Origin: an uncultured Caldithrix sp. | Lineage (GTDB): Bacteria; Calditrichota; Calditrichia; RBG-13-44-9 | NCBI GenBank assembly: GCA_964461135.1 | Contig: CAYWTB010000017.1 | Span: forward strand, 5,459-69,458 | DNA length: 64,000 nucleotides | Direction: 5' to 3' | In this document: positions 1 through 64,000 of the stretch, piece by piece | Position numbering within the stretch: the first letter of the stretch is position 1 | Layout: each line of letters opens with the position of its first letter | Translations under genes and position numbers: made by a program | The notes under the pieces: model-generated | Seen by the model: the letters and a program-made list of their open reading frames with translations, nothing else | Database searches by the model: none | Told to the model about the DNA's origin: nothing

Positions 1-2139
1 GGCCTGGTGGATCCCGCCTGGCTGAAGGCACCCATGCAAAATTCTTTCATACAAAGGGAACCCCATGAAGGCGTGAAAGCCCGAAATCAGACACGATTTT
101 ATATAATGTATGATAAAAAAAATGTATATTTCCTTTTTATATTGTTAGACGAAGACGCAGCATCTGTCCCTTCGCGGCTGGTGGAACGGGACCAGCAATT
201 CAACCCGGATGATCATATAAATTTCTACCTGGATACTTATAATGACCAGAGAAAAGCTTACTTTTTCTCTACCAATCCTGCCGGTGTGGAACAGGATGGA
301 CTGGTGAGCGAAAACGGTAATAACATCGATATGACCTGGGATGGAATATTTAAAGTAGCCGCACGCAAAAATGACTATGGATGGGTAGCGGAATTCGCCG
401 TTCCTTATACCACTCTTCGCTTTACCGATCAGCTGAAATATCAGGTGTGGGGATTCAATGCCTGGAGAGTGAGGAAGAAAAACCGTGAAATAAGTTACTG
501 GTCTTTGGTGACCCAGGATTATAAATCAATGCGCCTGGATAAGGGTGGCGTCCTTATAGGAATGGAGAAGATTAAAAGCGGGCAAAATCTTCAATTGCTC
601 CCTTATTTCACAGGAAGGAAAATCCAGGGCACTCTCTCCACAGATAATGATTTTACTGCCGGAATCGATATTAAATATGGATTAAACTCAGATCTTACCC
701 TCGATATCACCTTGAATCCTGATTTTGGGCAGGTGGAGATCGATGAAGAGCAGATCAATCTGGATAAACGCTATGAGATCCTGCTGGAAGAAAAAAGACC
801 GTTTTTCCTGGAAAATACCAATCTCTTCCAGACTCCCTATTATCCTCTCTTTTACAGCCGCAGGATAGGCGGGGAAAGTGAGATTAAAGCCGGCGCCAAA
901 CTTACCGGGAAGATATCTGATTTTTCAATTGGAGTTATGGAAGCTTACACCGGAGGCTGGGAAAATTTCGGACTTGGAAATCCCGACACTCCTCCAAGGG
1001 ATGAATTGTTTTCCGTAGTCCGACTGCAGGCCGATGTGCTCTCAAACTCAAATGTGGGATTTATGTACGTGGACCGGGCAGCCGATCTGGGCGGAATTAA
1101 TCCGGAATATAACCGTGCTGCAGGTCTGGATGCTACCTTCCACTCAGGGCAGTTTTATGTACTCGGGCAGGGAGTATATACTTATAATTCTTTCCAGGGT
1201 AATCTCCAGCAAGGTGTAGGAGGATGGAGTCAGGCAGGATATTATGGGCATCTTTATCGTTCCGATACCTATCTGATTTCATATACTCCGGATTTCAACC
1301 TGGACAATATCGGTTTTTTTCCAAAAGTAAAAGGTAAAGGACGTACCCATGGTGGTTCTTATATGGATATCCATCCCTTCATTTCTTTCGGAATTATTAG
1401 AAGCTGGGGTTTGGGAATAGAACCGACTTTTATTAAAGATTCTGATGAAGTGGGTACCGGCTGGGGAATCATATCTAAAGCCTGGCTTGAACTCAGGGAT
1501 CAGTCACTGATAAAAATCGGCCTGACCCGTTATAGAGATTATGAGACTGATAATTATTTCAGCCTTTTCAGACCTTCGCTCGAACCCGAACCCGAACTGT
1601 CTTATTGGGGGAGTGATTTCTATGCAGAACTGATAACCGACATAAGTAAGCCACTCTCTTTGGTGATACGCCGGACTCAGAATAGGCAGTATTATTTTCA
1701 AACCCATAGTACTGGTTTTTCCCGGGGATGGGAAACTTTTATTAGAGTAAAACCAGCGTCTAATGCATTCATCGAAATGGGATTTCAAAATCAGCAATTT
1801 CTGGATAACGATATGAATTTTATGCCTGTATCAATAATCGGACAACCCAAGGTTAGAATCTGGAGTCTGCGTGGCCGCTATCTGTTCACAAAAGACATTT
1901 TTACCCGTCTATTTTTCCAGCAAACAAACGGCGCTGAAGATTTTGTAAAAGCAGGTTCTTATTACGAATACCAGGTGTGGGATAGGATGAGTTCGAATGC
2001 CTTACTGGGGTGGCGTTTCAGACCCGGCAGTACCTTATACCTGGCATACACCGAAGAGTGGGATAAGAAAGTAGGGGATACTTATTCTTCAACTAACCGG
2101 ATTTTATATTTAAAATTGTTATACCTATGGAGTTTCTGA
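1..2139 (+). CDS. CBM9-like/DUF5916 family secreted protein (5' partial; ORF runs to window edge)
   Basis: ORF 7..2139 is open to the window start. The N-terminus (…FYLDTYNDQRKAYFFSTNPAGVEQDG…DMTWDGIFKVAARKNDYGWVAEFAVPYTTLRF) resembles the carbohydrate-binding family-9-like domain of DUF5916 proteins. The long Tyr/Gly/Trp-rich beta-strand-like C-terminal region fits that family. Confidence 0.5.
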   Translation, partial: GLVDPAWLKAPMQNSFIQREPHEGVKARNQTRFYIMYDKKNVYFLFILLDEDAASVPSRLVERDQQFNPDDHINFYLDTYNDQRKAYFFSTNPAGVEQDGLVSENGNNIDMTWDGIFKVAARKNDYGWVAEFAVPYTTLRFTDQLKYQVWGFNAWRVRKKNREISYWSLVTQDYKSMRLDKGGVLIGMEKIKSGQNLQLLPYFTGRKIQGTLSTDNDFTAGIDIKYGLNSDLTLDITLNPDFGQVEIDEEQINLDKRYEILLEEKRPFFLENTNLFQTPYYPLFYSRRIGGESEIKAGAKLTGKISDFSIGVMEAYTGGWENFGLGNPDTPPRDELFSVVRLQADVLSNSNVGFMYVDRAADLGGINPEYNRAAGLDATFHSGQFYVLGQGVYTYNSFQGNLQQGVGGWSQAGYYGHLYRSDTYLISYTPDFNLDNIGFFPKVKGKGRTHGGSYMDIHPFISFGIIRSWGLGIEPTFIKDSDEVGTGWGIISKAWLELRDQSLIKIGLTRYRDYETDNYFSLFRPSLEPEPELSYWGSDFYAELITDISKPLSLVIRRTQNRQYYFQTHSTGFSRGWETFIRVKPASNAFIEMGFQNQQFLDNDMNFMPVSIIGQPKVRIWSLRGRYLFTKDIFTRLFFQQTNGAEDFVKAGSYYEYQVWDRMSSNALLGWRFRPGSTLYLAYTEEWDKKVGDTYSSTNRILYLKLLYLWSF

Positions 2140-2145
2140 TAAATA

Positions 2146-2775
2146 ATGGTATTAAGAAATAAGGTTGTATTAACCTTGAATATCGAAGAAGCAATATGGG
2201 CTGTCGGTTATGATGTGATCGCTGGCATCGATGAAGCCGGATGTGGACCCTTAGCCGGGCCGGTTGTTGCATCTGCAGTTATTTTCCCCAAACATTTTCA
2301 TCACCCGGAAATTATGGATTCCAAGAAACTCCAGCCGGCAAAACGAGAGGTACTCTATCATATTATCACTCAAAATGCCGTTGGGTGTGGTGTGGGAATT
2401 GTCAGTCCTGCAGAGGTGGATCGTCTCAACATAAGACAGGCTACTTTTCGGGCCATGAAAAAGGCCTTGGGTAATATAAAAATCCAACCCGATTATCTTC
2501 TTGTCGATGGCTACGAAATTCCCGGATCCATTATCCGGCAGGAATTCATTGTAAATGGAGATGAACTCTGTTTCACTATTGCAGCCGCTTCAATTATTGC
2601 CAAAGTCACCAGGGATCGGATGATGTGTGAGTACCATAAACAATTTCCAATTTATGGTTTCGATAAACATAAAGGATATGGTACGGCCTTTCACAGGGAG
2701 ATGTTAGTAAAACATGGGCCATGTCCCTTGCACAGAAAAACCTTCCTCCGAAATATTTTTAAAGAAGAAACCTGA
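2146..2775 (+). CDS. rnhB: Ribonuclease HII
   Basis: 209 aa. Carries the DEAGCGPLAGPVVASAVIF catalytic-site signature of RNase HII and has typical length. Confidence 0.9.
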   Translation: MVLRNKVVLTLNIEEAIWAVGYDVIAGIDEAGCGPLAGPVVASAVIFPKHFHHPEIMDSKKLQPAKREVLYHIITQNAVGCGVGIVSPAEVDRLNIRQATFRAMKKALGNIKIQPDYLLVDGYEIPGSIIRQEFIVNGDELCFTIAAASIIAKVTRDRMMCEYHKQFPIYGFDKHKGYGTAFHREMLVKHGPCPLHRKTFLRNIFKEET

Positions 2776-2943
2776 GCAGTCTTCAAAAGAAAATTGTCAA
2801 TTTTTCACTCATGTTCTAATTGATGTTAAGAGCTCATAAAAAAATGCAGAAATTTATGACTTAAAATTATCTTGACAAATTATTTCCCAATCTGTAACTT
2901 TCCTACATAAATTGTGCCAAAGATATAGAGATAGAATAAAGGA

Positions 2944-4422
2944 TTGGATTTTATGGTTAAGCTGAGTCAATATTTAGCGCTGGAACAACGTCTGACCCCC
3001 CAGCAGATTCTATTGTCAACACTGCTCCAGTTGCCCATGCTCAGTTTGGAACAGAAAATAAAAACTGAACTGGAATTGAATCCTGTCCTGGAGGAATCTG
3101 CCGAACTGGAAGAGGACATTGATGAAGAAGATGCAATTGATGAAAATCCGGAAGAAGTTGAAGAAATCAAGGAGGAATTTGAGCAATTAAAAGAAAATAA
3201 TAAAACAGAAGAAGAGGAAAAATACGAAGAGCTTGACCCCGAAACAAATTGGGAAGAACTGGTCAATGATAAGGATAACTATGAATTCCGCCTGCCCCGC
3301 GATAAAAATGAAGAAGAATATGACCGTCCTGAAGTATATCACACCAGTGTGGCGGAACATTTACTCGAACAATTGTATCTGTTGAACCTCAGTGAAAACG
3401 ATTTCAGAATAGGTGAATATATCATATACAATTTGCGGGACGATGGTTATCTGGATTCAGAAGTGACTTCAGAGAATATTGCTGCCATTTTTGAAAGTAA
3501 ACCGGAAAAGATCGAGAAAATACTGAAACAGATCCAAAAATTCGACCCGGTAGGTATAGCTGCCCGAAATCTTCAGGAATGCCTGCGAATTCAGCTGGAA
3601 AATCTGGATATAAATGGTAATAAAAATCTTGCATTGAAAATTATTAATGAAGCGTTTCATGATTTTGTCAACAAAAGATATGAAAAAGTCGCCGGAATTC
3701 TGGATGTTTCCCTTGAAAAAATAAAAGAAGCTCAGGAGATCATCAATAAATTAAATCCTAAGCCGGGAGAAGGTTACTGGGATTCTCGTCAGAATTATGT
3801 GATTCCGGATTTTATTGTAGAAAAGGTAGATGATGAACTCGTGGTCTCCCTTAACGAATGGAATATGCCGGGACTTCAGATCAGTCCGCATTACAAAAAA
3901 CTGATAAGGCAATCCCGTAAACTTGAGAAAGATGTTCGGCAATTTCTGCGCAAAAAGGTTGAGAGTGCCCGCTGGTTTATTAATGCTTTGCAACAGAGAC
4001 GTATCACCATGTTGAAAACTATGAATGCCATTGTTGATCTTCAAAGACAATTCTTTGAAAAAGGTCCCGAATTTATTAAACCGATGATCATGAAGGATGT
4101 TGCCGATAAGATAGAAATGGATATTTCAACGGTAAGTCGCGTTGTAAATGGCAAATATGTGCAGACCGATTACGGAGTATTTGAATTGAAATTTTTCTTC
4201 AATGAGGGAATGGAAACCACCGATGGCGAAAACATGTCCACTTTGCGGATCAAAGAACAGCTCAAAGAGATAATTCAGAATGAAAATCCAGGCAATCCTT
4301 ACAGTGATGATAAATTGGCAGATATATTTAAAAAGAAAGGCATTCCTATCGCAAGGCGCACTGTGGCAAAATATCGTGAACAACTCAGCATTCCCATTGC
4401 CCGTTTACGCCGGAATATCTAA
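2944..4422 (+). CDS. rpoN: RNA polymerase sigma-54 factor
   Basis: 492 aa. Has a Gln/Leu-rich N-terminal region I, an acidic region II (EEDIDEEDAIDENPEE…) and the C-terminal RpoN box ARRTVAKYREQL with HTH. Confidence 0.92.
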   Translation: MDFMVKLSQYLALEQRLTPQQILLSTLLQLPMLSLEQKIKTELELNPVLEESAELEEDIDEEDAIDENPEEVEEIKEEFEQLKENNKTEEEEKYEELDPETNWEELVNDKDNYEFRLPRDKNEEEYDRPEVYHTSVAEHLLEQLYLLNLSENDFRIGEYIIYNLRDDGYLDSEVTSENIAAIFESKPEKIEKILKQIQKFDPVGIAARNLQECLRIQLENLDINGNKNLALKIINEAFHDFVNKRYEKVAGILDVSLEKIKEAQEIINKLNPKPGEGYWDSRQNYVIPDFIVEKVDDELVVSLNEWNMPGLQISPHYKKLIRQSRKLEKDVRQFLRKKVESARWFINALQQRRITMLKTMNAIVDLQRQFFEKGPEFIKPMIMKDVADKIEMDISTVSRVVNGKYVQTDYGVFELKFFFNEGMETTDGENMSTLRIKEQLKEIIQNENPGNPYSDDKLADIFKKKGIPIARRTVAKYREQLSIPIARLRRNI

Positions 4423-4447
4423 CGGCTGGTATGATAAATTTTAATCA

Positions 4448-4478
4448 AACCCCGGTATTTTTGATCCGGGGTTTTTTT
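4448..4478 (+). terminator. Rho-independent terminator after rpoN
   Basis: aaCCCCGGtatttttgatCCGGGGttttttt: a perfect 6-bp GC stem followed by a T7 run, 26 nt after the rpoN stop. Confidence 0.65.
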
Positions 4479-4607
4479 ATGGGTAACAGAATTAATCAAA
4501 TTATACCTGCATTTAAACAATAAAAGTAAATTTTAGGCTCAATTTGGCATCTTCCAGAATTTTATTTAAATTAGAGTTTATTTACAGAAAGAAAAAGCGA
4601 GCGACAA

Positions 4608-5150
4608 ATGAAAATTTCACGAATGCATAGTACCACAATTCTGGGTATTATCCATAAAGAGCAGGCCGTGATTGCCGGTGATGGGCAGGTTACGTTCAAT
4701 AATACTGTTCTCAAACATGGAAGTGTTAAAATAAGAAGGCTTTATAACGGAAAGATTCTGGCCGGATTTGCCGGAGCTTCAGCTGATGCTTTCGCCCTTT
4801 TCGAAAGATTTGAAGAAAAATTACAGCAATACAATGGAAATCTTACCAGGGCCGCAGTTGAAATGACTAAGGAATGGCGGATGGACAGGTTTTTAAGACG
4901 ACTGGAGGCCATGCTCGCGGTGGTTGATAAAACCACTGCTTTAATTCTTTCAGGCACAGGTGATGTAGTAGAACCGGATGATAAAATTGTAGCCATCGGT
5001 TCGGGAGGACCGTATGCCCTGGCAGCTGCCCGCGCATTGGTTCATAATTCGGATTTGAATGCTCAGGAAATTGTAAAAGAGGCAATGCAGATCGCTTCTG
5101 AAATATGCGTTTATACTAATAATAAAATTACCATTGAAACAATAGATTAG
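4608..5150 (+). CDS. hslV: ATP-dependent protease subunit HslV
   Basis: TTILGI…VIAGDGQVT…[10 protein letters not shown]…GSGGPYA motifs match HslV. The catalytic Thr-Thr is preceded by a short extension (alternative ATG at 4623). Confidence 0.9.
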
Positions 5151-5173
5151 ACGGATGGAATTGGAGGGTTTTT

Positions 5174-6562
5174 ATGGATGAATCTATTCACGAATTAACT
5201 CCCAAAGAAATTGTTAAGGAGCTGGATAAGTATATCATCGGGCAGAATGCAGCAAAACGGATGGTTGCTATCGCATTGCGAAATCGCTGGCGGCGCCAGC
5301 AGGTAACTTCGGATCTGCGTGATGAGATCATGCCTAATAATATCATACTGATCGGTCCTACCGGGGTAGGGAAAACGGAAATCAGCCGCAGGCTGGCCAG
5401 GCTTGCCCAGGCACCTTTCAGCAAAGTAGAGGCATCTAAATATACGGAAGTGGGTTATGTGGGCCGGGATGTGGAAAGTATGATCAGGGATCTGGTTGAC
5501 ATTGGTGTAAATATGGTTCGGGAAGAAATGGCTCAGTCGGTGAAAGGTAAAGCCAGGGAAGCAGCAACAGAACGATTACTCGATTTACTACTGCCGAAAC
5601 CCAAGATGCCTCCTCAGCATCATCCTCTGGAAGAGGGGCAGACTATTCCCATGGAAGGCAGTGGAGAAGAACGTTATGACAAGACACGGGAACGATTTCG
5701 GGAAAAACTACTGGCCGGCGAGTTGAATGAGAGAGATGTGGAATTGGAAATGCCTTCTGATACCATGCCCATGATGCAAATTTTTTCCCCCATGGGAATT
5801 GAGGAAATGGGCATGAATATCCGGGAACTGTTTGGCAATATTATGCCCAAGAAATCAAAAAAAAGAAAAGTTAAAATAAAGGAAGCTCTTGGAATATTAA
5901 TTCAGGAAGAGGCACAAAAATTGATTGATATGGATTCGGTAGTGAGGGTAGCCATCCAGAGAGTTGAAAATTCCGGGATTGTTTTTCTGGACGAGATAGA
6001 TAAAATTACCGGAGTAAAAGGAGGATCAGGACAAGGGCCTGATGTCAGTCGTGAGGGCGTGCAGAGAGATTTACTGCCGGTGGTGGAAGGAACCACAGTA
6101 GTAACTAAATATGGGATGGTAAAAACCGATCACATTCTCTTCATTGCTTCCGGTGCATTCCACGCAGCCAAACCATCGGACCTGATCCCTGAATTGCAGG
6201 GCAGATTTCCAATCCGGGTTGAACTGGACAGTTTAACTACTGAGGATTTTGTCAGGATTCTTCAGGAACCTGAAAATGCTCTGATTAAACAGTATGTCGA
6301 GCTGCTTAAAACCGATGGAGTTCAACTTCAGTATACTGATGACGCCATAAGAGAAATTGCCGAAACTGCAAGTTTTGTGAACAGCAAAGGTGAAAATATT
6401 GGAGCCCGTAGATTACACACCATCATGAGTAAATTGCTGGAAGACATATTATTTGAAGCTCCGAATGTTAAAAATAACAAAATAATTATTGACAAAGCTT
6501 TTGTTAATAATATTCTTAAAGATATCATTGAAGATGAGGATTTGCGGAAGTACATTCTCTAG
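5174..6562 (+). CDS. hslU: ATP-dependent protease ATPase subunit HslU
   Basis: 462 aa. Has Walker [11 protein letters not shown], the [18 protein letters not shown]-terminus, the I-domain insertion and a C-terminal HslU signature. Confidence 0.93.
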
Positions 6563-6604
6563 CCGGATATGAACATGAATTCCGGATAAAAGCAGGAGGA
6601 TAAT

Positions 6605-7528
6605 GTGAAGAAGGATTTTCTGTCTATTGCCGAATTGAGCGAACAGGAGATTTATGGAATCTTCGATTTAACCCGTGATTTAAAAGAAAAAACCCGGAAA
6701 CGAGTTGAACACCATTTGCTAAAAGGGTATACATTGGCAATGATTTTTGCCAAGCCTTCGGCCAGAACACGGATTTCGTTCGAAACCGGTATGTATCAGC
6801 TGGGGGGAAGTGCCCTGTACCTGGCTCCCGGTGATATCGGCATGGGAAAAAGAGAATCAGTTAAGGATGTTGCTCAGGTCATATCCCGTTATAATGATAT
6901 CATCATGGCACGCTTATTCGCTCATTCTGAAATCGAGAATCTGGCAAAATACGCCAGCGTTCCTGTGGTAAACGGGCTTACGGATTATAACCACCCCTGC
7001 CAGATAATGGCGGATGCTTTTACAATTTTAGAGCATTTTGGTAAAGTGGAAAATCTCAAAGTCTCTTATATTGGTGACGGTAATAATGTTGCCAATTCCT
7101 GGATAAATTTTGCTTCCCGCATTCCAATGCATCTGGTTATTTGTACACCGCGCAATTATGAGCCGGATAAAACAACTTATGATCGTGCAATTGCCGCTGG
7201 AAAAAGTACTATTGACATAATGAGTGACCCAAGTAATGCTGTGAAAAATGCGGATGTTCTTTATACTGATGTCTGGGCCAGTATGGGGCAGGAGACTGAA
7301 GCGGAAGAACGAAAAAAAATCTTCCGTCCCTATCAGTTGAATAATGATCTGCTTAAAATGGCTAAACCGGAAGCCAGAGTGATGCATTGCCTGCCTGCCC
7401 ACAGAGGTGATGAAATCACCGATGAGGTAATGGATGGCTCTCAATCAATTGTTTTTGATGAAGCTGAGAACCGCTTGCACGTCCAGAAAGCAATTATGGT
7501 TAAGCTAATCCAGGATCTGGAAAAGTAG
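6605..7528 (+). CDS. argF: Ornithine carbamoyltransferase (GTG start)
   Basis: STRTR carbamoyl-phosphate motif (SARTRISFE), the HPCQ ornithine-binding motif (DYNHPCQIMAD) and HCLPAHRG. RBS AGGAGGA lies 7 nt upstream of the GTG. Confidence 0.8.
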   Translation: MKKDFLSIAELSEQEIYGIFDLTRDLKEKTRKRVEHHLLKGYTLAMIFAKPSARTRISFETGMYQLGGSALYLAPGDIGMGKRESVKDVAQVISRYNDIIMARLFAHSEIENLAKYASVPVVNGLTDYNHPCQIMADAFTILEHFGKVENLKVSYIGDGNNVANSWINFASRIPMHLVICTPRNYEPDKTTYDRAIAAGKSTIDIMSDPSNAVKNADVLYTDVWASMGQETEAEERKKIFRPYQLNNDLLKMAKPEARVMHCLPAHRGDEITDEVMDGSQSIVFDEAENRLHVQKAIMVKLIQDLEK

Positions 7529-7533
7529 TTACG

Positions 7534-8553
7534 GTGGGACTAAAAGACTTACAATTGCGGATATTGGAAGTAAGTGAGTGGGAAAAATGGGATTGTTTTG
7601 TGAAGGAAATACCACACGGTACCATTTTCCAGACTTCCATGTATTTCAAGGTATTTGCCGAAGTATTCAGACGCAAAGTTGAAGTGCTTACCGTTAATTA
7701 TCAGCAAAAAATAACCGCTGGTGTCGTTTTGTATCCGAAGAAAAGGTGGTATATCAATTATGCCACCTTGCCCTTCCTAATTCCTCACAATACGATCTTA
7801 TACCAGGATTTTCATACCGGGCAAAACTATTATCGGAAGATCAAATCTGAGCAAAAAATTTTGGATTTAATCCAACAATACATTGAAGAACATTTTCATT
7901 TTTGTCACTTATATCTGGAACCGTCGGTATTGGATGTTCGTAGTTTTGTCTGGAAAAACTGGTTATTTACTCCCCAATACTCTATCTCTATTCCTTTAAA
8001 TAAAGGTTACGATCCGATGGACCGGCTACCCCATAACCAACGACGACATATAAGAAAATTTGAGAAACAATCCGCTGAATTTATTGAACTTAATGATCTT
8101 TCCAGTTGTTTTGAATTCATCTCACAGAGTTATTCGGCCCACCATATGAATCCCCCCTTGAAGAGAAAAGATTTCGATAAATTTGTAACACTACTTTATC
8201 AAAATCAGATACTCAAAGGATTTGCAATTACCAGTGGAAATAAAATTCTGGCTGTGATGCTTGCAGTTGAAGATTTCCCGGTGACATATGCCTTGTTTTC
8301 CGGAAAGGATTTCTCTCATAACCGGAGTGAAGCAGAACTCTTTTTACACTGGCGTGTTCTGAATTACTACAGGGAGAAGGGTTATGCGTCTTTTGACCTT
8401 TTGGGGGCCATGTCACCGGCCATTTCAAGGGTAAAGCTGGAATTGGGAGGAGTTTTGTATCGTGGTGATGATGTGTTGTATTTCAGAAATTCATACTATA
8501 AAATATTACATCACCTGGAATTTCGCCGGCAATTGAGAAATCGACTGAAATAA
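7534..8553 (+). CDS. FemAB/BioF2-like GNAT-fold acyl- or aminoacyl-transferase
   Basis: 339 aa. Length and two-lobed pattern are reminiscent of FemX/BioF2-like acetyltransferases. Family assignment is from memory only. Confidence 0.4.
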   Translation: MGLKDLQLRILEVSEWEKWDCFVKEIPHGTIFQTSMYFKVFAEVFRRKVEVLTVNYQQKITAGVVLYPKKRWYINYATLPFLIPHNTILYQDFHTGQNYYRKIKSEQKILDLIQQYIEEHFHFCHLYLEPSVLDVRSFVWKNWLFTPQYSISIPLNKGYDPMDRLPHNQRRHIRKFEKQSAEFIELNDLSSCFEFISQSYSAHHMNPPLKRKDFDKFVTLLYQNQILKGFAITSGNKILAVMLAVEDFPVTYALFSGKDFSHNRSEAELFLHWRVLNYYREKGYASFDLLGAMSPAISRVKLELGGVLYRGDDVLYFRNSYYKILHHLEFRRQLRNRLK

Positions 8554-8616
8554 AAAAAATCATAATTTCGGGTTATTTACTATCGTATTTAAGCATGAAC
8601 ATTAATCTGCCAGGGT

Positions 8617-9846
8617 ATGAAACCAGCTTTCAGAACACTCAAACCGGTTGTTGCTCTTTATACCGCCCAGATACTCAACCTTTTTTTAGGTTGGATTGTA
8701 ACTAAATTAAACATATCCCAACTTTCCGTTGAGGAGTTTGGTCGTTTTACATTTTTCATTACTTTGATTAATGCTTCTTTCATTTTCTTCACCTTCGGAG
8801 TATTTGAAGCATCTTCCCGTCTTCTGGCTCTTTCCGAATCAAGAAATGAGTCAGATAGAATTCTGACGGTTTCATTATCTTTTGCCTTAACATCCTATTT
8901 TATCTTCACTTTATTTTTCTGGTTGGTTAAGAGTTCTGTTTCTGAAATCTTCAGTGTGGATGTCTCTGTGTTAATCAAATTATATTTTCCCCTAGCTGGC
9001 ATTTATTTATTATACGATTTCTGGCAGAAAATTTTGAGGGGTGCAGGCAAAATTTATCGGTTGTCATGTTACCTTGTTTTGCCCCGCATCATTTATATCG
9101 CAATTTTGATAATTTTAGTTTATACTCAACAATTTACTCTTCATACAACTACATTAATGAATCTGGTAAGCTTTGGCCTGGTTCTCGTCCTGTTTCTTTT
9201 CCTGGAATCATTCAATTTCTCCAGGTATTTTGATTCTCTCAAATCTCTGGTAAAGGAGATACGAAAGTTCGGTATTCATATGTATTTGGCTGAATTGATC
9301 CAGGCTTTGCTTTTTCACATTGATAAATTATTTATAGCGTATTTCTTAACTTCTGAAGATTTGGCCTATTATTCATTGGCGTTTACCCTTACTTTTCCCT
9401 TGTCCCTTTTCTCCACTTCGCTTTCCACCGGAATGTATCGCCGGTTTTCAAAGACATCCAGGATTGACGATAAAATTGTAAAAGCGAACCTGATCTGGAT
9501 TATTTTAAGTCTGTTGCTGATTATATTTCTGGGACCTTGGATGGTCAAAAACATTTTTTCGGCTAAATATATGGAATCCATTCCTGTTCTGATACCGCTG
9601 GCAATTGCTTTTGGAATGGGTGGTTTGAGTAAAATTTATACTTATTTTCTGATTGCCAAAGGGGAAGGTAAGATTATCCGTAATATCTCTATTATTTTGA
9701 TTATAGTGAATATTGTTTTTAACATTTTACTGATACCGTTATTGGGTATTACCGGATCGGCCTATGCCCGGATTATTACTTTTATCCTTGATTTTATTTT
9801 TGTTTATATAGGCTATCGCCTGGTTTTATCAAGAGTGAAACTATAA
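8617..9846 (+). CDS. Wzx/MOP-family oligosaccharide flippase-like membrane protein
   Basis: 409 aa with about 12 predicted TM helices. N-terminal LYTAQILNLFLGWIVTKL… is typical of polysaccharide biosynthesis (Wzx) proteins. Confidence 0.55.
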   Translation: MKPAFRTLKPVVALYTAQILNLFLGWIVTKLNISQLSVEEFGRFTFFITLINASFIFFTFGVFEASSRLLALSESRNESDRILTVSLSFALTSYFIFTLFFWLVKSSVSEIFSVDVSVLIKLYFPLAGIYLLYDFWQKILRGAGKIYRLSCYLVLPRIIYIAILIILVYTQQFTLHTTTLMNLVSFGLVLVLFLFLESFNFSRYFDSLKSLVKEIRKFGIHMYLAELIQALLFHIDKLFIAYFLTSEDLAYYSLAFTLTFPLSLFSTSLSTGMYRRFSKTSRIDDKIVKANLIWIILSLLLIIFLGPWMVKNIFSAKYMESIPVLIPLAIAFGMGGLSKIYTYFLIAKGEGKIIRNISIILIIVNIVFNILLIPLLGITGSAYARIITFILDFIFVYIGYRLVLSRVKL

Positions 9847-9970
9847 TAATTTTGGATCATTGAAGATAGGAAATAACATAATAAAATGATGTGAAGGTTT
9901 AATTAATTGAAGTAGACTAGAATTGAATAAACAGCTTGACTAATTTTAAATAATATAATAAATTTTTAGT

Positions 9971-10474
9971 TTGATTATGAATATTCCGGTCTTACATCTA
10001 AAAGACGGACTGCACCATTTTAGTGAAACTATTAAAGGCGGTTCTCTTCATTTTTACAGAGATGAAATCTATCCTGAAAATATACAGGTTGAAATAGAAG
10101 TAAATAAATTTGAAAAGAACATCACATGTAAAATTACTTTATCTAGTAGAGCGCATTATCAATGTGACCGTTGTTTAAGGAATTTTGAAAAAAATTATAA
10201 AGACGACTTTGAAATCTTATTTCATCTGGGTGATAAGAATTTTGAAATTAATGAGGAGAGTGTAATAATCATATCATCAGAAGTAAAAGAGATAGATCTC
10301 ACACTTTATATTCAGGAAATGCTTATTCTCGCCATTCCTATGAAATTGTTGTGTGATGAAAATTGTAAGGGAATTTGTTGTGTCTGCGGGGCCGATTTGA
10401 ATACCGAGGAATGTCAATGCACGGAGAAAACTGTGGATCCCCGCTGGGAGAAACTTATATCATTAAGAAAATAA
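9971..10474 (+). CDS. yceD: YceD/DUF177 family protein (23S rRNA accumulation protein)
   Basis: Cys cluster CDRCL…CDENCKGICCVCGADLNTEECQC. Sits in the conserved position immediately upstream of rpmF-plsX. Confidence 0.8.
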   Translation: MIMNIPVLHLKDGLHHFSETIKGGSLHFYRDEIYPENIQVEIEVNKFEKNITCKITLSSRAHYQCDRCLRNFEKNYKDDFEILFHLGDKNFEINEESVIIISSEVKEIDLTLYIQEMLILAIPMKLLCDENCKGICCVCGADLNTEECQCTEKTVDPRWEKLISLRK

Positions 10475-10493
10475 AAGCAGGAGTAAATTTCAA

Positions 10494-10682
10494 ATGGCTA
10501 ATCCAAGACGGAAAATTTCCAAATCAAAAAGAGATAAAAGACGATCTGCATGGATGAATGGTCTGGGTAATCCTTCGCTGTCGGTTTGTCCCAATTGTGG
10601 GGAACCCAAACAGCCTCATCGTGCCTGTATGAGCTGTGGTTATTATAAAGGACAACGAGCTTTTACTCCATCCGAATCATAA
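10494..10682 (+). CDS. rpmF: 50S ribosomal protein L32
   Basis: MANPRRKISKSKRDKRRS… with a zinc-ribbon CPNCG…CMSCG. 62 aa. Confidence 0.93.
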   Translation: MANPRRKISKSKRDKRRSAWMNGLGNPSLSVCPNCGEPKQPHRACMSCGYYKGQRAFTPSES

Positions 10683-10698
10683 ATTAATATACTAAGGC

Positions 10699-11712
10699 TT
10701 GGCAATGAGGATTGCGATTGATGCCATGGGCGGTGACTTGGCCCCCCGGTCCACAGTCGAGGGGGCACTTTTATATGCTAAAGAAACGCATGATAAGCAT
10801 CAATTAATATTATTGGGTGATCAATCTAGTATTGAAAAAGAATTTGCCAATAATCATTTTTCAGCGAATAAAAATATTCGCATTATACATACCACACAGA
10901 TAGTTGACATGGGTGATTTACCCACGTTAACTCTTAAACAGAAACCTGATTCCTCTCTGATGAAGGGCTTGCAGATGCATCACAATGGAGAAGTGGATGC
11001 TTTTGTAAGTGCAGGAAGTACGGGCGCACAAATGGTAGGAAGTTTATTTGTCCTGGGAAGGATTGAAGGCGTAAACCGACCGGCTTTGGGGTCTTTTCTC
11101 CCAACTGAAGGGGGGGTGGTTTTGCTTCTGGACGTAGGTGCCAATTCAGACTGCAAACCGATAAATTTACTCCAATTCGGATTGATGGGAAGTATTTTTA
11201 TTTCATATATTTATGATATTAAAAATCCCCGTATTGGACTTCTGAACATTGGAGAGGAGAAATCGAAAGGCAATGAATTGGTTCTTGCTTCCTATCCGTT
11301 AATGGCTTCACGTTTATCTAATTTTATTGGAAATGTAGAAGGTCGTGACATCCTTCATGGTAAGGCTGATGTTATTGTGACGGATGGATTTGTGGGCAAT
11401 ACCATTCTTAAATTTGCCGAAAGTATTCTGGATGTTTTTGGAAGCAGTTTTAAAAGAAATGTTGGGAAAAATCTGTTTTCAATGCTGGGAGCCTTTATGG
11501 TTCGTCATGCGTTCCGTGAGATGAAGAGCAGTTTCGATTATCAGGAATACGGTGGCGTGCCTTTACTGGGAGTAAATGGTATATCCATAATCTGCCACGG
11601 AAGGTCAACCTCCCGGGCAATAAAAAACGCCATACGGGTTGCGGTAGAAATCGGCAAAAAGAAAGTGAATCAACATATTCAAGAACAACTTATGTCAAGG
11701 GGATTGGAATGA
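10699..11712 (+). CDS. plsX: Phosphate acyltransferase PlsX
   Basis: MRIAIDAMGGDLAP N-terminus, 337 aa, conserved gene context. Confidence 0.92.
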   Translation: MAMRIAIDAMGGDLAPRSTVEGALLYAKETHDKHQLILLGDQSSIEKEFANNHFSANKNIRIIHTTQIVDMGDLPTLTLKQKPDSSLMKGLQMHHNGEVDAFVSAGSTGAQMVGSLFVLGRIEGVNRPALGSFLPTEGGVVLLLDVGANSDCKPINLLQFGLMGSIFISYIYDIKNPRIGLLNIGEEKSKGNELVLASYPLMASRLSNFIGNVEGRDILHGKADVIVTDGFVGNTILKFAESILDVFGSSFKRNVGKNLFSMLGAFMVRHAFREMKSSFDYQEYGGVPLLGVNGISIICHGRSTSRAIKNAIRVAVEIGKKKVNQHIQEQLMSRGLE

Positions 11713-12701
11713 CTATTAGGGCAAAAATCACCGGAGTGGGGCACTATGTACCTTCCAGGGTATTAAGTAATAAAGATCTGGAAAAAATTGTTGAAACAAC
11801 CGATGAATGGATTACTTCTCGAACGGGGATACAGGAGAGGAGAATTCTGGGTGAAGGGAAAGGTTCTTCATATATGGGAGCACTGGCAGCTAAGGTGGCT
11901 TTGGAAAATGCCAGGGTGGCACCAGAGGATCTGGAGTTGATTGTGGTCGCTACTGTAACGCCTGACATGTTTTTTCCCAGTACAGCTTGCTTGATCCAGC
12001 AGGAAATAGGAGCAATAAATGCCTGGGGAGTGGATGTCAATGGTGCCTGTACCGGTTTTCTATATGCCACTGCCATGGCAGCGCAGTTTATTGAGTCTGG
12101 CAGGTATAAAAAAGTTCTGGTAGTTGGAAGTGATAAAATGAGTGCAATTACTGATTACACGGACAGAAATACCTGTATTTTATTTGGTGATGCAGCTGGT
12201 GCAATTTTACTGGAGCCCACCCGGAATGCCGATGAAGGTATTCTGGATTATATACTGAAAAGCGATGGATCTGGCCAGAATTTCCTATACATGAAAGGCG
12301 GGGGAAGTCTCCATCCCGCTTCACATGAGACTGTTGATAAGAAAATGCATTATATTTATCAGGATGGCCGGGCCGTTTTTAAATTTGCAGTAACGGGTAT
12401 GGCAGATATTACCGAGGAAATTGTAAAAAAACATAAAATCTCATCCGACCAGATAAAACTTTTCATTCCGCATCAGGCTAATCTGAGAATTATGGATGCT
12501 GCTGCAAAACGCCTGAAATTGCCGCCGGAGAAAGTATTAATCAATATTGAAAAGTATGGAAATACCACAGCCGCAACCATTCCCCTGGGCTTATCTGAAG
12601 CCTATTACGATAATAAAATCCGGAAGGGAGATCTTCTGGTTTTTGCAGCCTTCGGGGCAGGATTTACCTGGGGAAGCATGCTGGTTCGCTGGATAATTTA
12701 A
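11709..12701 (+). CDS. fabH: 3-oxoacyl-ACP synthase III
   Basis: GACTGF active-site Cys motif (NGACTGFLYA), HQAN and GNTTAA motifs. 4-nt overlap with plsX. Confidence 0.92.
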   Translation: MTIRAKITGVGHYVPSRVLSNKDLEKIVETTDEWITSRTGIQERRILGEGKGSSYMGALAAKVALENARVAPEDLELIVVATVTPDMFFPSTACLIQQEIGAINAWGVDVNGACTGFLYATAMAAQFIESGRYKKVLVVGSDKMSAITDYTDRNTCILFGDAAGAILLEPTRNADEGILDYILKSDGSGQNFLYMKGGGSLHPASHETVDKKMHYIYQDGRAVFKFAVTGMADITEEIVKKHKISSDQIKLFIPHQANLRIMDAAAKRLKLPPEKVLINIEKYGNTTAATIPLGLSEAYYDNKIRKGDLLVFAAFGAGFTWGSMLVRWII

Positions 12702-12808
12702 GCTGCCTGATCTGCTAATTTCTTTATTCGCATATTTAGTAGCAACAACAAATTAGTTATCAAAATTATACCTAAATATTGATTAAAAGCATATTTTCGG
12801 AAGACCAC

Positions 12809-13726
12809 ATGAAGCCAGCATTCATTTTCCCCGGTCAGGGATCACAGTATGTCGGCATGGGAAAGGACCTGTATGAAAATTATAATGAAGTAAAGAAAAT
12901 ATTTGATGAATCCGAAGAGATTCTAAATTTTTCTCTCAGAAAAATTGCCTTTGAAGGACCGGAGGAGGAACTTAAACAAACTCGTTATACTCAACCCGCA
13001 ATTTTTGTTCACAGCTTGGCAATATTTGCTCTCCTGAAAAAAAGAAATATTAAACCCGAAGCAGCTGCAGGTCATAGTCTGGGAGAATATTCAGCCCTGG
13101 TTGCGGTGGGAGCCTTTTCTATGGAAGACGGTTTGAAAATTGTTAAACTTCGCGGTGAACAGATGCAATTAGCCGGAGAAAAAAATCCAGGTACCATGGC
13201 AGCAATTATCGGATTGTCCAGGGAAAAGGTAGAGGATATTTGTTATCAGGCTTCTTCAATCGGTATTGTGAAGCCGGCAAATTTTAACTCCCACGGTCAA
13301 ATAGTCATTTCGGGCAGTATCGATGGTGTTCACAAAGCCATGCAACTTGCTAAAGAGAATAATGCCAGACTGGTTACAGAATTAATCGTGAGCGGAGCAT
13401 TTCATTCTCCCCTGATGGGAGATGCCTTGCTTGGATTAACCGATGCATTGGAAAAGTTACGGGTTAAAGTACCCCGAATTCCGGTTTATACCAATGTAAC
13501 CGCAAAACCTGCAAAATCGGCAGAAGAGGTAAAAACCCTGCTTAAAAAGCAGCTTCAGTCTCCTGTATTATGGGAAGATATCATACAAAATATGATCAGG
13601 AATGGTATGGATCTGTTTTATGAAGTAGGTCCCGGAAAAGTTTTACAGGGTTTATTAAAACGGATTAATCCTCACGTTCAAGCAATAGGAGTGGGCAAAT
13701 TGGCTGATATTGAAAAGTTAAATTGA
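12809..13726 (+). CDS. fabD: Malonyl-CoA:ACP transacylase
   Basis: FPGQGSQYVGMG and GHSLGEYSAL motifs. ATG at 12809 with GGAAG 8 nt upstream is preferred over the TTG at 12779 in the ORF track. Confidence 0.9.
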   Translation: MKPAFIFPGQGSQYVGMGKDLYENYNEVKKIFDESEEILNFSLRKIAFEGPEEELKQTRYTQPAIFVHSLAIFALLKKRNIKPEAAAGHSLGEYSALVAVGAFSMEDGLKIVKLRGEQMQLAGEKNPGTMAAIIGLSREKVEDICYQASSIGIVKPANFNSHGQIVISGSIDGVHKAMQLAKENNARLVTELIVSGAFHSPLMGDALLGLTDALEKLRVKVPRIPVYTNVTAKPAKSAEEVKTLLKKQLQSPVLWEDIIQNMIRNGMDLFYEVGPGKVLQGLLKRINPHVQAIGVGKLADIEKLN

Positions 13727-13835
13727 AAAAGCAAATCAGTTGGAATTCCAATAGGATACGTTGTATATTATTCATTCTTAAAAATTCATACTTTGTAATT
13801 AAGATAAAGATATTGAAAATAAGGAGTTTTTTGGG

Positions 13836-14597
13836 GTGGCAGAAAATAAAAGAGCCATTGTTACCGGTGGGACGCGGGGAATTGGAAGAGCCATTGTAAA
13901 AGAACTGGCGTCACGCAGTTGTTGCGGTGTTTTATTTTCGGATGTTGCTTTTATTTACAACAGTTGCGAGGAGTGTGTTGATGAAATCCGCAGAGAAATG
14001 GCAAACAAGGAATCCCGTATTTTTGCCATAAAGGCTGATGCATCACGTTATGAGGATGCCGAAAAAACAGTAGAAGAAGCCATCAATAAACTGGGTGGTG
14101 TAGATATTCTGGTTAATAATGCTGGAATTACGAGAGATAATCTTCTCATGCGTATGACTCCAGAAGAATTTGATTTGGTATTGAATGTGAACCTGGGGAG
14201 CGTTTTTAATTACACCAAAGCCGTCATGAAACATTTGATAAAACAACGTTCTGGCAGAATTGTAAATATTGCTTCAGTGGTGGGATTGATAGGGAATCCG
14301 GGACAGTCAAATTATGCGGCATCAAAAGCCGGAATCATTGGTTTTACAAAATCTATCGCCAGGGAACTGGCCTCCCGCAATATTACGGTAAATGCAGTAG
14401 CACCGGGATTCATTGAAACCAACATGACCCATAACTTGAACGAGAAGCAGAAGGAGACACTCCTTCAAAATATTCCTTTAAAAAGGATAGGAAAACCGGA
14501 AGATGTGGCCAAGGTTGTGGCATTTTTATGCAGCAGCGATGCTGATTATATTACCGGTCAGGTCATTAATGTTGATGGCGGTATGGTAATGTCTTAG
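13836..14597 (+). CDS. fabG: 3-oxoacyl-ACP reductase
   Basis: SDR family: TGGTRGIGRA, NNAG, YAASKAG catalytic motif and PGFIETNMT. Position is between fabD and acpP. Has an unusual Cys-rich segment near residues 28-46. Confidence 0.88.
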   Translation: MAENKRAIVTGGTRGIGRAIVKELASRSCCGVLFSDVAFIYNSCEECVDEIRREMANKESRIFAIKADASRYEDAEKTVEEAINKLGGVDILVNNAGITRDNLLMRMTPEEFDLVLNVNLGSVFNYTKAVMKHLIKQRSGRIVNIASVVGLIGNPGQSNYAASKAGIIGFTKSIARELASRNITVNAVAPGFIETNMTHNLNEKQKETLLQNIPLKRIGKPEDVAKVVAFLCSSDADYITGQVINVDGGMVMS

Positions 14598-14637
14598 AAG
14601 GAAATTCATCCTTATTTAAATTAACACAGGAGGATTT

Positions 14638-14874
14638 ATGTCACTTGAAGAAAAAGTAAAAGACATCATTGTTGATAAGCTAGGTGTGGCTCCGGAGAAG
14701 GTGAAACCTGAAGCGCATTTTATCGATGACCTGGGTGCGGATTCCCTGGACACCGTAGAGCTGGTTATGGCGTTTGAAGAAGAATTCAATGTGGAAATCC
14801 CCGATGATGACGCCCAGCAAATTACCACCGTAAAAGCAGCTATCGACTATTTAAGCAAAAAAATTGGTGAATAA
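14638..14874 (+). CDS. acpP: Acyl carrier protein
   Basis: 78 aa. Has the phosphopantetheine attachment motif [20 protein letters not shown]. Confidence 0.94.
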
Positions 14875-14880
14875 TTTTCG

Positions 14881-14925
14881 GGCGTGCTTTTTCTCAAAGA
14901 AATAAGCACGCCTTTCTTTTTTTTC
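14881..14925 (+). terminator. Rho-independent terminator after acpP
   Basis: GGCGTGCTT…AAGCACGCC 9-bp stem followed by TTTCTTTTTTTT. Confidence 0.65.
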
Positions 14926-15099
14926 ATAAACCAGGCTGAAAAGTATAAATAATATTTACATTTAATTATGTATTACCAGAGTGGTTTGCCGGGAAAAATT
15001 GTGAAGTAAAGGATCATTATTATAAAAATGACGCATCGTCAAAAAATGTTAAATTTTGTCTGAAAGAAGTACAGCATATAGATAAGTTTAGGATATATC

Positions 15100-16341
15100 A
15101 TGCAAAAGAGGCGAGTGGTTATTACCGGAATGGGAACAGTAACTCCCATCGGTAATTCGGTTAAAGAATTCTGGGATGCAATGATGCAGGGCAGGAATGG
15201 TGCAGATTATATAACCAGGTTCGATGCCACAAATCATACTACCAAATTTGCCTGCGAAGTAAAAAACCTGTTGACTGAAAATATTATGGATCCCAAGGAG
15301 TTGCGGCGTCTCGATTTATATTCGCAATTTGCCATCGTGGCTGCTGATGAGGCGGTGAAAGATTCCGGACTCGATTTCGAGAAAGAGGACCGGGACAGAA
15401 TCGGCGTCCTGGTCGGTTCCGGTATCGGTGGGATTAAATCTTTTGAGGATGAACACCGTAAACTTATTGAAAACGGACCACGCCGGGTCAGTCCTTTCTT
15501 TATCCCTATGATGATCATCGATATTGCCGCCGGTCATATCTCAATCAGGTATAATCTGAGGGGACCGAATTATGCTGTTGTATCGGCCTGTGCCACGGCA
15601 TCCCATGCCATCGGAGATGCCTTCAAGATTATCCAGCGTGGTGATGCCGAAGTCATGATCACCGGCGGGTCCGAGGCCGCTATTTGCCCAATGGGCATTG
15701 CCGGATTTAACTCCATGAAAGCGATATCAGACCGGAATGATGACCCTCAGCATGCCAGCCGTCCGTTCGATAAAGAGCGTGATGGATTTGTGATGGGTGA
15801 GGGTGCAGGAATTATTATTCTGGAAGAGCTGGAACATGCCAGAAAACGCGGTGCCACCATTTACGCAGAATTGCGGGGCCTCGGTTTTACTGCAGATGCT
15901 CATCATATTACTGCTCCGGCACCAGAAGGCGAGGGGGCGGTTCGAGCCATGAAACTGTGCCTGAAGGACGGAGAACTGAATCCGTTTGATATTCAATATA
16001 TTAATGCCCACGGGACGTCCACCCAATACAATGACAAAGCTGAAACAGAAGCCATAAAGACCGCATTTGGTGAACAAGCCTATAAATTGAATGTAAGTTC
16101 CACAAAGTCCATGATCGGGCACCTGCTGGGTGCGGCGGGTGGTGTGGAATTAATTGTCTGTGTTCTGGCCATTATGAATGGAGTGATTCCACCCACCATT
16201 AATTATGAAGTGCCCGATCCGGAATGCGATTTGAACTATACACCCAATCAGCCGGTGGAACGAAAGATCATATCTGCAGTTAGTAATACATTCGGCTTCG
16301 GCGGTCATAACGCTGTTTTATCGGTATCAGCTTTTAAATAA
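15100..16341 (+). CDS. fabF: 3-oxoacyl-ACP synthase II
   Basis: 413 aa. Active-site Cys context VVSACATASHAIG, the two His motifs (NAHGTST; GHLLGAAG) and C-terminal NTFGFGGHNA. Confidence 0.92.
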   Translation: MQKRRVVITGMGTVTPIGNSVKEFWDAMMQGRNGADYITRFDATNHTTKFACEVKNLLTENIMDPKELRRLDLYSQFAIVAADEAVKDSGLDFEKEDRDRIGVLVGSGIGGIKSFEDEHRKLIENGPRRVSPFFIPMMIIDIAAGHISIRYNLRGPNYAVVSACATASHAIGDAFKIIQRGDAEVMITGGSEAAICPMGIAGFNSMKAISDRNDDPQHASRPFDKERDGFVMGEGAGIIILEELEHARKRGATIYAELRGLGFTADAHHITAPAPEGEGAVRAMKLCLKDGELNPFDIQYINAHGTSTQYNDKAETEAIKTAFGEQAYKLNVSSTKSMIGHLLGAAGGVELIVCVLAIMNGVIPPTINYEVPDPECDLNYTPNQPVERKIISAVSNTFGFGGHNAVLSVSAFK

Positions 16342-16351
16342 TCTGGAATTA

Positions 16352-17149
16352 TTGTTGGAATTTTTAAAGAAATATTTTCATCGCAAGACCTCACCTACAT
16401 TTCCGGAAATTAAGCGAATTTCTGTTCCGGATGAGCAGAAAATAATTTCCTGTCTTCAAGAGAAATATAAGATAGTATTTAACGATCCCTCTTTGCTGGT
16501 AACAGCCTTTAAACACCGGTCTTATCTAAATGTTACCAATGAAGAGCGTCAAGCGTCTAACGAGCGGCTTGAGTTCCTGGGAGATGCCGTGCTGGATCTG
16601 CTGGTTACCGAGTATCTGTACGAAAAGTTTCCCAGGCGGTCGGAAGGGCAATTGTCCAAGATCAAGTCCATTCTGGTGAGTAAACCGGTGCTGGCCGAGG
16701 TTGCTTCAAACTTATCGCTGGGGGAACTTATTCTCATCAATAAAGGGGAAGAAAAAACCGGAGGAAGGCAGCGTCATTCGCTTCTTGCAGATACTTTTGA
16801 GGCCATAGCCGGTGCGATTTATCTGGATCAGGGGTTATCAGAAGCTCGTAAATTTATTTCCGAATATCTCCTGAACCGATTTAAATCCATCATGCAACGT
16901 CAATTATATACCAATTACAAGAGTGTTTTACTGGAATATACCCAGTCTAAATTTAACGGACTTCCTGAATACCGTGTGATGGAGGAAAGTGGTCCGGATC
17001 ATGATAAGAGATTTGTCATAGCGGTGTTTCTGGATGGCAGGGAAGTTGGACATGGTACCGGTAAGAGTAAGAAGATTGCCGAACAGGAGGCGGCGAAGGT
17101 GGCGCTGCAACATTTAGTTCCAAACGAAAAATTAGCCGCTGACAAATAA
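16352..17149 (+). CDS. rnc: Ribonuclease III
   Basis: ERLEFLGDAVLDLLVTEYL RNase III signature plus a C-terminal dsRBD (…GKSKKIAEQEAAKVALQHL). The N-terminal roughly 35 aa may be an extension. Confidence 0.88.
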   Translation: MLEFLKKYFHRKTSPTFPEIKRISVPDEQKIISCLQEKYKIVFNDPSLLVTAFKHRSYLNVTNEERQASNERLEFLGDAVLDLLVTEYLYEKFPRRSEGQLSKIKSILVSKPVLAEVASNLSLGELILINKGEEKTGGRQRHSLLADTFEAIAGAIYLDQGLSEARKFISEYLLNRFKSIMQRQLYTNYKSVLLEYTQSKFNGLPEYRVMEESGPDHDKRFVIAVFLDGREVGHGTGKSKKIAEQEAAKVALQHLVPNEKLAADK

Positions 17150-17392
17150 TTCATTTAAATATTTAATTTATAATGAAAACAATGTTTACAGAATTATTAA
17201 TACAAGGGATTTAAAATGATTTGTTTTACTCTTCAGTCAAATTTATATTTGAAACCGCTTTGATTATTGAAAAAAACATATTTATACCTTTAAAATTTTG
17301 TTTCTTTTCATAATAAAATTTTTTTACATAATCAAATAGAGTCAATGTAGTTAAAATCATTTTATATCCAATAATAAATCAAGATTTTTTAG

Positions 17393-18652
17393 TTGGGGAG
17401 ACGTAAATTGAAAATATTTTATGTAAAAATATTTTTACTATTATTTTGCTTCAATATTATATTTGCACAAACCTTTCAACAAAAGAAGGACCAAACTAAT
17501 ACCCAACCTCAGCCACAACAAAAATTTGATATTGATCTCGAACAGCTGGAAAAATCAAGTCAACAGATAATTCCTCAACAACAATATCTGGAAACGGTGT
17601 TGGCGAAAGCCATTGATTCCACAAAATATATATTAGGTCCTGGTGATCAGATATTAATTAAAATATGGGGTCCTCTGGAAAATCAATTTCTTCTGGAAAT
17701 TACTCCGGAGGGATATCTTATCATTCCCACTGTTTCAGATTTAAAGGTATCAGGCTTGACTTTATTTCAGGGTAGTGAATTAGTCAAAAAGATGGTGAAT
17801 GATTTTTATAAGAATGTAAGTTCTTCGGTCCGCCTGGTAAGAATGCGTAAATTTCGTGTTTATATAGTTGGGGAAATCCAAAATCCCGGAACTTATTATG
17901 TTCGCTCAGCTGATCGAATTAGTGATGTTATTGAACTTGCCAATGGTTTAACAGAGTGGGCAGATGATACTCGAATTCAGGTGAAAAGTAGTATCGGTGA
18001 TTTAAATAGTATTAATATCAGTAAATTTTTCGTTTCGGGAAATCTGGATGAAAATCCTACCCTGAACGGAGGGGATATTATTTACATTCCACCCATTGAT
18101 TTGGAAAAAAATTATGTGGTGGTAGAAGGGAATGTTGGATCTGAGGGAATTTATCAGATCCAGCCGGGAGAAAATTTATATACCTTTATGACCCGTATAC
18201 GGGCCATCAATCGAAAATCGAATCTGAATAATGTTATATTGGTCAGAAACGGAGAAAAAGTGATATATGATTTGATAACAGAGGTATCGTTCGTGAAGAG
18301 GGAGGAATTGAAGTCAGGGGATCGTTTGATAATACCATCCAATCGCGATCGGGTATATGTTAAAGGTGAGGTGTATCAAGCTGGTCCTTATCCCTACATG
18401 GCCAATTTCGCCGCCCAGGATTATGCTGGTATGGCAGGTATGCTGGAATCAGCCCAGAGTGTCAACAATATTATTGTTATACGGAAGGTATCTGGAAAAG
18501 TAGAAAAGGGGGGATCAGTCATTGTGGATAAAGGAGATATCGTTGTTGTTCCACAACGAAGTCGGGAGAATACTAAAGATATTATGACTATCTTAACGCC
18601 AATTGTTAGTATCGGATTAAGCACATTTGCAATTATAAGGGCAACTAGATAG
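17393..18652 (+). CDS. wza: Polysaccharide export protein (Wza-like, Poly_export + SLBB)
   Basis: Signal peptide. Has a Poly_export motif ILGPGDQILIKIWG… and SLBB-like GEIQNPGTYYV, with repeated SLBB-like segments (KGEVYQAGPYPY). Confidence 0.8.
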   Translation: MGRRKLKIFYVKIFLLLFCFNIIFAQTFQQKKDQTNTQPQPQQKFDIDLEQLEKSSQQIIPQQQYLETVLAKAIDSTKYILGPGDQILIKIWGPLENQFLLEITPEGYLIIPTVSDLKVSGLTLFQGSELVKKMVNDFYKNVSSSVRLVRMRKFRVYIVGEIQNPGTYYVRSADRISDVIELANGLTEWADDTRIQVKSSIGDLNSINISKFFVSGNLDENPTLNGGDIIYIPPIDLEKNYVVVEGNVGSEGIYQIQPGENLYTFMTRIRAINRKSNLNNVILVRNGEKVIYDLITEVSFVKREELKSGDRLIIPSNRDRVYVKGEVYQAGPYPYMANFAAQDYAGMAGMLESAQSVNNIIVIRKVSGKVEKGGSVIVDKGDIVVVPQRSRENTKDIMTILTPIVSIGLSTFAIIRATR

Positions 18653-18675
18653 AAGAAATAAAAAAAATTATAATT

Positions 18676-19815
18676 ATGAAAAATCAAGAATTAACACCCA
18701 GTTTTCGTTTTATGAAATTGCTCTGGCAAAATCGTGTGTTTATCCTAGTTTTTAGTTTCAGTTTTTTTGTTTTATCAATTATATATAGCCTTTTGCTTCC
18801 TAAGTGGTATGAAGGAAGGGTGGTTTTCATAATAAATGAAGAAAAAAGTTATTTAGGATCGTTTTCTTCATCACTTCTAGGAAATGTTGGACTGCCATCA
18901 AATTTTCTTGGAGATTTTGCTAAACCTCTTTCAGAACAGTACATTAATTTTTTACAATCCCATTCAATTTTGGATAAAATTGATTCTATTTATAAACTTC
19001 AGGAAGCTTATGAAATAAAATATAGGAAAAGTTTTTATAGAAGAATATTATCTAATGCTAGATTCGTGGATAATAATGATAATTCAATAACTATCTATTT
19101 TTATTACAAAGAGGATCCTGATAAAGCTGCTTCAATTGCAAATTCATTTTTTATTGAATTAGAAAAATTAGTATCAAAATTACGATCAGAACGAAATGAA
19201 AAAATAAAAAATTTTCTTGAAAGAACTTATACAGAAACAATTGATAAGTTAGTTGATGCTGAAGAAAAAATGAAAAAATTTCAGTTAAATAATAAAGTTT
19301 ATTCTTTAGATGATCAAGTTAAGTTAGTAATTCAAAATATTTCAGAATTGGAAGCACAAAGAATTCAATTAGCCATTCAGAAAGAATACTTGGAATCATC
19401 TGGAGCAAAAAATACGGTAGAATATCAAGCACTGATTAATAAGATTATCATATTAAATAAATCAATCAACTCGCTTAAAACAAAAAGCGAATATATTGAT
19501 GTGCCTTTAGAGGATTTACCTTTAAAAGGACTCGAATATATAAGAATATTGAGAGAAATTAAAATTAGAGAAAAAATCTTGGAATTCGTAGTTCCACAAT
19601 TAGAAAATGCAAGGATGCAAGAATTCAGAATATCATCTACCCTTCAATTATTGGATTCCGCAGTTCCTCAAGACTATAAATCGAAACCCAAAAGAATAGT
19701 TATTGTTTTTGTGGTTACTTTTTTTGCCTTCACATTCTCAATTTTATTTTTACTAATAAAAGCGTTTATTAGAAATAACCGGCGTTCATTAACCCAAGTT
19801 TTTAATAAAGAATGA
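18676..19815 (+). CDS. wzz: Polysaccharide chain-length determinant (Wzz/PCP-family, no kinase domain)
   Basis: N-terminal TM after LLWQNRVFILVF…, a long coiled periplasmic region, and a C-terminal TM (PKRIVIVFVVTFFAFTFSILFLL). Confidence 0.65.
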   Translation: MKNQELTPSFRFMKLLWQNRVFILVFSFSFFVLSIIYSLLLPKWYEGRVVFIINEEKSYLGSFSSSLLGNVGLPSNFLGDFAKPLSEQYINFLQSHSILDKIDSIYKLQEAYEIKYRKSFYRRILSNARFVDNNDNSITIYFYYKEDPDKAASIANSFFIELEKLVSKLRSERNEKIKNFLERTYTETIDKLVDAEEKMKKFQLNNKVYSLDDQVKLVIQNISELEAQRIQLAIQKEYLESSGAKNTVEYQALINKIIILNKSINSLKTKSEYIDVPLEDLPLKGLEYIRILREIKIREKILEFVVPQLENARMQEFRISSTLQLLDSAVPQDYKSKPKRIVIVFVVTFFAFTFSILFLLIKAFIRNNRRSLTQVFNKE

Positions 19816-21101
19816 TTTACTTGAATGTTTCTCGTCAGGGGGCAAAGCTTTTTCCTTTAATACTCTTTATTATAATTTGGGTGTCTCAGGTATTTTTTTA
19901 TTTTTTAAATCCCTTTTATTATAAAGAAATAACTTTCTATACTTGGATTATTATTTTCATAGGTGTTTTTTCTTTTATTACTGGATATCTAACCTCATAT
20001 TTCTTCAAGTTTGATCGTCATTTGGTTATCAACAACTCAAACGATACTGTTAATAAATTAAATTTCCCAAGCTCAAGAATAAGAAATTTAATAATTCATA
20101 TTTCCATAATTGTTATATTTGCTATGTTTTTTGATGTAGTATTAATAATAAGTACGATTAAAAAATATAATCTCGATCCAACGAATATTTTTTGGTATAG
20201 GTTAATTTATTCCACTTTTGCACGTAATTTAACTCGCTGGAATTTTATTCACTCAATTTTGAACTATTTAATTACACTAAATTTAGTCTCAATAATTTTA
20301 TCAGCTATTTATTCCGCGATATATAAAGGCAAAATGTCTGTAACCATGTTACCGTTATTGCTTGCATTAACGTTCAGTATTATAACCCTGCAGCGATATC
20401 TTTTTACAAGTAGTTTAATTATATGGCTAATCAGTTTTTTCTTTGTTAGTTTCAATTTACCACTGTCTGAAAGAATAAAAACATTAAAGAGATTTGTCGA
20501 ATATATTGGCATTATGGTAATAATTATAGCTACTATCCTAATTCTAATAATAAGCATAAGAATTAATATAGATTTAGGAGGTGTTAAAACAGTTGAATTG
20601 ACAAAATACGTATTTAAAAGTATTTATACTTATTTTGTTGGAAACATTGTTGCTTTAGACAATTACTTACAGAGGGACATTTTGTACAAATATGGTGCAG
20701 AAATTTTTCAGAGTGTCTTCAAATGGCTCGGTAGACTTGGTTTAATAGAGTCAAAATCTATTTCAACACAATATTTAGAATTTACAGATATAGGAAATTA
20801 TACTGTAAATACTTATACATTTATTAGAAATTTCTATGAAGATTTTGGTGAAGCAAGCCTTGTAACATATGCTTATTTATGGGGCTTTATTACTTCTTAT
20901 GCCGTTGAAAAATTATTTCAGAAATTTTCCTTTGCACGTTTGTTTATTGCTAGTTATTTAGTCTTTGCTCTTTTTATTTCTTTTTTTAGTTTTGTACTTT
21001 TAAATATCTCAATGTTTTTTCTTCTAGTAATTTATTCTTGGATCATTGGAAAAATTCTTACCAATCAATATTTAAATAAACTATCAAATGAGTATCACTG
21101 A
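19812..21101 (+). CDS. Wzy-like repeat-unit polymerase / O-antigen-ligase-like polytopic membrane protein
   Basis: 429 aa, about 10-12 TM helices, low complexity. 4-nt ATGA overlap with wzz. Located between Wzz and Wzx. Assignment is by context and topology only. Confidence 0.45.
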   Translation: MIYLNVSRQGAKLFPLILFIIIWVSQVFFYFLNPFYYKEITFYTWIIIFIGVFSFITGYLTSYFFKFDRHLVINNSNDTVNKLNFPSSRIRNLIIHISIIVIFAMFFDVVLIISTIKKYNLDPTNIFWYRLIYSTFARNLTRWNFIHSILNYLITLNLVSIILSAIYSAIYKGKMSVTMLPLLLALTFSIITLQRYLFTSSLIIWLISFFFVSFNLPLSERIKTLKRFVEYIGIMVIIIATILILIISIRINIDLGGVKTVELTKYVFKSIYTYFVGNIVALDNYLQRDILYKYGAEIFQSVFKWLGRLGLIESKSISTQYLEFTDIGNYTVNTYTFIRNFYEDFGEASLVTYAYLWGFITSYAVEKLFQKFSFARLFIASYLVFALFISFFSFVLLNISMFFLLVIYSWIIGKILTNQYLNKLSNEYH

Positions 21102-22512
21102 ACACCAAATTAAATCTTTTCTCAAATTTACTTCAGTTAATATTTTAAGAAATGCTTTAGGTTTAATTAGATCTAAAGTAATTGCTATTTGGTACGGTGG
21201 TCTGGGTGTTGGGATATTGGGTCAATATGTATCATTCTTTAATCTGCAATCAAAGATTTTATTATTTGGAGCAACAGCTAGCATTATTAATTCTCATAAT
21301 AAGGCGATTAGAGAAAGCTGGAATAAACAGCTCGTTCTTTTATATCATTTATTAATAATTTTAGTAACAAACATTTTAGGTGGTTTATTCTTAATTTTAT
21401 TCTCCAATAAAATTTCAACCTTGATTTTTGATGGATTAGTTGATAACAATTTTGTTTTTTTAATGGTTTTAGTCGGATTAATCTACTCAGCTGGGATGTA
21501 TTTAGAATTATTGGTACAGGCTAGAAAAGAGTTTTCAAAATTATTTAAAGGACAAGTCTACTCTTCAATATTTGCAATTTTAACACTAATTCCGATAATT
21601 TTTATATTTGGCATTAAGGGTATTTTATATAATTTTATAATATTTTATTTAATAAGTTTTCTTTTTTTTTTAAGTACATCCGCACTTGATATTCATGAAC
21701 TTTCCAGAAATCACGTTCAATTAAATATTAAAATATTAAAATATATATTAAAGGTTTCTTTAATTGATATTGCTAGATCGATTTTAGTGATTGGTTCACT
21801 ATTAGTTGGGAGAATTTTCATAGTTAAAATAATTGGAATACAAAAAACAGGTTATTTACAATCCATTCTTAGTATTACCAATTATATAAATGTTCTATCA
21901 ATGGGTTTTATGATATATTATTTTCCAACAATAAGTTCAAAATTAAAAACAGATGATTTTTCAAATGAATTTAATTCTGGTTTTAAACTACTTATTTATT
22001 TTGTATTTCCTTTTATTATTTTAATTTATTTATTCCCTGATATCTTTATAAAATTATTATATACAAAAGAGTTCTTAATAGTAAAAAATTTTTTACCCAT
22101 ATTAATGATTAGTAAAGTGATAGAAATATACAATTATTTTTATGGTATAAATTTTTTAGGAACAAATAGATTAGGAAATTTTATTTTATTAGATGGTCTT
22201 AAATCAATTATTTTTCTTTTATTATTAGCAATTTTATTGTCTAAATTTCAAATAATAGGAATTGTATATTCTTTTCTTGGCGCTGAAATTACAGCCTTCT
22301 TATCTCTAAAAATAATCTTAAAAAAGATCACTCAACTTCAATTAAAAAGGGAAAATAATATCTTGTATTATAAAATTCTATTACTATTAATTTTATTAAA
22401 TTTCCTTGATATTAATATTTTCCTTAAAATTCTTATATCCTTATCGTATTCCATTTTGCTTCTCGATCTAAAAACTTATTTTGAATTAATTTCAATATTT
22501 AGAAAAAAATAA
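21088..22512 (+). CDS. wzx: Wzx flippase (MOP/polysaccharide biosynthesis protein family)
   Basis: 474 aa, about 12-14 TM helices. N-terminal KFTSVNILRNALGLIRSKVIAIWYGGLGVGILGQY is typical of Wzx. Confidence 0.7.
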   Translation: MSITEHQIKSFLKFTSVNILRNALGLIRSKVIAIWYGGLGVGILGQYVSFFNLQSKILLFGATASIINSHNKAIRESWNKQLVLLYHLLIILVTNILGGLFLILFSNKISTLIFDGLVDNNFVFLMVLVGLIYSAGMYLELLVQARKEFSKLFKGQVYSSIFAILTLIPIIFIFGIKGILYNFIIFYLISFLFFLSTSALDIHELSRNHVQLNIKILKYILKVSLIDIARSILVIGSLLVGRIFIVKIIGIQKTGYLQSILSITNYINVLSMGFMIYYFPTISSKLKTDDFSNEFNSGFKLLIYFVFPFIILIYLFPDIFIKLLYTKEFLIVKNFLPILMISKVIEIYNYFYGINFLGTNRLGNFILLDGLKSIIFLLLLAILLSKFQIIGIVYSFLGAEITAFLSLKIILKKITQLQLKRENNILYYKILLLLILLNFLDINIFLKILISLSYSILLLDLKTYFELISIFRKK

Positions 22513-22518
22513 GAATAA

Positions 22519-23682
22519 ATGAATATTCTACTTATCAGTTTTGAATTTCCCCCACAGCCTGGTGGCATAGGGACATATAGTTATCAGATTGCAAAAAATC
22601 TACATTATCTTAATAACAATATAACAGCTTTAGTTAATACAAATTTAATGTCTAGAGACGAGGTTGAAAAATTTGACAATTTCCAGGAATTCAACATTAT
22701 AAGATTTAAAAATTATAAGAATAAAGTTTTTAAAATTATACACAGAATATTCTTTTCATGCAAAGTCTTTGAATCTAAAAAATATGATTTAATTTTTATT
22801 ACTTATTCTCATGCTGGTATTATTGGAATAATTGGGAAATATTTATATAAAATTCCATACATTATGATGGGTCATGGTTCCGAATTTTTATATAAAAATA
22901 GATATTTGAATTTTTTTATTAGGTTATTTTTTAACTGTTCTGATTTAATTTTTGCAAATTCTAAATTCACAGCAGACTTAATGAGAAATAGAGGTATAAT
23001 TAATAAAAATTTGAAGGTTATTCCATTAGGAGCCGATGAAAAACTTTATGATAAAAATAGATATAATCCCGATTTGTTAAAGAAGAAATACGGTTTTGAG
23101 AAAAGACAAATCATTTTAACAGTGGGAAATCTATCGATAAGAAAGGGGCATAAGTATGTTATTGAGGCAGTACAGATCTTAAAAGATGATTTTCCAAATA
23201 TTCTTTATTTAATTATTGGGAGGGGAAAAGAAAGAGAATATTTAGAGAGCTTAATCGAAAAATATAATTTACATGATTATGTTAAAATAATTGGATTTGT
23301 ATCCACAGAATTGCTTCCAGAATATTATGCATTGTGCGACTTTTTCATTTTGAATAGTACTAAAGCACCAAATGGGGATGTTGAAGGTTTTGGCATTGTG
23401 CTTGTTGAAAGCGGTTTGATGGGTAAACCGGTAATTGGAACAAAGGGTTGTGGTATAGTTGAAATTATAGAACATAACAAAACTGGTTTATTAATAGAAA
23501 AGGATAGCATAAAAGATACCACTTCTGCTATTAGGGTCTTATTAAAAGATGTAAAACTCAGAAAATCATTTGGCCAAAATTTCTATTTAAAGGCTATAAA
23601 AACACTGACATGGAAAGCTGTGGCTCATAACACAAACAATGAAATTAATTCATATTTTGCTAAATATTCCACAAAAAATTAG
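22519..23682 (+). CDS. Glycosyltransferase family 4 (GT-B)
   Basis: MNILLISFEFPPQPGGIGTY… N-terminus. C-terminal EGFGIVLVESGLMGKPVIGT motif (glycos_transf_1). Confidence 0.82.
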   Translation: MNILLISFEFPPQPGGIGTYSYQIAKNLHYLNNNITALVNTNLMSRDEVEKFDNFQEFNIIRFKNYKNKVFKIIHRIFFSCKVFESKKYDLIFITYSHAGIIGIIGKYLYKIPYIMMGHGSEFLYKNRYLNFFIRLFFNCSDLIFANSKFTADLMRNRGIINKNLKVIPLGADEKLYDKNRYNPDLLKKKYGFEKRQIILTVGNLSIRKGHKYVIEAVQILKDDFPNILYLIIGRGKEREYLESLIEKYNLHDYVKIIGFVSTELLPEYYALCDFFILNSTKAPNGDVEGFGIVLVESGLMGKPVIGTKGCGIVEIIEHNKTGLLIEKDSIKDTTSAIRVLLKDVKLRKSFGQNFYLKAIKTLTWKAVAHNTNNEINSYFAKYSTKN

Positions 23683-23689
23683 TAGTGCA

Positions 23690-25945
23690 ATGCCCTTCAA
23701 AATTTTATTTTTTGCTAATACTTCATTCATCGGTGGCGCCGAACGAAATATTTTAGATCTTGCGAATAAATTAAATGAAAAAGGTCATGATATATCTATT
23801 GCAAGCTTAGAAAGAGGCGGTCCTTTATTAAAAATGGCAAAGATTAATGGAATCAGGACATTTGATCCTGATTTCAAATATTATTTTAGCCTTTCTTATA
23901 TAAAGAATATATATTCTTTTTTAAAATTAAATAATTTTGACTTTATTTTTATATATGGTCTAAAATTAAAAGTTATTCTAATACCTTTAGCCTTTTATCA
24001 TAGAAAACTGGTAATTATTTCTATGATCTTAGGACTTGATGTTTGGAAAAAGAATGTTCGTATAATTGTAGAAAAAATATTGATACCTTTCACCTCATTT
24101 TGGATCTCAAACTCCATTGCAGCAAAAGAAAATTCCATTAGAAGGGAAGGTACACCCCAGGATCTTATTTATGTAATTTACAACGGATTACCTATAAATT
24201 GTGGTATTAAAAATAAAACAAAAAAAAAGGAAAAGAGAAAAGATTTTAAAATCATAACTCTAGCAAATATTCAAAAAAACAAGGGGCATTACTTCTTTTT
24301 GAAAGTTATAAAAAAGGTAATAGAAATTGATCCGAATATAACTTTTAATTTTATTGGTAAAGATTTTACAAATGGTGAGATTCAGAAAGAAATTAAACGG
24401 TTTCAATTAGAAAATAATGTTTCTTTATCCGGATTTATTTTTGATGTGCGATCTTATATACATAATTATGATCTAATGGTTTTACCTTCATTTTCTGAAA
24501 GTCTTCCAACTTCTATTATTGAATGTATGCTTGAAGGAGTACCTGTACTTGCAACAAGAGTAGGTGGTATTCCTGAAATTATTAAAAATGAAAAAACAGG
24601 ATGGCTTGTAGAAGCAGGTGATGAAGAATCCTTTATAAAGAAAATTATTACCATAAAATACAACGAGAAAAAAAGAAATGAAATTTCAAATAATGCTTAT
24701 TTATATGCAATTAATAAATTTAATATTGACAAAATATCTACTGATTACGAAAGATTATTGCAATTATATATTCCAAAAAAGGACGCGTCCAAGAACAAAT
24801 TCAGAATTATGAGGGTTCAATCCCGAATTGTAGTAGGTGGACCGGCCCTGCACACCATTCTGCTCTCCCGGGCTTTGAATAATGATCGCTTCCAGACGGT
24901 GCTGGTGGGTGGTGCTAACAAATCTTCAGAAAAAAGCCTAGTAAAGGCTGCCAGGAATCAAAATATCAGATGTTTTATAATTCCTGAAATGGCCAGGGAA
25001 ATTCATTTCTATGATGACATTATTTCTTTTATTAAACTTTATCGGCTAATCAAAAGAGTGAAACCTGATATTTTTCACTCCCATACCTCGAAAGGTGGGG
25101 CCATTGGACGGTTGGCTGCCTATTTGGCCGGGGTTCCGATAATTTTTCATACATTCCATGGCCATATATTTGAAGGTTATTTCGGAAGAACGAAGAGCAT
25201 TGTCTTTATATGGCTTGAAAAATTACTGGCCAGAATATCAACCAATATTATTGTGATCAGTGAAAGTCAAAAAAAAGACATTGTAAAAAAATACAGAATA
25301 AATTCTAACCACAAGACCAAATTGATCCCGCTGGGATTCGAATGGTCAGGTTTCTTTCACGAAGACAAAAATGTGAATTTCCGTAAACAATTCAATTTAC
25401 CGGAAAATAAGTTCCTGATTGGCAGTATCGGACGGATAGTACCCATCAAAGATCATGCACTATTTATTAAAATTGCCCACCAATTAATTCAAAAGCATCC
25501 ATCAAAATTTCATTTTGTCATTATCGGTGATGGTGAACTTCGTGAAGAAATGGAAACAGACCTGGAGTTAAAAGGTATCCGAAATTATTTTACTTTCACG
25601 GGATGGTGGAATACTAATGTAAATATCTATCAAAACCTCGATCTTCTGCTGCTTACTTCCCAAAATGAAGGTACACCTGTTGCTGTAATAGAAGCCCTGG
25701 CCTCCGGAACGCCGGTAATCGCCTCAGCTGTAGGAGGTGTGCTGGACGTCATGTCCAAATATTGTCGGGAATTTGCTGTTGCCGACAGAGATCCAGCAAA
25801 ATATGTAGTGATGATCGAAAAACTTTATAATTCCAGGGTCACTGTGCCTGCAGAGACCAGTCGGTTTATCAGAAATTATTACAGTTCCGAGAGACTGATC
25901 CGCGATATGAAAGAGCTGTACCTCCAAAGAATTAACGACTCCTGA
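23690..25945 (+). CDS. Two-domain GT4-GT4 fusion glycosyltransferase
   Basis: Continuous 768-codon ORF (23639..25945; probable ATG at 23690). Residues 1 to about 385 form a complete GT4 (…SESLPTSIIECMLEGVPVLATRVGGIPEI…). Residues from about 391 (MRVQSRIVVGGPALH…) form a second complete GT4 (…EGTPVAVIEALASGTPVIAS…). Base composition switches from AT-rich to GC-normal at about 24780. Confidence 0.75.
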   Translation: MPFKILFFANTSFIGGAERNILDLANKLNEKGHDISIASLERGGPLLKMAKINGIRTFDPDFKYYFSLSYIKNIYSFLKLNNFDFIFIYGLKLKVILIPLAFYHRKLVIISMILGLDVWKKNVRIIVEKILIPFTSFWISNSIAAKENSIRREGTPQDLIYVIYNGLPINCGIKNKTKKKEKRKDFKIITLANIQKNKGHYFFLKVIKKVIEIDPNITFNFIGKDFTNGEIQKEIKRFQLENNVSLSGFIFDVRSYIHNYDLMVLPSFSESLPTSIIECMLEGVPVLATRVGGIPEIIKNEKTGWLVEAGDEESFIKKIITIKYNEKKRNEISNNAYLYAINKFNIDKISTDYERLLQLYIPKKDASKNKFRIMRVQSRIVVGGPALHTILLSRALNNDRFQTVLVGGANKSSEKSLVKAARNQNIRCFIIPEMAREIHFYDDIISFIKLYRLIKRVKPDIFHSHTSKGGAIGRLAAYLAGVPIIFHTFHGHIFEGYFGRTKSIVFIWLEKLLARISTNIIVISESQKKDIVKKYRINSNHKTKLIPLGFEWSGFFHEDKNVNFRKQFNLPENKFLIGSIGRIVPIKDHALFIKIAHQLIQKHPSKFHFVIIGDGELREEMETDLELKGIRNYFTFTGWWNTNVNIYQNLDLLLLTSQNEGTPVAVIEALASGTPVIASAVGGVLDVMSKYCREFAVADRDPAKYVVMIEKLYNSRVTVPAETSRFIRNYYSSERLIRDMKELYLQRINDS

Positions 25946-26058
25946 TATGAAAATCCACAAATCAATCTCATAAATTACTGAATTTTAATCCATTAATTTT
26001 TAACCGATTTGAATTTTTTTTAGACTAAAAGATTTTATGTAAAAATTGCGAGAAAAGT

Positions 26059-27948
26059 ATGTGTGGTATCAATGGAATATTATCCCAAAAAAGTATTAAT
26101 CACAAAGAAATTCTGCTTATGAATCAAAAAATTAATCATCGTGGCCCGGATGATGAAGGGACCTTCAAACACCAAAACATATTACTGGGTTCACGACGAT
26201 TATCTATCATCGATTTACAGGATGGTCATCAACCGATTTTCAATGAGGATAAAACTCTGGTTATTGTATTCAACGGAGAGATATATAATTATAGGGATTT
26301 ACGCAAAAATTTAATTGATAAAGGTCACCATTTTAAAACGCATTCGGATACGGAGGTTATTCTCCACCTGTATGAAGAAAAAGGAGCAGCCTGTCTGCAT
26401 AAATTGAATGGAATGTTTGCTTTTGCTATTTATGATATCAGAAATAAAGAATTGTTCCTGGCCAGAGACCGTCTGGGCAAAAAACCATTGTTTTACTGGA
26501 AGGATCAGGACCAATTTGTATTTAGTTCAGAATTAAAAGCCATTCTTCATGCCTTCCCTCTCAAGCGGTCTATCTCTGTTGAAGCACTTGAACTCTATTT
26601 CGCATTGACCTTCATACCTGCTCCCTTCACAATCTTTGAGGACATCTTTAAATTAGAAGCCGGCCATTACATGAAAATAAGTGCTGATCTCCAATATGAT
26701 ATTAGTCAATACTGGAAGATTGATGGCGACGATTCCGAATCCTCTAACTCTTTAAATTTGGGAAACCATAAGAAAAAAATCATAGAATTACTCTCTGATG
26801 CGGTTGAATTGAGGATGATATCAGATGTGCCGTTAGGAGCGTTTTTAAGCGGAGGAATAGATTCTTCGATTATTGTGGGATTAATGAGTGAAATCTCCGG
26901 AAAGAAAATTCAGACCTTTACTATCGGAAATAAAGAAAAGTCATACGATGAATCAGCAAAAGCTGAATTTGTGGCAAAATATTTTAAAACGGATCATCAT
27001 ACTTTTATCATACAAGATGATGATTATTTATCAATTTTAGATCGGGCGATAAATGATTTTGATGAACCTTTTGCAGATTCTTCAGCTCTGCCAACCTACC
27101 TTGTATCAGAATTTGCCCGCCAGCAGGTAAAAGTAATATTAACCGGGGACGGAGGAGATGAAGTTTTTGCAGGCTATAACCGCTACCTTGTATTTAAGTA
27201 TCTTGAAAAATATATGCTGCTACCCTTGATAGTAAGGAACTACATTATCAGACCAATATTCAATAATTTGCCGGTTTCCAGTAAATATAGAAAATTTGTT
27301 AAAGTTAAAAAGATTGTTAATAATGAAGGAAAAAATATTTTTGATCAATATCATGCCATGCAGCGTCTGGGATTTTCGGAAAGAGACCTGGCTGATATTT
27401 TGTTGGATAATAATAAATCAGATTACACAAGGTCCTTCGTATATGAAAAATATAATATGATTAATTATGCTTCAAACCTGAATAAGATTTTACAAACTGA
27501 TCTTACGATAGGCCTGGAAGGTGATATGCTGGTAAAGGTAGACAGGATGTCCATGCTGAATTCTCTGGAAGCCAGATGTCCTTTTTTGGATTACCGTTTA
27601 GTGGAATATTCTTTTAAAATTCCTGCCGAATTAAAATTATACCATGGTCAATTAAAATACTTGTTGAAAGAGTGTTTCAGAGAAAAAATCCCGCCTGGGA
27701 TTTTAGCTGCGCCTAAACAGGGTTTTGAAATACCAATCGGAAATTTTATCAGCAATCAATTACAGCCTAAAATCCAAAATTTTTTAAAGTCCGATCTCTT
27801 AAATACTTTAAGATTGGTTGATTTAAATAAAATAACAAAAATCAATCAGAAACATCTGTTAGGAATTGATAAATCTTTTCAGCTATGGACCTTTTTTGTT
27901 TTCGCTAATTGGGTGGAAAATTTCCAGAATTTTATCGAAATAAAATAA
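26059..27948 (+). CDS. asnB: Asparagine synthase (glutamine-hydrolysing)-family amidotransferase (AsnB/WbpS-like)
   Basis: MCGI N-terminal nucleophile Cys2. GATase-II domain and SGGIDSS PP-loop ATP pyrophosphatase motif. 629 aa. Confidence 0.88.
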   Translation: MCGINGILSQKSINHKEILLMNQKINHRGPDDEGTFKHQNILLGSRRLSIIDLQDGHQPIFNEDKTLVIVFNGEIYNYRDLRKNLIDKGHHFKTHSDTEVILHLYEEKGAACLHKLNGMFAFAIYDIRNKELFLARDRLGKKPLFYWKDQDQFVFSSELKAILHAFPLKRSISVEALELYFALTFIPAPFTIFEDIFKLEAGHYMKISADLQYDISQYWKIDGDDSESSNSLNLGNHKKKIIELLSDAVELRMISDVPLGAFLSGGIDSSIIVGLMSEISGKKIQTFTIGNKEKSYDESAKAEFVAKYFKTDHHTFIIQDDDYLSILDRAINDFDEPFADSSALPTYLVSEFARQQVKVILTGDGGDEVFAGYNRYLVFKYLEKYMLLPLIVRNYIIRPIFNNLPVSSKYRKFVKVKKIVNNEGKNIFDQYHAMQRLGFSERDLADILLDNNKSDYTRSFVYEKYNMINYASNLNKILQTDLTIGLEGDMLVKVDRMSMLNSLEARCPFLDYRLVEYSFKIPAELKLYHGQLKYLLKECFREKIPPGILAAPKQGFEIPIGNFISNQLQPKIQNFLKSDLLNTLRLVDLNKITKINQKHLLGIDKSFQLWTFFVFANWVENFQNFIEIK

Positions 27949-28243
27949 TATAGCATGCAATTATAATCTTTGTACTGTTGTCTCATTGTTCACAAATAAT
28001 ATGTCGCAGAATACTCTAATAAAATTATCTGGAAAATTTTAATTTTGAGCAGTACTGAAATAACCGGATATAAAACGAAAACTTATCTTTCAATAAATTA
28101 AGAATCCGTTCTGATTATGATTTATTCTCTGATTTTTAGTTTGGGTTATTTTTTAAAAAAACCGTTATCATTAAAATAATTATCACTTTTCGCAAGATAT
28201 ATCTGGTCATAAATTACACTCCGTACTTAAACATCTATACAAA

Positions 28244-29359
28244 ATGCATATACCTTTTGTTGATCTTAAACAACAATACCTTTCAATTCAGCGGGAAATA
28301 AAGCAGGAACTGGAAAACGTCTGCCAGAATGCCAGCTTCGTACTGGGGCCTTTTGTCAGGACTTTTGAGGAAAATTTTTCAAAATTTATAGGGATTAAAC
28401 ATACCATCGGCCTGAATTCCGGCACCTCCGCGGTTCAGTTGGCGGTGCAATCTTTCATTTCACCCGGTGATGAAGTAATTACGGTCCCCAATACGTTTAT
28501 CGCCACTACCGAAGCCATTACCGCCGCCGGGGGCAAAGTAGTTTTTGTGGATATTGAAGGAGAATCCTTCAATATGGATCCGGCAAAACTGGAATCTGCG
28601 ATTACACCCAGAACGAAAGTCATTGTCCCGGTCCATCTCTTCGGTCAACCGGCCGACATGGATCCGATCCTGGAAATCGCCCACAAACATAAAGTATTTG
28701 TGGTTGAAGATGCTGCCCAGGCCCATGGTGCGGAATACAATGGGAGAAAAGCAGGAAGTCTTGGTACGGCCGCGGCATTTTCGTTTTATCCCGGAAAAAA
28801 TCTGGGTGCCTATGGCGAGGGAGGCGCCATTACAACCAATTCAGATGATATTGCCGGCTTCGTTAAAATGTACCGAGACCATGGCTCCCGGGAAAAATAT
28901 ATACACGAGTTTGAAGGGCATAATATGCGCATGGAAGGATTTCAGGGTGCGATCCTGTCCGTTAAGCTGAAATATTTGGAAAAATGGAATAATGCCCGTC
29001 GCAATCATGCCAGGCTGTATAATAAATTATTAAGAGATGATCCTTCCGTAATCACGCCCTTAGAAATGAGTTATGCAAAGCATGTGTATCATCTGTATGT
29101 AATCCGGGTGCCAGACCGCGAAAAATTGCAGCAGTACCTGAATGAAAATGGAATTAGTTCCGGATTCCATTATAAATATCCCCTGCATTTACAGAAAGCT
29201 TATCAGTACCTGGGGCATATGCAAGGTGATTTCCCGGTTACGGAAAAGGTGATGAATGAAATTATCTCCTTACCCATGTACCCGGAATTAACTGAAGATC
29301 AGATTGAGTATGTTGTGCATCATGTAAAAAAATTTCATAAAATCAACAATTGCTCCTGA
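28244..29359 (+). CDS. DegT/DnrJ/EryC1/StrS-family PLP-dependent sugar aminotransferase (WbpE-like)
   Basis: MHIPFVDLKQQY…GTSAVQLAV… is the typical family N-terminus. Has a conserved Lys region (SFYPGKNLGAYGEGG). Confidence 0.88.
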   Translation: MHIPFVDLKQQYLSIQREIKQELENVCQNASFVLGPFVRTFEENFSKFIGIKHTIGLNSGTSAVQLAVQSFISPGDEVITVPNTFIATTEAITAAGGKVVFVDIEGESFNMDPAKLESAITPRTKVIVPVHLFGQPADMDPILEIAHKHKVFVVEDAAQAHGAEYNGRKAGSLGTAAAFSFYPGKNLGAYGEGGAITTNSDDIAGFVKMYRDHGSREKYIHEFEGHNMRMEGFQGAILSVKLKYLEKWNNARRNHARLYNKLLRDDPSVITPLEMSYAKHVYHLYVIRVPDREKLQQYLNENGISSGFHYKYPLHLQKAYQYLGHMQGDFPVTEKVMNEIISLPMYPELTEDQIEYVVHHVKKFHKINNCS

Positions 29360-29383
29360 CGATTTAAATTAAGAGGCTTTTAC

Positions 29384-30391
29384 ATGATAAACCTTGGTGT
29401 AATTGGGGTAGGGTATTGGGGACCTAATATTATTCGGAATGCCGTATTAAATAAACGATTTAAGATGAGTTGCTGCGCGGATTCAAAACCGGAAAGGCTA
29501 GATTATATTAGCGCTCTATATCCCACAATTAAAACTTCACCAAATTATAAAGAGATTATCGACGATTCGTCCATTGATGCGGTGGCGATATGTACCCCGG
29601 TTTTCACCCATTTTGAGATTGCTTCGGCCGTTCTGCAGGCGGGAAAGCATATTCTAATTGAAAAACCTATGACAGGAACCTCAGCGGAAGCGCAGCAGTT
29701 GCTTGAATTAGCTGAGAAAAATAAATTAAAGATATTGGTGGATCATACCTTTCTGTTTACCGGAGCAGTACGCAAGATTAAAGAAACTATTAAAAGCGGA
29801 GAAATCGGGGATATTTATTACTTCGATTCGGTACGAGTGAACCTGGGACTATTCCAGCATGATGTCAATGTGGTATGGGATCTGGCACCACATGATATAG
29901 CTGTCATGGATCATCTCATTGACAGGAAGGCGGAAAGTATTGTGGCAACAGGTTCGGATCACCTCGGCAATGGCCTTGAGGATGTTGCCTTTGTTACCGT
30001 TTTTTATCCGGATAATATCATTGCCCACATTCATGTGAATTGGTTATCACCGGTTAAGATCAGACAGACCCAGATCAGCGGAACCAAAAAAATGATTGTG
30101 TGGGATGACAATTCCCCCAGTGAAAAGGTTAAAATTTATGATAAAGGAATAGAAGTCATACAGACTGCCGACCAGGTTTATAATACGCTTGTGCAATACC
30201 GCACGGGGGATATGTACTGTCCGAAAATCCCGCAGAGTGAAGCTCTGGCGGTTGAGATGGATCATTTTGCCGATTGTATTGAGAAGAACATTACACCAAT
30301 ATCTGATGGATATTCCGGATGGCGGGTGGTGCAAATACTGGAATCATCCGAGAAATCGATCAAACACAGAGGCAGGGAAATCAGATTATGA
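29384..30391 (+). CDS. Gfo/Idh/MocA-family sugar-nucleotide dehydrogenase (WbpB/GnnA-like)
   Basis: Rossmann motif GVIGVGYWG, the EKP motif (ILIEKPMT) and 335 aa. Sits immediately between the aminotransferase and the acetyltransferase. Confidence 0.85.
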   Translation: MINLGVIGVGYWGPNIIRNAVLNKRFKMSCCADSKPERLDYISALYPTIKTSPNYKEIIDDSSIDAVAICTPVFTHFEIASAVLQAGKHILIEKPMTGTSAEAQQLLELAEKNKLKILVDHTFLFTGAVRKIKETIKSGEIGDIYYFDSVRVNLGLFQHDVNVVWDLAPHDIAVMDHLIDRKAESIVATGSDHLGNGLEDVAFVTVFYPDNIIAHIHVNWLSPVKIRQTQISGTKKMIVWDDNSPSEKVKIYDKGIEVIQTADQVYNTLVQYRTGDMYCPKIPQSEALAVEMDHFADCIEKNITPISDGYSGWRVVQILESSEKSIKHRGREIRL

Positions 30392-30855
30392 AATTTATCA
30401 GCATCAGCGATGACGTTGAACTCGGTCAGGGTGTTAAAATTTATAATTTTGTGAACCTGTATGGATGTAAAATAGGGGACAATACCAAGATCGGAACTTT
30501 TGTGGAAATACAGAAGGGGGCCACCGTGGGTAAAAATTGCAAAATATCCAGCCATACCTTCATCTGTGAGGGGGTTCATATTGAAGATAACTGCTTTATC
30601 GGGCACAATGTGACTTTTATAAATGATAAATACCCCCGCTCCACCAATGAAGATGGCCGCATGCAAACGGAGGAGGATTGGCAGTGTGTGCCAACCTTTG
30701 TGCGACGGGGAGCCAGCATCGGCAGTAGTGCCACCATACTCTGTGGTGTAACCATCGGGGAGAATGCCATTGTGGGTGCGGGAGCAGTCGTAACCAAAGA
30801 TGTTCCCCCTAATATCACCGTGACAGGAGTACCCGCCAGGACTATTAAAGGCTAG
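30388..30855 (+). CDS. Hexapeptide-repeat (left-handed beta-helix) sugar N-acetyltransferase (WbpD-like)
   Basis: ATG at 30388 overlaps the upstream stop (ATGA). Has repeated [LIV]G-x4 hexapeptides (IGDNTKIGTFVEIQKGATVGKNCKI…). 155 aa. Confidence 0.8.
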   Translation: MKFISISDDVELGQGVKIYNFVNLYGCKIGDNTKIGTFVEIQKGATVGKNCKISSHTFICEGVHIEDNCFIGHNVTFINDKYPRSTNEDGRMQTEEDWQCVPTFVRRGASIGSSATILCGVTIGENAIVGAGAVVTKDVPPNITVTGVPARTIKG

Positions 30856-30927
30856 CTTTCGGTTATGTATTTAATTCACCTGCCCGTCACTTCGGTCAAT
30901 TCAGTTTCGATGGCAGTTTCACATTAA

Positions 30928-30956
30928 AGGGGAGATCCAAATTATCCCCTTTTTTT
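30928..30956 (+). terminator. Possible rho-independent terminator
   Basis: AGGGGAgatccaaattaTCCCCT followed by TTTTTT. Confidence 0.5.
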
Positions 30957-31128
30957 CATGAATGAACAATTAACACATATCTGATGGTCTTTATTTCGAG
31001 TAATACAATTTTCGGATAGTGGTCCAACCATATCACGGAAAATAAGGACATTCTTCTTGTTTGATTCATAATCCCTCTTTAAATTTAACTTTCGTAAATA
31101 TAAGATTTGACTGAATTTCACCGTATCA

Positions 31129-33663
31129 ATGAATTTTTTTATTATTTTTCTTTCAGCATTCATTTTATCTCTGGTCGCCGTATATGCAATAAAACGGATC
31201 GCCCTGAGGTTAAAAATTGGTTCTTTACCTTCGCCTCGCAAACTTCACCGGGGATTCAAACCTCTGCTGGGAGGGGTTGGTTTCGCTATTGCCATATTAT
31301 TGTCAATTTTGATTGGACAATTGATTGGCCTCCTTCCCCGGGAAGTCTGGATTCAGTATAAATATTTCTGGACGGGTTTTTTTATTGTGTTGCTTACCGG
31401 GATTGTGGATGATGTCGGTGGTATTTCCTCCAGAATAAAGTTTTTAGGGGAAGCCACCGGGGCCATCCTGTTAATATTAGGTGGCTGCAAGATTCAATCC
31501 TTCAGCGGTTCCATCGGTGAGGTTTTAAATCTGGGAATATTTTCCATACCATTCACCTTCCTCTGGATTATTTTTATTATTAACGCTATCAACTTATTGG
31601 ATGGTCTGGACGGCCTGGCTGCAGGTGTTGGTTTCCTTATTACCACCGGTATGATTATCATCGGAATAATGATAAATGGCATTTTTTTGGTGGTCCTGGG
31701 ATTGGGGCTTGCAGGAGCTTTACTGGGTTTCCTGAAATATAATTATCATCCTGCCTCTATTTTCATGGGAGAGGCGGGAAGTCTGCAGCTGGGTTACCTG
31801 CTGGCTTTCTTTTCCATTGAGAATCTCAAGGTAGCCGGAAGTCACCAAATCTATTTTATGGTGGCACTGGTTCTTTTCTGTGTACCCATGACGGACACAC
31901 TGGTGTCTTTTCTCAGAAGACTGGGACAGGGCCATAGTCCCTTTCTCGCAGATAAGGAGCATATACATCACCGCCTGCTGAAATTAGGTCTCTCCCATCT
32001 TCAGACCGTCTGGTTAATGTATTTTCTGACCTTTTTTTATGTTACTGCCGGTGTTTTAATTTTTTATTTTAAGGGATTCCTGGGATTAATTTTGTTCGGA
32101 ATTGCCTTCTTTCTGGCAGTTTTCTGGATTTACAGATTGGGTTATGTGGAGACCAGGTTTTCCTGGCAGAAATTTGCACATCAGTTCCAGCAAATGGTAA
32201 TCGTTAAAGCCCGAGCTCCACTTCACTTTAACCGAATCTGGCATCGTCTCATCCTGATTATCAGTGACGTTCTCACCGTAAACTTTGCCTTATACTCCAT
32301 GCACTGGTTTAAATTTGAATCAGGTGTTTTTGCCCAGTCCACCTATCGCCCCATTTCTGACTATTTCTTCAGCCCTGTTTTTCTTTTCCTTTTGCTGGCC
32401 TGGATATTTCTGTTTTTTGTTAATAATCTGTATCAACTGGACTGGGATATCTCCCGTTTCGAAAAAACCTGGCGGGTATCTAAGGTAATTACCTTCGGAA
32501 TCATACTTCTGGGTTTATTAACTATTGATTTCCGACGGCTCATCAGTGAATCCCAACTTATATCGCTTCTGGGTTACTGGATAATGATGATAATTTTTGT
32601 AAATACCGGTCGTTTGATAATAATTGGGATTGAAAAGAGGCTTCGTATTTTCGAATATTCTCCCCGCAAAACTCTGATCATTGGTCTAACGGATCTAGCA
32701 AAAAAAGTTTACAGGGATATTCAATATAATCCTCATCTAATCTTTGATGTAATTGGATTCGTAGCTAAAAAATCGAAGGAAAATACATACCTGGGATTGC
32801 CGGTCCTGGGCAGTTATAGGGATTTGCCGGAAATAATTCACCGCTATAAAATTCAGGAGGTAATTATTGCCTTGCCGGAGAGTTCCAGTCAGGATTTTAT
32901 CAATATCCTGGGTTTGTGTGAGCCGCAAGGAGTAAAAATTAAAACCTTGCCGGGGCGGCAGGAATTTTTATCTTCACAACGGCTAAATCTGGTTAGCCAC
33001 AGTTTTATCCAACTTTTCACGGAAAGTATGGTGCTGTGGCAATGGGTTATTAAAAGACTGGTTGACCTGCTGCTTTCCCTGATTTTTGTGATTCTGCTTT
33101 CTCCGTTCCTCCTGGCGGTGAGTATAATTCTGGTTTATTATTTCAGGAAATCTGTACTGGTAAAGGTACCGGTGATGGGAGAGAATGGTATTCCCTTTAA
33201 CATGTATGTTTTTCGTCTTACCGGGAAAAATTATGATTATCAGGATAATGCTATTTATCTGGGCACTGATCCCCCGGCTGCGGACGCTGCAGGATTTATC
33301 TTGTTTTTATTCAGGTACAGATTTTATAAATTACCTCAACTGCTGAATGTTTTTCTCGGTGATATGAGTATTGTAGGACCGCGGCCCGAACCGATCGAAT
33401 GGTATCAGGAATTCAGCCCTCTGGTTAAATTTCTACACCGCAGGATTATGGTCAGACCCGGTCTCACCGGTCTGGCCCAGGTAAAGTATCATTATGAACT
33501 TTCCCAGAAAAAATTACAGGAATGGGCGAGATTTGACATGTATTACACTGAAAATTTATCTCTGCGGATGGACATGGGGATACTTATACGAACTATTCTG
33601 ATGATTTTTGTCAAACCTTATCAGAATTCAAAAAAAGAAAAGGTGCGGATCCCGGGGCTTTAA
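31129..33663 (+). CDS. Fusion protein: N-terminal WecA/MraY-family polyprenyl-phosphate N-acetylhexosamine-1-P transferase + C-terminal WbaP-type PGT scaffold with degenerate active site
   Basis: Residues 1 to about 345 carry the PNPT motifs IVDDVGG, NAINLLDGLDGLAAG, PASIFMGEAGSLQLGYLLA and KEHIHHRLL. Residues about 350-600 hold TM helices and a CoA-binding-like Rossmann segment (LIIGLTDLAKKVY…VIIALPE). Residues about 610-844 form a Bac_transf domain (GDMSIVGPRPEP, RPGLTGLAQV). In that domain the residues preceding LPQL are YK instead of the catalytic DE. Confidence 0.75.
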   Translation: MNFFIIFLSAFILSLVAVYAIKRIALRLKIGSLPSPRKLHRGFKPLLGGVGFAIAILLSILIGQLIGLLPREVWIQYKYFWTGFFIVLLTGIVDDVGGISSRIKFLGEATGAILLILGGCKIQSFSGSIGEVLNLGIFSIPFTFLWIIFIINAINLLDGLDGLAAGVGFLITTGMIIIGIMINGIFLVVLGLGLAGALLGFLKYNYHPASIFMGEAGSLQLGYLLAFFSIENLKVAGSHQIYFMVALVLFCVPMTDTLVSFLRRLGQGHSPFLADKEHIHHRLLKLGLSHLQTVWLMYFLTFFYVTAGVLIFYFKGFLGLILFGIAFFLAVFWIYRLGYVETRFSWQKFAHQFQQMVIVKARAPLHFNRIWHRLILIISDVLTVNFALYSMHWFKFESGVFAQSTYRPISDYFFSPVFLFLLLAWIFLFFVNNLYQLDWDISRFEKTWRVSKVITFGIILLGLLTIDFRRLISESQLISLLGYWIMMIIFVNTGRLIIIGIEKRLRIFEYSPRKTLIIGLTDLAKKVYRDIQYNPHLIFDVIGFVAKKSKENTYLGLPVLGSYRDLPEIIHRYKIQEVIIALPESSSQDFINILGLCEPQGVKIKTLPGRQEFLSSQRLNLVSHSFIQLFTESMVLWQWVIKRLVDLLLSLIFVILLSPFLLAVSIILVYYFRKSVLVKVPVMGENGIPFNMYVFRLTGKNYDYQDNAIYLGTDPPAADAAGFILFLFRYRFYKLPQLLNVFLGDMSIVGPRPEPIEWYQEFSPLVKFLHRRIMVRPGLTGLAQVKYHYELSQKKLQEWARFDMYYTENLSLRMDMGILIRTILMIFVKPYQNSKKEKVRIPGL

Positions 33664-33672
33664 TTCTTCTTA

Positions 33673-35808
33673 ATGGCCATTTTAAAGGGTCAAAAGTATA
33701 TGCCAAGAAAGAATCCATCTAAAAAAATTGAAATATCTGTTATCATTGTAAATTACAATGTGAAAGACTATCTGGCACATGCACTTTCCTCGATTGAACG
33801 GGCTTTGAAAAATATTTCCTATGAAATAATTGTTGTGGATAATAATTCAATTGATGGCTCAGTCTCATACCTGAAGACGCACTTTCCCGGCGTAAAATTG
33901 ATTGCAAATCAGGAGAACGTAGGATTTGGCCGGGCCAATAACCAGGCAATCAAGAAGATCAGCGGTAAATATGTTGTACTGATTAATCCGGATACTTTGG
34001 TACAGGAGGATACCTTTAACCGCCTGCTGGATTTTTTTAATAATACGCCGGACGCCGCTGCGGCAACATGCAAAATCATAAATCCTGATGGCAGTTTTTC
34101 CATCGACTGCAGGCATAGTATACCTTCACCCTCAATCGCTTTATGGAAGGTGACAGGACTAAGCACGTTGTTTCCCCGTAGCCGTATCTTCGGACAGTAT
34201 AATCTTACATTTCTGGACGAAAATGAAATCTACCAGGTTCCGGCAATCTCGGGCTCCTTCATGATGATAAAAAAAGAGGTTCTGGATCATGTAGGACTTT
34301 TCGATGAACGTTTTTTTATGTATTGTGAGGATATTGATCTCTGTCACCGGATTAACTGCAGCGGCTACAAAATTTATTACGTCCCAACTACCAGCATTAT
34401 TCACTATAAAGGGGAAAGTACCAAGAAGAACCGTCTGGATTATGTGCTCACATTCAATAAATCGCTTTACCTCTTTTTTCAGAAATATTATGCCCCAACC
34501 TCCGTATTTCTGTTCCGTTGGTTAGTTACTGCGGGAATATTCATGAGGGCAATTTTTATTTATATAAAGAATTTTTTTAACAACCAGTTTCCCCTTCTTC
34601 TGGATACATTACTTTTGAACATCATTATTTTCCTGTCCTTCGTGATCAGATTGGAAACGAGCCGCGGATTCCGCTGGAAAGAGTATACTGATCAATTTTG
34701 GGTAATTAATGTCATCGGTACGGGTCTTTTCCTGGGGCTGGCTTTCTATCTGGATATCTATCCCAACAGGCGTTTTTCTATTCAAAGTATTGTTAAAGCC
34801 AACATTTTGACTTTCCTGTTGCTGGCCGCCCTCACGTTTTTCTTTAAACAGTTTGCTTTTTCACGGATGGTGGTTTTACTGACTTTTATATTCAGTCCCA
34901 TGGTCATGATTGGCTGGCGTTTTGTTCTGCGAAAATACTACCGAGGAGACCGATCCGCACTTGGGAAAGACCTTTTTGCTAAGCCGACCCTGGTGGTCGG
35001 AAGCGGGGAAGGGGCGGAATTGTTGTTTAAAAAGTTAATAAGTTATAAAAGTATTGACTACGATTTAAAAGGGTGGGTGTCTGTTGATGATACGGTGAAT
35101 GATCAGGAACTTTCTCTAACTAAAAATCTTGGCACGGTTAAAAATCTCTCCCAGATTATAAAAATGTACAAAATTCGTCAGGTTATTTTTTCTGCCCATT
35201 CACTCAGTTACGAAGAAATCCTGAAAATTATGTCTGGAGTAAGGAATACGCTGGTTGAATTCAAGATGGTTCCATCCAATTTTGAAGTGGTTATCGGTAA
35301 ATCGCATATTGAAAAACTGGATGCTTATCCTCTATTGGATATTGAATATTCATTGGGACGAAAATTTAATCAATTTTTAAAAAGAGTAGTGGATATTTCT
35401 TTTTCTCTGCCATTAATCATTATTCTCTCCCCTTTGATATTCCCGGAACTGTTGTTATTTAAAAAGAATTATAAAAAACGGACATTCCAGGGTGCAGGAA
35501 GTAAAACTGTCCGGATATATTGCCCGGTATCTGAACAGGGATTCAGTCCGGTACGAAGCTGGTCTCTGTTTCTGCAGGTACTTGTGGGAAATCTTTCGCT
35601 GGTTGGAGCACCACTCAGGGAGAGTTACCAGGAAATGCTTAACGGCAAATACTTTTTTAAACCCGGCCTCACCGGTCTGGTACAAATTAACCGGGAAAAA
35701 ATCAATTCACCGGAGGATGAAGAAAAATACCATCTTTATTATATGAAGAATCAGTCTACTTTACTGGATTTTGAAATTATGCTGAAATCATTCCGGAAGG
35801 TAAAATAA
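33673..35808 (+). CDS. Fusion protein: N-terminal GT2 (GT-A) glycosyltransferase + C-terminal WbaP-like PGT scaffold with degenerate motifs
   Basis: Residues about 17-260 are GT2 (ISVIIVNYNVKDYL…IIVVDNNSIDGS…, DxD-like CEDIDLCHR). Then come TM helices and a CoA-binding-like segment (PTLVVGSGEGAELL). The C-terminus has degenerate Bac_transf motifs: GNLSLVGAPLRE instead of GDMSLVGPRPE, KPGLTGLVQI, and no DE dyad. Confidence 0.7.
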   Translation: MAILKGQKYMPRKNPSKKIEISVIIVNYNVKDYLAHALSSIERALKNISYEIIVVDNNSIDGSVSYLKTHFPGVKLIANQENVGFGRANNQAIKKISGKYVVLINPDTLVQEDTFNRLLDFFNNTPDAAAATCKIINPDGSFSIDCRHSIPSPSIALWKVTGLSTLFPRSRIFGQYNLTFLDENEIYQVPAISGSFMMIKKEVLDHVGLFDERFFMYCEDIDLCHRINCSGYKIYYVPTTSIIHYKGESTKKNRLDYVLTFNKSLYLFFQKYYAPTSVFLFRWLVTAGIFMRAIFIYIKNFFNNQFPLLLDTLLLNIIIFLSFVIRLETSRGFRWKEYTDQFWVINVIGTGLFLGLAFYLDIYPNRRFSIQSIVKANILTFLLLAALTFFFKQFAFSRMVVLLTFIFSPMVMIGWRFVLRKYYRGDRSALGKDLFAKPTLVVGSGEGAELLFKKLISYKSIDYDLKGWVSVDDTVNDQELSLTKNLGTVKNLSQIIKMYKIRQVIFSAHSLSYEEILKIMSGVRNTLVEFKMVPSNFEVVIGKSHIEKLDAYPLLDIEYSLGRKFNQFLKRVVDISFSLPLIIILSPLIFPELLLFKKNYKKRTFQGAGSKTVRIYCPVSEQGFSPVRSWSLFLQVLVGNLSLVGAPLRESYQEMLNGKYFFKPGLTGLVQINREKINSPEDEEKYHLYYMKNQSTLLDFEIMLKSFRKVK

Positions 35809-35834
35809 AATTACTATTTTCAAGGCCTCTCTTC

Positions 35835-36878
35835 TTAATTAATTTCCGCTATTTTTTTGTCCAGAACCGGTAGTATCATTTCCCAGGTGATATTTTGAAG
35901 ACAATTGCCATATGGGCATTTATCCATATTGCATGTGTTACAGGGATTTACCGGGGCCTTAATTACGGAATCCAACCGGTTATAAGGACCCCATCTTTCC
36001 GGTGAACAGGGCACAGCCGGACAATAGAAGGCCAAGAGAGGAATCTCAAAAGCACGGGCGATATGGAGAGGACCGGTACTGTTTGAGATAAAGAAACGTG
36101 ATCCGGCAATAACCGACATATATTGTTCTAAATTCCATTTTCCTACAACTTTAATGACTTTTTCATTGCTGTATCCAGGAGAAATACTATCAACCAGGTT
36201 TTTTTCTGAACTGTCTCCCGCCAGGATAATGTCCATATCAGTCTTTTCTATGAGATGAGCTAAAATCCGGGCGAACATTTCCGAAGGAAGATTTGGAGCG
36301 GAACCACCGCTGCCGGGATGAATGATGATGTATCTTGAACCAATGTGAAATTTCTGAAGTTCAGTTTGTTGAATATGCCACATGCATTCATCATTGGTAA
36401 ACTGAAAATTGATTTCGTCTGGTAGCGGGATATCCCGGACATAGTTTTTGAGAAGTGACAAATTGTACTCCAGTTCATGACGCAAGCCATATTTACGATG
36501 CTCATAAACTGGATGATTCAGCAGAAACGAGTACCAGCGGTATCCGCTTCCTACCCGGTGAGGAATATAGGCCAGAAAAATTGACAGAGCAAGATAGGAC
36601 ACGGGATGAAATAAAATGGCCAGATCAATATGCTTTCGTTTCAGTTCTTCAGCAAGCTTTAAATGACCCCTTAAACCATGATGTTTTCCATATGGATCAT
36701 ACGATATGATCTCATCAATGTACGGATGATGTTTCAGCAGGGGGGAGGTATACTCCCGGGTCAGAAAAAATATACCGGCATGAGGATAGTTTTTATGCAG
36801 AAGAGAAATGGCTGGTGTGGTTAAAATCACATCTCCAATCCGGTCTGTTCGAATAAGCAATATATTTTTATAATCCAT
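35835..36878 (-). CDS. Glycosyltransferase family 9 (ADP-heptose:LPS heptosyltransferase-like)
   Basis: MDYKNILLIRTDRIGDVILTTPAI… is the typical RfaF/WaaC/WaaQ N-terminus. 347 aa. Confidence 0.8.
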   Translation of the reverse strand: MDYKNILLIRTDRIGDVILTTPAISLLHKNYPHAGIFFLTREYTSPLLKHHPYIDEIISYDPYGKHHGLRGHLKLAEELKRKHIDLAILFHPVSYLALSIFLAYIPHRVGSGYRWYSFLLNHPVYEHRKYGLRHELEYNLSLLKNYVRDIPLPDEINFQFTNDECMWHIQQTELQKFHIGSRYIIIHPGSGGSAPNLPSEMFARILAHLIEKTDMDIILAGDSSEKNLVDSISPGYSNEKVIKVVGKWNLEQYMSVIAGSRFFISNSTGPLHIARAFEIPLLAFYCPAVPCSPERWGPYNRLDSVIKAPVNPCNTCNMDKCPYGNCLQNITWEMILPVLDKKIAEIN

Positions 36879-36889
36879 TCCCTATCTGC

Positions 36890-37651
36890 CTAAGTATCAG
36901 ATTTTTCACGAAGTTTAAAATACCGAACGGCAAAATTAAGCGCATCGAAAAGGGCTGCAAATAAACCCTGCCATCCATCTCTGAAGCCCATTTTGAAAAA
37001 ATATCGTCTAAGGAAACGGAGGGATGGTAAGAAAATTAAGTAACGACAGGTCCTTTGCCAGGAGGGTTTGATACCTCTATGATATAAAAAATCGGCCTCG
37101 AAACTTGTATAAAAGTCGAATTTTGCCAGGTATTGAGAGATTGACTGGTAGGGATAATGAAGTAGATCCGATTTTAAATGACCGATTTCACCATCAATTT
37201 CCAGTTTCTCGTGAACGTGTTTTTGGGGAAACATGCCGTGACCTTTTTTAAATAGACGCAGCTGAAGATCAGGATATTGACTGCCAAAACGCAACCATTT
37301 GCCAAAATAATGGTTCCGGCGTTTCAACAAAAACGCCTTGCAATTCTGGGGCTGCCGGATGGTTGTCATAATGTTTTTTGCAAGAGCTTCCGGTATTCGT
37401 TCATCAGGATCCAGGTAAAAAATCCACTCACCTTCGGCCTGCTCCAGGGCATAACTCTTATTGATATTTAAATTTGGATTATTAGGTTTGTTGAAAGTAC
37501 GGCAATCATTCTTATCGGCAATTTCCACCGATCTGTCAGAACTGCCGCAGTCAACATATATGACTTCATCCGCCCAATGCAAAGTCGGTAACAGCTCTGT
37601 GAGATGTTCTTCTTCATTGAAACCTATAATGGTTACCGAAAGATTCTTCAT
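36890..37651 (-). CDS. Glycosyltransferase family 2 (WaaE/KdtX-like LPS-core GT)
   Basis: VTIIGFNEEEHL…VIYVDCGSSDRS and a DPDE (DxD) motif. 253 aa. Confidence 0.8.
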   Translation of the reverse strand: MKNLSVTIIGFNEEEHLTELLPTLHWADEVIYVDCGSSDRSVEIADKNDCRTFNKPNNPNLNINKSYALEQAEGEWIFYLDPDERIPEALAKNIMTTIRQPQNCKAFLLKRRNHYFGKWLRFGSQYPDLQLRLFKKGHGMFPQKHVHEKLEIDGEIGHLKSDLLHYPYQSISQYLAKFDFYTSFEADFLYHRGIKPSWQRTCRYLIFLPSLRFLRRYFFKMGFRDGWQGLFAALFDALNFAVRYFKLREKSDT

Positions 37652-38811
37652 TTCTGTTTTCCCTCAATCGGTATTCTCCGGGAACACATCTTTAGCACAT
37701 CTTGATATTTATTTATGGTATCATCATAAAATCGTGAATAGCTGAAACGTTCCATTGCTGTCTTTCTTGCCTGTTTCCCCATTTTCATTCGCAGTTCATA
37801 ATTTTCTACGAAAATCTCCATTGCCTGGCTCAATCTTTCCGGAGATTGAGCAGGAACCACAAATCCATCTCTACCGGAAGTGACCATTTCCGGCAAAACA
37901 TTTATATCAGTCACAATTACCGGTTTACCCATGGACATGAATTCTGCGGTCACCCTGGAGATGGCCTCGGAATCCAGGGAACATACAACACCAATATCGA
38001 TAAGGTTCATCACTTCCCGGACATCCTGGTATTTTTCAAGAATTAAAACCTGATTCAGTATCCCCAATTGAGAGGCTTTTTCCTCCAATAAGTGACGAGT
38101 GATTTCCACCTCTTCCCCGCTGATAATAAACCGGACATTCCTTTTCTTTTCTATGATCCGGGCAGCTGCTTTAAGAAAAGATGAATGATCTTTTACCGGG
38201 GAAAATCGTCCCACCATTCCAAAGGCTACTGCATCAGCAGGTAAATTCATTTTATTTCTGGACATTTCTACATTGGCCGGTGGACTGAATAAATCCGTAT
38301 CGACGCCGGCATAAACAACGGTGGATTTTTGATCCAGAACAGGCCACACATTCTGATAGCGGATTTTATTAGCCCTGCAGGAGAAAATGAAAAAATCAGT
38401 ATGATTCAAGTGTAAATTTTTATTAAAGCGATTATTTTTAGGTGGCCGGACATCCCCCACTGTGCGAATCAGAGGTAAACCGGTGTACTTTTTTTTTATC
38501 AAAGCTGAATAAAAATGGTCCTCCGGACGGTGTGCATTAATAATATCGATTTTTTTAGCTGATATAAAATTCCGATAATTCCTTAAATTCTTCAGAAAAT
38601 ACCAGGGGTAAAAACTTTCAAAGTTCAGCTGAAGAACGGGCAAATTTTCCTTCTTAGCTTCTTGAATGGATGGAGTATTAGCACTTCCCCCTACATATAC
38701 AGGCATACCATTTTGCTGAAGAATCTTGGATAGGGCGATTGCGTAATAAGCGCTGGCATTCCACCAGCGAACCGAGATCAGTTGAAGCGTTGAAAGAGGA
38801 TTTTTCAGCAT
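37648..38811 (-). CDS. Glycosyltransferase family 4
   Basis: C-terminal GT-B motif EFMSMGKPVIVTDINVLPEMV…GFVV. 4-nt overlap with the downstream GT2. Confidence 0.8.
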   Translation of the reverse strand: MLKNPLSTLQLISVRWWNASAYYAIALSKILQQNGMPVYVGGSANTPSIQEAKKENLPVLQLNFESFYPWYFLKNLRNYRNFISAKKIDIINAHRPEDHFYSALIKKKYTGLPLIRTVGDVRPPKNNRFNKNLHLNHTDFFIFSCRANKIRYQNVWPVLDQKSTVVYAGVDTDLFSPPANVEMSRNKMNLPADAVAFGMVGRFSPVKDHSSFLKAAARIIEKKRNVRFIISGEEVEITRHLLEEKASQLGILNQVLILEKYQDVREVMNLIDIGVVCSLDSEAISRVTAEFMSMGKPVIVTDINVLPEMVTSGRDGFVVPAQSPERLSQAMEIFVENYELRMKMGKQARKTAMERFSYSRFYDDTINKYQDVLKMCSRRIPIEGKQK

Positions 38812-39432
38812 AATTCAAAATTTAGTCAGAACTCCCCCTAAAACCAAAGGTAATAAAATCCGGGCAGGGCTGTTGTGGGAAGAGCCGGGTCTCTTCAAAT
38901 TGAGTTGCATTTGAAGGTATCAATCGCTTAATTATCCATGTGGAAAAATTACTAATCAGTACCTGTTTTATAGATACGGAGTTAGAGTATAATATAGAAA
39001 TTCTTCGATCGGATTTCCATTTCTGGAGAAATGGTTAAAGGAAGACCGGCTGATGCTTTTCTGACGGCAGATTGCCAGTGGGCCTGGGGTACCCGGGTCT
39101 CCTGCCGAGATACAGAATGGATCCGGTGAGGACGTACTTTTTATAGGAATTTCTGGTTATCAATAATTGATGGTACATATAACTCAATAGAATATATTCA
39201 TAGTGTGCAGGAAGGAAAGTTGATTGAGAAATATAAGAAGATCAATCTTGCGATCCTCAAATCCCACAGCCAGCGATTGGAGTTTGAAAAATCTAAAACC
39301 GTTCCTCTCACGGAAAGGTTAAACAGGCAATTGGGTTTTTTGTCCGCTTTCTGCTCAGGGAGAGAATGAAAGCATTTACATATTCCCGACTGTCAGAAGT
39401 CCGCGATTAGTTAAATTATTTAGAAATTCCAT

Positions 39433-41715
39433 ATGACACTCGAACAGCTGATTGATTATTTAAAAAATGATCCGGAGATTTCACAGAGTATCTCTTTTTG
39501 GAAAGAAATTCCTGAAAAACCTCCAATTTATGGAGAATTTCCCGAATTTATTAATCCATCCATTCAGGATGCGCTCAATACCCGGGGAATTAATAAATTA
39601 TATTCTCATCAGAGTGAGGCGATGCAGCGCATACAGGATGGTCAGAATATTGTACTGGTAACCCCGACCGCTAGTGGTAAAACCCTTGCTTACAATGTAC
39701 CTGTACTTAATAAAATCCTTTCCGATCCGGATAGTAGGGCTTTATATCTCTTTCCTACCAAGGCGTTATCCCAGGACCAGTTAAAAGAATTGCACGATCT
39801 CATTACGCTTATGAATGCTGATATCCGTACATACACTTTCGATGGAGATACCCCCGTGACTGCCCGAAAAGCTATTCGAAAATCAGGTCATATCGTTATT
39901 ACAAATCCGGATATGCTTCATCAGGGTATTCTTCCGCATCATACTATCTGGGTAAAACTTTTTGAGAATCTGAATTATGTGGTTTTAGATGAGATTCATC
40001 ACTACCGTGGTGTTTTCGGCAGCCATCTGGGCAATCTTATCAGAAGATTAAAGCGCATATGCCGGTTTTATGGGAGTAAGCCCCAGTTTATCTGCTGCTC
40101 GGCCACTATTGCGAATCCGGCGGATCTTGCCGCACGGATAATTGAAGAACCGGTAACGTTGATTGATAAAAATGGAGCTCCAACCGGCCGCAAACATTTT
40201 GTCCTTTTTAATCCGCCGATTATTAATAAACAACTGGGTATCAGAAGATCGGTGGTTACCGAAGTTAGAAAACTGGCTTCTCATTTATTGGCTGCCCGCG
40301 TACAATTTATTGTGTTTGCAAGGAGCAGGGTGAAGGTGGAAATTCTGACAAAATATATCCGGGAAGCAGCTAAAAAAATGCACATCGATCCCCAAAAAGT
40401 TAGCGGATACCGCGGAGGTTATCTCCCGCTGGAAAGACGCCGGATTGAACAGGGACTTAAAAGTGGGAGCATTCTGGGAGTTGTGAGTACCAACGCTCTG
40501 GAGTTAGGGATAGATATAGGACAATTGGATGTATCAATTTTAGCCGGTTATCCCGGTACCATTGCCAGTGCCTGGCAGCAAGCGGGTAGGGCGGGGCGGA
40601 GAAGCAATACCTCACTCACCATTATGATAGCCAGCAGTTCGCCGCTCAATCAGTATCTCATGGATCATCCAGATTATTTTTTTGAAAAATCACCGGAAAG
40701 TGGGATTGTGGATCCCAATAATCTGCTTATACTGATGAGTCATATTAAATGCGGAGCGTTTGAAATTCCTTTTCGCGAGGATGAAATTTTCGGAATTGAA
40801 GGTTCCAGGGAAATTCTGGAATATTTGGCAGAGAAAAATGTTCTACGCCATGCCGATGGAAAATATTTCTGGATGAGCGAAATTTTTCCGGCCGAGGAAA
40901 TCAGTCTGCGCAGTGCCTCACCAGATAATGTGGTGATTATTGATAAAACCCGGGGTGACAGAGTGATAGGAGAGGTGGATCTTTTCAGTGCCCCCATGCT
41001 GGTTCATCAGGAAGCTATATATATGCATGAAACAAACCAGTATCATGTGGATGAGCTGGACTGGGATCGGAAAAAGGCGTATGTGCGTTCCGTAAGTGTG
41101 GATTATTTCACTGATGCCATTACCAAAACGAATATTAAGGTGTTATCAGTTGATGAGGCAAAGAGTTTCGGCCCATTAAATCTGTCATACGGAGATGTTA
41201 ATGTCAGTACCGTTACCACGGCCTATAAAAAGATTAAACTGTTTACCCATGAAAATGTGGGCGCCGGAAAAGTTCATCTGCCGGAAATTGAGATGTCAAC
41301 CACATCTTTATGGATGGAACTCATGCCGGAGTTCATGGAAAAACTGGGAATTCCGGACTCGCAGCTGGGTGGAGCTCTGCAGGCTGTAGCCAATGTATTC
41401 AGAAACATTGCGCCCCTTTTTATCATGTGTGATCCGGGCGATATCCGGTCCGTACCAATGGTGCGCGCTCCATTTTCCCAACGTCCTACAATTTATCTCT
41501 ATGATAATTACCCCGGGGGTGTTGGATTAAGTCTAAAAATTATGAGTTATCCTTATCCACTGATTTCCGGAGCACTGAATCTGGTCAAGAGTTGCCCTTG
41601 TGATTCCGGCTGTCCCAGTTGTGTCGGTCCGGTGCTGGAAGTGGGAGAGAAAGGGAAATTTCTGGCCACAGTTCTGCTGGAAGAAATCAATAAACAGGTA
41701 AATTCTGAAAATTAA
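39433..41715 (+). CDS. DEAD/DEAH-box helicase with C-terminal DUF1998 zinc module (MrfA/YprA-like)
   Basis: Walker A TPTASGKT and DEIHHYRG (DExH) motifs. Has helicase C motifs and the C-terminal Cys4 CPCDSGCPSCVGP typical of DUF1998. Confidence 0.75.
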   Translation: MTLEQLIDYLKNDPEISQSISFWKEIPEKPPIYGEFPEFINPSIQDALNTRGINKLYSHQSEAMQRIQDGQNIVLVTPTASGKTLAYNVPVLNKILSDPDSRALYLFPTKALSQDQLKELHDLITLMNADIRTYTFDGDTPVTARKAIRKSGHIVITNPDMLHQGILPHHTIWVKLFENLNYVVLDEIHHYRGVFGSHLGNLIRRLKRICRFYGSKPQFICCSATIANPADLAARIIEEPVTLIDKNGAPTGRKHFVLFNPPIINKQLGIRRSVVTEVRKLASHLLAARVQFIVFARSRVKVEILTKYIREAAKKMHIDPQKVSGYRGGYLPLERRRIEQGLKSGSILGVVSTNALELGIDIGQLDVSILAGYPGTIASAWQQAGRAGRRSNTSLTIMIASSSPLNQYLMDHPDYFFEKSPESGIVDPNNLLILMSHIKCGAFEIPFREDEIFGIEGSREILEYLAEKNVLRHADGKYFWMSEIFPAEEISLRSASPDNVVIIDKTRGDRVIGEVDLFSAPMLVHQEAIYMHETNQYHVDELDWDRKKAYVRSVSVDYFTDAITKTNIKVLSVDEAKSFGPLNLSYGDVNVSTVTTAYKKIKLFTHENVGAGKVHLPEIEMSTTSLWMELMPEFMEKLGIPDSQLGGALQAVANVFRNIAPLFIMCDPGDIRSVPMVRAPFSQRPTIYLYDNYPGGVGLSLKIMSYPYPLISGALNLVKSCPCDSGCPSCVGPVLEVGEKGKFLATVLLEEINKQVNSEN

Positions 41716-41721
41716 AAAGAT

Positions 41722-42993
41722 ATGAGTAGTATTAAAGATAAACTGCAGCGTCTGGACCGGTCTCCTGCCATCCGATCTGAATCTTGTCAGACTGAAAATC
41801 CTGCCACCGGAAAATGGATTACTGATTTTCAAATGGAACTCGGTGCTTCGGTACTTGAGGAAAAAAATTCGTTTATTATCCTTAAAGAAAATTATTTTCC
41901 ACTTTATAAAAATTCCAGCTACAATAACCTGCAGGAAGCAAATTACTTTCTGCCACATTTCCATTATATTAGTGGAGATCCGCGCACCAGGGACTGGAAC
42001 CTGCGAAAAACCCTCTTCATTGATCTGGAGACAACCGGGCTTTCCGGTGGAACCGGCACATTTGCCTTTTTAATAGGTCTGGGCCATGTTGAACTGGATC
42101 ATATCGTTGTCAGGCAATATCTGTTGCCGGATTTCCAGCATGAGTGGCTGCTGCTGAAGCACATTAAAAATGCATTTGTGGGAAGGGAATTTATTGCCAG
42201 TTTCAATGGTAAAAGTTTTGATATCCCCTTACTCCGAAATCGTTTTATACTTAATCGCATTGATTCCGTTCTTGATGATCTCATCCATATAGATATTCTT
42301 CATCCCGCCCGGCGGATATGGAAAAGACGTCTAAATTCATGTGACCTGGTAAATCTGGAGTATGCTGTTTTAGGAGAGGAAAGGATAGGTGATATACCGG
42401 GCGAAATGATTCCCCAGATCTATTTCGAGTATATCCGTAAAAGACAGGCGATTCTTTTGCGTGATGTGCTGGAGCACAATTATTATGATATAGTTCATTT
42501 GATCATTCTTACCATGCATATTGGAAAAATGATTGCAGATCCGCTGGAATCCTGCCGACATGAAGAAGATCTCTATTCCCTGGCCAGATATTATTACCAG
42601 AATGAACATTTTTCAGAAGCTTTACCGTTATTGCAGCATCTTTATGAACTGGGAAAAGATCCTCAACTGAAAAAAGAATCCATGTTCATTCTGTCCATGA
42701 TCTACAAAAAAAGAGGAGACACCCGGGCTTCCCGTGATTTATTTCAGGCTCTCATCAGTACCCAGAAGGATCATGCAGAAGCACTTCAAGAACTTGCCAA
42801 ATATTATGAACATAAGGAAAAAAATTATCGGAGTGCGCTGGAGTTAATAGACAGAGGAATTGAATACTCGTTGTTTCTGCAGCAGTTGGGTAAAGATTCA
42901 CCCCTCCATGATATTAAGGATGATCTGATCTACCGTCGTAACCGCCTGATTAAAAAAATAAGTAAATGGTCTTCTGAAGCAGAAAGTGAGTAA
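41722..42993 (+). CDS. RNase-H-fold exonuclease with C-terminal TPR region (MrfB/YprB-like)
   Basis: LFIDLETTGLSGGTGTFAFLIGLG… and FNGKSFDIPLL are YprB-type RNase_H-like motifs. Has a TPR-like C-terminus. Starts 7 nt after the helicase stop. Confidence 0.65.
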   Translation: MSSIKDKLQRLDRSPAIRSESCQTENPATGKWITDFQMELGASVLEEKNSFIILKENYFPLYKNSSYNNLQEANYFLPHFHYISGDPRTRDWNLRKTLFIDLETTGLSGGTGTFAFLIGLGHVELDHIVVRQYLLPDFQHEWLLLKHIKNAFVGREFIASFNGKSFDIPLLRNRFILNRIDSVLDDLIHIDILHPARRIWKRRLNSCDLVNLEYAVLGEERIGDIPGEMIPQIYFEYIRKRQAILLRDVLEHNYYDIVHLIILTMHIGKMIADPLESCRHEEDLYSLARYYYQNEHFSEALPLLQHLYELGKDPQLKKESMFILSMIYKKRGDTRASRDLFQALISTQKDHAEALQELAKYYEHKEKNYRSALELIDRGIEYSLFLQQLGKDSPLHDIKDDLIYRRNRLIKKISKWSSEAESE

Positions 42994-43056
42994 ACAGTTA
43001 TTAATCAGCAGTTGGCAGTAATTCTGGTTAAGTCATAAAAGATTAATCCGGTAAAA

Positions 43057-43512
43057 TTATTTTTTTACCTTCAGTAATTGAACATCAAAAATCAGAGTGG
43101 CGTTTGGGGGAATTACTCCAGCCGCACCATATTCACCATATGCCAGATCCGGGGGGATTACCAACTGGCGTATTCCACCGACTTTCATGCCTGTCACACC
43201 TTCTTCCCAGCCAGGTATGACTGTACCACTCCCCAGTTTGAAAGAAAGTGGTTTGTTTCTGAGGACTGAACTGTCGAATCTCTTACCAGTTTCCAGCCAT
43301 CCGCTGTAATGCAATGTAACTGAATCACCCGAAATAGCCTCTTTACCCGATCCGACTTTAATATCTGCATATTTCAACCCGCTCGGTGTTATAGTATATG
43401 CACTGTCTGCTATTTTTGTTGGCTGATCAGTGGATATTCCGATTTTTTCTTCCTTTGAACATGAGACAAGCAGCAGCAGGATAAATCCATAATGGAAAAT
43501 ATAACGCATCAA
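43057..43512 (-). CDS. FKBP-type peptidyl-prolyl cis-trans isomerase lipoprotein
   Basis: Lipobox LLLVSC. FKBP domain GDSVTLHYSGWLETGKRFDSS…IPGWEEGVTGMKVGGIRQLVIPPDLAYGEYG. Confidence 0.88.
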   Translation of the reverse strand: MMRYIFHYGFILLLLVSCSKEEKIGISTDQPTKIADSAYTITPSGLKYADIKVGSGKEAISGDSVTLHYSGWLETGKRFDSSVLRNKPLSFKLGSGTVIPGWEEGVTGMKVGGIRQLVIPPDLAYGEYGAAGVIPPNATLIFDVQLLKVKK

Positions 43513-43704
43513 TCCTCCTTATCTTTGGTCTTACTATTATTTTTGAATCAAGTTTGGCAATCATATACGGCCGTAGAACTTATTCGGCAATACATGGTTG
43601 AAAAATATACATATAAAAAGCTGTAATGTAAATAGTAGAGAGAACAAAAAAAATATGGCAATCGACATTATTTACTTGAAAAGATTCAATTGTTTAATTA
43701 GTTT

Positions 43705-43974
43705 TTGAAAATTGATTTTTCAATGAAAAACAGATTATTAGAAGAGGAAAATAAAAATATTCGGCGGTTGCAATTGATGGTAGATTTAACGATTCAATTA
43801 TTATACCAGTCTGAGGAATTGACATTAGCGGAAGGATTTCAGCATATAGAAAATGTACGTAAATTTGCTACATATCTGTTTCCGGATAAGGAAAAAACAT
43901 TTAATCTGATCTACCGTCCCAGAATGCTGCGGGTACTACGGGAACGGGGTATTCTGAATTTCTCGCAGAATTAA
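43705..43974 (+). CDS. Hypothetical small protein
   Basis: 89-aa ORF upstream of relA. No recognisable motif. Confidence 0.3.
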   Translation: MKIDFSMKNRLLEEENKNIRRLQLMVDLTIQLLYQSEELTLAEGFQHIENVRKFATYLFPDKEKTFNLIYRPRMLRVLRERGILNFSQN

Positions 43975-44040
43975 TTATCTCTTTATATTTTTCACAAAGT
44001 TTAAATTCATAAAGGGATTGCCTTTAAGAAGGTGATTTGT

Positions 44041-46266
44041 ATGTTTAAAATTGAAAAAGATGATCCTACCTATAAGAGTCTTCTGCAGAAGTATGAAAAG
44101 CCATTTAGGGAATTACTGGAAGAAGTATGTTCATATAACCCTAATTGTAACAGGGATTTGCTTGTAGATGTTTTTCAGTTCGGTATCTGGGCTCACCGTA
44201 ACCAGTTCAGATATTCGGGAGAGCCATACTTCGAACATTGTCTATATGTCGCTAACATCCTGGCAAAATTCCGTATGGACAGTACTACAATTTCTGCCGG
44301 ACTGCTTCATGATGTGGTGGAGGATACCGGTTTTGCCATGGATGACATTAAGGAAATGTTTGGTAAGGACATTGCGAACTTGGTTAATGGGGTCACCAAG
44401 ATAAGTGAAATCAGTGGTCGTAAATCCCTCAGTCTGGAACTTCGGCAGGCGGAAACTTTTCGTAAAATGTTATTGTCCATGGCTAAAGATATTCGTGTTA
44501 TTATTATAAAGTTTGCCGACCGTTTACATAATATGCGGACACTGCAGCATGTGGCGGCCCGCAAACGGTTGCGAATAGCGCTGGAGACCAGGGATGTTTA
44601 TGCCCCGCTGGCACACCGCTTTGGAATGGCACAACTGAAAAGTGAACTGGAAGATTTAGCCTTTAAATTCATAGACAATAAAGCATTTGCAGATTTAGCC
44701 AGGAGATTGAATGAACGGAAAGATGAGCGGGAAAAATATATTCACCGCATAATAGATCCCATCAAAAACGAAATGGAAGAACATCACATTAAAGCCGAAG
44801 TGCAAGGGCGGCCAAAACACCTTTACAGCATTTACCGTAAAATGAAATCCCGTAATAAACCGCTGGAAGAAATTTATGATCTTTTTGCAATCCGGATAAT
44901 CGTAAGTGAAGTAGCAGAATGTTATTATGTCCTGGGTATTATCCACAACCTGTTCATTCCTGTTTATGAACGCTTCAAAGATTATATTGCCATGCCTAAA
45001 TTTAACGGATACCAGTCACTTCATACCACGGTTGTAGACAAATTCGGACGTATGATAGAGGTTCAGATCCGTACGGTTGACATGCACCGTATTGCGGAAA
45101 TGGGTATTGCCGCTCACTGGAAGTACAAAGAAGGGAAATTTCCGGAATCCGAGGATGATTTTGATGATAAATTGATATGGGTACGTCAGTTGCTCGAACA
45201 GTATGAGGATGGGGAAACAGTTGATGCCAAAGACTTCCTGGACAGTCTGAAAATTAATCTTTATCAGGACGAAGTATTTGTTTTTACTCCAAAAGGTGAT
45301 GTTATTAAGTTACCGCGGGGAGCAACACCTATTGATTTCGCTTTCGCCATTCATACCAATGTGGGTGTTCATTGCATTGGGGCAAAGGTGAATGGAAAGA
45401 TTGTTCCGCTGAAATATACCCTGAACAGCGGTGATCAGGTCGAAATCATCACCAGCCAGAATCAGCATCCCAATCAGGATTGGTTGATATCCGTCAAGAC
45501 CAGTAAGGCTCGGCACCAAGTCCGAAAATATCTGCGAGAAGTTCAGTTTGACCATAGTGTGAAACTGGGGGAAGAAATTCTTACAAAATATTTTAAGCGT
45601 TATCATGTAAAATTTAATGATGGAAAACTAGATGAACTGGTTAAAAAATTACATTTTGAAGACAGTTTAAACCTCAAAGCTGCCATCGGGCGCGGAGATT
45701 TATCTATAGAGAAGATTTTTTCAGTCATTTCGCCCGAAAAACCTGAAGAGCCGAAAGATAATCTTCTGGAAAAATTTTTACGACGTGGAAAGAAAAGATC
45801 AGCCATTCAGGTAGAAGGGGTAGATAATATCGTGGTTCATATCGGCAAATGTTGCCAGCCCGTTCCCGGCGATGATATTATCGGATATCTGACAAAAGGG
45901 AAGGGAGTCACAATCCATCGGACCAATTGTCCCAATATTCAAAGACTGATACAGGTTAAAGACCGTACCATCCAGGTTAACTGGACGGTGGAAGTGGATG
46001 AAAAATTTAAAGTTCAACTGGCATTGCTGGCAGAAGACCGTCATAATCTTTTGCGGGATGTTACTCAGGCAATATCAGCGCAGAATACCAATATTATCCA
46101 TGTTGATCTCAGAGCGAAGGATCGACTGGTTACGGGAAAACTGATCATCGAAGTGAAAAATCTTCCCCATCTCACCAGAGTAATAAATGCGATCAGTAAG
46201 ATTAAAGGAATATTGAGTGTGGAAAGAATTGAGGGATTTTTAAAAAAGCGTATGGCTCAAAATTAA
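44041..46266 (+). CDS. relA: Bifunctional (p)ppGpp synthetase/hydrolase RelA/SpoT
   Basis: HD domain (HDVVEDT), a synthetase domain, and TGS and ACT C-terminal domains. ATG at 44041 with AGGTGA RBS; the ORF track begins at an in-frame GTG at 44032. Confidence 0.92.
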   Translation: MFKIEKDDPTYKSLLQKYEKPFRELLEEVCSYNPNCNRDLLVDVFQFGIWAHRNQFRYSGEPYFEHCLYVANILAKFRMDSTTISAGLLHDVVEDTGFAMDDIKEMFGKDIANLVNGVTKISEISGRKSLSLELRQAETFRKMLLSMAKDIRVIIIKFADRLHNMRTLQHVAARKRLRIALETRDVYAPLAHRFGMAQLKSELEDLAFKFIDNKAFADLARRLNERKDEREKYIHRIIDPIKNEMEEHHIKAEVQGRPKHLYSIYRKMKSRNKPLEEIYDLFAIRIIVSEVAECYYVLGIIHNLFIPVYERFKDYIAMPKFNGYQSLHTTVVDKFGRMIEVQIRTVDMHRIAEMGIAAHWKYKEGKFPESEDDFDDKLIWVRQLLEQYEDGETVDAKDFLDSLKINLYQDEVFVFTPKGDVIKLPRGATPIDFAFAIHTNVGVHCIGAKVNGKIVPLKYTLNSGDQVEIITSQNQHPNQDWLISVKTSKARHQVRKYLREVQFDHSVKLGEEILTKYFKRYHVKFNDGKLDELVKKLHFEDSLNLKAAIGRGDLSIEKIFSVISPEKPEEPKDNLLEKFLRRGKKRSAIQVEGVDNIVVHIGKCCQPVPGDDIIGYLTKGKGVTIHRTNCPNIQRLIQVKDRTIQVNWTVEVDEKFKVQLALLAEDRHNLLRDVTQAISAQNTNIIHVDLRAKDRLVTGKLIIEVKNLPHLTRVINAISKIKGILSVERIEGFLKKRMAQN

Positions 46267-46277
46267 TGGAGGTTATA

Positions 46278-46757
46278 ATGCCGGACTATATCTATTTGTC
46301 TCAGGAAGGTTATGATAAACTGAGGAAAGAACTTGATGAACTTAAACAGTTTAAACGTCCGGAGATTTCAAAAAAAATCTCCGAAGCCCGGGATTTTGGT
46401 GATTTAAAAGAGAATGCCGAATACCATGCAGCCAAAGAAGCTCAGACAATGCTGGAAACCAAAATATTAAAACTGGAAGAAACCATGAGCCGGGCACGTG
46501 TTCTGAAAAAGGAAGACATGGCAAAGGATAAGATTACAATACTTTCCAGAATAAAATTAAAAGATCTCTCTAGAGATATTGAAATGGAATATACGCTGGT
46601 TTCCCCCGAAGAATCGGATTATAAGCAAAACAAGATTTCCACTACATCCCCTGTGGGTAAGGCATTGCTGGGTAAAAAGAAGGGAGATGTGGTAAAAATA
46701 CAGGTACCTGCGGGAACGCTTCGCTATCAGATCCTCGATCTAAAACTTTCTATATAG
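46278..46757 (+). CDS. greA: Transcription elongation factor GreA
   Basis: Acidic finger tip DFGDLKENAEYHAAKE. A GGAGG RBS sits immediately upstream of the ATG at 46278. Confidence 0.9.
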   Translation: MPDYIYLSQEGYDKLRKELDELKQFKRPEISKKISEARDFGDLKENAEYHAAKEAQTMLETKILKLEETMSRARVLKKEDMAKDKITILSRIKLKDLSRDIEMEYTLVSPEESDYKQNKISTTSPVGKALLGKKKGDVVKIQVPAGTLRYQILDLKLSI

Positions 46758-46809
46758 ATGTAACTCTTTAATAATAATCCCGCTATATAAAAAAAGTGGA
46801 GACTTTTTT

Positions 46810-47463
46810 ATGGCCCAGGAAGAGAAGGAAATCAGAAGACTATACCGTTCAAAACATGATCGATACATTGCCGGTCTCGCCGGCGGATTGGGTGATTATT
46901 TCCATATCGATGCGAATATCTGGCGGATTGTATTTATTATTTTAACTTTTACCGGTGGTATAGGATTGGTTTTGTATTTGATTGGTTTTATAATCGTGCC
47001 GGAAAATCCCTCACAGGAAAACCAGACTTCCAAGGTCAAGGAAAAAGACAGCACCTTTATTCTGGCCATTATTCTTATTATAATTGGCTTATTTCTTCTT
47101 ACCAGGGAATTTGGCCTCTTTAATTATTTTCATTTATGGAGAATTCCCTGGGCAGTAATATGGGCGATCTTTCTTATTTTTATTGGAATTCTTCTGATTT
47201 TGGCTTCAAATAAAAGTACTTCCGGTGAGGATAAAAATGGTAAAAATTCCGCCTTAAATATTTTTGATATTAATAAACTATACCGCAGCACAGAAAACCG
47301 AATGATTGCAGGTATTTGCGGAGGAATAGGGGAATATTTTAACATCGATCCGTCCATAGTACGTCTGCTATGGATTTTGGCCTCTTTCGCCTCGGTGGGA
47401 CTGGGCGTCCTGGTTTACCTTATTTTAATTTTCGTTTTAAGGGAAAAACCGAAAGAAGGATAA
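46810..47463 (+). CDS. Tandem PspC-domain membrane protein
   Basis: Two PspC-like segments (LYRSKHDRYIAGLAGGLGDYFHID… and LYRSTENRMIAGICGGIGEYFNID…), each followed by TM helices. Confidence 0.75.
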   Translation: MAQEEKEIRRLYRSKHDRYIAGLAGGLGDYFHIDANIWRIVFIILTFTGGIGLVLYLIGFIIVPENPSQENQTSKVKEKDSTFILAIILIIIGLFLLTREFGLFNYFHLWRIPWAVIWAIFLIFIGILLILASNKSTSGEDKNGKNSALNIFDINKLYRSTENRMIAGICGGIGEYFNIDPSIVRLLWILASFASVGLGVLVYLILIFVLREKPKEG

Positions 47464-47517
47464 TAGAATATTCCGGGCAATTGAAATACCTATTACCCGA
47501 AAATAATCATGTCAATT

Positions 47518-47549
47518 AAAAAGGGATATCTGAAGAGGCATCCCTTTTA
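47518..47549. terminator. Bidirectional hairpin between convergent genes
   Basis: AAAAGGGATatctgaagaggcATCCCTTTTAA: an inverted repeat flanked by A/T runs on both strands. Confidence 0.45.
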
Positions 47550-47573
47550 ATTGATTAAATTATTTAAAAATTG

Positions 47574-47876
47574 TTACTTTTCTTTTAGGGTAAGATATGC
47601 CCGAGGATTTTCCACAAATTTATTTTTACAATATTCACTGCAAAACCCATATAGTTGATTCTCATAAATTGTGGTGTCTCCAATAGCATGTTGGGTCAGA
47701 TCCATATCACATACAGGATCATGGGTAGTTGTCAGCATATCCGCGGTGATATCCAGTGCTTTCTCTTCGGTTGGTTGTTCCTCCATTTTTATTTCTGCTT
47801 TTTTTTCACTTGAACAACTGCCCAATAAAAATAAAGTTATAATAAACAGGGGAAAAACATAATTATACGGCTTCAT
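47574..47876 (-). CDS. YHS-domain lipoprotein (putative metal-binding)
   Basis: Signal peptide plus lipobox LLGSCSS. C-terminal CDMDL…YGFCSEYCKNKF resembles the YHS/TRASH metal-binding fold. Confidence 0.55.
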   Translation of the reverse strand: MKPYNYVFPLFIITLFLLGSCSSEKKAEIKMEEQPTEEKALDITADMLTTTHDPVCDMDLTQHAIGDTTIYENQLYGFCSEYCKNKFVENPRAYLTLKEK

Positions 47877-48055
47877 AATAGCTCCTCATATAAAATCAAT
47901 AAATAATAACCATTTAATTATTTGATTCCGGGTGGACGATATTAAATTATTTATTATTTTTTCACATCCCGGCTGCAAATGGCAAAATTATTTTATAATT
48001 TAAAAATACATTTCGAACAAAACAATAATTTTAAGGTGATTCCAGGACTATTCTT

Positions 48056-48373
48056 ATGATAATAGATTTGCCTGAATTTTTCAAGGGATTGTGTGATATC
48101 ACTCGGCAACGCATACTAAACTTGTTACTGCATCACCCGGCAATGAATGTGAATGAGTTATGCCGGATATTAAATGAACCCCAGAGTAAAATTTCGCGAC
48201 ATCTGAATATTTTACGAACCAGCAAATGGTTGGTTAATTACCGCCGGGATCATTGGGTTTATTACCGGATAAATTCAGAGGTTGATCCAAGCTTGCAGCT
48301 CGTTTTGAAAAATTTGTTTAAAAATTATCTTCATTTTCAAAGTGACCTGAAAAATTCTATTGAAAATTATTAA
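48056..48373 (+). CDS. ArsR/SmtB-family metalloregulator
   Basis: wHTH CDITRQRILNLLLHHPAMNVNELCRILNEPQSKISRHLNILR. 105 aa. Confidence 0.8.
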   Translation: MIIDLPEFFKGLCDITRQRILNLLLHHPAMNVNELCRILNEPQSKISRHLNILRTSKWLVNYRRDHWVYYRINSEVDPSLQLVLKNLFKNYLHFQSDLKNSIENY

Positions 48374-48503
48374 TGAAGGTTTTCCTGTTGAATCGCAAAA
48401 CTGTTGTTTCCTTTATACTTATATGCGTTTATTATAATTGACTTGCATTTTATTATTTAATATTTTAATATGGTATGAGAGTGTTAAAACTAAGGAGAGA
48501 AAC

Positions 48504-49061
48504 ATGTTCAAATTTGTAATGAGTTCCATTCTGATTTTGCTGGTTTTAAGTTTTTTCACCCTTGGCATCATTGCTCAGGATAGTCAGCCCAAATATATTG
48601 GTGTCAAGAATTGTAAAATGTGTCATATTTCGAAAAAAAGCGGAGAAGCTTATAATATTTGGGCAGCTTCTGCTCATGCCAAAGCGTATCAAACACTTGC
48701 TACACCGGAAGCAAAGGAAATTGCCAAGAAGAATGATATTGAGGATCCACAAAAAAGCGAAAAATGTTTGAAATGCCACGTTACAGGATATGGTCAACCC
48801 GCTGCTGATTTTGAAAAAAGTTACAGCATGGAAGAGGGTGTTACTTGTGAAGCCTGTCATGGTCCTGGCAGTGAATATAATTCCATAAAAGTCATGAAAC
48901 AGATCACTGCCGGTGAAGTGGATGGCGCGAAATTTGGTCTGGTTATACCAGATGCCGCATTATGCAAAAAATGTCATAATGAAGAATCTCCAACATTTAA
49001 GGGATTTGATTTTGAAAAATTTGCGACCCAGATTGCGCATCCCATTCCAGGCGAAAAATAA
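48504..49061 (+). CDS. Tetraheme c-type cytochrome
   Basis: Four CxxCH motifs (CKMCH, CLKCH, CEACH, CKKCH). Has an N-terminal hydrophobic anchor or signal. Strong RBS TAAGGAG upstream of the ATG at 48504. Confidence 0.8.
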   Translation: MFKFVMSSILILLVLSFFTLGIIAQDSQPKYIGVKNCKMCHISKKSGEAYNIWAASAHAKAYQTLATPEAKEIAKKNDIEDPQKSEKCLKCHVTGYGQPAADFEKSYSMEEGVTCEACHGPGSEYNSIKVMKQITAGEVDGAKFGLVIPDAALCKKCHNEESPTFKGFDFEKFATQIAHPIPGEK

Positions 49062-49080
49062 TTAAAAGAAATTGTAAACT

Positions 49081-49111
49081 AAAAAAGGGCTTGTTTTCAA
49101 GCCCTTTTTTA
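49081..49111 (+). terminator. Rho-independent terminator after the cytochrome gene
   Basis: AAAGGGCTTGttttCAAGCCCTTTTTTATT. Confidence 0.65.
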
Positions 49112-49162
49112 TTATTATTATATCCTTCCTTATTTCAATTAAAGCAACTGATATGGTGAACA

Positions 49163-50311
49163 ATGCTTGATGACATTGGATTACACGACAAACTGGAGAT
49201 CAATAACCGCGCCTTTGATATCCATACCGGAATCCTTCCGCAAAATAAAAAAATCATCTCAGAAGTTTTTGAAAAGGGATTATTTCTGACATCGAAGGAA
49301 CGTCCCATTTACTTAAGAAATGAGAAGAAGAAAATCAATTACGAATTTTTAAATGATGTCACTAAATCATTCCACAATTCAGTTATTGATGAGTTTGAGG
49401 CATTATACCTGATTGAAGAGAAGTTGGACAAATTCAAACATACTATTTCTCATTTCCATCTGGGCAGTCTATTTCTTAAGCGGAATTTATTTCCGGAAGC
49501 TATCCGCCAATATAAAAAGGCTATAGACAATGATTCCAAAAATACCCGGGCGTATATGGGCCTGGGTATTTCGTATTTGAAATCAAAAGAATTTGAAAAA
49601 GCACTGGAAGTAATGAACAGAGCCCATGAAATTGAGGAAGGATATCCTGACCTTCTTAATTATACCGGCATGGCATGTCTCTTCAATGGTGAATATGAAC
49701 GGGCTACCAGTATGTTAAAACAGGCAATTGATCTGAATCCAAATTATTATGAATGTCAGTTTAATCTCGGGGTGGCCCTCTATAAATCAGCATTGGACGG
49801 CGTTAAAGACCCGAAAGCCGTGGCCGTTCCGGCACGGGTGATTATTTATTTGAAACAGGTCAGGGATCTGGAAAAATACCAGCATATACATTGGCAGAAA
49901 AATTTCAATCAACTCCTGGAATTGCTAAAAGACAATAATCATGAAATTATTATTCCTGAAATTGAGAATTTTCAACTCAGATTGATTGATTTTGCTGCCT
50001 CCAAAGATAAAGTATATGAATTTTTCCTGCGATTTCTCTTCGGCGGCAATGAACTTTCGCATGACCTTATTGAAAAATATGAACCATATTTTCAAATATC
50101 TGACGAGACAACCGGTCAATTTCCAGATTATTGGAATGATCTTGGGATTTTTCATTTAATCAAAAGTCGAAGCTTCTATCTTCGTTCAATTTCTGAATTT
50201 GAAAGAGCGTTGGCGCTGGCGCCTAGTTTTGGAGATGCGAAAAAGTACAGAGACATGATCAAGGGTAATGAGAAAGGGTTTTTGATTCTGTTAAGAGCCA
50301 TTTTGAAGTAA
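49163..50311 (+). CDS. TPR-repeat protein
   Basis: Several 34-aa TPR-like repeats (e.g. AIRQYKKAIDNDSKNTRAYMGLGISYLKSKEFEKALEV). Confidence 0.6.
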   Translation: MLDDIGLHDKLEINNRAFDIHTGILPQNKKIISEVFEKGLFLTSKERPIYLRNEKKKINYEFLNDVTKSFHNSVIDEFEALYLIEEKLDKFKHTISHFHLGSLFLKRNLFPEAIRQYKKAIDNDSKNTRAYMGLGISYLKSKEFEKALEVMNRAHEIEEGYPDLLNYTGMACLFNGEYERATSMLKQAIDLNPNYYECQFNLGVALYKSALDGVKDPKAVAVPARVIIYLKQVRDLEKYQHIHWQKNFNQLLELLKDNNHEIIIPEIENFQLRLIDFAASKDKVYEFFLRFLFGGNELSHDLIEKYEPYFQISDETTGQFPDYWNDLGIFHLIKSRSFYLRSISEFERALALAPSFGDAKKYRDMIKGNEKGFLILLRAILK

Positions 50312-50328
50312 AGTGTAATTTTATCCCG

Positions 50329-51654
50329 ATGATTCCCATCCTTATTGTTGACAACGAAGAAAAATTTTGTAAAGTGATTAAAGCTGCACTGGAGTTAGAA
50401 AGTCTGCCAGCGGCTTATGTTGTTTCCGGAGAACAGGCTTTGAAGTGGCTAAAAAACAATTCAACCGAATTGATTATTTCTGATCTGCGCATGGAGGGGA
50501 TGGATGGTCTGGAGCTTTTAAAAAAGGTGAAAATACATAATCCGGAAATAGAAATAATCATTATGACGGCTTTTGCTTCTCAGAAATCAGCTATTGATGC
50601 CTTAAAAGAAGGAGCAGCTGATTATCTGATAAAACCATTTGAGATGGATGAATTACTCCTGCGCATTCGAAGAATCCTGCAACAGAAAAAACTCCGGACA
50701 GAAAACCGGCAATTGCGGTCTCAGGTCGGTAAACCGATTCTTTATGATGGAATGATTGGCCGCAGTAAACCAATGATGGAAGTCTATCAGCTGATTCATA
50801 AAGCTGCCAGTACTGATTCCACTGTTTTGATAACCGGGGAGAGTGGAACTGGTAAGGAACTGGTAGCAGAAATTATCCATAATCAAAGTTCCCGAAAAAA
50901 TGAGCACTTTATAGCAATAAATTGTGCAGCAATACCCGAAAACCTGCTGGAGAGTGAGCTGTTTGGCCATGAAAAGGGTGCCTTTACTGGAGCGTCTCAA
51001 AGAAAAATTGGAAAATTTGAATTAGCTGAAACAGGAACTATTTTTCTGGATGAAATTGGCGATACCAGTCTGATAATCCAGGCGAAATTATTAAGAGTCC
51101 TTCAAAAGAAAGAGATATTTCGACTGGGGGGAAACGAGCGTATCAACGTCAATACACGGGTGATTGCTGCAACCAATCGCGAGATGGATAAGATGGTTAG
51201 AGAAAAAAAATTTCGTCAGGATTTATTTTACCGGCTGCATGTATTTCCTATTAAACTTCCGTCACTTCGGGAAAGAAAAGAAGATATTCCCGATCTCGTT
51301 AATCATTTTATAAAAAGATATGATATTATAGGAATTCACAAAGAGGCTCTAAAGGTTTTAATGGAATATGACTGGCCGGGCAATATCAGGGAATTACAAA
51401 ACGTTATTGAAAGAGCCGCAATTCTGGCCAATTCCCTTATAACCCGGGAAGATCTTCCGGTGTTTAAAACCGACCAAGATCATGAGTCTTTTGAATTTGA
51501 TATTCCTCTGAAAGGGTTTGAACTGGTTCAATTTGAAAGATATTTAATTAAACAAGCCATCCGGAAAGCCGGTGGGAATAAAACTCTGGCTGCTCAGATT
51601 CTTGGAATAACCCGCCGCAGACTTTATTCCATGATGAAAACTCTCCAAATTTAA
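50329..51654 (+). CDS. Sigma-54-dependent response regulator (NtrC/Fis family bEBP)
   Basis: Receiver domain with phospho-acceptor D in IISDLRMEGMDG. AAA+ domain with Walker A GESGTGKE, the GAFTGA motif and the ESELFGHEKGAFTGA sensor. C-terminal Fis-type HTH. Confidence 0.9.
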   Translation: MIPILIVDNEEKFCKVIKAALELESLPAAYVVSGEQALKWLKNNSTELIISDLRMEGMDGLELLKKVKIHNPEIEIIIMTAFASQKSAIDALKEGAADYLIKPFEMDELLLRIRRILQQKKLRTENRQLRSQVGKPILYDGMIGRSKPMMEVYQLIHKAASTDSTVLITGESGTGKELVAEIIHNQSSRKNEHFIAINCAAIPENLLESELFGHEKGAFTGASQRKIGKFELAETGTIFLDEIGDTSLIIQAKLLRVLQKKEIFRLGGNERINVNTRVIAATNREMDKMVREKKFRQDLFYRLHVFPIKLPSLRERKEDIPDLVNHFIKRYDIIGIHKEALKVLMEYDWPGNIRELQNVIERAAILANSLITREDLPVFKTDQDHESFEFDIPLKGFELVQFERYLIKQAIRKAGGNKTLAAQILGITRRRLYSMMKTLQI

Positions 51655-51790
51655 TCTCTATAATCCTGTCTAATTGGCATAATGTTTTGTCATATTTTAT
51701 GTCTACCTAAAAAAGTCATTTAAATTGTTTATTGATAAATAATGTATAAATTATTGTATTACAATAATATACATTTGATCTACCCTGGAA

Positions 51791-51806
51791 TGGCATGAAT
51801 AATGCA
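51791..51806 (+). promoter_or_regulatory. Sigma-54 (-24/-12) promoter upstream of clpB
   Basis: TGGCATGAATAATGCA versus consensus TGGCACG-N4-TTGCA. GG and GC are spaced exactly correctly, 14 of 16 positions match, and it lies about 45 nt upstream of the clpB ATG. Confidence 0.6.
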
Positions 51807-51850
51807 AAAGGTTGAATGTTATAGTAAAGATATAAAGGAGATACAGACAA

Positions 51851-54493
51851 ATGAACCTTGAAAAATATACAATAAAAGCACAACAGGCAATTGCCAATGC
51901 TCAACAGATGGTGATTGATGCTGGCCAGCAGCAAATTGCGCCTGAGCATGTCATGAAATCAATGCTTGAAGATTCCGAAACCATAATCCCGTCACTTCTT
52001 AAAAAACTTGATGTAAATATGGAAGAATTGCTCAGGAAGGTAAATGAGGCCATTGAAAAGTTTCCGAGAATTGAGGGTGGGACAGGGCAGATATATGCAA
52101 GTTCAAACTTTAACCAACTCTTGAATCAATCCATTGCCGAAGCTAAAAATTTAAGGGATGAATATGTATCCACTGAGCATTTATTGTTGTCTATTCTCTC
52201 CCTAAAAAATTCTCCGGCTTACCACATTCTGAACTCTCTGGGTGCTACCAGGGAAAAGATACTAATGGCGTTAAAAGACGTCCGAGGAAAACAGAGGGTG
52301 ACGGACCAGAATCCAGAAGGTAAGTATATGGCTTTGGAACGTTATGCCCGGGATTTAACTGACCTGGCGCGGCAGGGAAAACTGGATCCGGTTATTGGTC
52401 GTGATGAGGAGATTAGGAGGGTTCTTCAGATTTTATCCAGACGTACCAAGAATAATCCGGTTCTTATAGGAGATCCTGGTGTAGGAAAAACGGCCATTGT
52501 GGAAGGAATTGCACAGCGTATTGTACGCGGCGATATCCCGGAAAATTTGAAAGATAAAAAACTAGTGGCTCTGGATATGGGTGCTTTAATTGCCGGTGCA
52601 AAATTCCGGGGCGAATTTGAAGATCGTCTTAAAGCGGTATTGAAAGAAATTGAAGGATCAGATGGACAGGTTATCCTGTTTATCGATGAATTACATACCC
52701 TGGTGGGTGCCGGAGCGGCTGAAGGTAGCATAGATGCGTCTAATATGCTTAAACCGGCACTGGCAAGGGGAGAACTCCGCTGTATTGGTGCTACTACTGT
52801 TGACGAATATCGTAAATACATTGAAAAAGATGCAGCTCTGGAAAGGCGTTTTCAACCTATGCTGGTTAAACAGCCCAGTGTTGAAGATACTATTTCTATT
52901 CTGCGAGGCCTGAAAGAAAAATATGAAGTGCATCATGGTGTGCGTATTACGGACGCGGCTCTGATTGCAGCTGCAAAATTATCACACCGATATATAACCG
53001 ATCGCTTTCTTCCCGATAAAGCAATTGATCTGATCGATGAAGCTGCATCCCGTCTCAGAATAGAAATAAACTCCATGCCGGAAGAACTGGATGAAATCGA
53101 GAGACGGATCAGACAACTGGAAATAGAAATAGTTGCTTTGAAAAAAGAAAAAGGTGAAATAGCCATAGAGAAAACCCGGAAGATAAAAGAAGAACTGGCC
53201 AATCTGCAAGAAGAGCGTGATAAGTTGCAAGCCCACTGGAAAATGGAGAAAGATATAATTCAGCAAATCCGCGAAACGAAAGCCGAAATAGATAAAACTC
53301 GTAATGAAATGGAGAAAGCGGAACGGGAAAGTAATCTTAATAAAGTGGCGGAGATCAAATACGGTCTTCTTCCACAGTTAGATAATAAGGTGGGTGAATT
53401 CAATGCTGAATTGCAGAAAATTCAATCGGATCGAAAAATGCTTAAAGAGGAAGTTGATGAAGAAGATGTGGCTGAAATCGTGAGCCGTTGGACCGGGATA
53501 CCAGTCTCCAGGATGTTGGAAAGTGAAAAGGAAAAACTATTACGTATTGAGGGCAAGCTTTCTGAACGCGTGGTGGGACAGGAGGAAGCTATATCGGCGG
53601 TGGCAAATGCCATCAGACGCTCCCGAGCCGGTTTGGCTGATAAAAACAGACCCATTGGATCTTTTATTTTTCTGGGACCCACGGGGGTTGGAAAGACGGA
53701 ACTTGCCCGCGCTCTGGCAGAATTTTTGTTTGATGATGAAGATGCCATGGTTCGAATTGATATGTCTGAATATATGGAAAGACACTCGGTGTCCAGATTG
53801 ATTGGTGCTCCTCCCGGATATGTGGGTTATGAAGAGGGTGGCCAGCTTTCCGAAGCAGTGAGAAGAAAGCCCTATTCGGTCATTTTGCTTGATGAAATTG
53901 AAAAAGCTCATCCGGAAGTATTTAACATTCTTCTCCAGATTCTGGATGACGGACGCTTGACCGATAATAAAGGACATATTGTGAATTTTAAGAATACAAT
54001 AATCATTATGACCTCAAATGTCGCAGCTCATCTTATTCTTGAGAAATCACAATCAATGAATGGAAGGAACGTTGACGACCTATATTCTGAAATCAGAAAA
54101 GATGTCCTGGGAATTTTACGGCAACAATTGAAACCGGAATTTTTAAACCGTATTGATGAAATTATTGTCTTTCATAGTTTAAATAAGCAAAATATTAAAA
54201 TAATTGTGGATCTGCAGGTAAAACGGATTCAAAAACAGATAGCAGAACAAGGACTTTCCATCGAATTAACCGAGAATGCTAAAAATTTTCTGGCCGAGAC
54301 AGGTTATGATGCGGCTTTTGGAGCAAGGCCTTTAAAAAGAGTCATTCAAAGAGAAGTTCTGGACAAACTGGCATTACAGATACTGGAAGGTAAATTTCAA
54401 AGAAACGAGCTTATTAAAGTTGATTATGATGGAAAAACGATTGTATTTCAGGGTGAGAAAGTATTGGCAAGGACACCTGTACAAGAGTTATAA
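51851..54493 (+). CDS. clpB: Chaperone ClpB
   Basis: 880 aa. Two AAA+ modules (GDPGVGKT; GPTGVGKT), a coiled-coil middle domain and an AGG RBS. Confidence 0.94.
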
Positions 54494-54569
54494 AAGAGGG
54501 AAAAACAATTCTCTGAAACCTTCGTTTTGATTTGTAGTATTTAAAAAATATTTATTTTAAGGAGCTTTA

Positions 54570-56088
54570 ATGCCAAAAAACACATTATGGAAATATGGAT
54601 TAATTCTGATTTTGCTGGGAATTATTATCGGGCTGGTGATTTCCGCTAATTTTAATTTTGCACTGAACAGTAAAGCCTTACACTCAGTTCAGGAAGAAAA
54701 TGCGGCCGAATCACAGGTGTCAAACCCGAATAGTTCCGCTATATTAACAATTCAGGATCTCAGTAACGCGTTTGCAGATGTAGCAGAACAGGTAAATCAG
54801 TCTGTAGTTACAATATTTACAGAGACCATCGTTAAACAAAAGAGATCCCCCTTTTTTCAGTTCCCTTTTGAGCAATTCTTTGGTGAGGATTTCCAGCATT
54901 TTTTCCAAATCCCTCCAAATCGTGAACGGAAACAAAAGACCTATGGACTGGGCTCTGAAGTTATCGTTACGGAAGAGGGGATTATAATTACCAACAATCA
55001 TGTTATTGATGGAGCAGACAATATTAAAGTCCGTCTAATGGATAATAAAGAATATACTGCAGAGGTAAAAGGAGTTGGTCCCCGTTCGGATTTGGCCATC
55101 CTGGAAATTAAAGTGAAAGACCTTCCCTCTGTGAGATTCGGATAAAACGCGGGTTAGAGAATGGGTATTGGCTGTCGGATCTACACTTTCCCCTGAGCTT
55201 GCTCATACTATTACCTCGGGCATAATAAGTGCGAAGGAAAAAAGTGGATTGTTTGACACTGGTCAATATGAGGATTTTATTCAAACTGATGCGGCCATCA
55301 ATCCGGGAAATTCGGGAGGTGCACTGGTAAATCTCAGAGGTGAACTGATTGGAATAAATACAGCCATCACCAGCCAAAACGGTGGGTTTATTGGAATTGG
55401 CTTCGCTATTCCTTCCAATCTGGCACTCAAAGTTATGAATGATATTCTTGAAAAGGGCAAAATTGTCCGTGGCTGGCATGGTGTTTATATCCAGGATGTG
55501 AATCAAGAACTTGCTACTGCACTGGATTTGAAAAATAATTCGGGAGTATTAGTTTCCGGGATCCAGGAAAACCGTCCTACTGCAAAGGCTGGATTAAAAA
55601 CGGAAGATGTTATTATTAAGTTTAATGACCGGACAGTAAAAAATTCTACTGAACTACGAAATCTGGTTGGTGCTTCAGATCCGGGAGAAAAAGTGAAATT
55701 GACAATAATTCGCAATGAAAAAGAAAAAGACGTAGACATAACATTAGGAGAATTACAGGAAGATACCTCTCTTGCGACACAAAACAGTCCCGAGGTAATT
55801 AAAAATATTGGAATTGAAATAGCCAATATTACCAGGGAATTGAGAGAAAAATTCAATTTAAATATTGATAATGGAGTAGTTATTACGGAAGTTTCCCCCG
55901 GGAGTGTTGCTGCCCGGTCAGGTTTAAGATCTGGTGATATCATACTCGAAATTAACAGAAAGAATGTTAAAGATATTTCGTCTTATAACAATATAATAAA
56001 AAATGTCAAAGCAGGTGGTTCCCTCCTTTTTTATGTGCATAGGAGAGAAGCCAAGATATTCATTGCATTTTCCTTACCAGATAATTAA
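54570..56088 (+). pseudogene. htrA: HtrA/DegP-family serine protease interrupted by a 1-nt frameshift
   Basis: ORF 54570..55145 carries catalytic His (TNNHVIDGA) and Asp (DLAILEI) and ends …LPSVRFG*. The +1 frame from 55135 reads DSDKTRVREWVLAVGS…TSGIIS…GNSGGAL (catalytic Ser) followed by two PDZ domains, through 56088. The junction is within 55130-55145. Confidence 0.7.
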
Positions 56089-56292
56089 TAGAAAGTAAGA
56101 AGACTTTTAGGAAAGAGCCCCTTTTCTTATAATCTCAAAATCCTCTTATACCCTAATATCAGCTGTCCTGCAATTACCCGAAATCCGGATTATTGTATAA
56201 ATTAATTTATGTATCTGTCTTTTTTATGTATATTAAGTTTTTGAATAACGGGAAACAATTTATCCAGAGCGGATAATCAATATGGAGAAGGT

Positions 56293-57387
56293 ATGGGTAA
56301 GCGCAGGATAGGTATATTGACAGGAGGAGGAGATTGCCCGGGATTAAACGCCGTCATAAGAGGAGTGACTAAAACAGCTATCACCAAATACGGGATGGAA
56401 GTCATTGGATTTTATGATGGCTTCCAGGGATTAATAGAGAACCGGTTCGCTATATTAAATTATGAGAGTGTATCCGGCATTTTAACTCAGGGTGGCACCA
56501 TACTTGGGACGAGTAATAAAGCCAATCCATTTGAACATATTGTTATGGAGAACGGGAAGCATATTAGCAAAGATGTCTCAGATGATACAATGGAATTATA
56601 TAAAGACCTGGCTCTTGATGCTCTTATCACCGTAGGGGGAGATGGTACTATGACAATTGCCGGAATGCTGGCTGATAAAGGGGCAAATGTGGTTGGTGTT
56701 CCCAAAACCATAGATAAGGATCTGATGGAAACCGATACCACTTTTGGGTTTGATACCGCACGTAACATCTGTACGGAAGCGATAGACCGGTTGCATAGCA
56801 CCGCCCAATCTCATCATCGTGTGATGATTGTGGAAGTAATGGGACGGAATGCAGGTTGGCTGGCGCTGGAATCAGGGATAGCCGGGGGTGGTGACATTAT
56901 ACTTTTGCCTGAAATTCCATATGACATGGAAGAAATTATACGGGTGGTCAGGCAGCGCAGCCGTTTCGGAAAACGATTCAGTATTGTTGTGGTTTCAGAA
57001 GGTTGCAGGCCGGAGGGAGGAGAACAGGTTGTCCGAAAAGTGATACATGACAGCCCGGAAAAAATCCGTTTAGGAGGCGTCGCACACGGGATTGCCAATG
57101 AAATAGAGGAAGCCACCCAGATTGAGTGCAGAGTAGCCATTCTGGGTCATCTGCAGCGAGGAGGAACACCATCACCCTTGGATCGCATTCTTGCCACACA
57201 GTTTGCAGTTAAAGCTATGCATCTGGTTATTAGCAATCAATTTAACCAGATGGTTTCCATCAGAGGAAATGAAATTACCTCCGTTCCCATTGAAAAGGTA
57301 ATGGGACGGCAAAAACTGGTTCCCTTGGATTCGGGTTTAATTGAAGCAGGGCTTTCGGTAGGCACCAGTTTCGGGAAAAAACTTTAA
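56293..57387 (+). CDS. pfkA: 6-phosphofructokinase
   Basis: GILTGGGDCPGLNAVIRG and TVGGDGT motifs. 364 aa. Confidence 0.88.
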   Translation: MGKRRIGILTGGGDCPGLNAVIRGVTKTAITKYGMEVIGFYDGFQGLIENRFAILNYESVSGILTQGGTILGTSNKANPFEHIVMENGKHISKDVSDDTMELYKDLALDALITVGGDGTMTIAGMLADKGANVVGVPKTIDKDLMETDTTFGFDTARNICTEAIDRLHSTAQSHHRVMIVEVMGRNAGWLALESGIAGGGDIILLPEIPYDMEEIIRVVRQRSRFGKRFSIVVVSEGCRPEGGEQVVRKVIHDSPEKIRLGGVAHGIANEIEEATQIECRVAILGHLQRGGTPSPLDRILATQFAVKAMHLVISNQFNQMVSIRGNEITSVPIEKVMGRQKLVPLDSGLIEAGLSVGTSFGKKL

Positions 57388-57404
57388 TCGAAAATGGCCA
57401 GAAC

Positions 57405-59192
57405 TTATCCTATTGCATCATTTTTTGAAATTCTTTTTACAATAAGGAGGGTAATGTCATCGTACTGAGGTGTTCCTTCTGCGAAACGGGATATTGAATC
57501 TACTATGTTTTCCGCCAGCTCACGAGATCCTGTGTTATGGTTGCTCTTAATGAGGGTTTTTAATCGCTCCTCTCCAAACTCTTCTTCCCTGCTGTTGAGG
57601 GCTTCATTTACCCCGTCTGTATAGCACACCAATATTTCAGAGGCCTGTAATTTTATATGTCCCGTATTATAAGTATAATCGGGAAGCATACCCAGGATAA
57701 TTCCTCCCTCTTCCAGCAAAGAAACCGATCCATCGTTATGCAGGAGAATTGGTGGATTATGTCCGGCATTGACATAGGAAAATTCATTATTCTGATTGTC
57801 AAGGATACCCACAAAAAAGGTGATGTACTTATCCAGGTCAGTGTTCTGGTATATTAATTGATTCAGGCGCGATACCACCTGGTCAAGTCTCAGATTTTCT
57901 GAAAGAATAGTGTGCAGGCCGGCCTGGAGATTTGCCATGATAAGAGCCGCCGGAACACTCTTGCCTGATACATCTCCGATGGCCAGGGCACATTTATACT
58001 CAGATATGGGGATGATGTCAAAATAATCCCCCCCCACTTCTTTACTTGATTTATTTAATCCCCAGATATCATAACCTTTAATGGTAATGATTTCTCTGGG
58101 AAGTAATTTTTTCTGAATGGTTTTTGCCACCTGCAGTTCCTGTTCTATGCGTTGCTTCTCAAGGGTTTCACGGAACAAGCGAGCATTTTCCATTGAAATA
58201 ACAGCCTGACTGACAATAGTACTTAAAAATTCCAGATCAATATTGACATATTCTTGCTTATTAATCTTATCACCCAGGAGGATATATCCCAGAAATTTGT
58301 TCTGATGTCGCATGGGAATAAAAACCCTGGCATTCATCATATTTAATTTTTCTTTGAGAGGAACTCTTTTCAAAGTGTCTACCAGAGAAGCTGAAGTCAG
58401 CTCCTTTAGTTCCGGTTCTTCTAAGGTCAGATCCTTGATACTTTCCTGAAGAAATCCCTTGCAGTCAATCTTCTGAATGCCATCCTGATTGCAGACAACA
58501 ATGGCATAGTGATATACCAGCATCTGCCCCATCAGGGCATAAATTAAAAGTTTTATTATCTTTTCACTATCCAGGGTGGCAGAAAGACCCTGAGCAATGT
58601 CAAACAAAGTCTTCAATTGTTGAATTCTCTGATCGAGTTGTTTGTTTATATTCTGTATTTCATCGACTTTAAGAGCATTTTCTATTGACCCGGCAGAAAG
58701 ATTCGCTAAGGAAGTTAAAAAATCCTTTTCTTCTTCTGTAAAAGGTTGTTGATTTAACTTTTGTCCATAAAAGAGCACTCCGATGAGCTTTTCCTGGGAA
58801 TAGATGGGAATCATTGAGGCCAGTTGATAAGTGTCAGTCAGATGAAGCAATTTTTCATATTGATGTTCATGAATATCTGATCTGAGAAGATATGTTTTAT
58901 TTTTTGGAATATCACTTTCCTTAAAAGTAACTGTTTCAATTTCTCCTGATAGTCCTTTCCATAATTTTGGCACAAAGTGATGATCAGATTTGAGAAAAAA
59001 AACTCCTCTGGAGACCATAAGTCGTCCCATGGGGATGAGAAGAATATTATTTAGAACATTTTTTAAATCAAGAGATGAGTTAAGTATCTGGCTAATTTCA
59101 AATAATGATGAAAGTTCAATTAATCTCTGGTTTATCGTTTGGACATTCTCGGTATGATATTTATCGGAAAGGTAATCGTAAAATCCTGGCAT
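57405..59192 (-). CDS. GAF-GAF-PP2C (SpoIIE/RsbU-family) protein serine phosphatase
   Basis: C-terminal PP2C motifs EVGGDYFDII and the GD/AGH region. Two N-terminal GAF-like domains. Confidence 0.8.
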   Translation of the reverse strand: MPGFYDYLSDKYHTENVQTINQRLIELSSLFEISQILNSSLDLKNVLNNILLIPMGRLMVSRGVFFLKSDHHFVPKLWKGLSGEIETVTFKESDIPKNKTYLLRSDIHEHQYEKLLHLTDTYQLASMIPIYSQEKLIGVLFYGQKLNQQPFTEEEKDFLTSLANLSAGSIENALKVDEIQNINKQLDQRIQQLKTLFDIAQGLSATLDSEKIIKLLIYALMGQMLVYHYAIVVCNQDGIQKIDCKGFLQESIKDLTLEEPELKELTSASLVDTLKRVPLKEKLNMMNARVFIPMRHQNKFLGYILLGDKINKQEYVNIDLEFLSTIVSQAVISMENARLFRETLEKQRIEQELQVAKTIQKKLLPREIITIKGYDIWGLNKSSKEVGGDYFDIIPISEYKCALAIGDVSGKSVPAALIMANLQAGLHTILSENLRLDQVVSRLNQLIYQNTDLDKYITFFVGILDNQNNEFSYVNAGHNPPILLHNDGSVSLLEEGGIILGMLPDYTYNTGHIKLQASEILVCYTDGVNEALNSREEEFGEERLKTLIKSNHNTGSRELAENIVDSISRFAEGTPQYDDITLLIVKRISKNDAIG

Positions 59193-59263
59193 GAAAAATC
59201 CTTCGGGAAAGTAAATAAGTATGAAATGGGGAAAAATTCTAATATTTTAAAACAGAAGAATTA

Positions 59264-59716
59264 TTAACAGTCCTCGCTAATGTTACTTTTGTATTTGGTC
59301 ATTCGAACTCTGTTGCGAACACCGGGTTTTATATTATACTCAACTTTATCCATTAATGTCTTAATGAGGTAGAGTCCCAAACCGCCTCTCTTCATCTTTT
59401 TGAGATAGACATCCATTTCTGGTGCTTTAATATGTTCCGGATCAAATCCTTTCCCACTATCGATAACATCTATTTCGAGGCGGTCACTATAGGTTGTCAC
59501 CTGCACCAAAATAAATTTCTCATTATCGCTGGATCCCTTGTAGGCATGTTCAATTACATTGGTACTGGCTTCATCCACTGCCAGCTCAATACGATGGATA
59601 TTTTCATCAGAAAAACCCATATTCTGAGCAATTCCGGCCACAAAATCTCTGATGATCTCGAGATTTGCGGTATCGATGGGAATTCGTAATTGAAATTTCT
59701 TGGTTTTTATTGGCAT
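59264..59716 (-). CDS. Anti-sigma-factor-type serine kinase (RsbW/SpoIIAB-like, HATPase_c)
   Basis: N-box ELAVDEASTNVIEHAY and G-box DSGKGFD. 150 aa. Confidence 0.8.
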   Translation of the reverse strand: MPIKTKKFQLRIPIDTANLEIIRDFVAGIAQNMGFSDENIHRIELAVDEASTNVIEHAYKGSSDNEKFILVQVTTYSDRLEIDVIDSGKGFDPEHIKAPEMDVYLKKMKRGGLGLYLIKTLMDKVEYNIKPGVRNRVRMTKYKSNISEDC

Positions 59717-59744
59717 AATTAAGTCTGCGTTTAGTGCACTTCTC

Positions 59745-60101
59745 CTATTTGGTGGTTTTCTGAAATTTTTTTAAAGCAGCATCTTCCGAATCATAGAATT
59801 CATATAAACTGGGGAAACCCAGCAGATCAAAGACTTTAAACACTTTAGGTGCCGCACAACATATTTTCAGATCTCCACCATTATTTCTGATTTCTTCTAT
59901 GACTCCCATAAATACACCCAGTCCGGCAGAACTTATATATTGTAATCCATCCAGATTCACAATGATATTATAATTTTTCTCTTCAATTATCTTCTCTAAC
60001 TCACCTTCAAATTGGGGCGCTGTATGAGCATCCAAAAAGCCCTGGATATTCAAAACTTTCACTTTATTCTGATCTCTTCGAAAGACTTCGAATTTCTCCA
60101 T
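59745..60101 (-). CDS. STAS-domain anti-sigma-factor antagonist (RsbV/SpoIIAA-like)
   Basis: 118 aa. Phosphorylatable Ser context LDGLQYISSAGLGVF. Confidence 0.85.
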   Translation of the reverse strand: MEKFEVFRRDQNKVKVLNIQGFLDAHTAPQFEGELEKIIEEKNYNIIVNLDGLQYISSAGLGVFMGVIEEIRNNGGDLKICCAAPKVFKVFDLLGFPSLYEFYDSEDAALKKFQKTTK

Positions 60102-60289
60102 TCAAATCTCCTCACTAATCAATTTTAAATACGAAAATTCCTGCCCAAAAGTTTTCTACTTTAAATTGTACAGTGCTTTAAACACAGTAATTGAAGATAT
60201 TTACGTTTTCCTAATTTAATGCAATGTGTGCCCATAAGCTATTAATTTCCTGATTCTAAATCCAAATATTCCTTTTTAGCTCTGTTTCT

Positions 60290-62386
60290 TCAAATATTTT
60301 TAAAATTTCGACAATTTTTCAGTATCACAAAAGTCAAATCATCATGTAAAGGAGTCAGTCCACAAAATTCCACTACTGTATTAAGTAATTTATCTTTTAT
60401 CTCTTCTGCACTGGAATTGCTACATTCTTTGATTAGTCCAGCCAAACGTTCTTCTCCAAATTCTACCCCTTCTCCATTTCGGGCTTCCGTCAGCCCATCA
60501 GTATAAAATATTACAGTACCCTGACCTTTCATGGGAATGGAATATTCTTCCAGAATAGAATTAAATTTATCACCGGGATCCAATCCGATTCCGATACCGG
60601 GGGTCAGAATATTTTGGGGTTCCTGACCATTCCCACTGCAATACAGAACAGGTGTGTGACCGGCCCGGGCAAATATTAATCTTTCTTTTTCAGGATTTAT
60701 TTTGGCAATTATGGCACTGATAAATGAACGCCTTTCAATATTAGGATATAGCATCCGGTTTATATCGCAAGCCAGAGTGTAGGGGGTTTTGTGACTTTTT
60801 GCCAGCGTCTGGATTATTCCTTTAAATTCCGCCATATAAAGGGCTGCAGACGTTCCCTTACCGGAAACATCTCCAATAATAATTCCCGGATAGCCATCGG
60901 CAAAATGAAAGAAGTCATAATAATCTCCCCCAACTTCATAGGCACTGAGACAGAGGGCATCTATTGCAAAATTGTTAATGGTGGGAAGGGTTTGGGGAAG
61001 GAGTTTCAACTGAACATCCCGGGCCACTTTTAATTCCTGTTCCAGTCTCTCCCGTTCAATAGATTCCTTAAGCAGGCTGGTATTTTCTATGGCAACGGAG
61101 GCCTGGTTAGCCACTCCCTGAATCAGAGAGACATCATCAATATCAAAAGTGTATTCCTTGTTTTTGGTTGCATATATAATGCCCATCAACTGGCGTCTAT
61201 TTCCGAATAAAGGAGCGGCTATTATAGTACGGGCATCCTTTTTCCAGTTCAGCAGGGACTTCAAATAACGATGATGAGGAATATCATTGATCAGAATGGC
61301 TTCCTTCTTTTTAACAATCATCTCGTTCAATCCGTCCAGGTGCAGGAGCGGTATCGATTCCAAATCATCTTTACTCAGGTGAAGTGAGGATGTTATAATA
61401 AAATTGTTCTGTTTATCGTCATACTTGGCTAACCATGTTGACTGACTTTCCAGAACCTGGGAGGTAAGTCGGGTAATTAGGGGTAGCAGATTATTTATTT
61501 TTGTTTCACTGTTGAGCATTCTACCCAGGTCATACAGAGAGTTCAATTCTTTAATTTTTCTATCAAAAGCGCGTGCTGTGGGAATCTGAAGTAGAAGTTT
61601 AAAAACTGCGAATCCGGCATAAACCAGAAGAAAAACCCACATATTAAAAGTAAGGGCAGCAATGGTTAAACTGTAAGCCGGAAGGCTTCTTCTGTAAACA
61701 ATGTCAAACAATAGGGCAATGGCCACTAATAATGGGATGCCGATAAAAAAATAAATTATTTTCTTTTTTCGAGAAAGATAAGTAATCCATTCGTTTCGAA
61801 AGGAAAGCATAATAACAAAGATCAGAGCAAAAGTAAAAGATATATCATTGGGAAGACTCTCGTTTGCAAACCGCAATCCACTGACCGGTTGTCTGGATAA
61901 GTAAACTGAGATGGCATTGATGGTAATAGCCAGTAGGTACAGGTTAAAAATAATAGCCGTATTTCTCTTGCGTTTATAAAAAATAAATTGCTTCAGAATA
62001 AAAAGGGAAGGAACCAGGGTAAATGTTGCAATAAAAGCGGTGATAGTTGAAACTACCACAGCACTGGGTGATCTATAAACGGGGGGAAACCCGCTGCTGT
62101 ATGCAGGATCAAATATTTTATCAATTAAAAGAGATATTAGAAAATTGGCTGCAATAAGAATTGCCAGCCGAGCCAGATTCTGTTGGATAGTTAATTCATC
62201 TAAGTGTAGTTTTGCCTTTATGTAGTAATAACTCAAAAAAATAAGGCTGAAAATAATAAGTTCACGGAAAAATGAAATATCTCCAACCGAAATACTGCTA
62301 TAAAAAGAAAATAGATCAATAAAAAAAATAAGCAGTACCGCTAGTGGAATCAGAACATAAAGGATTTTTGCTAATCGTTTGACCAT
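60290..62386 (-). CDS. Membrane-integrated sensor phosphatase: about 8 TM helices + GAF + PP2C (SpoIIE family)
   Basis: N-terminal about 300 aa is polytopic. Has a GAF-like middle domain. C-terminal PP2C motifs EVGGDYYDFF…GDVSGKG…TDGLTEA. Confidence 0.75.
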   Translation of the reverse strand: MVKRLAKILYVLIPLAVLLIFFIDLFSFYSSISVGDISFFRELIIFSLIFLSYYYIKAKLHLDELTIQQNLARLAILIAANFLISLLIDKIFDPAYSSGFPPVYRSPSAVVVSTITAFIATFTLVPSLFILKQFIFYKRKRNTAIIFNLYLLAITINAISVYLSRQPVSGLRFANESLPNDISFTFALIFVIMLSFRNEWITYLSRKKKIIYFFIGIPLLVAIALLFDIVYRRSLPAYSLTIAALTFNMWVFLLVYAGFAVFKLLLQIPTARAFDRKIKELNSLYDLGRMLNSETKINNLLPLITRLTSQVLESQSTWLAKYDDKQNNFIITSSLHLSKDDLESIPLLHLDGLNEMIVKKKEAILINDIPHHRYLKSLLNWKKDARTIIAAPLFGNRRQLMGIIYATKNKEYTFDIDDVSLIQGVANQASVAIENTSLLKESIERERLEQELKVARDVQLKLLPQTLPTINNFAIDALCLSAYEVGGDYYDFFHFADGYPGIIIGDVSGKGTSAALYMAEFKGIIQTLAKSHKTPYTLACDINRMLYPNIERRSFISAIIAKINPEKERLIFARAGHTPVLYCSGNGQEPQNILTPGIGIGLDPGDKFNSILEEYSIPMKGQGTVIFYTDGLTEARNGEGVEFGEERLAGLIKECSNSSAEEIKDKLLNTVVEFCGLTPLHDDLTFVILKNCRNFKNI

Positions 62387-63651
62387 TATTCAATATATAC
62401 TTTTATCGGATCATATATCTGGTTATTATTCGACAACCTCGTGCCGCTGCTATCATATAAGACAATATTATCAGAATACCGTTGCACCAGAATTAACGAA
62501 TGATCATAAGGATTTATTCCAATGTCATCTACACTGCCGCTTAGATTCGGCAGTTCTAATTGACGATCTCCGGAAAGAGAAAGTTGCACTGCCCGGCAAG
62601 AATTAGAGGTCAGAAATTCTCCCATCCAGAAATAGTTTCTACCAACAGGTTTCCTCAGCAGGGTATAATTTCCCTCAACAGTTATCTGGTTTTGCTGATT
62701 GCTCAGTGGATCATATGAAAATACCTGGGATCTTGCAGTAATGAAATCAGTGGCAAGAATAAAAAGCGTATTGTCCTGGTAATTCATATCCTGCCCGACA
62801 TAACCGCTGTCAAAGGAAAACGTTTTGAATACACTGCCGGTAGAATTGAAAAGAGTGGTCCCATACTTACCCAGAACAGCTATTTTGGATTGCGAAATGA
62901 TATTGAGCTTAAAAAAATCCGTATTATCCAGTTTGATTGAATCTGTGATTGTTTCAATGTGTAAAAAATAGACTTCACCATTTCCGGAATCGAGGATAAT
63001 TATATTGTTGTTTTGCTGATCAAGTTTTATATCAACCGGTCTTTGAAAATCATTCTGAAAGAAGAAGTCTTCGTATCCAATATTTAAATTCAAACGGCTA
63101 ATAAGACGATATTGAGCATGGGCAAGCCAAACTTCATTATTAAGTTGATCCCAGTCCCAATTCGCCGGGGGATAATTGGTATTATATGTATTGATGGTGT
63201 GCAAAAGATCATAGGATATCTGCTTGACATTATAGCCATACCGTGATAAAATCCAAATCTTTCCCGGACCAGGTAATATTTTAACGGCCTGTGAAGGAAG
63301 ACTTTCTATATTCCCTCCCACAAGAGTAAGGCGGTAATAGTACCAACGGTTCTGCGACAATGCCGTATCGGTAAAACTGGTTGTCGTGGCGGTGAGTTCT
63401 TTATAAAGTGTAAAGTTTTTATCGTTGTCTAACGATCGATACAACCGAAAACCATCAAAATCTCTAATATCGTTGACACTCCATTTAAGTATGGCCGTAA
63501 CCTCAAGAGGTGTTATTGTGAAATTGATGGAGGGAGGAGTTTGGGAACCGGGATCAAAAAGATTTTCTTTTTGCCGATCTGAACACCTACATATAAACAG
63601 AACAGGCATCAGTGTTAAAATCCAATAAAGAAAGGCATGTATTTTTAGCAT
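62386..63651 (-). CDS. Secreted/lipoprotein with N-terminal Fn3-like domain and beta-propeller-like repeats
   Basis: Signal peptide with a Cys-containing lipobox-like segment (LFICRCS). Fn3-like segment TITPLEVTAILKWS…FRLYRS. 1-nt overlap with the downstream sensor phosphatase. Confidence 0.4.
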   Translation of the reverse strand: MLKIHAFLYWILTLMPVLFICRCSDRQKENLFDPGSQTPPSINFTITPLEVTAILKWSVNDIRDFDGFRLYRSLDNDKNFTLYKELTATTTSFTDTALSQNRWYYYRLTLVGGNIESLPSQAVKILPGPGKIWILSRYGYNVKQISYDLLHTINTYNTNYPPANWDWDQLNNEVWLAHAQYRLISRLNLNIGYEDFFFQNDFQRPVDIKLDQQNNNIIILDSGNGEVYFLHIETITDSIKLDNTDFFKLNIISQSKIAVLGKYGTTLFNSTGSVFKTFSFDSGYVGQDMNYQDNTLFILATDFITARSQVFSYDPLSNQQNQITVEGNYTLLRKPVGRNYFWMGEFLTSNSCRAVQLSLSGDRQLELPNLSGSVDDIGINPYDHSLILVQRYSDNIVLYDSSGTRLSNNNQIYDPIKVYIE

Positions 63652-63677
63652 AAAACCATCAGAATATTTAATGTATG

Positions 63678-64000
63678 TTATTTGTTCAGGAGAATATTTC
63701 TAATATCCGTGAAAACGGCCTTAACCGGCTGCAGACCATTGACCTGGTAAAAAATATTCTTATCCTGATAGTAGGAAATGACAGGTTCGGTCTGTTCGCG
63801 ATATACTTTTAAACGGTTTTGAATAGTATCTTCCCTGTCATCATCCCTCTGAATAATTTTACCTTCGCACTTGGTACAATGGCCGTCAGCAGGTGGTGGA
63901 TTGAATATTACATTATAGACCTTCCCACAGTTTGAACAAATCCTGCGGCTGGTAAGCCTGAGAATAATTTCATCTTCCGGAACAAATATTTCAATCACTT
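63678..64000 (-). CDS. adk: Adenylate kinase (C-terminal part; N-terminus lies beyond the window end)
   Basis: Zinc-lid CSNCGKVYN…CTKCEGKIIQRDDD and C-terminal …IQNRLKVYREQTEPVISYY. The M at 63998 is internal. Confidence 0.85.
   Translation of the reverse strand, partial: VIEIFVPEDEIILRLTSRRICSNCGKVYNVIFNPPPADGHCTKCEGKIIQRDDDREDTIQNRLKVYREQTEPVISYYQDKNIFYQVNGLQPVKAVFTDIRNILLNK

Follow-up and report, generated by a model that had tools for sequence, protein, structure and literature searches.

Two GT4 glycosyltransferase units of one gene meet at a composition break in a polysaccharide locus of an uncultured Calditrichota-like bacterium

Enzymes with two GT4 modules are known, for example WbdA, the bifunctional O-antigen glycosyltransferase (E. 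coli O9a, P. syringae CPA) (PMC7820976). In the 64-kb stretch of DNA analysed here (termed the window), the gene at 23690-25945 resembles WbdA in possessing two complete GT4 modules within one polypeptide, which presumably carry out two successive glycosyl transfers in polysaccharide assembly. However, WbdA is a polymerising mannosyltransferase of ABC-transporter (Wzm/Wzt) pathways, whereas the window gene sits in a cassette of Wzx/Wzy type, and no ABC-transporter genes were found among the annotated ORFs of the polysaccharide locus (17393-38811). No specific sequence relationship to WbdA surfaced in NCBIfam or PDB searches.

Mosaic O-antigen and capsule loci, in which a low-GC central block is exchanged by recombination, have reportedly been described by Reeves and colleagues in Salmonella, E. 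coli, Y. pseudotuberculosis, S. pneumoniae and Klebsiella. The window shares with them wzx, wzy and glycosyltransferase genes that form a variable group of lower GC between more conserved genes, junctions that lie within the cluster, and the lack of mobile-element genes. It differs in that one of its junctions falls within an ORF, exactly at the seam of two catalytic units, and in that its host is an uncultured Calditrichota-like bacterium with no sister alleles to compare. Recombination junctions within polysaccharide gene clusters, flanking a divergent central block, have been documented (PMC5399914). A further resemblance is to the TIGR03088 (stp2) and TIGR03108 pair of XrtA/PEP-CTERM exopolysaccharide loci, with which the second unit and the downstream AsnB-like protein align end to end, but with scores far below the curated cut-offs (140.6 vs 409 and 564.8 vs 816.9 bits, respectively). 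This adjacency of glycosyltransferase and amidotransferase recurs in several phyla. No XrtA or PEP-CTERM component was noticed among the annotated ORFs of the window. The features of the locus are as follows, in window coordinates.

17393..18652, + strand: Wza-like outer-membrane polysaccharide export protein (Poly_export and SLBB in Pfam), GC 0.371, left flank of the low-GC block
18553..18667, no strand: left composition change point, maximum-likelihood position 18569, at the wza 3' end and wza-wzz spacer
18676..19815, + strand: Wzz/PCP-like chain-length protein (Wzz and GNVR in Pfam), GC 0.272
19812..21101, + strand: Wzy-type repeat-unit polymerase (NCBIfam TIGR04370, 90.2 bits vs a cut-off of 40), GC 0.263
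21088..22512, + strand: Wzx-like flippase candidate (WzxE match of 36 bits vs a cut-off of 325, no Pfam match), GC 0.225
22519..23682, + strand: single GT4 glycosyltransferase (Pfam), GC 0.276
23690..25945, + strand: two-unit GT4 gene, 751 aa (alternative start at 23639 gives 768 aa)
23690..24781, + strand: N-type GT4 unit, aa 1-364, GC 0.263, GC3 ~0.18, EX7E motif E270-E278
24760..24814, + strand: seam between the units and composition change point, maximum-likelihood position 24781, between K364 and D365; holds the palindrome GGACGCGTCC (24781-24790)
24782..25945, + strand: C-type GT4 unit, aa 365-751, GC 0.403, GC3 0.40, EX7E motif E660-E668
26059..27948, + strand: AsnB-like glutamine amidotransferase (Pfam; TIGR03108, 565 bits, below the cut-off of 817), GC 0.344
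28244..35808, + strand: conserved locus core from the DegT aminotransferase to the 711-aa fusion (Pfam, NCBIfam), collinear in L091, L092 and L093

The two-unit gene lies in a single open frame (23639..25945, + strand) of 768 residues, or 751 residues from ATG 23690. The latter length is that of the NCBI/JGI protein P0001, and ATG 23690 aligns with the start of the homologue P0002. An earlier sequence-only reading of the window had combined the 768-codon length, which fits the start at 23639, with coordinates that fit the start at 23690, a harmless mismatch. Its proposal of two full GT4 units in one frame is borne out by Pfam, where Glyco_transf_4 and Glycos_transf_1 are each matched twice (PF00534, 212 bits; PF13439, 112 bits; two stretches each), and by the AlphaFold model, which folds into two GT-B units with a pLDDT of 87.8. 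In an alignment of 11 sequences, three of the EX7E glutamates (E270, E278 and E668) do not vary, and the fourth, E660, is conserved to at least 90%. The best structural matches found by Foldseek are the single-unit PDB chains HepE (4xsp) and BshA (5d00), with TM scores of 0.84-0.87, normalised to the single-unit target chain, and 22-23% identity. Both HepE (Alr3699) and BshA are solved single-unit GT4 enzymes that use other acceptors, and give no guide to the substrates of the window gene. By its domains, predicted fold and EX7E motif, each unit is assigned as a GT4, GT-B-fold glycosyltransferase of the retaining type, and 23690-25945 is a real, intact gene for a predicted bifunctional enzyme with two complete GT4 units.

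The two units differ sharply in composition. Divided at 24809, the N unit (23690-24808) has a GC of 0.267 and a GC3 of 0.193, and the C unit (24809-25945) a GC of 0.403 and a GC3 of 0.393, against a mean GC of 0.383 for the window. The maximum-likelihood change point in the ORF is nt 24781 (2-log-likelihood interval 24760-24814), the same nucleotide at which the sequence-only reading had placed an abrupt switch. The log-likelihood gain of 25.1 is reached in none of 300 codon shuffles, whose maximum is 8.4; the quantitative profile, which had been set as the test of that switch, is thus not uniform. The third codon positions break after codon 363 (interval 346-365), with a GC3 of 0.179 before and 0.401 after, and since GC3 alone puts the break at the seam, it is not an effect of amino-acid content. 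By the same change-point measure, the fused orthologues of L002, L003, L004, L005 and L007 are compositionally uniform (gains of 2-3.5), so the two-unit family is not intrinsically two-toned; set beside these orthologues, only the window copy is mosaic. Although it occurs only once in the window, the palindrome GGACGCGTCC at the break was set aside as not significant because 35 of 100 shuffles gave at least one match.

The break coincides with the seam between the units. Residues 363-367, with a pLDDT below 50, are the sole low-confidence interdomain stretch of the model. The C-termini of the solo N-type proteins P0182, P0183 and P0185 lie 13 residues from a conserved Tyr, aligned with D365 of the window protein, and most solo C-type proteins begin at the position of D365/A366, which places the break no more than 1-2 codons from the stop of stand-alone N-type and the start of stand-alone C-type genes. 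The in-frame ATG 24809, read earlier as the start of the second unit, does not hold as an internal or relic start: homologues show V, L, I or M there, solo C-type genes mostly begin ~8 codons upstream (D365/A366), and the only nearby Shine-Dalgarno-like sequence seen by eye, AAGGA, lies ~25 nt upstream, too distant. From the conserved Tyr to a Gln-Ser, the seam of the window gene comprises 26 residues, the same as in the fused family. In the split pair of L094, the TAG stop overlaps the GTG start by 1 nt, and a simple in-frame join would give 29 residues. As a proof of a single fusion event, the equal seam length is weakened because the fused proteins are in essence full-length units joined end to end. 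A missed stop at the seam, which the earlier reading had advised checking, was not found; the independent Logan assembly of run SRR9710702 (contig L001) is identical to the window over 22890-28365 with 0 mismatches and gives the same junction.

Upstream, the break closes a low-GC block of 6.2 kb (~18.57-24.78 kb) that comprises wzz, wzy, the wzx-like gene, the single GT4 gene and the N unit. The junction had been proposed to close a horizontally acquired cassette on the right; that it ends a block of foreign composition there is supported. The block is absent from the closest genomes L091-L093. The accompanying claim that the whole upstream cassette is AT-rich applies from wzz to the single GT4 but not to wza; the block starts at the wza/wzz boundary. 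Low-GC blocks in L088 (at 1729) and L003 (at 5523) also start at this boundary, and the block of L088 ends elsewhere on the right, inside the single GT4. The Wza-like protein is 52% identical to its L088 orthologue, and the ORF at 21088-22512 is 45-48% identical to the gene that takes its place in L002 and L007. In all related cassettes the GT4 pair is preceded by the single GT4 (22519-23682), which is 51-58% identical to its counterparts in L002, L003, L004, L007 and L088. Besides Wzy, Wzz/PCP and Wza/OPX, the locus carries Bac_transf initiating phosphoglycosyl transferases (in the 844-aa and 711-aa proteins); by these components it is classed as a predicted Wzx/Wzy-dependent polysaccharide locus, in which Wzx is a candidate only. 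Pfam and NCBIfam revealed no integrase or transposase genes in or beside 17393-27948, and a search for repeats and IS elements around the block gave no meaningful flanking repeats, only AT-rich chance matches. This absence of mobility genes and flanking repeats counts against an origin of the block by exchange.

Downstream, the conserved core (28244-35808) encodes DegT, a GFO/IDH oxidoreductase, a hexapeptide acetyltransferase, an 844-aa fusion of WecA-type and WbaP-type and a 711-aa fusion of GT2 and WbaP-type. It is 67-82% identical in L091, L092 and L093 and 60-83% in L002, which retains no more than 49 aa of the GFO oxidoreductase. The closest genomes, the Calditrichota-like L091-L093, share DegT through the MrfA helicase with the window at 57-82% identity and carry different genes upstream; neither the C unit nor the AsnB-like gene is present in them, and the common flank begins at DegT (28244). 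The second GT4 is therefore not the conserved resident gene that the sequence-only reading had supposed. The stand-alone second GT4 that it had advised looking for in relatives occurs in other genomes, as solo C-type orthologues, but not at this locus in the closest ones. The C unit is host-like in GC, yet it is part of the variable region too; as it is absent from the nearest genomes together with the AsnB-like gene, the term host-like refers to GC content alone. In L009 and L010, a stand-alone C-type gene is followed by an AsnB gene, 55% identical to that of the window, and preceded by an unrelated GT4; the AsnB-like gene is a recurrent neighbour of C-type GT4s.

Orthologues of the two units also adjoin elsewhere. 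They are fused in at least seven other lineages (L002, L003, L004, L005, L007, L088 and probably the fragment P0336); L094 carries them separately, as two abutting genes. The pair sits in a conserved Wza-Wzz-Wzy-(Wzx)-GT4 cassette. In neighbour-joining trees, the only tree method used for both units, the N and C units of the window fall within the orthologue clades, and a single GT4 lies directly upstream, as in the family. Bootstrap support is 100% for the N-unit orthologue clade and 68% for the grouping of the window N unit with the fused L002 and L007 genes; the closest relative of the C unit is the stand-alone P0330 (62-63% identity), with which it groups at 65%. Neither tree separates fused from split forms, which are interleaved, and internal bootstraps of 35-68% leave the positions of the two units not demonstrably discordant. 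An exhaustive search yielded the solo N-type orthologues P0182-P0185 (40-49% identity), and the C-unit query ~20 solo C-type clusters (49-62% identity). We had considered that fusion was ancestral and that the N-type unit occurs only fused; this was withdrawn on finding both solo types and the interleaved states. The homologue search seems biased to targets of query-like length: the 751-aa query gave no single-unit relatives above 35% identity, and a 388-aa query missed its own protein. Judged by sequence, the two units are a conserved partner pair, fused or abutting, in Calditrichota-like and other uncultured bacteria, and the fusion is not a chance joining of unrelated neighbours, as had been suggested.

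We propose that the seam is probably a recombination joint, produced by module exchange in a variable polysaccharide locus. The upstream part of the cassette would have been exchanged, in the manner of serotype-type module swapping, leaving a joint between the units; the fused state may have been taken over from one parent or may have arisen with the joint itself. The low-GC block, of which the N unit is the last element, would be the incoming module; the C unit and the AsnB-like gene are host-like in composition. A joint would spare the function of both units only within the ~11-codon unstructured seam, which would account for the precise location of the joint. Each unit may transfer a single sugar onto the lipid-linked repeat unit of a surface polysaccharide made by the Wzx/Wzy-dependent route, and the two-unit enzyme would act together with the upstream single GT4 and the downstream phosphoglycosyl transferases. 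Homologue searches gave no donor or close allele of either unit. Per-half and sliding identities showed all relatives ~50% identical to the window, with similar rank orders, and a metagenome scan for close contexts of solo C-type genes gave relatives of at most 44% identity among the matches listed. Because the relatives of both units are at most 63% identical, we infer the exchange from composition and patchy distribution. Homologous recombination between sequences so divergent would be inefficient, which counts against this reading.

The same break might instead have arisen if a foreign cassette ending in a solo N-type GT4 landed upstream of a partnerless C-type GT4 with its AsnB gene, and the two fused de novo by loss of the stop and start. 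The stand-alone state of P0330, the solo C-type gene followed by AsnB in L009/L010, the solo N-type orthologues and the proximity of the break to the solo stop and start positions all fit such an event, and the interleaving in both trees indicates that transitions between the states are easy. However, the N unit groups with fused genes, and in every close cassette with context an N-type gene is followed by a C-type unit, so that it would take a coincidence for an N-bearing cassette to land beside a C-type gene without a partner; the 26-residue seam, moreover, matches the fused family rather than the 29 residues of an L094-style join. We regard a de novo fusion as rather unlikely. A vertically inherited locus, in which local mutation or selection (for instance, low expression) lowered the GC from wzz to the N unit, would accord with the related cassettes of L003, L004, L005, L088 and L091, which are also 5-20 GC points below their own flanks. 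Nevertheless, the halves of one ORF are transcribed and translated as one, yet GC3 rises from 0.18 to 0.40 over a few codons; the fused orthologues analysed from other lineages have a uniform composition, and the nearest genomes carry entirely different genes at this position, making the absence of any transfer very improbable.

Artefacts of the data were also weighed. The contig is derived from a metagenome, polysaccharide loci vary among strains, and chimeric joins typically show an abrupt change in composition, so reads of two co-occurring populations joined at a short common sequence could mimic a gene that exists in no cell. Against this, the 6.2-kb block is bordered left and right by DNA of host-level composition, which would demand two joins, both at gene or unit boundaries; the frame stays open across a seam of family-typical length, and the Logan contig of SRR9710702 covers the junction without mismatch. 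An assembly chimera is accordingly given very little credence. A missed stop or frameshift at the seam, hiding two abutting genes as in L094, would take an error of a few nucleotides, given how little the split form differs from the fused one there (the 1-nt TAG/GTG overlap), and consensus errors do occur in metagenomes. But the two assemblies are identical in sequence, the critical codons are not in a homopolymer tract, and the same open seam recurs in seven other lineages, which leaves such an error extremely improbable.

The gene is a tidy example of known processes and not a new kind of system, and it leaves the current understanding of polysaccharide locus evolution unchanged. It puts on record a conserved pair of GT4 partners that exists both as a fusion and as separate genes in little-studied phyla (Calditrichota and relatives), frequently beside an AsnB-type amidotransferase. 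It also provides an internal control for the old question of why genes of variable polysaccharide loci are AT-rich: the two parts of this ORF are under one promoter and expressed at one level but differ two-fold in GC3, so different ancestry is a simpler explanation than expression-linked bias. For the engineering of chimeric bifunctional glycosyltransferases, the position of the seam offers a natural point of design. More tentatively, the unstructured GT4-GT4 seam might be a natural shuffling point, at which N and C units of different lineages recombine and the pair changes time and again from split to fused and back. If so, combinatorial assembly would yield new two-step glycosyltransferases and, through them, new polysaccharide structures, and the window would hold the first copy caught with both parental compositions still visible.

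The two-unit gene lies in a single open frame (23639..25945 in the window's ORF listing), and initiation at the ATG at 23690 yields a protein of 751 residues, the same length as the NCBI/JGI deposit P0001. Pfam analysis revealed the Glyco_transf_4 and Glycos_transf_1 pair twice, and the AlphaFold model (pLDDT 87.8) comprises two GT-B units linked by a short connecting segment, so that two complete GT4 units in one open frame, as claimed by the sequence-only reading, are borne out. Residues 363-367 are the sole interdomain stretch with a pLDDT <50. The top structural matches of the model are the GT4 enzymes HepE and BshA, with TM-scores of 0.84-0.87 normalised to the single-unit target chain. 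The EX7E motifs E270/E278 and E660/E668 are conserved across the two-unit family; both units thus look catalytically competent, with enzymatic roles predicted from family membership alone. Enzymes with two GT4 domains are known, such as WbdA (PMC7820976).

Composition of the two units and of the window
23690-24808, N unit: GC 0.267, GC3 0.193
24809-25945, C unit: GC 0.403, GC3 0.393
Whole window: GC 0.383

The abrupt switch in composition noted earlier at the junction holds quantitatively. Maximum likelihood placed the change point at nt 24781 (interval 24760-24814), with a log-likelihood gain of 25.1 versus a maximum of 8.4 among 300 codon shuffles, and third codon positions alone gave a break after codon 363 (interval 346-365). 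The break falls between K364 and D365. Stand-alone orthologues of the N unit (N-type) stop 13 residues past a conserved tyrosine, at the position aligned with D365, and most stand-alone orthologues of the C unit (C-type) begin at the position aligned with D365/A366; the low-GC DNA therefore stops where an N-type gene would, and the host-like DNA starts where a C-type gene would. The ATG at 24809, previously read as the start of the second unit, is indeed in frame, but homologues carry V, L, I or M there, and it was rejected as a relic start. Exactly on the change point, at 24781-24790, sits a perfect 10-bp palindrome with an MluI site, GGACGCGTCC. It occurs once in the window, yet at least one match to it was found in 35 of 100 shuffles.

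On its left the low-GC block begins at the wza/wzz boundary, with the change point at 18569 (interval 18553-18667) and wza (GC 0.371) outside. The block of ~6.2 kb encodes a Wzz-like protein, a Wzy polymerase (TIGR04370, score over cut-off), a Wzx-like protein, a single GT4 and the N unit, each gene having a GC of 0.22-0.28 and a GC3 of 0.16-0.22. The proposed cassette boundary is confirmed in that the low-GC DNA ends at the seam of the two-unit gene; gene annotation and a repeat search found no integrase, transposase or meaningful flanking repeats for the block. A related locus, L088, has its own low-GC block (1729-5030; GC 0.35 versus 0.44-0.50) with wzz, wzy and part of the single GT4. Its left boundary is also wza/wzz and its right boundary lies within the single GT4 at ~5030 (interval 4763-5178), which indicates that mosaic boundaries vary between genomes. 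A second lower-GC pair (0.35-0.38) of envelope-polysaccharide-type genes, encoding a GNAT/FemAB-like acetyltransferase and a Polysacc_synt (Wzx-type) protein, lies at 7534-9846, upstream of the plsX-fab cluster. Two near-identical 20-nt copies of AAAA[T/G]ATTTTATGTAAAAAT were found, one at 17411-17430 at the 5' end of wza and one at 26027-26046, 32 nt before the asnB-like ATG; they may represent either a regulatory motif common to both genes or an AT-rich coincidence.

The N and C units are a conserved pair. Whole-protein search retrieved full-length two-unit homologues (P0002-P0007, 45-54% identity), at whose loci Wza, Wzz, Wzy, sometimes Wzx, and a single GT4 precede the two-unit gene, a cassette as in the window. 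Five fused genes (L002, L003, L004, L005 and L007) are uniform in composition, with change-point gains of just 2-3.5 and a GC (0.26-0.43) that tracks their own loci; the family is thus not intrinsically two-toned, and the window's is the only mosaic copy among the fused genes examined. In the split pair of locus L094, the N-type gene (48% identical) has a TAG stop that shares 1 nt with the GTG start codon of its C-type neighbour (52.5% identical). An exhaustive HMMER search added stand-alone N-type orthologues P0182-P0185 (40-49% identical), and a C-unit query returned ~20 stand-alone C-type clusters (49-62% identity). In neighbour-joining trees of modest internal support, fused and split forms are interleaved inside the orthologue clades (100% support for N, 98% for C); the N unit of the window clusters with the fused L002/L007 genes (68%) and its C unit with the stand-alone P0330 (65%). 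Neither a donor nor a sister allele was found in the collections searched, where no relative exceeds 63% identity to either unit.

In loci L009 and L010, a stand-alone C-type gene (57-58% identical) lies between an unrelated upstream GT4 and a downstream AsnB-like amidotransferase gene, the same C-type to AsnB order as in the window. A 148-nt spacer in L010 (11110-11258), between the upstream GT4 and the C-type gene, holds a GC-rich hairpin, CCCCGCCCCGGAAGGCCGGGGCGGGG; the L009 junction, otherwise near-identical, lacks this spacer. An AsnB-like gene adjoins the C-type GT4 in several phyla; in Flavobacteriales and Bacteroidales MAGs it lies directly upstream. Together the two look like the TIGR03088/TIGR03108 pair of PEP-CTERM loci, although both score below the cut-offs.

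AsnB-like genes
Window: 26059-27948
L009: 2293-4188
L010: 12457-14367
L025, L036, L046, L076, L078: ~8000-10000

L013, L014 and L017, of which two are Cloacimonadota MAGs, have open frames of ~770-810 aa that end in a more distant C-type GT4 (35-41% identical). In L013 it is preceded by an unrelated GT4 with 26% identity to the N unit, and the relatives L011, L022 and L027 have two separate adjacent genes. This suggests that C-terminal fusion of this C-type GT4 occurred more than once.

The closest genomes available were found through the downstream 844-aa WecA-type plus WbaP-type protein, whose matches include Caldithrix, Calditrichia and KSB1: L091 (74% identical), L092 (complete genome CP070707, 68%) and L093 (67%). 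A core of genes is collinear between them and the window, with 57-82% identity (DegT, GFO oxidoreductase, hexapeptide acetyltransferase, the 844-aa and ~705-aa fusions, GT9, GT2 and MrfA-type helicase), and each genome differs upstream of DegT. None of the three carries the C-type GT4 or AsnB, so the window's variable region runs from wzz to AsnB (18676-27948), with two compositional strata meeting within the two-unit gene, and the evidence does not bear out a resident second GT4 in the form proposed. The left flank shows synteny of fabG, fabF and rnc with L010 and of fabF and rnc with L003; the locus is thus a hot spot on the chromosome, lying between rnc and DegT. The 844-aa ORF (31129-33663) joins WecA/MraY-type Glycos_transf_4, CoA_binding_3 and Bac_transf (WbaP-type phosphoglycosyl transferase), an unusual combination of two initiating-transferase types in one protein; the next ORF (33673-35808, 711 aa) joins GT2, CoA_binding_3 and Bac_transf. 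Both fusions are conserved in Calditrichota/KSB1 MAGs (185 matches at E<1e-50) and collinear in L002 and L091-L093.

L001, an independent Logan assembly of run SRR9710702, is identical over 22890-28365 with the frame open, making a missed stop or mis-join unlikely; a hidden stop is further contradicted by the open seam in seven other lineages, and a chimeric assembly would take two joins, each at a module boundary. Given the uniform composition of the fused orthologues examined, purely local compositional drift cannot explain why GC3 takes a two-fold step inside a single co-translated ORF.

Nor is an accidental fusion of the cassette to a resident GT4 supported as first put, given the conserved pairing and the C-type's absence from L091-L093. 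The fused form may have come from a parent or may have been produced by the joint itself: in favour of the former, the nearest kin of the N unit are fused and the 26-residue seam equals the fused family's in length; in favour of the latter, the nearest kin of the C unit is stand-alone, solo C-type with AsnB occurs in L009/L010, and changes between fused and split states are evidently frequent. The most economical reading is module exchange within a variable polysaccharide locus, with two joints, one at the wza/wzz boundary and one in the seam between the two GT4 units. Junctions on either side of a divergent central block, inside polysaccharide clusters, have ample precedent (PMC5399914), and the joint probably lies in the seam because only there would both units stay intact.

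Follow-up and report, generated by a model that had tools for sequence, protein, structure and literature searches.

Two adjacent genes in the window, i.e. the whole 64,000-nucleotide stretch of DNA from an uncultured Caldithrix sp. that was analysed, each fuse a WbaP-type module devoid of the catalytic Asp-Glu dyad of monotopic PGTs to a different transferase with intact motifs, as the original prediction had proposed for this pair. In the 711-aa protein (33673..35808, + strand; ORF list and Pfam domains), a GT2 domain precedes a pseudo-large-PGT module, and in the 844-aa protein encoded upstream (31129..33663, + strand; ORF, profiles and AF2/Foldseek), the partner is a polytopic PGT of the WecA/MraY type. 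Large monotopic PGTs initiate the synthesis of O-antigen, capsule and exopolysaccharide. The arrangement found here suggests a role for dead versions of them as scaffolds in the membrane, by which the first steps of surface-polysaccharide synthesis are held together.

Fusion of a GT2 glycosyltransferase with a WbaP-like module

The 711-aa ORF begins 9 nt downstream of its neighbour, as had been noted for it. Its true start is likely to be the ATG at 33700 (Met10), which gives a protein of 702 aa, the length of its counterpart in the database (entry P0001), and the alignment of the 711-type family starts only at residue ~14-20. The predicted order of an N-terminal GT2 domain, TM helices, a CoA-binding-like segment and a Bac_transf-like C-terminus is recovered by Pfam matches above the cut-offs, and the strings quoted for it (PTLVVGSGEGAELL, GNLSLVGAPLRE and KPGLTGLVQI) are all found in the translation. 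At least 115 homologous clusters have this domain set over their full length, and the architecture recurs in 80 genomes, which belong to Calditrichota, Ignavibacteriota, Bacteroidota, KSB1, Marinimicrobia and Rhodothermales. A frameshift or the merging of two genes, named beforehand as what could undo the prediction, is thereby ruled out and the fusion is real. Likewise, the E-values, together with more than 100 homologous clusters that conserve the arrangement, exclude a chance origin of the matches.

The GT-A fold GT2 catalytic domain (residues ~21-251; 33733..34425, + strand) is matched by Glycos_transf_2 (PF00535; residues 22-206, 88.9 bits against a cut-off of 23.3) and by PF13641 (73.6 bits), and Foldseek aligns it with the GT2 structure 6p61 (TMt 0.80). 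Throughout the 711-type family, D56, D107 (NPDT), E219/D220 (YCEDID) and H244 are invariant, and no other region of the protein is as highly conserved (0.79). With the profile match, the GT-A fold, the nucleotide-binding Asp, the DxD-type metal site and the acidic base all in place, the domain belongs to GT2 and looks active. Curated family models gave no equivalog-level match for it that would point to a donor or acceptor, which counts against the pathway proposed below.

What follows the GT2 domain resembles a large monotopic PGT, with a 4-TM bundle and a CoA_binding_3 DUF N-terminal to the PGT domain. The best Foldseek match of the whole 711-aa model is WbaP (8t53; E 1.5e-13), with GT-A and PglC folds further down. 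TIGR03025 aligns over its profile positions 1-278 to residues 309-590, and together with AF2 helices and hydropathy it delimits the four-helix TM bundle (residues ~305-422; 34585..34938, + strand). Just ahead of the bundle is a helix (279-304), hydrophobic or amphipathic, whose topology is uncertain; were this helix to span the membrane, the GT2 domain and the DUF would lie on opposite sides, which counts against the pathway proposed below. The Rossmann-like DUF (34978..35256, + strand), which includes TLVVGSGEGAELL, falls within the CoA_binding_3 match (PF13727; residues 363-534, 51.3 bits, above the Pfam cut-off). It contains PTLVVGSGEGAELL at residues 437-450, and T439, G443 and K454 are conserved in the 711-type DUF. 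In WbaP, this domain binds uridine nucleotides (UMP/UDP) and contributes to the dimer interface (PMC10942596).

Two further elements of WbaP are retained. The β-hairpin region (residues 529-560, VEFKMVPSNFEVVIGKSHIEKLDAYPLLDIEY; 35257..35352, + strand) aligns to WbaP 237-269 and is the equivalent of the domain-swapping hairpin N251-Q268, through which, together with the DUF, WbaP forms a homodimer (PMC10942596). Its conservation within the 711-type family (0.78) is level with that of the catalytic GT2 domain. The hairpin is of low confidence in the monomer models of both the 711-aa and the 844-aa protein (in the former, residues 542-557 have a pLDDT below 50 in AF2), and the same was true of the WbaP hairpin in its monomer model before a dimer model existed (PMC10942596). 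The re-entrant membrane helix of the PGT fold (residues 564-595, KR..D....SP; 35362..35457, + strand) aligns to WbaP ALKRAFDIVGSLSIIIVLSP and is helical in the model; K570 and R571 are invariant and D574 and P587 nearly so, which preserves the Lys-Arg start and the helix-breaking Pro of monotopic PGTs.

Loss of the PGT catalytic core

Past the re-entrant helix, WbaP residues 301-388 align to residues 591-634 of the 711-aa protein, i.e. 44 residues stand in place of 88. This deletion of ~44 residues takes out the YKFRTM-like motif and the Asp-Glu dyad, the latter described as conserved across monotopic PGTs (PMC10942596), and leaves a remnant (residues 596-638; 35458..35586, + strand) that is the least conserved part of the protein (0.34). 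The predicted absence of the dyad is thus explained by a missing segment, and no acidic residue replaces it: within 592-638, no column exceeds 28% Asp/Glu among 116 family members or 16% across phyla, which rules out shifted catalytic residues. The dyad is missing from all GT2-fused members examined (57 representatives, 75 genomic copies).

The C-terminal half of Bac_transf is kept (35587..35802, + strand), with GNLSLVGAPLRE at residues 639-650, KPGLTGLVQIN (KPGLTGLVQI at 663-672) and YMKNQS..LD.EI. Homology to Bac_transf, another point on which the prediction depended, is secure: PF02397 matches residues 633-710 with 54.9 bits against a Pfam cut-off of 27, covering only profile positions 94-177 of 179, and PglC (8e37) matches residues 634-710 (E=1.7e-9). 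Within this half, the PRP motif has become AP, such that VGPRP reads VGAPL (family consensus VGaP); a few GT2-fused relatives (L044 and P0278) keep PRP. The protein also misses the curated cut-offs of TIGR03025 (168.6 vs 295.55), TIGR03023 (136.9 vs 410.75) and TIGR03022 (82.2 vs 403). On sequence grounds, the PGT domain of the 711-aa protein is dead, as is the module in every GT2-fused member examined.

The upstream 844-aa protein

The 844-aa protein, which has at least 113 full-length relatives or clusters, likewise combines two recognisable parts. Its AF2 model (pLDDT 79.4) finds WbaP (8t53) as the best Foldseek match (E 3.4e-13), alongside MraY (TMt 0.70-0.79) and PglC (TMt 0.74-0.78). The N-terminal 340 residues are like WecA/MraY in fold and motifs. 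They hold the polytopic PGT core (Glycos_transf_4; 31366..31818, + strand; PF00953, 121.5 bits against a cut-off of 27) with DD at 94-95, NAINLLDGLDGL at 152-163, FMGEAGS at 212-218 and, just downstream of the core match, HIHH at 278-281. DD, NxxNxxDGxDGL and HxHH are invariant in 113/113 relatives. With profile, MraY-like fold and motifs in agreement, the WecA-type domain looks active. Unlike WecA/MraY, the protein is fused to a WbaP-like module and stays below the WecA equivalog cut-off (118 vs 326 for TIGR02380).

One motif of this domain varies: FMG[D/E]xGS has Asp in 91 and Glu in 22 of the 113 relatives, and the protein of the window is among those with Glu in place of the usual Asp. This substitution counts against the proposed pathway and is common to the 22 relatives.

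The C-terminal module of the 844-aa protein had been described as eroded too, which proved only partly correct. Its Bac_transf domain (33052..33609, + strand) is full-length, with PF02397 scoring 128.5 bits over profile positions 1-178 of 179, and both GDMSIVGPRPE, with its PRP, and RPGLTGLAQV are intact. What has changed is the dyad: RFYKLPQL aligns with PglC SLDELPQL, which places Tyr733-Lys734 (codons at 33325..33330, + strand) at the position of the catalytic Asp-Glu. Tyr is found there in 107/113 and Lys in 104/113 relatives, and Asp-Glu in 0/113; in place of Tyr, some relatives have Phe, His or Asn. The C-terminal half of this catalytic domain is the most conserved part of the protein (0.64), and the score against TIGR03025 is below the curated cut-off (251.6 bits vs 295.55).

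Gene neighbourhood and proposed function

The pair lies in a polysaccharide locus. Upstream, 17393..22512 (+ strand; Poly_export/SLBB, TIGR04370) encodes a Wza-like exporter, a PCP-like protein, a Wzy polymerase and a Wzx-like flippase (TIGR04370 scores 90 bits against a cut-off of 40; the PCP and WzxE matches are weak), pointing to a Wzx/Wzy-dependent pathway, which requires an initiating PGT. As tblastn queries, PglC, the two modules and the WecA-type domain returned no other mono- or polytopic PGT from the 64-kb window. The genes between the export functions and the pair (26059..30855, + strand), encoding an AsnB-type amidotransferase, a DegT aminotransferase, a UDP-GlcNAc 3-dehydrogenase-like oxidoreductase and a hexapeptide acetyltransferase, modify a nucleotide sugar.

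The two genes are tightly paired. All 10 assessable Calditrichota loci contain both the 711-type and the 844-type gene, with intergenic distances of -4, -4, 5, -4, 43, -4, -4, 1, 11, 0, -1 and 850 nt; the gap is thus at most 43 nt in 11 of 12 loci, five of them with 4-nt overlaps, and the other neighbouring genes vary. The cultured species Caldithrix abyssi encodes both types as well. In other phyla, the GT2/pseudo-PGT gene follows, at a distance of 0.75-3.6 kb, an active large PGT that is related to the 844 module and orthologue-like (15/16 loci in Ignavibacteriota, 10/13 in loci labelled Bacteroidota). No large PGT was found within 6 kb of the gene in KSB1 (0/4), Marinimicrobia (0/3) or loci labelled 'Cytophagia' (0/4).

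The best explanation, which we regard as probable, is that the WecA-type domain of the 844-aa protein initiates, the GT2 domain adds the next sugar, and the dead modules anchor or dimerise as scaffolds. The order of reactions that we infer would begin with the transfer of the first sugar phosphate to undecaprenyl phosphate by the WecA-type domain. The sugar is probably a modified HexNAc, produced by way of the neighbouring aminotransferase, dehydrogenase and acetyltransferase genes. At the cytoplasmic face, the GT2 domain may then extend the Und-PP-sugar by the next sugar, after which GT1-family enzymes, Wzx, Wzy and Wza would complete and export the polymer. On this reading, the 711-aa protein is a membrane-bound GT2 whose C-terminal two-thirds are WbaP-derived and past PGT chemistry, the module supplying a 4-TM and re-entrant-helix anchor, a DUF of the uridine-nucleotide type and a WbaP-style hairpin. 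Both WbaP-like modules may keep the early enzymes together, most likely by WbaP-style dimerisation, be it as a heterodimer or as homodimers. A structural or tethering role, as originally suggested, is the most reasonable reading of the dead modules.

A more specific version, possible but doubtful, has the 711 and 844 modules form a hairpin-swapped heterodimer that couples WecA-type initiation to the GT2, so that two pseudo-enzymes would make up a dedicated initiation complex. The Tyr-Lys domain would then be not decayed but re-purposed as a metal-independent site that captures the Und-PP-sugar (or UDP-sugar) and passes it to the GT2, with the module acting as a docking device. If true, the combination of 4-TM bundle, DUF and hairpin would be a general docking device for early glycan enzymes, which would also explain its presence on PglF-type dehydratases. 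The IGK motif of the hairpin (IIGK...), however, is kept across phyla with or without a large-PGT gene nearby, and since the hairpin is equally conserved in loci lacking a large PGT, a heterodimer with a PGT partner cannot be universal in the 711-type family. The same observation favours a self-contained homodimer, in which the module only anchors and homodimerises the GT2, and adjacency to the 844-aa gene merely follows the order of pathway steps in the operon. In line with this, WbaP and other large PGTs are homodimeric (PMC10942596), and identity between the 711 and 844 modules is only 23%. The close spacing of the pair in nearly all Calditrichota loci, in spite of varying neighbours, and the linkage seen in Ignavibacteriota and Bacteroidota, where the active large PGT is orthologue-like, speak against mere operon order, and we consider this alternative rather unlikely.

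The favoured division of labour, with initiation by the WecA-type domain followed by GT2 transfer, has a further competitor in which the dead PGT presents Und-P to the GT2, whose product would be Und-P-sugar as for DPMS, GtrB and ArnC. The conserved re-entrant helix and C-terminal half of the PGT fold would suit such a presenter, as would helices after the GT-A domain of the AF2 model that resemble interface helices, and a match to dolichol-phosphate mannose synthase (5mlz; E 5.5e-8) covers the N-terminal half of the GT2 domain. This last match is one among many other GT2s, as the GT2 matches are generic and the longest are to rhamnosyltransferase-type models. Moreover, the PGT fold no longer has its PRP motif, and linkage to an initiating PGT fits sequential assembly on Und-PP. 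Other phyla already have a separate small GT2 of the polyprenyl-phosphate-synthase type beside the gene, which is flanked there by accA and this small GT2; a search of the window for orthologues of the two found neither, only a DegT relative. Presentation of Und-P is accordingly improbable.

That the 711 C-terminal domain or the 844 Tyr-Lys domain is still a working PGT, with shifted or alternative catalytic residues, is very improbable: the conservation of Tyr-Lys itself and of the surrounding catalytic half, as well as PRP in L044 and P0278, could be read that way, yet the whole dyad segment is deleted from the 711-aa protein with no conserved acidic column, a Tyr nucleophile is hard to reconcile with the Phe, His or Asn that some 844 relatives have in its place, and Asp-Glu is the rule among monotopic PGTs.

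Independent origins of the two dead modules

The modules were placed by neighbour-joining distance trees with 100 bootstraps, which are not maximum-likelihood trees. In these, the 844 module joins Bacteroidota WecA-LgPGT fusions that retain Asp-Glu (100/100), and together they group with active large PGTs of the stand-alone kind (97-100/100). A grouping of the 844 module with the GT2-fused modules was recovered in 0/100 replicates with all columns or with the TM and DUF columns. Only when the degenerate catalytic-domain columns were used alone did the two pair, in 38/100 replicates, as is typical of long-branch attraction. Direct comparison of the 711 and 844 modules gives just 54 bits, and the 711 module, searched against 1.84 billion representatives, retrieves canonical active large PGTs ahead of anything of the 844 type.

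The 711-type degeneration is ancient and shared across FCB phyla, and the dyad loss of the 844 type is found only in Calditrichota. With the 844 module nested among active large PGTs and never with the GT2-fused ones, the two inactivations were independent; relatives in which both PGT folds are intact (L025 and L054) and the separate active partners supply the evolutionary intermediates. The original prediction had favoured a tandem-duplicated pseudo-PGT scaffold, for which adjoining genes, equal domain order, the dyad missing from both modules and the pairing on catalytic-domain columns could be cited, but the low identity, the tree positions, the closer canonical relatives of the 711 module and the different phyletic extent of the two losses make it the least likely of all the readings considered.

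Relation to known systems and outlook

Compared with WbaP and other large monotopic PGTs (Lg-PGT, CoA_binding_3 + Bac_transf, 8t53), the order of 4-TM bundle, DUF, hairpin, re-entrant helix and PGT fold is shared. Unlike WbaP, the 711-aa protein is without Asp-Glu, PRP and about half of the catalytic core and carries a GT2 domain at its N-terminus, whereas the 844-aa protein keeps the whole fold with Tyr-Lys for Asp-Glu. BiPGTs, in which a PGT core is fused to a glycosyltransferase or acetyltransferase as in Neisseria PglB (PMC11626204, PMC12776464), similarly join a domain of the monotopic PGT family to a second sugar-handling domain in one chain. Their PGT domain, however, is the active initiator, and the 711-aa protein, with no catalytic residues in its PGT core, falls outside a class that combines an active PGT core with a second catalytic domain. 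NDP-sugar dehydratases of the PglF/Cap5D type also carry the 4-TM and DUF module on an unrelated catalytic domain, for reasons that have been called puzzling (PMC10942596); unlike these, which have the 4-TM and DUF only, the 711-aa protein adds the re-entrant helix, half of the PGT fold and an N-terminal GT2. In the literature searched, neither dead PGT modules nor WecA-WbaP fusions are described, although an earlier mention in the SSN paper (O'Toole et al. 2021) is possible.

These proteins also carry a warning for annotation, as 'sugar transferase' labels based on Bac_transf matches could lead to 711- and 844-type WbaP-like proteins being wrongly counted as initiating PGTs. More broadly, a family that extends across at least six FCB-group phyla has lost the chemistry and kept a strongly conserved scaffold, and Calditrichota additionally unite polytopic and monotopic PGT folds in a single chain, where a conserved change of Asp-Glu to Tyr-Lys has silenced the monotopic fold. 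The dead modules make scaffold function, dimerisation and possible substrate hand-off directly accessible to experiment, apart from PGT catalysis, and thereby bear on the role of the non-catalytic 4-TM/DUF half of large PGTs and on how the first lipid-linked intermediate passes to the next enzyme.

A GT2 enzyme fused to a dead PGT module

Two open reading frames of the window, called in the same direction on the forward strand and separated by a 9-nt spacer, encode fusion proteins of 844 aa (31129-33663) and 711 aa (33673-35808). In the 711-aa protein, Pfam recognises GT2 at the N-terminus (PF00535, 88.9 bits, residues 22-206), followed by CoA_binding_3 (51.3 bits, residues 363-534) and by a Bac_transf domain (54.9 bits, residues 633-710) that covers only positions 94-177 of the 179 in the profile. 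WbaP/WcaJ-type models of NCBIfam match residues 309-590 and a second stretch near the C-terminus, every score being far under its cut-off. When the protein is aligned to the solved WbaP structures, WbaP residues 301-388 face just 44 residues (591-634), meaning that the protein lacks the segment bearing the Asp-Glu dyad—the catalytic residues of monotopic phosphoglycosyl transferases (PGTs)—together with the mobile helix-turn-helix and the YKFRTM-like motif; the PRP of the PGT fold reads APL in the same alignment. The original prediction, whose quoted motif strings are all found in the protein, was right about the absent dyad. An AF2 model (pLDDT 73.8) retrieves WbaP as its first structural match and GT-A enzymes next. 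The second ATG, at 33700, is the likely true start of the gene; the database copy has 702 aa and conservation in the family starts near residue 14-20.

A search of 5.8 billion proteins yielded at least 115 clusters of full-length proteins (~700 aa) in which all three Pfam domains recur; identity goes as low as 48%, and the names given are Calditrichia, Calditrichota or Caldithrix abyssi. Judged by this conservation, the fusion is real and has been kept by selection. Conservation is uneven from region to region, with a mean top-residue frequency of 0.79 in the GT2 domain, 0.78 in the β-hairpin region (529-560) and 0.34 in the catalytic-core remnant (596-638), and the GT2 residues D56, D107, E219, D220 and H244 are invariant. 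A dyad that is present but shifted is ruled out, since Asp or Glu occurs in at most 28% of the sequences at every column of 592-638.

The upstream fusion and its Tyr-Lys module

The 844-aa protein combines a polytopic, WecA/MraY-type PGT domain (PF00953, 121.5 bits) with a CoA_binding_3 domain and a Bac_transf domain that is complete (positions 1-178 of 179, 128.5 bits). The WbaP-like module of this protein had been described as eroded, which holds for the dyad but not for the rest of the domain, as GDMSIVGPRPE and RPGLTGLAQV are unaltered. RFYKLPQL aligns with SLDELPQL of PglC, Tyr733-Lys734 (codons at 33325-33330) replacing the catalytic Asp-Glu. Among 113 full-length relatives, Tyr is found in 107 and Lys in 104 at these positions, and Asp-Glu in none. 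The WecA-type motifs DD, NxxNxxDGxDGL and HxHH are invariant in the same set; FMG(D/E)xGS has Asp in 91 and Glu in 22, including the protein of the window (FMGEAGS; Glu215, 31771-31773), a conservative change. The AF2 model (pLDDT 79.4, pTM 0.77) matches WbaP, MraY (TMt 0.70-0.79) and PglC (TMt 0.74-0.78).

Within the dead domain, the C-terminal half (0.64) is more conserved than any other part of the protein. Together with the conserved Tyr-Lys pair, this points to a function that has been kept, plausibly ligand binding, and not to decay; the replacement itself looks like re-purposing.

Distribution and gene neighbourhood

The GT2/pseudo-PGT family is much wider than Calditrichota. When the C-terminal module of the 711-aa protein alone was searched against 1.84 billion representatives, an N-terminal GT2 domain was present in each of the 57 representatives that reach 620 aa or more, and all 57 lacked both the dyad and YKFRTM, with PRP absent too, save for rare exceptions; canonical 440-500-aa proteins among the same matches possess YKFRSM, SLDELPQL and VGPRPE. 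Scanning a single genome for each species gave at least 591 confirmed relatives, the best 80 of which match the query end to end and come from Calditrichota, KSB1, Ignavibacteriota/Kryptonia, Bacteroidota-labelled MAGs, Rhodothermales, Balneolaceae, Marinimicrobia and Zhuqueibacter.

In Calditrichota, genes of the 711-aa and 844-aa types are adjacent in 10/10 assessable loci (pair gaps of -4, -4, 5, -4, 43, -4, -4, 1, 11, 0, -1 and 850 nt), and the remaining neighbours vary. Elsewhere, a stand-alone large PGT, i.e. one of the WbaP type, with an intact dyad (for example RKLHIDEVPQ...GDMSLVGPRPER) has the GT2/pseudo-PGT gene 0.75-3.6 kb downstream (Ignavibacteriota, 15/16; Bacteroidota-labelled genomes, 10/13). 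In two Bacteroidota-labelled MAGs (L025:1641-4127 and L054:1472-4147), the upstream partner is a fusion of a WecA-type domain to a large PGT with both active sites intact (DD, NxxNxxDGxDGL, FMGDTGS and HIHH; LDE(I/V)PQ and VGPRP). These proteins are possibly dual-active PGTs, and their state is a likely precursor of the Tyr-Lys form of Calditrichota. No PGT was found within 6 kb of the GT2/pseudo-PGT gene at the KSB1, Marinimicrobia and 'Cytophagia'-labelled loci.

Outside Calditrichota, accA almost always lies directly downstream of the GT2/pseudo-PGT gene and a 238-252-aa GT2 gene usually directly upstream, the best NCBIfam matches of the latter, all sub-threshold, being the polyprenyl-phosphate sugar synthases AglJ, PgfS, PpgS and ArnC. 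This arrangement, kept across phyla (L014-L082, e.g. L027:5250-8954), suggests a core envelope function. Two MAGs labelled Calditrichota/Calditrichaceae (L026 and L030) have accA-linked or small-GT2-linked genes with 37-39% identity to the query that cluster with KSB1-like sequences, apart from the clade of paired Calditrichota genes; either the phylum possesses two paralogues or these labels are unreliable.

Ancestry of the dead modules

The original prediction had read the neighbouring modules as a duplicated pseudo-PGT scaffold, possibly from tandem duplication. The two are 23% identical, and bootstrapped neighbour-joining trees (100 replicates) do not support this origin. GT2-fused modules are monophyletic (100/100). 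The Tyr-Lys modules of Calditrichota group with Asp-Glu-containing WecA fusions (100/100, likewise on the TM and DUF columns alone), and this clade nests within the neighbouring active large PGTs (97-100/100). The modules of the two fusions appear as sisters in 0/100 replicates, except on the degenerate catalytic columns alone (38/100), a pairing that looks like long-branch attraction. In the simplest history, an ancient GT2/pseudo-PGT would have stood alongside an active large PGT, to which a WecA-type domain was later fused; the monotopic site of Calditrichota, by then redundant, would have been switched off via Asp-Glu to Tyr-Lys.

Cluster context and proposed mechanism

The surrounding genes encode a Wza-like exporter, a PCP-like protein, a Wzy polymerase (TIGR04370, above cut-off), a Wzx-like flippase, several GT1-family enzymes and sugar-modifying proteins, namely an AsnB-type amidotransferase, a DegT aminotransferase, a UDP-GlcNAc 3-dehydrogenase-like oxidoreductase and an acetyltransferase. 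By gene content, the cluster is of the Wzx/Wzy type, with a polymer predicted to contain modified amino sugars. Its third fused transferase is a 768-aa protein with two complete GT-B units (Glycos_transf_1/Glyco_transf_4) in tandem (23639-25945). GC content drops to 0.25-0.31 at 18000-24000, compared with ~0.40 elsewhere in the window, over the PCP-like, Wzy, Wzx-like and first GT1 genes; low GC over such genes is typical of exchangeable serotype-specific genes. As listed, the hexapeptide acetyltransferase (30319-30855) shares 73 nt with the oxidoreductase gene upstream of it; the public gene call (L083) has 155 aa, placing the start near 30388 and the overlap at 4 nt. Downstream of LPS-core-like genes, a 760-aa DEAD/DEAH helicase that ends in an MrfA Zn-binding domain (39433-41715) is unrelated to the fusions.

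Besides the pair, no further PGT was found within the 64-kb window, leaving the WecA-type domain of the 844-aa protein as the sole candidate initiator. This leads to the proposal that the 844-aa protein would make an undecaprenyl diphosphate-linked sugar, to which the GT2 domain of the 711-aa protein would add the second sugar.

The WbaP structure is a homodimer held by a domain-swapped β-hairpin between the DUFs, which also bind UMP/UDP; puzzlingly, PglF-type dehydratases carry this 4-TM/DUF module as well (PMC10942596). The hairpin region is kept in both fusions and is the low-confidence element of both AF2 monomer models. Its retention, conservation and low monomer confidence support a putative role of the dead modules in scaffolding and dimerisation. 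A WbaP-style heterodimer of the two proteins and a homodimer both fit these data, the latter staying a live alternative because the hairpin of the 711-aa family is conserved across phyla whatever the partner.

Relation to known PGT fusions

Bifunctional monotopic PGTs, in which a PGT core is joined to a glycosyltransferase or an acetyltransferase, already form an established class (PMC11626204, PMC12776464). The GT2-fused family differs in that its PGT part is predicted to be dead throughout and in being large and phylogenetically broad; the 844-aa type additionally joins a polytopic PGT to a monotopic one. No description of dead PGT modules or of polytopic-monotopic PGT fusions was found in the searchable literature, though an earlier mention is possible, e.g. 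in the 2021 PGT-fusion network paper. The GT2/pseudo-PGT family would represent a case in which the scaffold function of large PGTs has been split from their chemistry, and the relatives of both fusions offer testable evolutionary intermediates.

What the first reader, a model, noticed from the sequence alone, without database searches (positions are those of the whole stretch)
57405..63651. A partner-switching operon has two PP2C phosphatases but no sigma factor, and is led by a secreted Fn3/beta-propeller lipoprotein
The minus-strand order is: lipoprotein (62386-63651), polytopic-GAF-PP2C (1-nt overlap with the lipoprotein), STAS antagonist, RsbW-like kinase, then cytoplasmic GAF-GAF-PP2C. 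This is the RsbU/RsbV/RsbW logic, but no SigB/SigF-like gene is present. The output is therefore presumably a non-sigma target of the kinase/STAS pair. The upstream lipoprotein is co-oriented with and overlaps the 8-TM phosphatase, which makes it a candidate extracytoplasmic ligand-binding partner of that sensor. The operon thus carries two distinct input branches, one membrane and one cytoplasmic GAF.
Basis: partly seen in the sequence, partly recalled or inferred. Interest (0 to 1): 0.55.

Follow-up and report, generated by a model that had tools for sequence, protein, structure and literature searches.

The report
Sigma-less partner-switch module with lipoprotein sensor
This is a conserved signalling gene cluster of Calditrichota and KSB1 sediment bacteria in which two or more sensor phosphatases, one of them membrane-bound and paired with a secreted lipoprotein, act on a single kinase/antagonist protein switch; the switch's target is not encoded nearby, so this is a new variant of a well-known regulatory scheme rather than a new kind of system.

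Summary
All five minus-strand genes exist at the stated coordinates with the stated domains and the TAATG one-base overlap.

The lipoprotein models confidently (pLDDT 92) as Fn3 plus a 7-bladed beta-propeller. The first phosphatase has 8 TM helices with outward loops of only about 8-17 aa.

The cluster belongs to a large uncharacterised family in Calditrichota and KSB1: 83 non-redundant loci were examined, out of at least 468 metagenomic relatives. The STAS-kinase-GAF-PP2C core is essentially universal. Relatives carry up to four or five differently sensored PP2C phosphatases.

No sigma-70-family gene recurs near the module, so "no sigma in cis" holds. The inference "therefore a non-sigma output" is not established.

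New finding: the long gap before the STAS gene carries a conserved ECF-sigma-type promoter motif (TAAC-T tract-N-CGTA). It is unique in the window and present in most close relatives. The core therefore probably has its own alternative-sigma-dependent promoter, and the five genes may not be one transcript.

The lipoprotein/membrane-phosphatase pairing is well supported by a conserved stop/start overlap and by a remote homologous pair. The lipoprotein's best-conserved part is a family-specific membrane-proximal motif, C-x-E-R-x-R-x-N-P-F-D-P.

Verdict: new variant of a known kind, moderate interest.

The parts
63678..64000 (-). 3' part of adenylate kinase (adk). A conserved upstream neighbour, probably co-transcribed with the lipoprotein.
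   Evidence: ADK_lid and ADK hits. The gap to the lipoprotein start is 26 nt. adk lies directly upstream in all close relatives, with gaps of mostly 3-34 nt.
62386..63651 (-). Lipoprotein: signal peptide, invariant Cys23, conserved tether, Fn3 domain (about aa 39-125; nt 63277-63537) and a 7-bladed beta-propeller (about aa 130-421; nt 62389-63264).
   Evidence: invariant Cys; canonical lipoboxes in relatives; pLDDT 92; propeller and Fn3 fold matches at 8-13% identity.
63550..63585 (-). Membrane-proximal tether motif C23-S-D-R-Q-K-E-N-L-F-D-P. Family consensus: C-x-[ED]-R-x-[RK]-x-N-P-[FLI]-D-P.
   Evidence: It is the most conserved segment of the lipoprotein across 29 homologues: 0.76, against 0.48 for Fn3 and 0.41 for the propeller. 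It has low pLDDT, so it is flexible. Within all sequence held, the motif is found only in this family.
60290..62386 (-). Membrane phosphatase: 8-TM module (aa 1-268; nt 61583-62386), GAF (aa 296-436; nt 61079-61501) and SpoIIE/PP2C (aa 496-698; nt 60293-60901).
   Evidence: The 8-TM module is rare (54 representatives among 1.84 billion proteins), and every full-length hit is about 670-757 aa with the module at the N-terminus; the ten sampled carry GAF, and nine of them also SpoIIE.
60102..60289 (-). 188-nt intergenic gap between the membrane phosphatase and STAS.
   Evidence: The gap is 85-225 nt in 9 close loci. No terminator-like site lies in the gap on this strand. No Rfam match lies in the gap; the single match in the scanned region is weak (E = 0.24), on the opposite strand and inside the phosphatase ORF. 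There is no stable fold (z = +0.9).
60126..60156 (-). ECF-sigma-type promoter-like motif GAAAACTTTTGGGCAGGAATTTTCGTATTTA: AAC, a T tract, 17-nt spacing, then CGTA. The CGTA lies 32 nt upstream of the STAS ATG.
   Evidence: Conserved columns in the alignment. Fixed position in 9 of 10 close loci plus the distant L013. Unique in the 64-kb window, 0.06 expected. No other strong PWM hit in 264 kb. Present in 18 of 73 metagenome loci against 1.4 expected. The consensus features match PMC5758882.
59745..60101 (-). STAS-domain antagonist (RsbV/SpoIIAA-like) with the phosphorylatable Ser in Y-I-S57-S58-A-G-L-G.
   Evidence: The YISSAGLG and KVFKVFDLLGFP motifs are conserved. It is the slowest-evolving component, at 58-83% identity.
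59264..59716 (-). RsbW-like serine kinase (HATPase_c_2) with intact N, G1 and G2 boxes.
   Evidence: RsbW models at 116 and 104 bits, both below their cut-offs; (closest solved structure is RsbW 6m36, E = 3e-20).
57405..59192 (-). Cytoplasmic GAF-GAF-SpoIIE/PP2C phosphatase.
   Evidence: The catalytic motifs GGDYFD, GDVSGKS, YTDGV and DDITLL can be read directly. It follows the kinase in 42 of 46 loci. A convergent pfk gene at 56293-57387 ends the cluster.

Best explanation
This is a multi-input partner-switching module that is conserved in Calditrichota and KSB1.

Inferred from the families, not shown here:
- The RsbW-like kinase phosphorylates the STAS protein on the conserved Ser (S57 or S58).
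- Two SpoIIE/PP2C phosphatases remove that phosphate in response to different signals.
- Dephosphorylated STAS binds the kinase. This frees the kinase's target, or STAS acts on a target itself.

Input branch 1 is an 8-TM-GAF-PP2C whose outward loops are too short to form a sensor domain. It is translationally coupled to a periplasm-facing Fn3/7-blade-propeller lipoprotein. I propose that the lipoprotein is its extracytoplasmic co-sensor and docks through the conserved Cys-proximal tether motif (inference).

Input branch 2 is a cytoplasmic GAF-GAF-PP2C, presumably gated by a small ligand.

The output component is encoded elsewhere in the genome. I rate a non-sigma or otherwise unidentified target (STAS or the kinase acting as the effector, as in SypA, RbaV and HmpV) as slightly more likely than a sigma factor encoded in trans.

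Transcription is probably split into two units: adk-lipoprotein-membrane phosphatase, and STAS-kinase-GAF-PP2C. The second unit would start from an internal ECF-sigma-type promoter, which would place the level of the switch core under an alternative sigma factor such as an envelope-stress sigma.
For: Domains and intact catalytic or phospho-acceptor motifs.

Conservation of the core over 83 non-redundant loci:
- The kinase follows STAS in 70 of 72 loci. In the other two, the coordinates show a kinase ORF overlapping STAS by more than the script's window allowed.
- The GAF-PP2C follows the kinase in 42 of 46 loci.
- The 8-TM PP2C lies immediately upstream of STAS in 38 of 48 loci.

Multi-phosphatase variants with REC, HAMP, PDZ-TM-GAF and 815-aa polytopic sensor modules.

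Lipoprotein coupling:
- The overlap is kept in 9 of 9 loci.
- The gene after the lipoprotein is the 8-TM PP2C in 19 of 26 loci.
- A remote homologous pair exists (hhalign 99.2%, E = 7e-20).
- The outward loops are short.
- The tether motif is conserved and family-specific.

No sigma in cis.

Internal promoter; literature match (PMC5758882).

Precedents for sigma-less modules and STAS-as-output: PMC8256260 and PMC3999984.
Against: No biochemical step was tested, and the target is unknown.

The outward loops of the 8-TM module are no better conserved than its helices, so there is no sequence signature of a docking surface on the phosphatase side.

In 12 of 38 loci with enough upstream sequence no lipoprotein is adjacent. 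In others it is coupled to a different PP2C or sits next to STAS.

The promoter is inferred from sequence alone, and read-through from upstream is not excluded because no terminator was found in the gap.

The source genome outside the window could not be examined.
Confidence: 0.6

Rival explanations
1. Canonical anti-sigma logic with the sigma factor encoded in trans. The RsbW-like kinase sequesters an alternative sigma factor encoded elsewhere. The conserved promoter in front of STAS-kinase-PP2C is that sigma factor's autoregulatory promoter, mirroring the sigmaB-dependent internal promoter upstream of rsbV in the B. subtilis sigB operon (that parallel is from my own knowledge).
For: - The kinase is closest to RsbW among NCBIfam models and solved structures.
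- A non-housekeeping, alternative-sigma-type promoter sits exactly where the sigmaB operon has its feedback promoter.
- rsbV/rsbW homologues separated from their cognate sigma factor are documented (PMC3999984).
Against: - The motif is of ECF type (AAC / T tract / CGTA). To my knowledge, RsbW/SpoIIAB-type kinases are known to bind group-3 sigma factors, or sigma66 in Chlamydia, and not ECF sigma factors.
- No sigma gene recurs near about 85 loci in two phyla.
- The motif is absent from the more divergent loci, where the genes are tightly packed. It is therefore a clade-specific addition and not intrinsic to the module.
- The RsbW equivalog cut-offs are not reached.
Confidence: 0.3
2. The lipoprotein is functionally unrelated to the switch. 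It belongs to an adk-led housekeeping transcript, and its adjacency to the phosphatase is inherited synteny.
For: - adk lies 3-34 nt upstream in most close relatives.
- Twelve of 38 loci lack an adjacent lipoprotein.
- The outward loops of the phosphatase carry no special conservation.
Against: - The stop/start overlap with a PP2C gene is kept across lipoprotein identities of 30-63%.
- The pair recurs in a remote lineage with no adk and no STAS or kinase nearby (L016/L017).
- In KSB1-type loci the lipoprotein is still inside the module, although it is coupled to another membrane PP2C.
- The lipoprotein profile gave no strong hit outside such modules.
Confidence: 0.07
3. The conserved motif before STAS is not a promoter. 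It is a binding site for a transcription factor or another cis element, and the five genes are read as one transcript.
For: - No experimental transcription start is available.
- No terminator lies in the gap.
- The more divergent relatives do without the motif.
Against: - The motif has two blocks with fixed 16-17-nt spacing. It is not palindromic.
- Its distance to the start codon varies from 19 to 66 nt, but in most loci (24-34 nt) it leaves room for a roughly 20-nt leader containing the AGGAG Shine-Dalgarno.
- All three published ECF promoter features are present.
Confidence: 0.15

Closest known systems
Bacillus subtilis RsbU/RsbP-RsbV-RsbW-sigmaB partner switch
   Same: It has a STAS antagonist with a phospho-Ser and an RsbW-like kinase. 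Two differently sensored PP2C phosphatases converge on a single antagonist, as RsbU (environmental) and RsbP (energy) do. An internal alternative-sigma-type promoter sits upstream of the antagonist gene.
   Different: - No sigma gene lies after the kinase.
- There are no RsbR/S/T stressosome genes.
- The phosphatases use 8-TM-GAF and GAF-GAF sensor modules in place of the RsbU N-domain and the PAS domain.
- The promoter is of ECF type, not sigmaB type.
- The NCBIfam RsbW equivalog cut-offs are not reached (116 vs 145 bits).
SpoIIE-SpoIIAA-SpoIIAB (polytopic membrane PP2C acting on a STAS protein)
   Same: A multi-pass membrane protein carrying a C-terminal SpoIIE-family PP2C domain is encoded in a module with a STAS protein and an anti-sigma-type kinase.
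   Different: It has 8 TM helices plus GAF, whereas SpoIIE has 10 TM helices plus an FtsZ-binding region (from my own knowledge). TIGR02865 is far below its cut-off. The host is not a sporulating lineage, and there is no sigmaF.
Sigma-less or non-canonical partner switches: Vibrio SypE/SypA, Rhodobacter RbaVWY, Nostoc HmpUVW, Bordetella BtrUVW, Pseudomonas SiaABC and HsbR/HsbA, Chlamydia RsbUVW
   Same: These also have a kinase, a STAS protein and a PP2C without an adjacent sigma gene, and the output acts through STAS or through an unidentified target (PMC8256260; PMC3999984; the list). From my own knowledge, Chlamydia RsbU is likewise a membrane sensor PP2C.
   Different: - None is described with a translationally coupled Fn3/propeller lipoprotein.
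- None has this 8-TM module.
- None has the up to four or five phosphatases seen in KSB1-type loci.
- SiaA and RssB models score far below their cut-offs.
- The host phyla are different.
Accessory-lipoprotein-dependent envelope sensors (NlpE-CpxA, RcsF-IgaA); recalled from knowledge, not tested
   Same: The concept is the same: a lipoprotein supplies the extracytoplasmic sensing surface for a membrane signal transducer that has little periplasmic domain of its own.
   Different: The output enzymes differ (histidine kinase or phosphorelay versus PP2C), and there is no sequence or fold relationship. The interaction is only inferred here.
Beta-propeller surface lipoproteins such as Bacteroides BtuG, and archaeal YVTN propeller / PKD surface proteins
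   Same: The fold is the same: a 7-bladed propeller lipoprotein with an Ig-like domain (Foldseek TM 0.55-0.60).
   Different: Identity is only 8-12%, the B12-binding context is absent, and the conserved tether motif is not a described feature of those proteins.

Membership tests
RsbV/RsbW/PP2C partner-switching module | STAS-domain antagonist with a conserved phosphorylatable Ser | tested here: met
   PF01740 at 3e-20 and TIGR00377 at 80.5 bits, above its 53.45-bit cut-off. YISSA is invariant and YISSAGLG nearly so across the 11 orthologues aligned, including the distant L013 and L014.
RsbV/RsbW/PP2C partner-switching module | HATPase_c_2 serine kinase with intact ATP-binding boxes | tested here: met
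   PF13581 at 3e-28. The motifs DEAxxNVxxHAY, DxGxGF and RGGLGLYLI are conserved.
RsbV/RsbW/PP2C partner-switching module | SpoIIE/PP2C phosphatase with its metal-binding Asp motifs | tested here: met
   PF07228 at 3e-41 and 5e-52. The GGDYYD/GGDYFD, DVSGKG/DVSGKS, TDG and DDLT/DDIT motifs are present.
RsbV/RsbW/PP2C partner-switching module | Reciprocal phosphorylation and dephosphorylation, with mutually exclusive binding of the kinase to STAS or to its target | not testable with these tools
   This needs biochemistry.
Canonical sigmaB/sigmaF operon (rsbV-rsbW-sigB or spoIIAA-AB-AC) | Cognate group-3 sigma factor gene adjacent to the kinase | tested here: not met
   The GAF-PP2C follows the kinase, and a convergent pfk ends the cluster. 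No Sigma70 domain was found in the 36 scanned window ORFs, within about 10 kb in relatives, or recurrently in about 85 loci.
Canonical sigmaB/sigmaF operon (rsbV-rsbW-sigB or spoIIAA-AB-AC) | The kinase reaches the RsbW or SpoIIAB equivalog score | tested here: not met
   NF003144: 116.3 bits against a cut-off of 145. TIGR01924: 103.8 against 155. TIGR01925: 65.5 against 135.
SpoIIE (sporulation) / SiaA / RssB phosphatase equivalogs | Reaches the NCBIfam equivalog cut-off | tested here: not met
   TIGR02865: 40.5 bits against 490.8. NF038263: 22-26 against 700. NF045505: 35-59 against 700.
Bacterial lipoprotein | N-terminal signal peptide followed by a lipobox Cys | tested here: inconclusive
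   There is a hydrophobic helix at aa 2-20 and an invariant Cys23. Many relatives have a canonical lipobox (LSGC, LTGC, ILSC). The window itself reads F-I-C-R-C, with Arg at position -1, which is non-canonical. No dedicated lipoprotein predictor was available.
Fn3 + beta-propeller extracytoplasmic protein | Fn3 fold followed by a closed multi-blade propeller | tested here: met
   The model has pLDDT 92 and 28 strands after the Fn3 domain. Foldseek matches YVTN/YWTD propellers and Fn3-propeller receptors at E = 1e-9 to 1e-12. Pfam's own fn3 and NHL hits are below threshold.
ECF-sigma-dependent promoter | AAC in the -35 element, CGT in the -10 element, about 16-17 nt between them, and optionally a T tract next to the -35 element | tested here: met
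   The window has AAC-TTTT-N13-CGTA at 60130-60153. The same motif lies at a fixed position in 9 of 10 close loci and in L013. The features are as described in PMC5758882.
ECF-sigma-dependent promoter | Transcription start downstream of the -10 element, and dependence on an ECF sigma factor | not testable with these tools
   No transcriptome data and no ECF sigma gene from this genome were available. Only one relative (L014) has a weak ECF-like ORF nearby.

The most novel reading that the evidence does not exclude
A periplasmic propeller lipoprotein gates an 8-TM PP2C through its Cys-proximal C-x-E-R-x-R-x-N-P-F-D-P tether. The resulting STAS/RsbW-type switch controls an ECF sigma factor encoded elsewhere, and that sigma factor feeds back on the switch through the conserved AAC-T tract-CGTA promoter.

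This would be an envelope-stress pathway in which an RsbW-type kinase acts as the anti-sigma factor of an ECF sigma. To my knowledge that pairing has not been described. It would also be a new lipoprotein-to-phosphatase signalling route.
Probability: 0.1. Interest if true: 0.7.

Novelty: new variant of a known kind. Interest (0 to 1): 0.42.

Why it matters
Partner switches are a major route of bacterial signalling, but they are understood almost only in Firmicutes, Actinobacteria and a few Proteobacteria.

This family is abundant in Calditrichota and KSB1, two widespread and barely cultured sediment phyla. It shows the scheme used as a hub: up to four or five sensor phosphatases converge on one STAS/kinase pair, and no sigma gene is attached.

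The analysis offers three concrete handles.
- **A candidate lipoprotein co-sensor.** It has a short, sharply conserved membrane-proximal motif that can be mutated.
- **A rare 8-TM input module.** It is found only in this architecture.
- **A conserved ECF-type promoter.** It could be used to find the controlling sigma factor and its regulon in any complete Calditrichota genome.

None of this overturns current understanding. It extends a known logic into new lineages with a new input device.

Tried and rejected
1. **Source contig.** Exact-sequence look-ups of the window's lipoprotein, its database version and the membrane phosphatase found nothing. The STAS look-up returned only a 4-kb duplicate contig. 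The source genome beyond position 64000 therefore remains unseen.

2. **Genome scans.** The scan with the single protein found nothing. A tighter alignment worked.

3. My SigB and RpoE sequences gave no hits, but they also failed the positive control, the Pfam-flagged ECF-like ORF in L014. I discarded that screen and used only Pfam-based evidence.

4. **8-TM module, word-indexed search.** It returned only four fragments. The exhaustive HMMER search replaced it.

5. **RNA element in the 188-nt gap.** There is no Rfam match within the gap and no stable fold (z = +0.9). Rejected.

6. **Bacteroidetes-type housekeeping -7 box (TAnnTTTG) as a reading of TAACTTTT.** Rejected because the final G is missing in most loci. 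Also, the motif is unique in 64 kb and has no other strong site in 264 kb, which a housekeeping promoter would not be.

7. **Sigma28-type reading (TAAAGTTT-N11-GCCGATAA, from my own knowledge).** The geometry is similar and C. abyssi has flagellar genes. However, the invariant bases are AAC and CGTA, so I rank it below the ECF reading.

8. **Extra motif hit in L008.** It lies antisense inside clpB, so it is a chance match.

9. **Tether motif as a generic lipoprotein sorting signal.** No other ORF in about 1 Mb of held sequence carries it.

10. **AFDB fold search.** The library was unavailable.

11. **Lipoprotein-phosphatase complex prediction.** Not attempted. The tool folds single chains only and returns no inter-chain contacts.

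Full report
**1. Observation**

ORFs and domains
- The five minus-strand ORFs are present at exactly the stated coordinates. The lipoprotein stop and the phosphatase start share one base, TAATG.
- Pfam and NCBIfam assign the domains as follows.
  - 60290-62386: GAF plus SpoIIE/PP2C.
  - 59745-60101: STAS.
  - 59264-59716: HATPase_c_2. Its best model is RsbW at 116 bits, below the 145-bit equivalog cut-off.
  - 57405-59192: two GAF regions plus SpoIIE/PP2C.

Functional motifs
- The catalytic and phospho-acceptor motifs are intact: GGDYYD/GGDYFD, DVSGK, TDG and DD(L/I)T in the phosphatases, YISSAGLG in STAS, and the N, G1 and G2 boxes in the kinase.
- The closest solved relative of the kinase is RsbW (6m36, E = 3e-20). 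SpoIIAB is far weaker.

Membrane phosphatase topology
- A hydropathy scan plus the positive-inside rule gives eight TM helices.
- Both termini are cytoplasmic. The outward loops are only about 8-17 residues long.

Lipoprotein
- It has only sub-threshold fn3 and NHL Pfam hits.
- With a 22-sequence alignment it models at pLDDT 92 and pTM 0.84.
- The model shows a signal helix, a low-confidence tether, an Fn3 domain and 28 strands, which makes a 7-bladed propeller.
- Foldseek matches YVTN/YWTD propellers, Fn3-propeller receptor ectodomains and Bacteroides BtuG-type surface lipoproteins at 8-13% identity.
- Cys23 is invariant, and many relatives have canonical lipoboxes. The window's own F-I-C-R-C is atypical.
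- The database start at M15 (P0001) would remove the signal peptide.

**2. Surroundings in the window**
- adk ends 26 nt upstream of the lipoprotein. A convergent pfk ends the cluster.
- The gaps are 188 nt (membrane phosphatase to STAS), 28 nt (STAS to kinase) and 71 nt (kinase to GAF-PP2C).
- Pfam scans of 36 window ORFs found rpoN (2944-4422) and a sigma54-dependent response regulator (50329-51654). They found no sigma-70-family gene.

**3. Relatives**

Lipoprotein family
- It is small and sharply bounded: 25 clusters, then a drop from E = 1e-61 to 1e-6.
- Every retrievable context with 30-63% lipoprotein identity has adk, lipoprotein, 8-TM-PP2C, STAS, kinase and GAF-PP2C in that order. No Sigma70 domain lies within about 10 kb.
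- The lipoprotein/phosphatase overlap (TAATG, ATGA or GTGA) is kept in 9 of 9 loci.
- Record titles name Caldithrix, Calditrichaceae, Calditrichaeota and KSB1.

8-TM module
- It is rare: 54 representatives among 1.84 billion proteins.
- Every full-length hit is about 670-757 aa with the module at the N-terminus. Of the ten sampled, all carry GAF and nine also SpoIIE; the tenth is a 428-aa fragment.

Distant members
- The 8-TM PP2C stays linked to a STAS gene (L013), or to STAS and the kinase (L014), without the lipoprotein.
- In L016/L017 a 420-aa protein directly upstream is a true lipoprotein homologue (hhalign 99.2%, E = 7e-20). It has the same lipobox and tether, and no STAS or kinase lies nearby.
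- The lipoprotein/8-TM-PP2C pair is therefore older than the present cluster.

Metagenome scan with the STAS alignment
- It found at least 468 relatives, of which 80 loci were kept.
- The counts over 83 non-redundant loci are:

| Feature | Loci with it | Loci with room to show it |
|---|---|---|
| Kinase directly after STAS | 70 | 72 |
| GAF-PP2C after the kinase | 42 | 46 |
| 8-TM PP2C immediately upstream of STAS | 38 | 48 |
| Lipoprotein upstream | 26 | 38 |

- In the two apparent kinase exceptions, the coordinates show a kinase ORF overlapping STAS by more than the script's window allowed.
- The gene after the lipoprotein is the 8-TM PP2C in 19 loci and a roughly 815-aa PP2C in 4.

Variant phosphatases
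- A roughly 815-aa PP2C with TM1, an outward domain of about 220 aa and a further polytopic TM region (6-9 predicted helices).
- REC-PP2C of about 385 aa, located downstream.
- HAMP-PP2C.
- PDZ-TM-GAF-PP2C.
- Some KSB1-type loci thus carry four or five phosphatases around one STAS/kinase pair.

Neighbours and evolutionary rates
- Neighbour clustering plus Pfam found rlmN, adk, nrdR, a FadL-like outer-membrane protein, Ig-like and TPR proteins, HtrA, ClpB and an M50 protease. No sigma factor recurs.
- In a batch scan of 117 sigma-sized ORFs, the Sigma70 families did not reach the table of recurrent families. The only known hit is one weak ECF-like ORF in L014.
- Relative identity to the window proteins is:

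| Protein | Identity to the window protein |
|---|---|
| STAS | 58-83% |
| Kinase | 51-75% |
| 8-TM PP2C | 47-72% |
| GAF-PP2C | 46-66% |
| Lipoprotein | 30-45% |

**4. A new feature: an internal ECF-type promoter**

The motif
- The alignment of the long gap before STAS is otherwise poorly conserved. It contains two conserved blocks, aTAACTTTT and CGTAA.
- AAC-N16/17-CGTA lies with its CGTA 27-34 nt upstream of the STAS ATG in 9 of 10 close loci. It is also present in the distant L013.
- That position leaves room for a leader of about 20 nt containing the AGGAG Shine-Dalgarno.

Specificity
- In the window the motif is at 60130-60153 on the minus strand.
- It is the only match in 64 kb on both strands, against 0.06 expected.
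- A weight matrix finds no other strong site in 264 kb.
- Among the metagenome loci, 18 of 73 unique upstream regions carry it against 1.4 expected. These are concentrated in the loci closest to the window.
- The divergent loci have the upstream PP2C and STAS tightly packed, with no gap.

Interpretation
- AAC at -35, CGT at -10 (CGTA being sigmaW-selective in B. subtilis) and a T tract next to the -35 element are the published hallmarks of ECF-sigma promoters (PMC5758882).
- The gap has no terminator on this strand, no Rfam match within it and no stable fold.
- I conclude, by inference, that the switch core in this clade has its own alternative-sigma-dependent promoter. Read-through from upstream remains possible.

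**5. The lipoprotein tether**
- Across 29 homologues, the segment right after the lipidated Cys is much better conserved than the rest. Its consensus is C-x-[ED]-R-x-[RK]-x-N-P-[FLI]-D-P.
- The scores are 0.76 for the tether, 0.48 for Fn3 and 0.41 for the propeller.
- The tether is flexible in the model.
- It occurs in no other ORF of the roughly 1 Mb of sequence held, so it is not a generic sorting signal there.
- Its position next to the membrane matches the very short outward loops of the 8-TM module.
- Those loops are not themselves unusually conserved, so docking remains a hypothesis.

**6. Mechanism**
- **Shown here:** gene content, motifs, topology, fold, synteny and the promoter-like motif.
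- **Inferred from family knowledge:** the kinase phosphorylates STAS, the PP2Cs dephosphorylate it, and dephospho-STAS switches partners.
- **Inferred from context:** the lipoprotein is a co-sensor of the membrane phosphatase, the GAF domains are ligand inputs, and the output is encoded in trans.
- **On the output:** absence of a sigma gene in cis across two phyla, and STAS being the most constrained component, favour a non-sigma or STAS-mediated output. SypA, RbaV and HmpV are precedents (PMC8256260).
- **Against that:** the RsbW-like kinase and the alternative-sigma promoter keep a sigma factor in trans well in play. Cognate sigma factors encoded away from rsbV/rsbW are documented (PMC3999984).

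**7. Comparison and novelty**
- The module works like the RsbU/RsbP-RsbV-RsbW and SpoIIE-SpoIIAA-SpoIIAB systems.
- It is not a member of the canonical sigmaB or sigmaF operons. There is no adjacent sigma gene, and the equivalog cut-offs are not reached.
- Partner switches without an adjacent sigma gene, and switches with several phosphatases, are already known.
- What is undescribed is the rare 8-TM-GAF input module, its translationally coupled Fn3/propeller lipoprotein with a conserved tether, the expansion to four or five phosphatases in KSB1-type loci, and the ECF-type promoter in front of the core.
- No paper on this system in Calditrichota turned up in the searches. The C. abyssi genome paper does not mention sigma factors or signal transduction.
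- Verdict: new variant of a known kind, moderate interest.

Noticed in passing
window 54570-56088 (+): The HtrA/DegP protease is split into two ORFs in different frames: 54570-55145 (191 aa) and 55168-56088 (306 aa). Relatives have one intact gene of about 507 aa (L001, L003, L099). This is either a frameshift pseudogene or an assembly error.
   Followed up: partly
window 62386-63651 (-), start codon: The public annotation of this protein (P0001, 407 aa) starts at M15. That leaves only 8 residues before the lipobox Cys. The family alignment and the closest relative support the longer start at 63651.
   Followed up: yes
window 2944-4422 (+) and 50329-51654 (+): rpoN (sigma54) and a REC-sigma54-activator-HTH_8 response regulator are the only sigma-related genes found in the window. 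Nothing links them to the partner switch.
   Followed up: no
L014 7893-8681 (-), also L015: A weak ECF-like sigma ORF (Sigma70_r2 5e-6, r4_2 1e-4; 263 aa) lies about 1.3 kb upstream of, and divergent from, a distant 8-TM-PP2C-STAS-kinase module. It is followed by unannotated 360-aa and 96-aa ORFs. This is the only sigma gene seen near any member. In this locus a PHP-like 543-aa protein replaces the GAF-PP2C.
   Followed up: partly
L040 519-1829, and L042, L043, L053, L096: In KSB1-type loci a FadL/TodX-like outer-membrane channel gene lies on the same strand upstream of the lipoprotein. In other such loci a Big_5 Ig-like 632-aa protein (L086 1526-3424) precedes the 815-aa PP2C. These may be further envelope components of the input branch.
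   Followed up: partly
L048 5892-6893, and L049, L058: A Peptidase_M50 (site-2 protease family) gene follows the REC-PP2C in the loci where the lipoprotein sits directly before STAS. Site-2 proteases are classic activators of ECF sigma factors. No link was tested.
   Followed up: no
L013 3166-3615, L039 7202-7726 and two other loci: nrdR (Zn-ribbon plus ATP-cone repressor) lies immediately upstream of the module in several divergent loci, where adk lies in the window's clade. In both cases a nucleotide-metabolism gene is the upstream neighbour.
   Followed up: no
L003 8128-9024 (-), L006 3095-4030 (-), L007 1-890 (-), L009 1136-2065 (-), L020 2561-3487 (-): A roughly 294-aa protein with a Por_Secre_tail (T9SS) sorting domain, encoded divergently upstream of adk, gives weak hits (E = 1e-4 to 1e-6) to the lipoprotein profile. 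It probably shares the Fn3-like part. In the window this position lies beyond base 64000.
   Followed up: no
window 19812-21101 and 21088-22512 (+): Two overlapping ORFs of 429 and 474 aa, lying near a polysaccharide-export (Poly_export/SLBB) gene, have no Pfam hit at E <= 1e-5.
   Followed up: no
L006 8380-8410 and L029 (same region): In these two close relatives the promoter-like motif is degenerate (GAAC...CCTGAAG or GAAC...TTTATAG in place of CGTA), although the gap is retained.
   Followed up: partly
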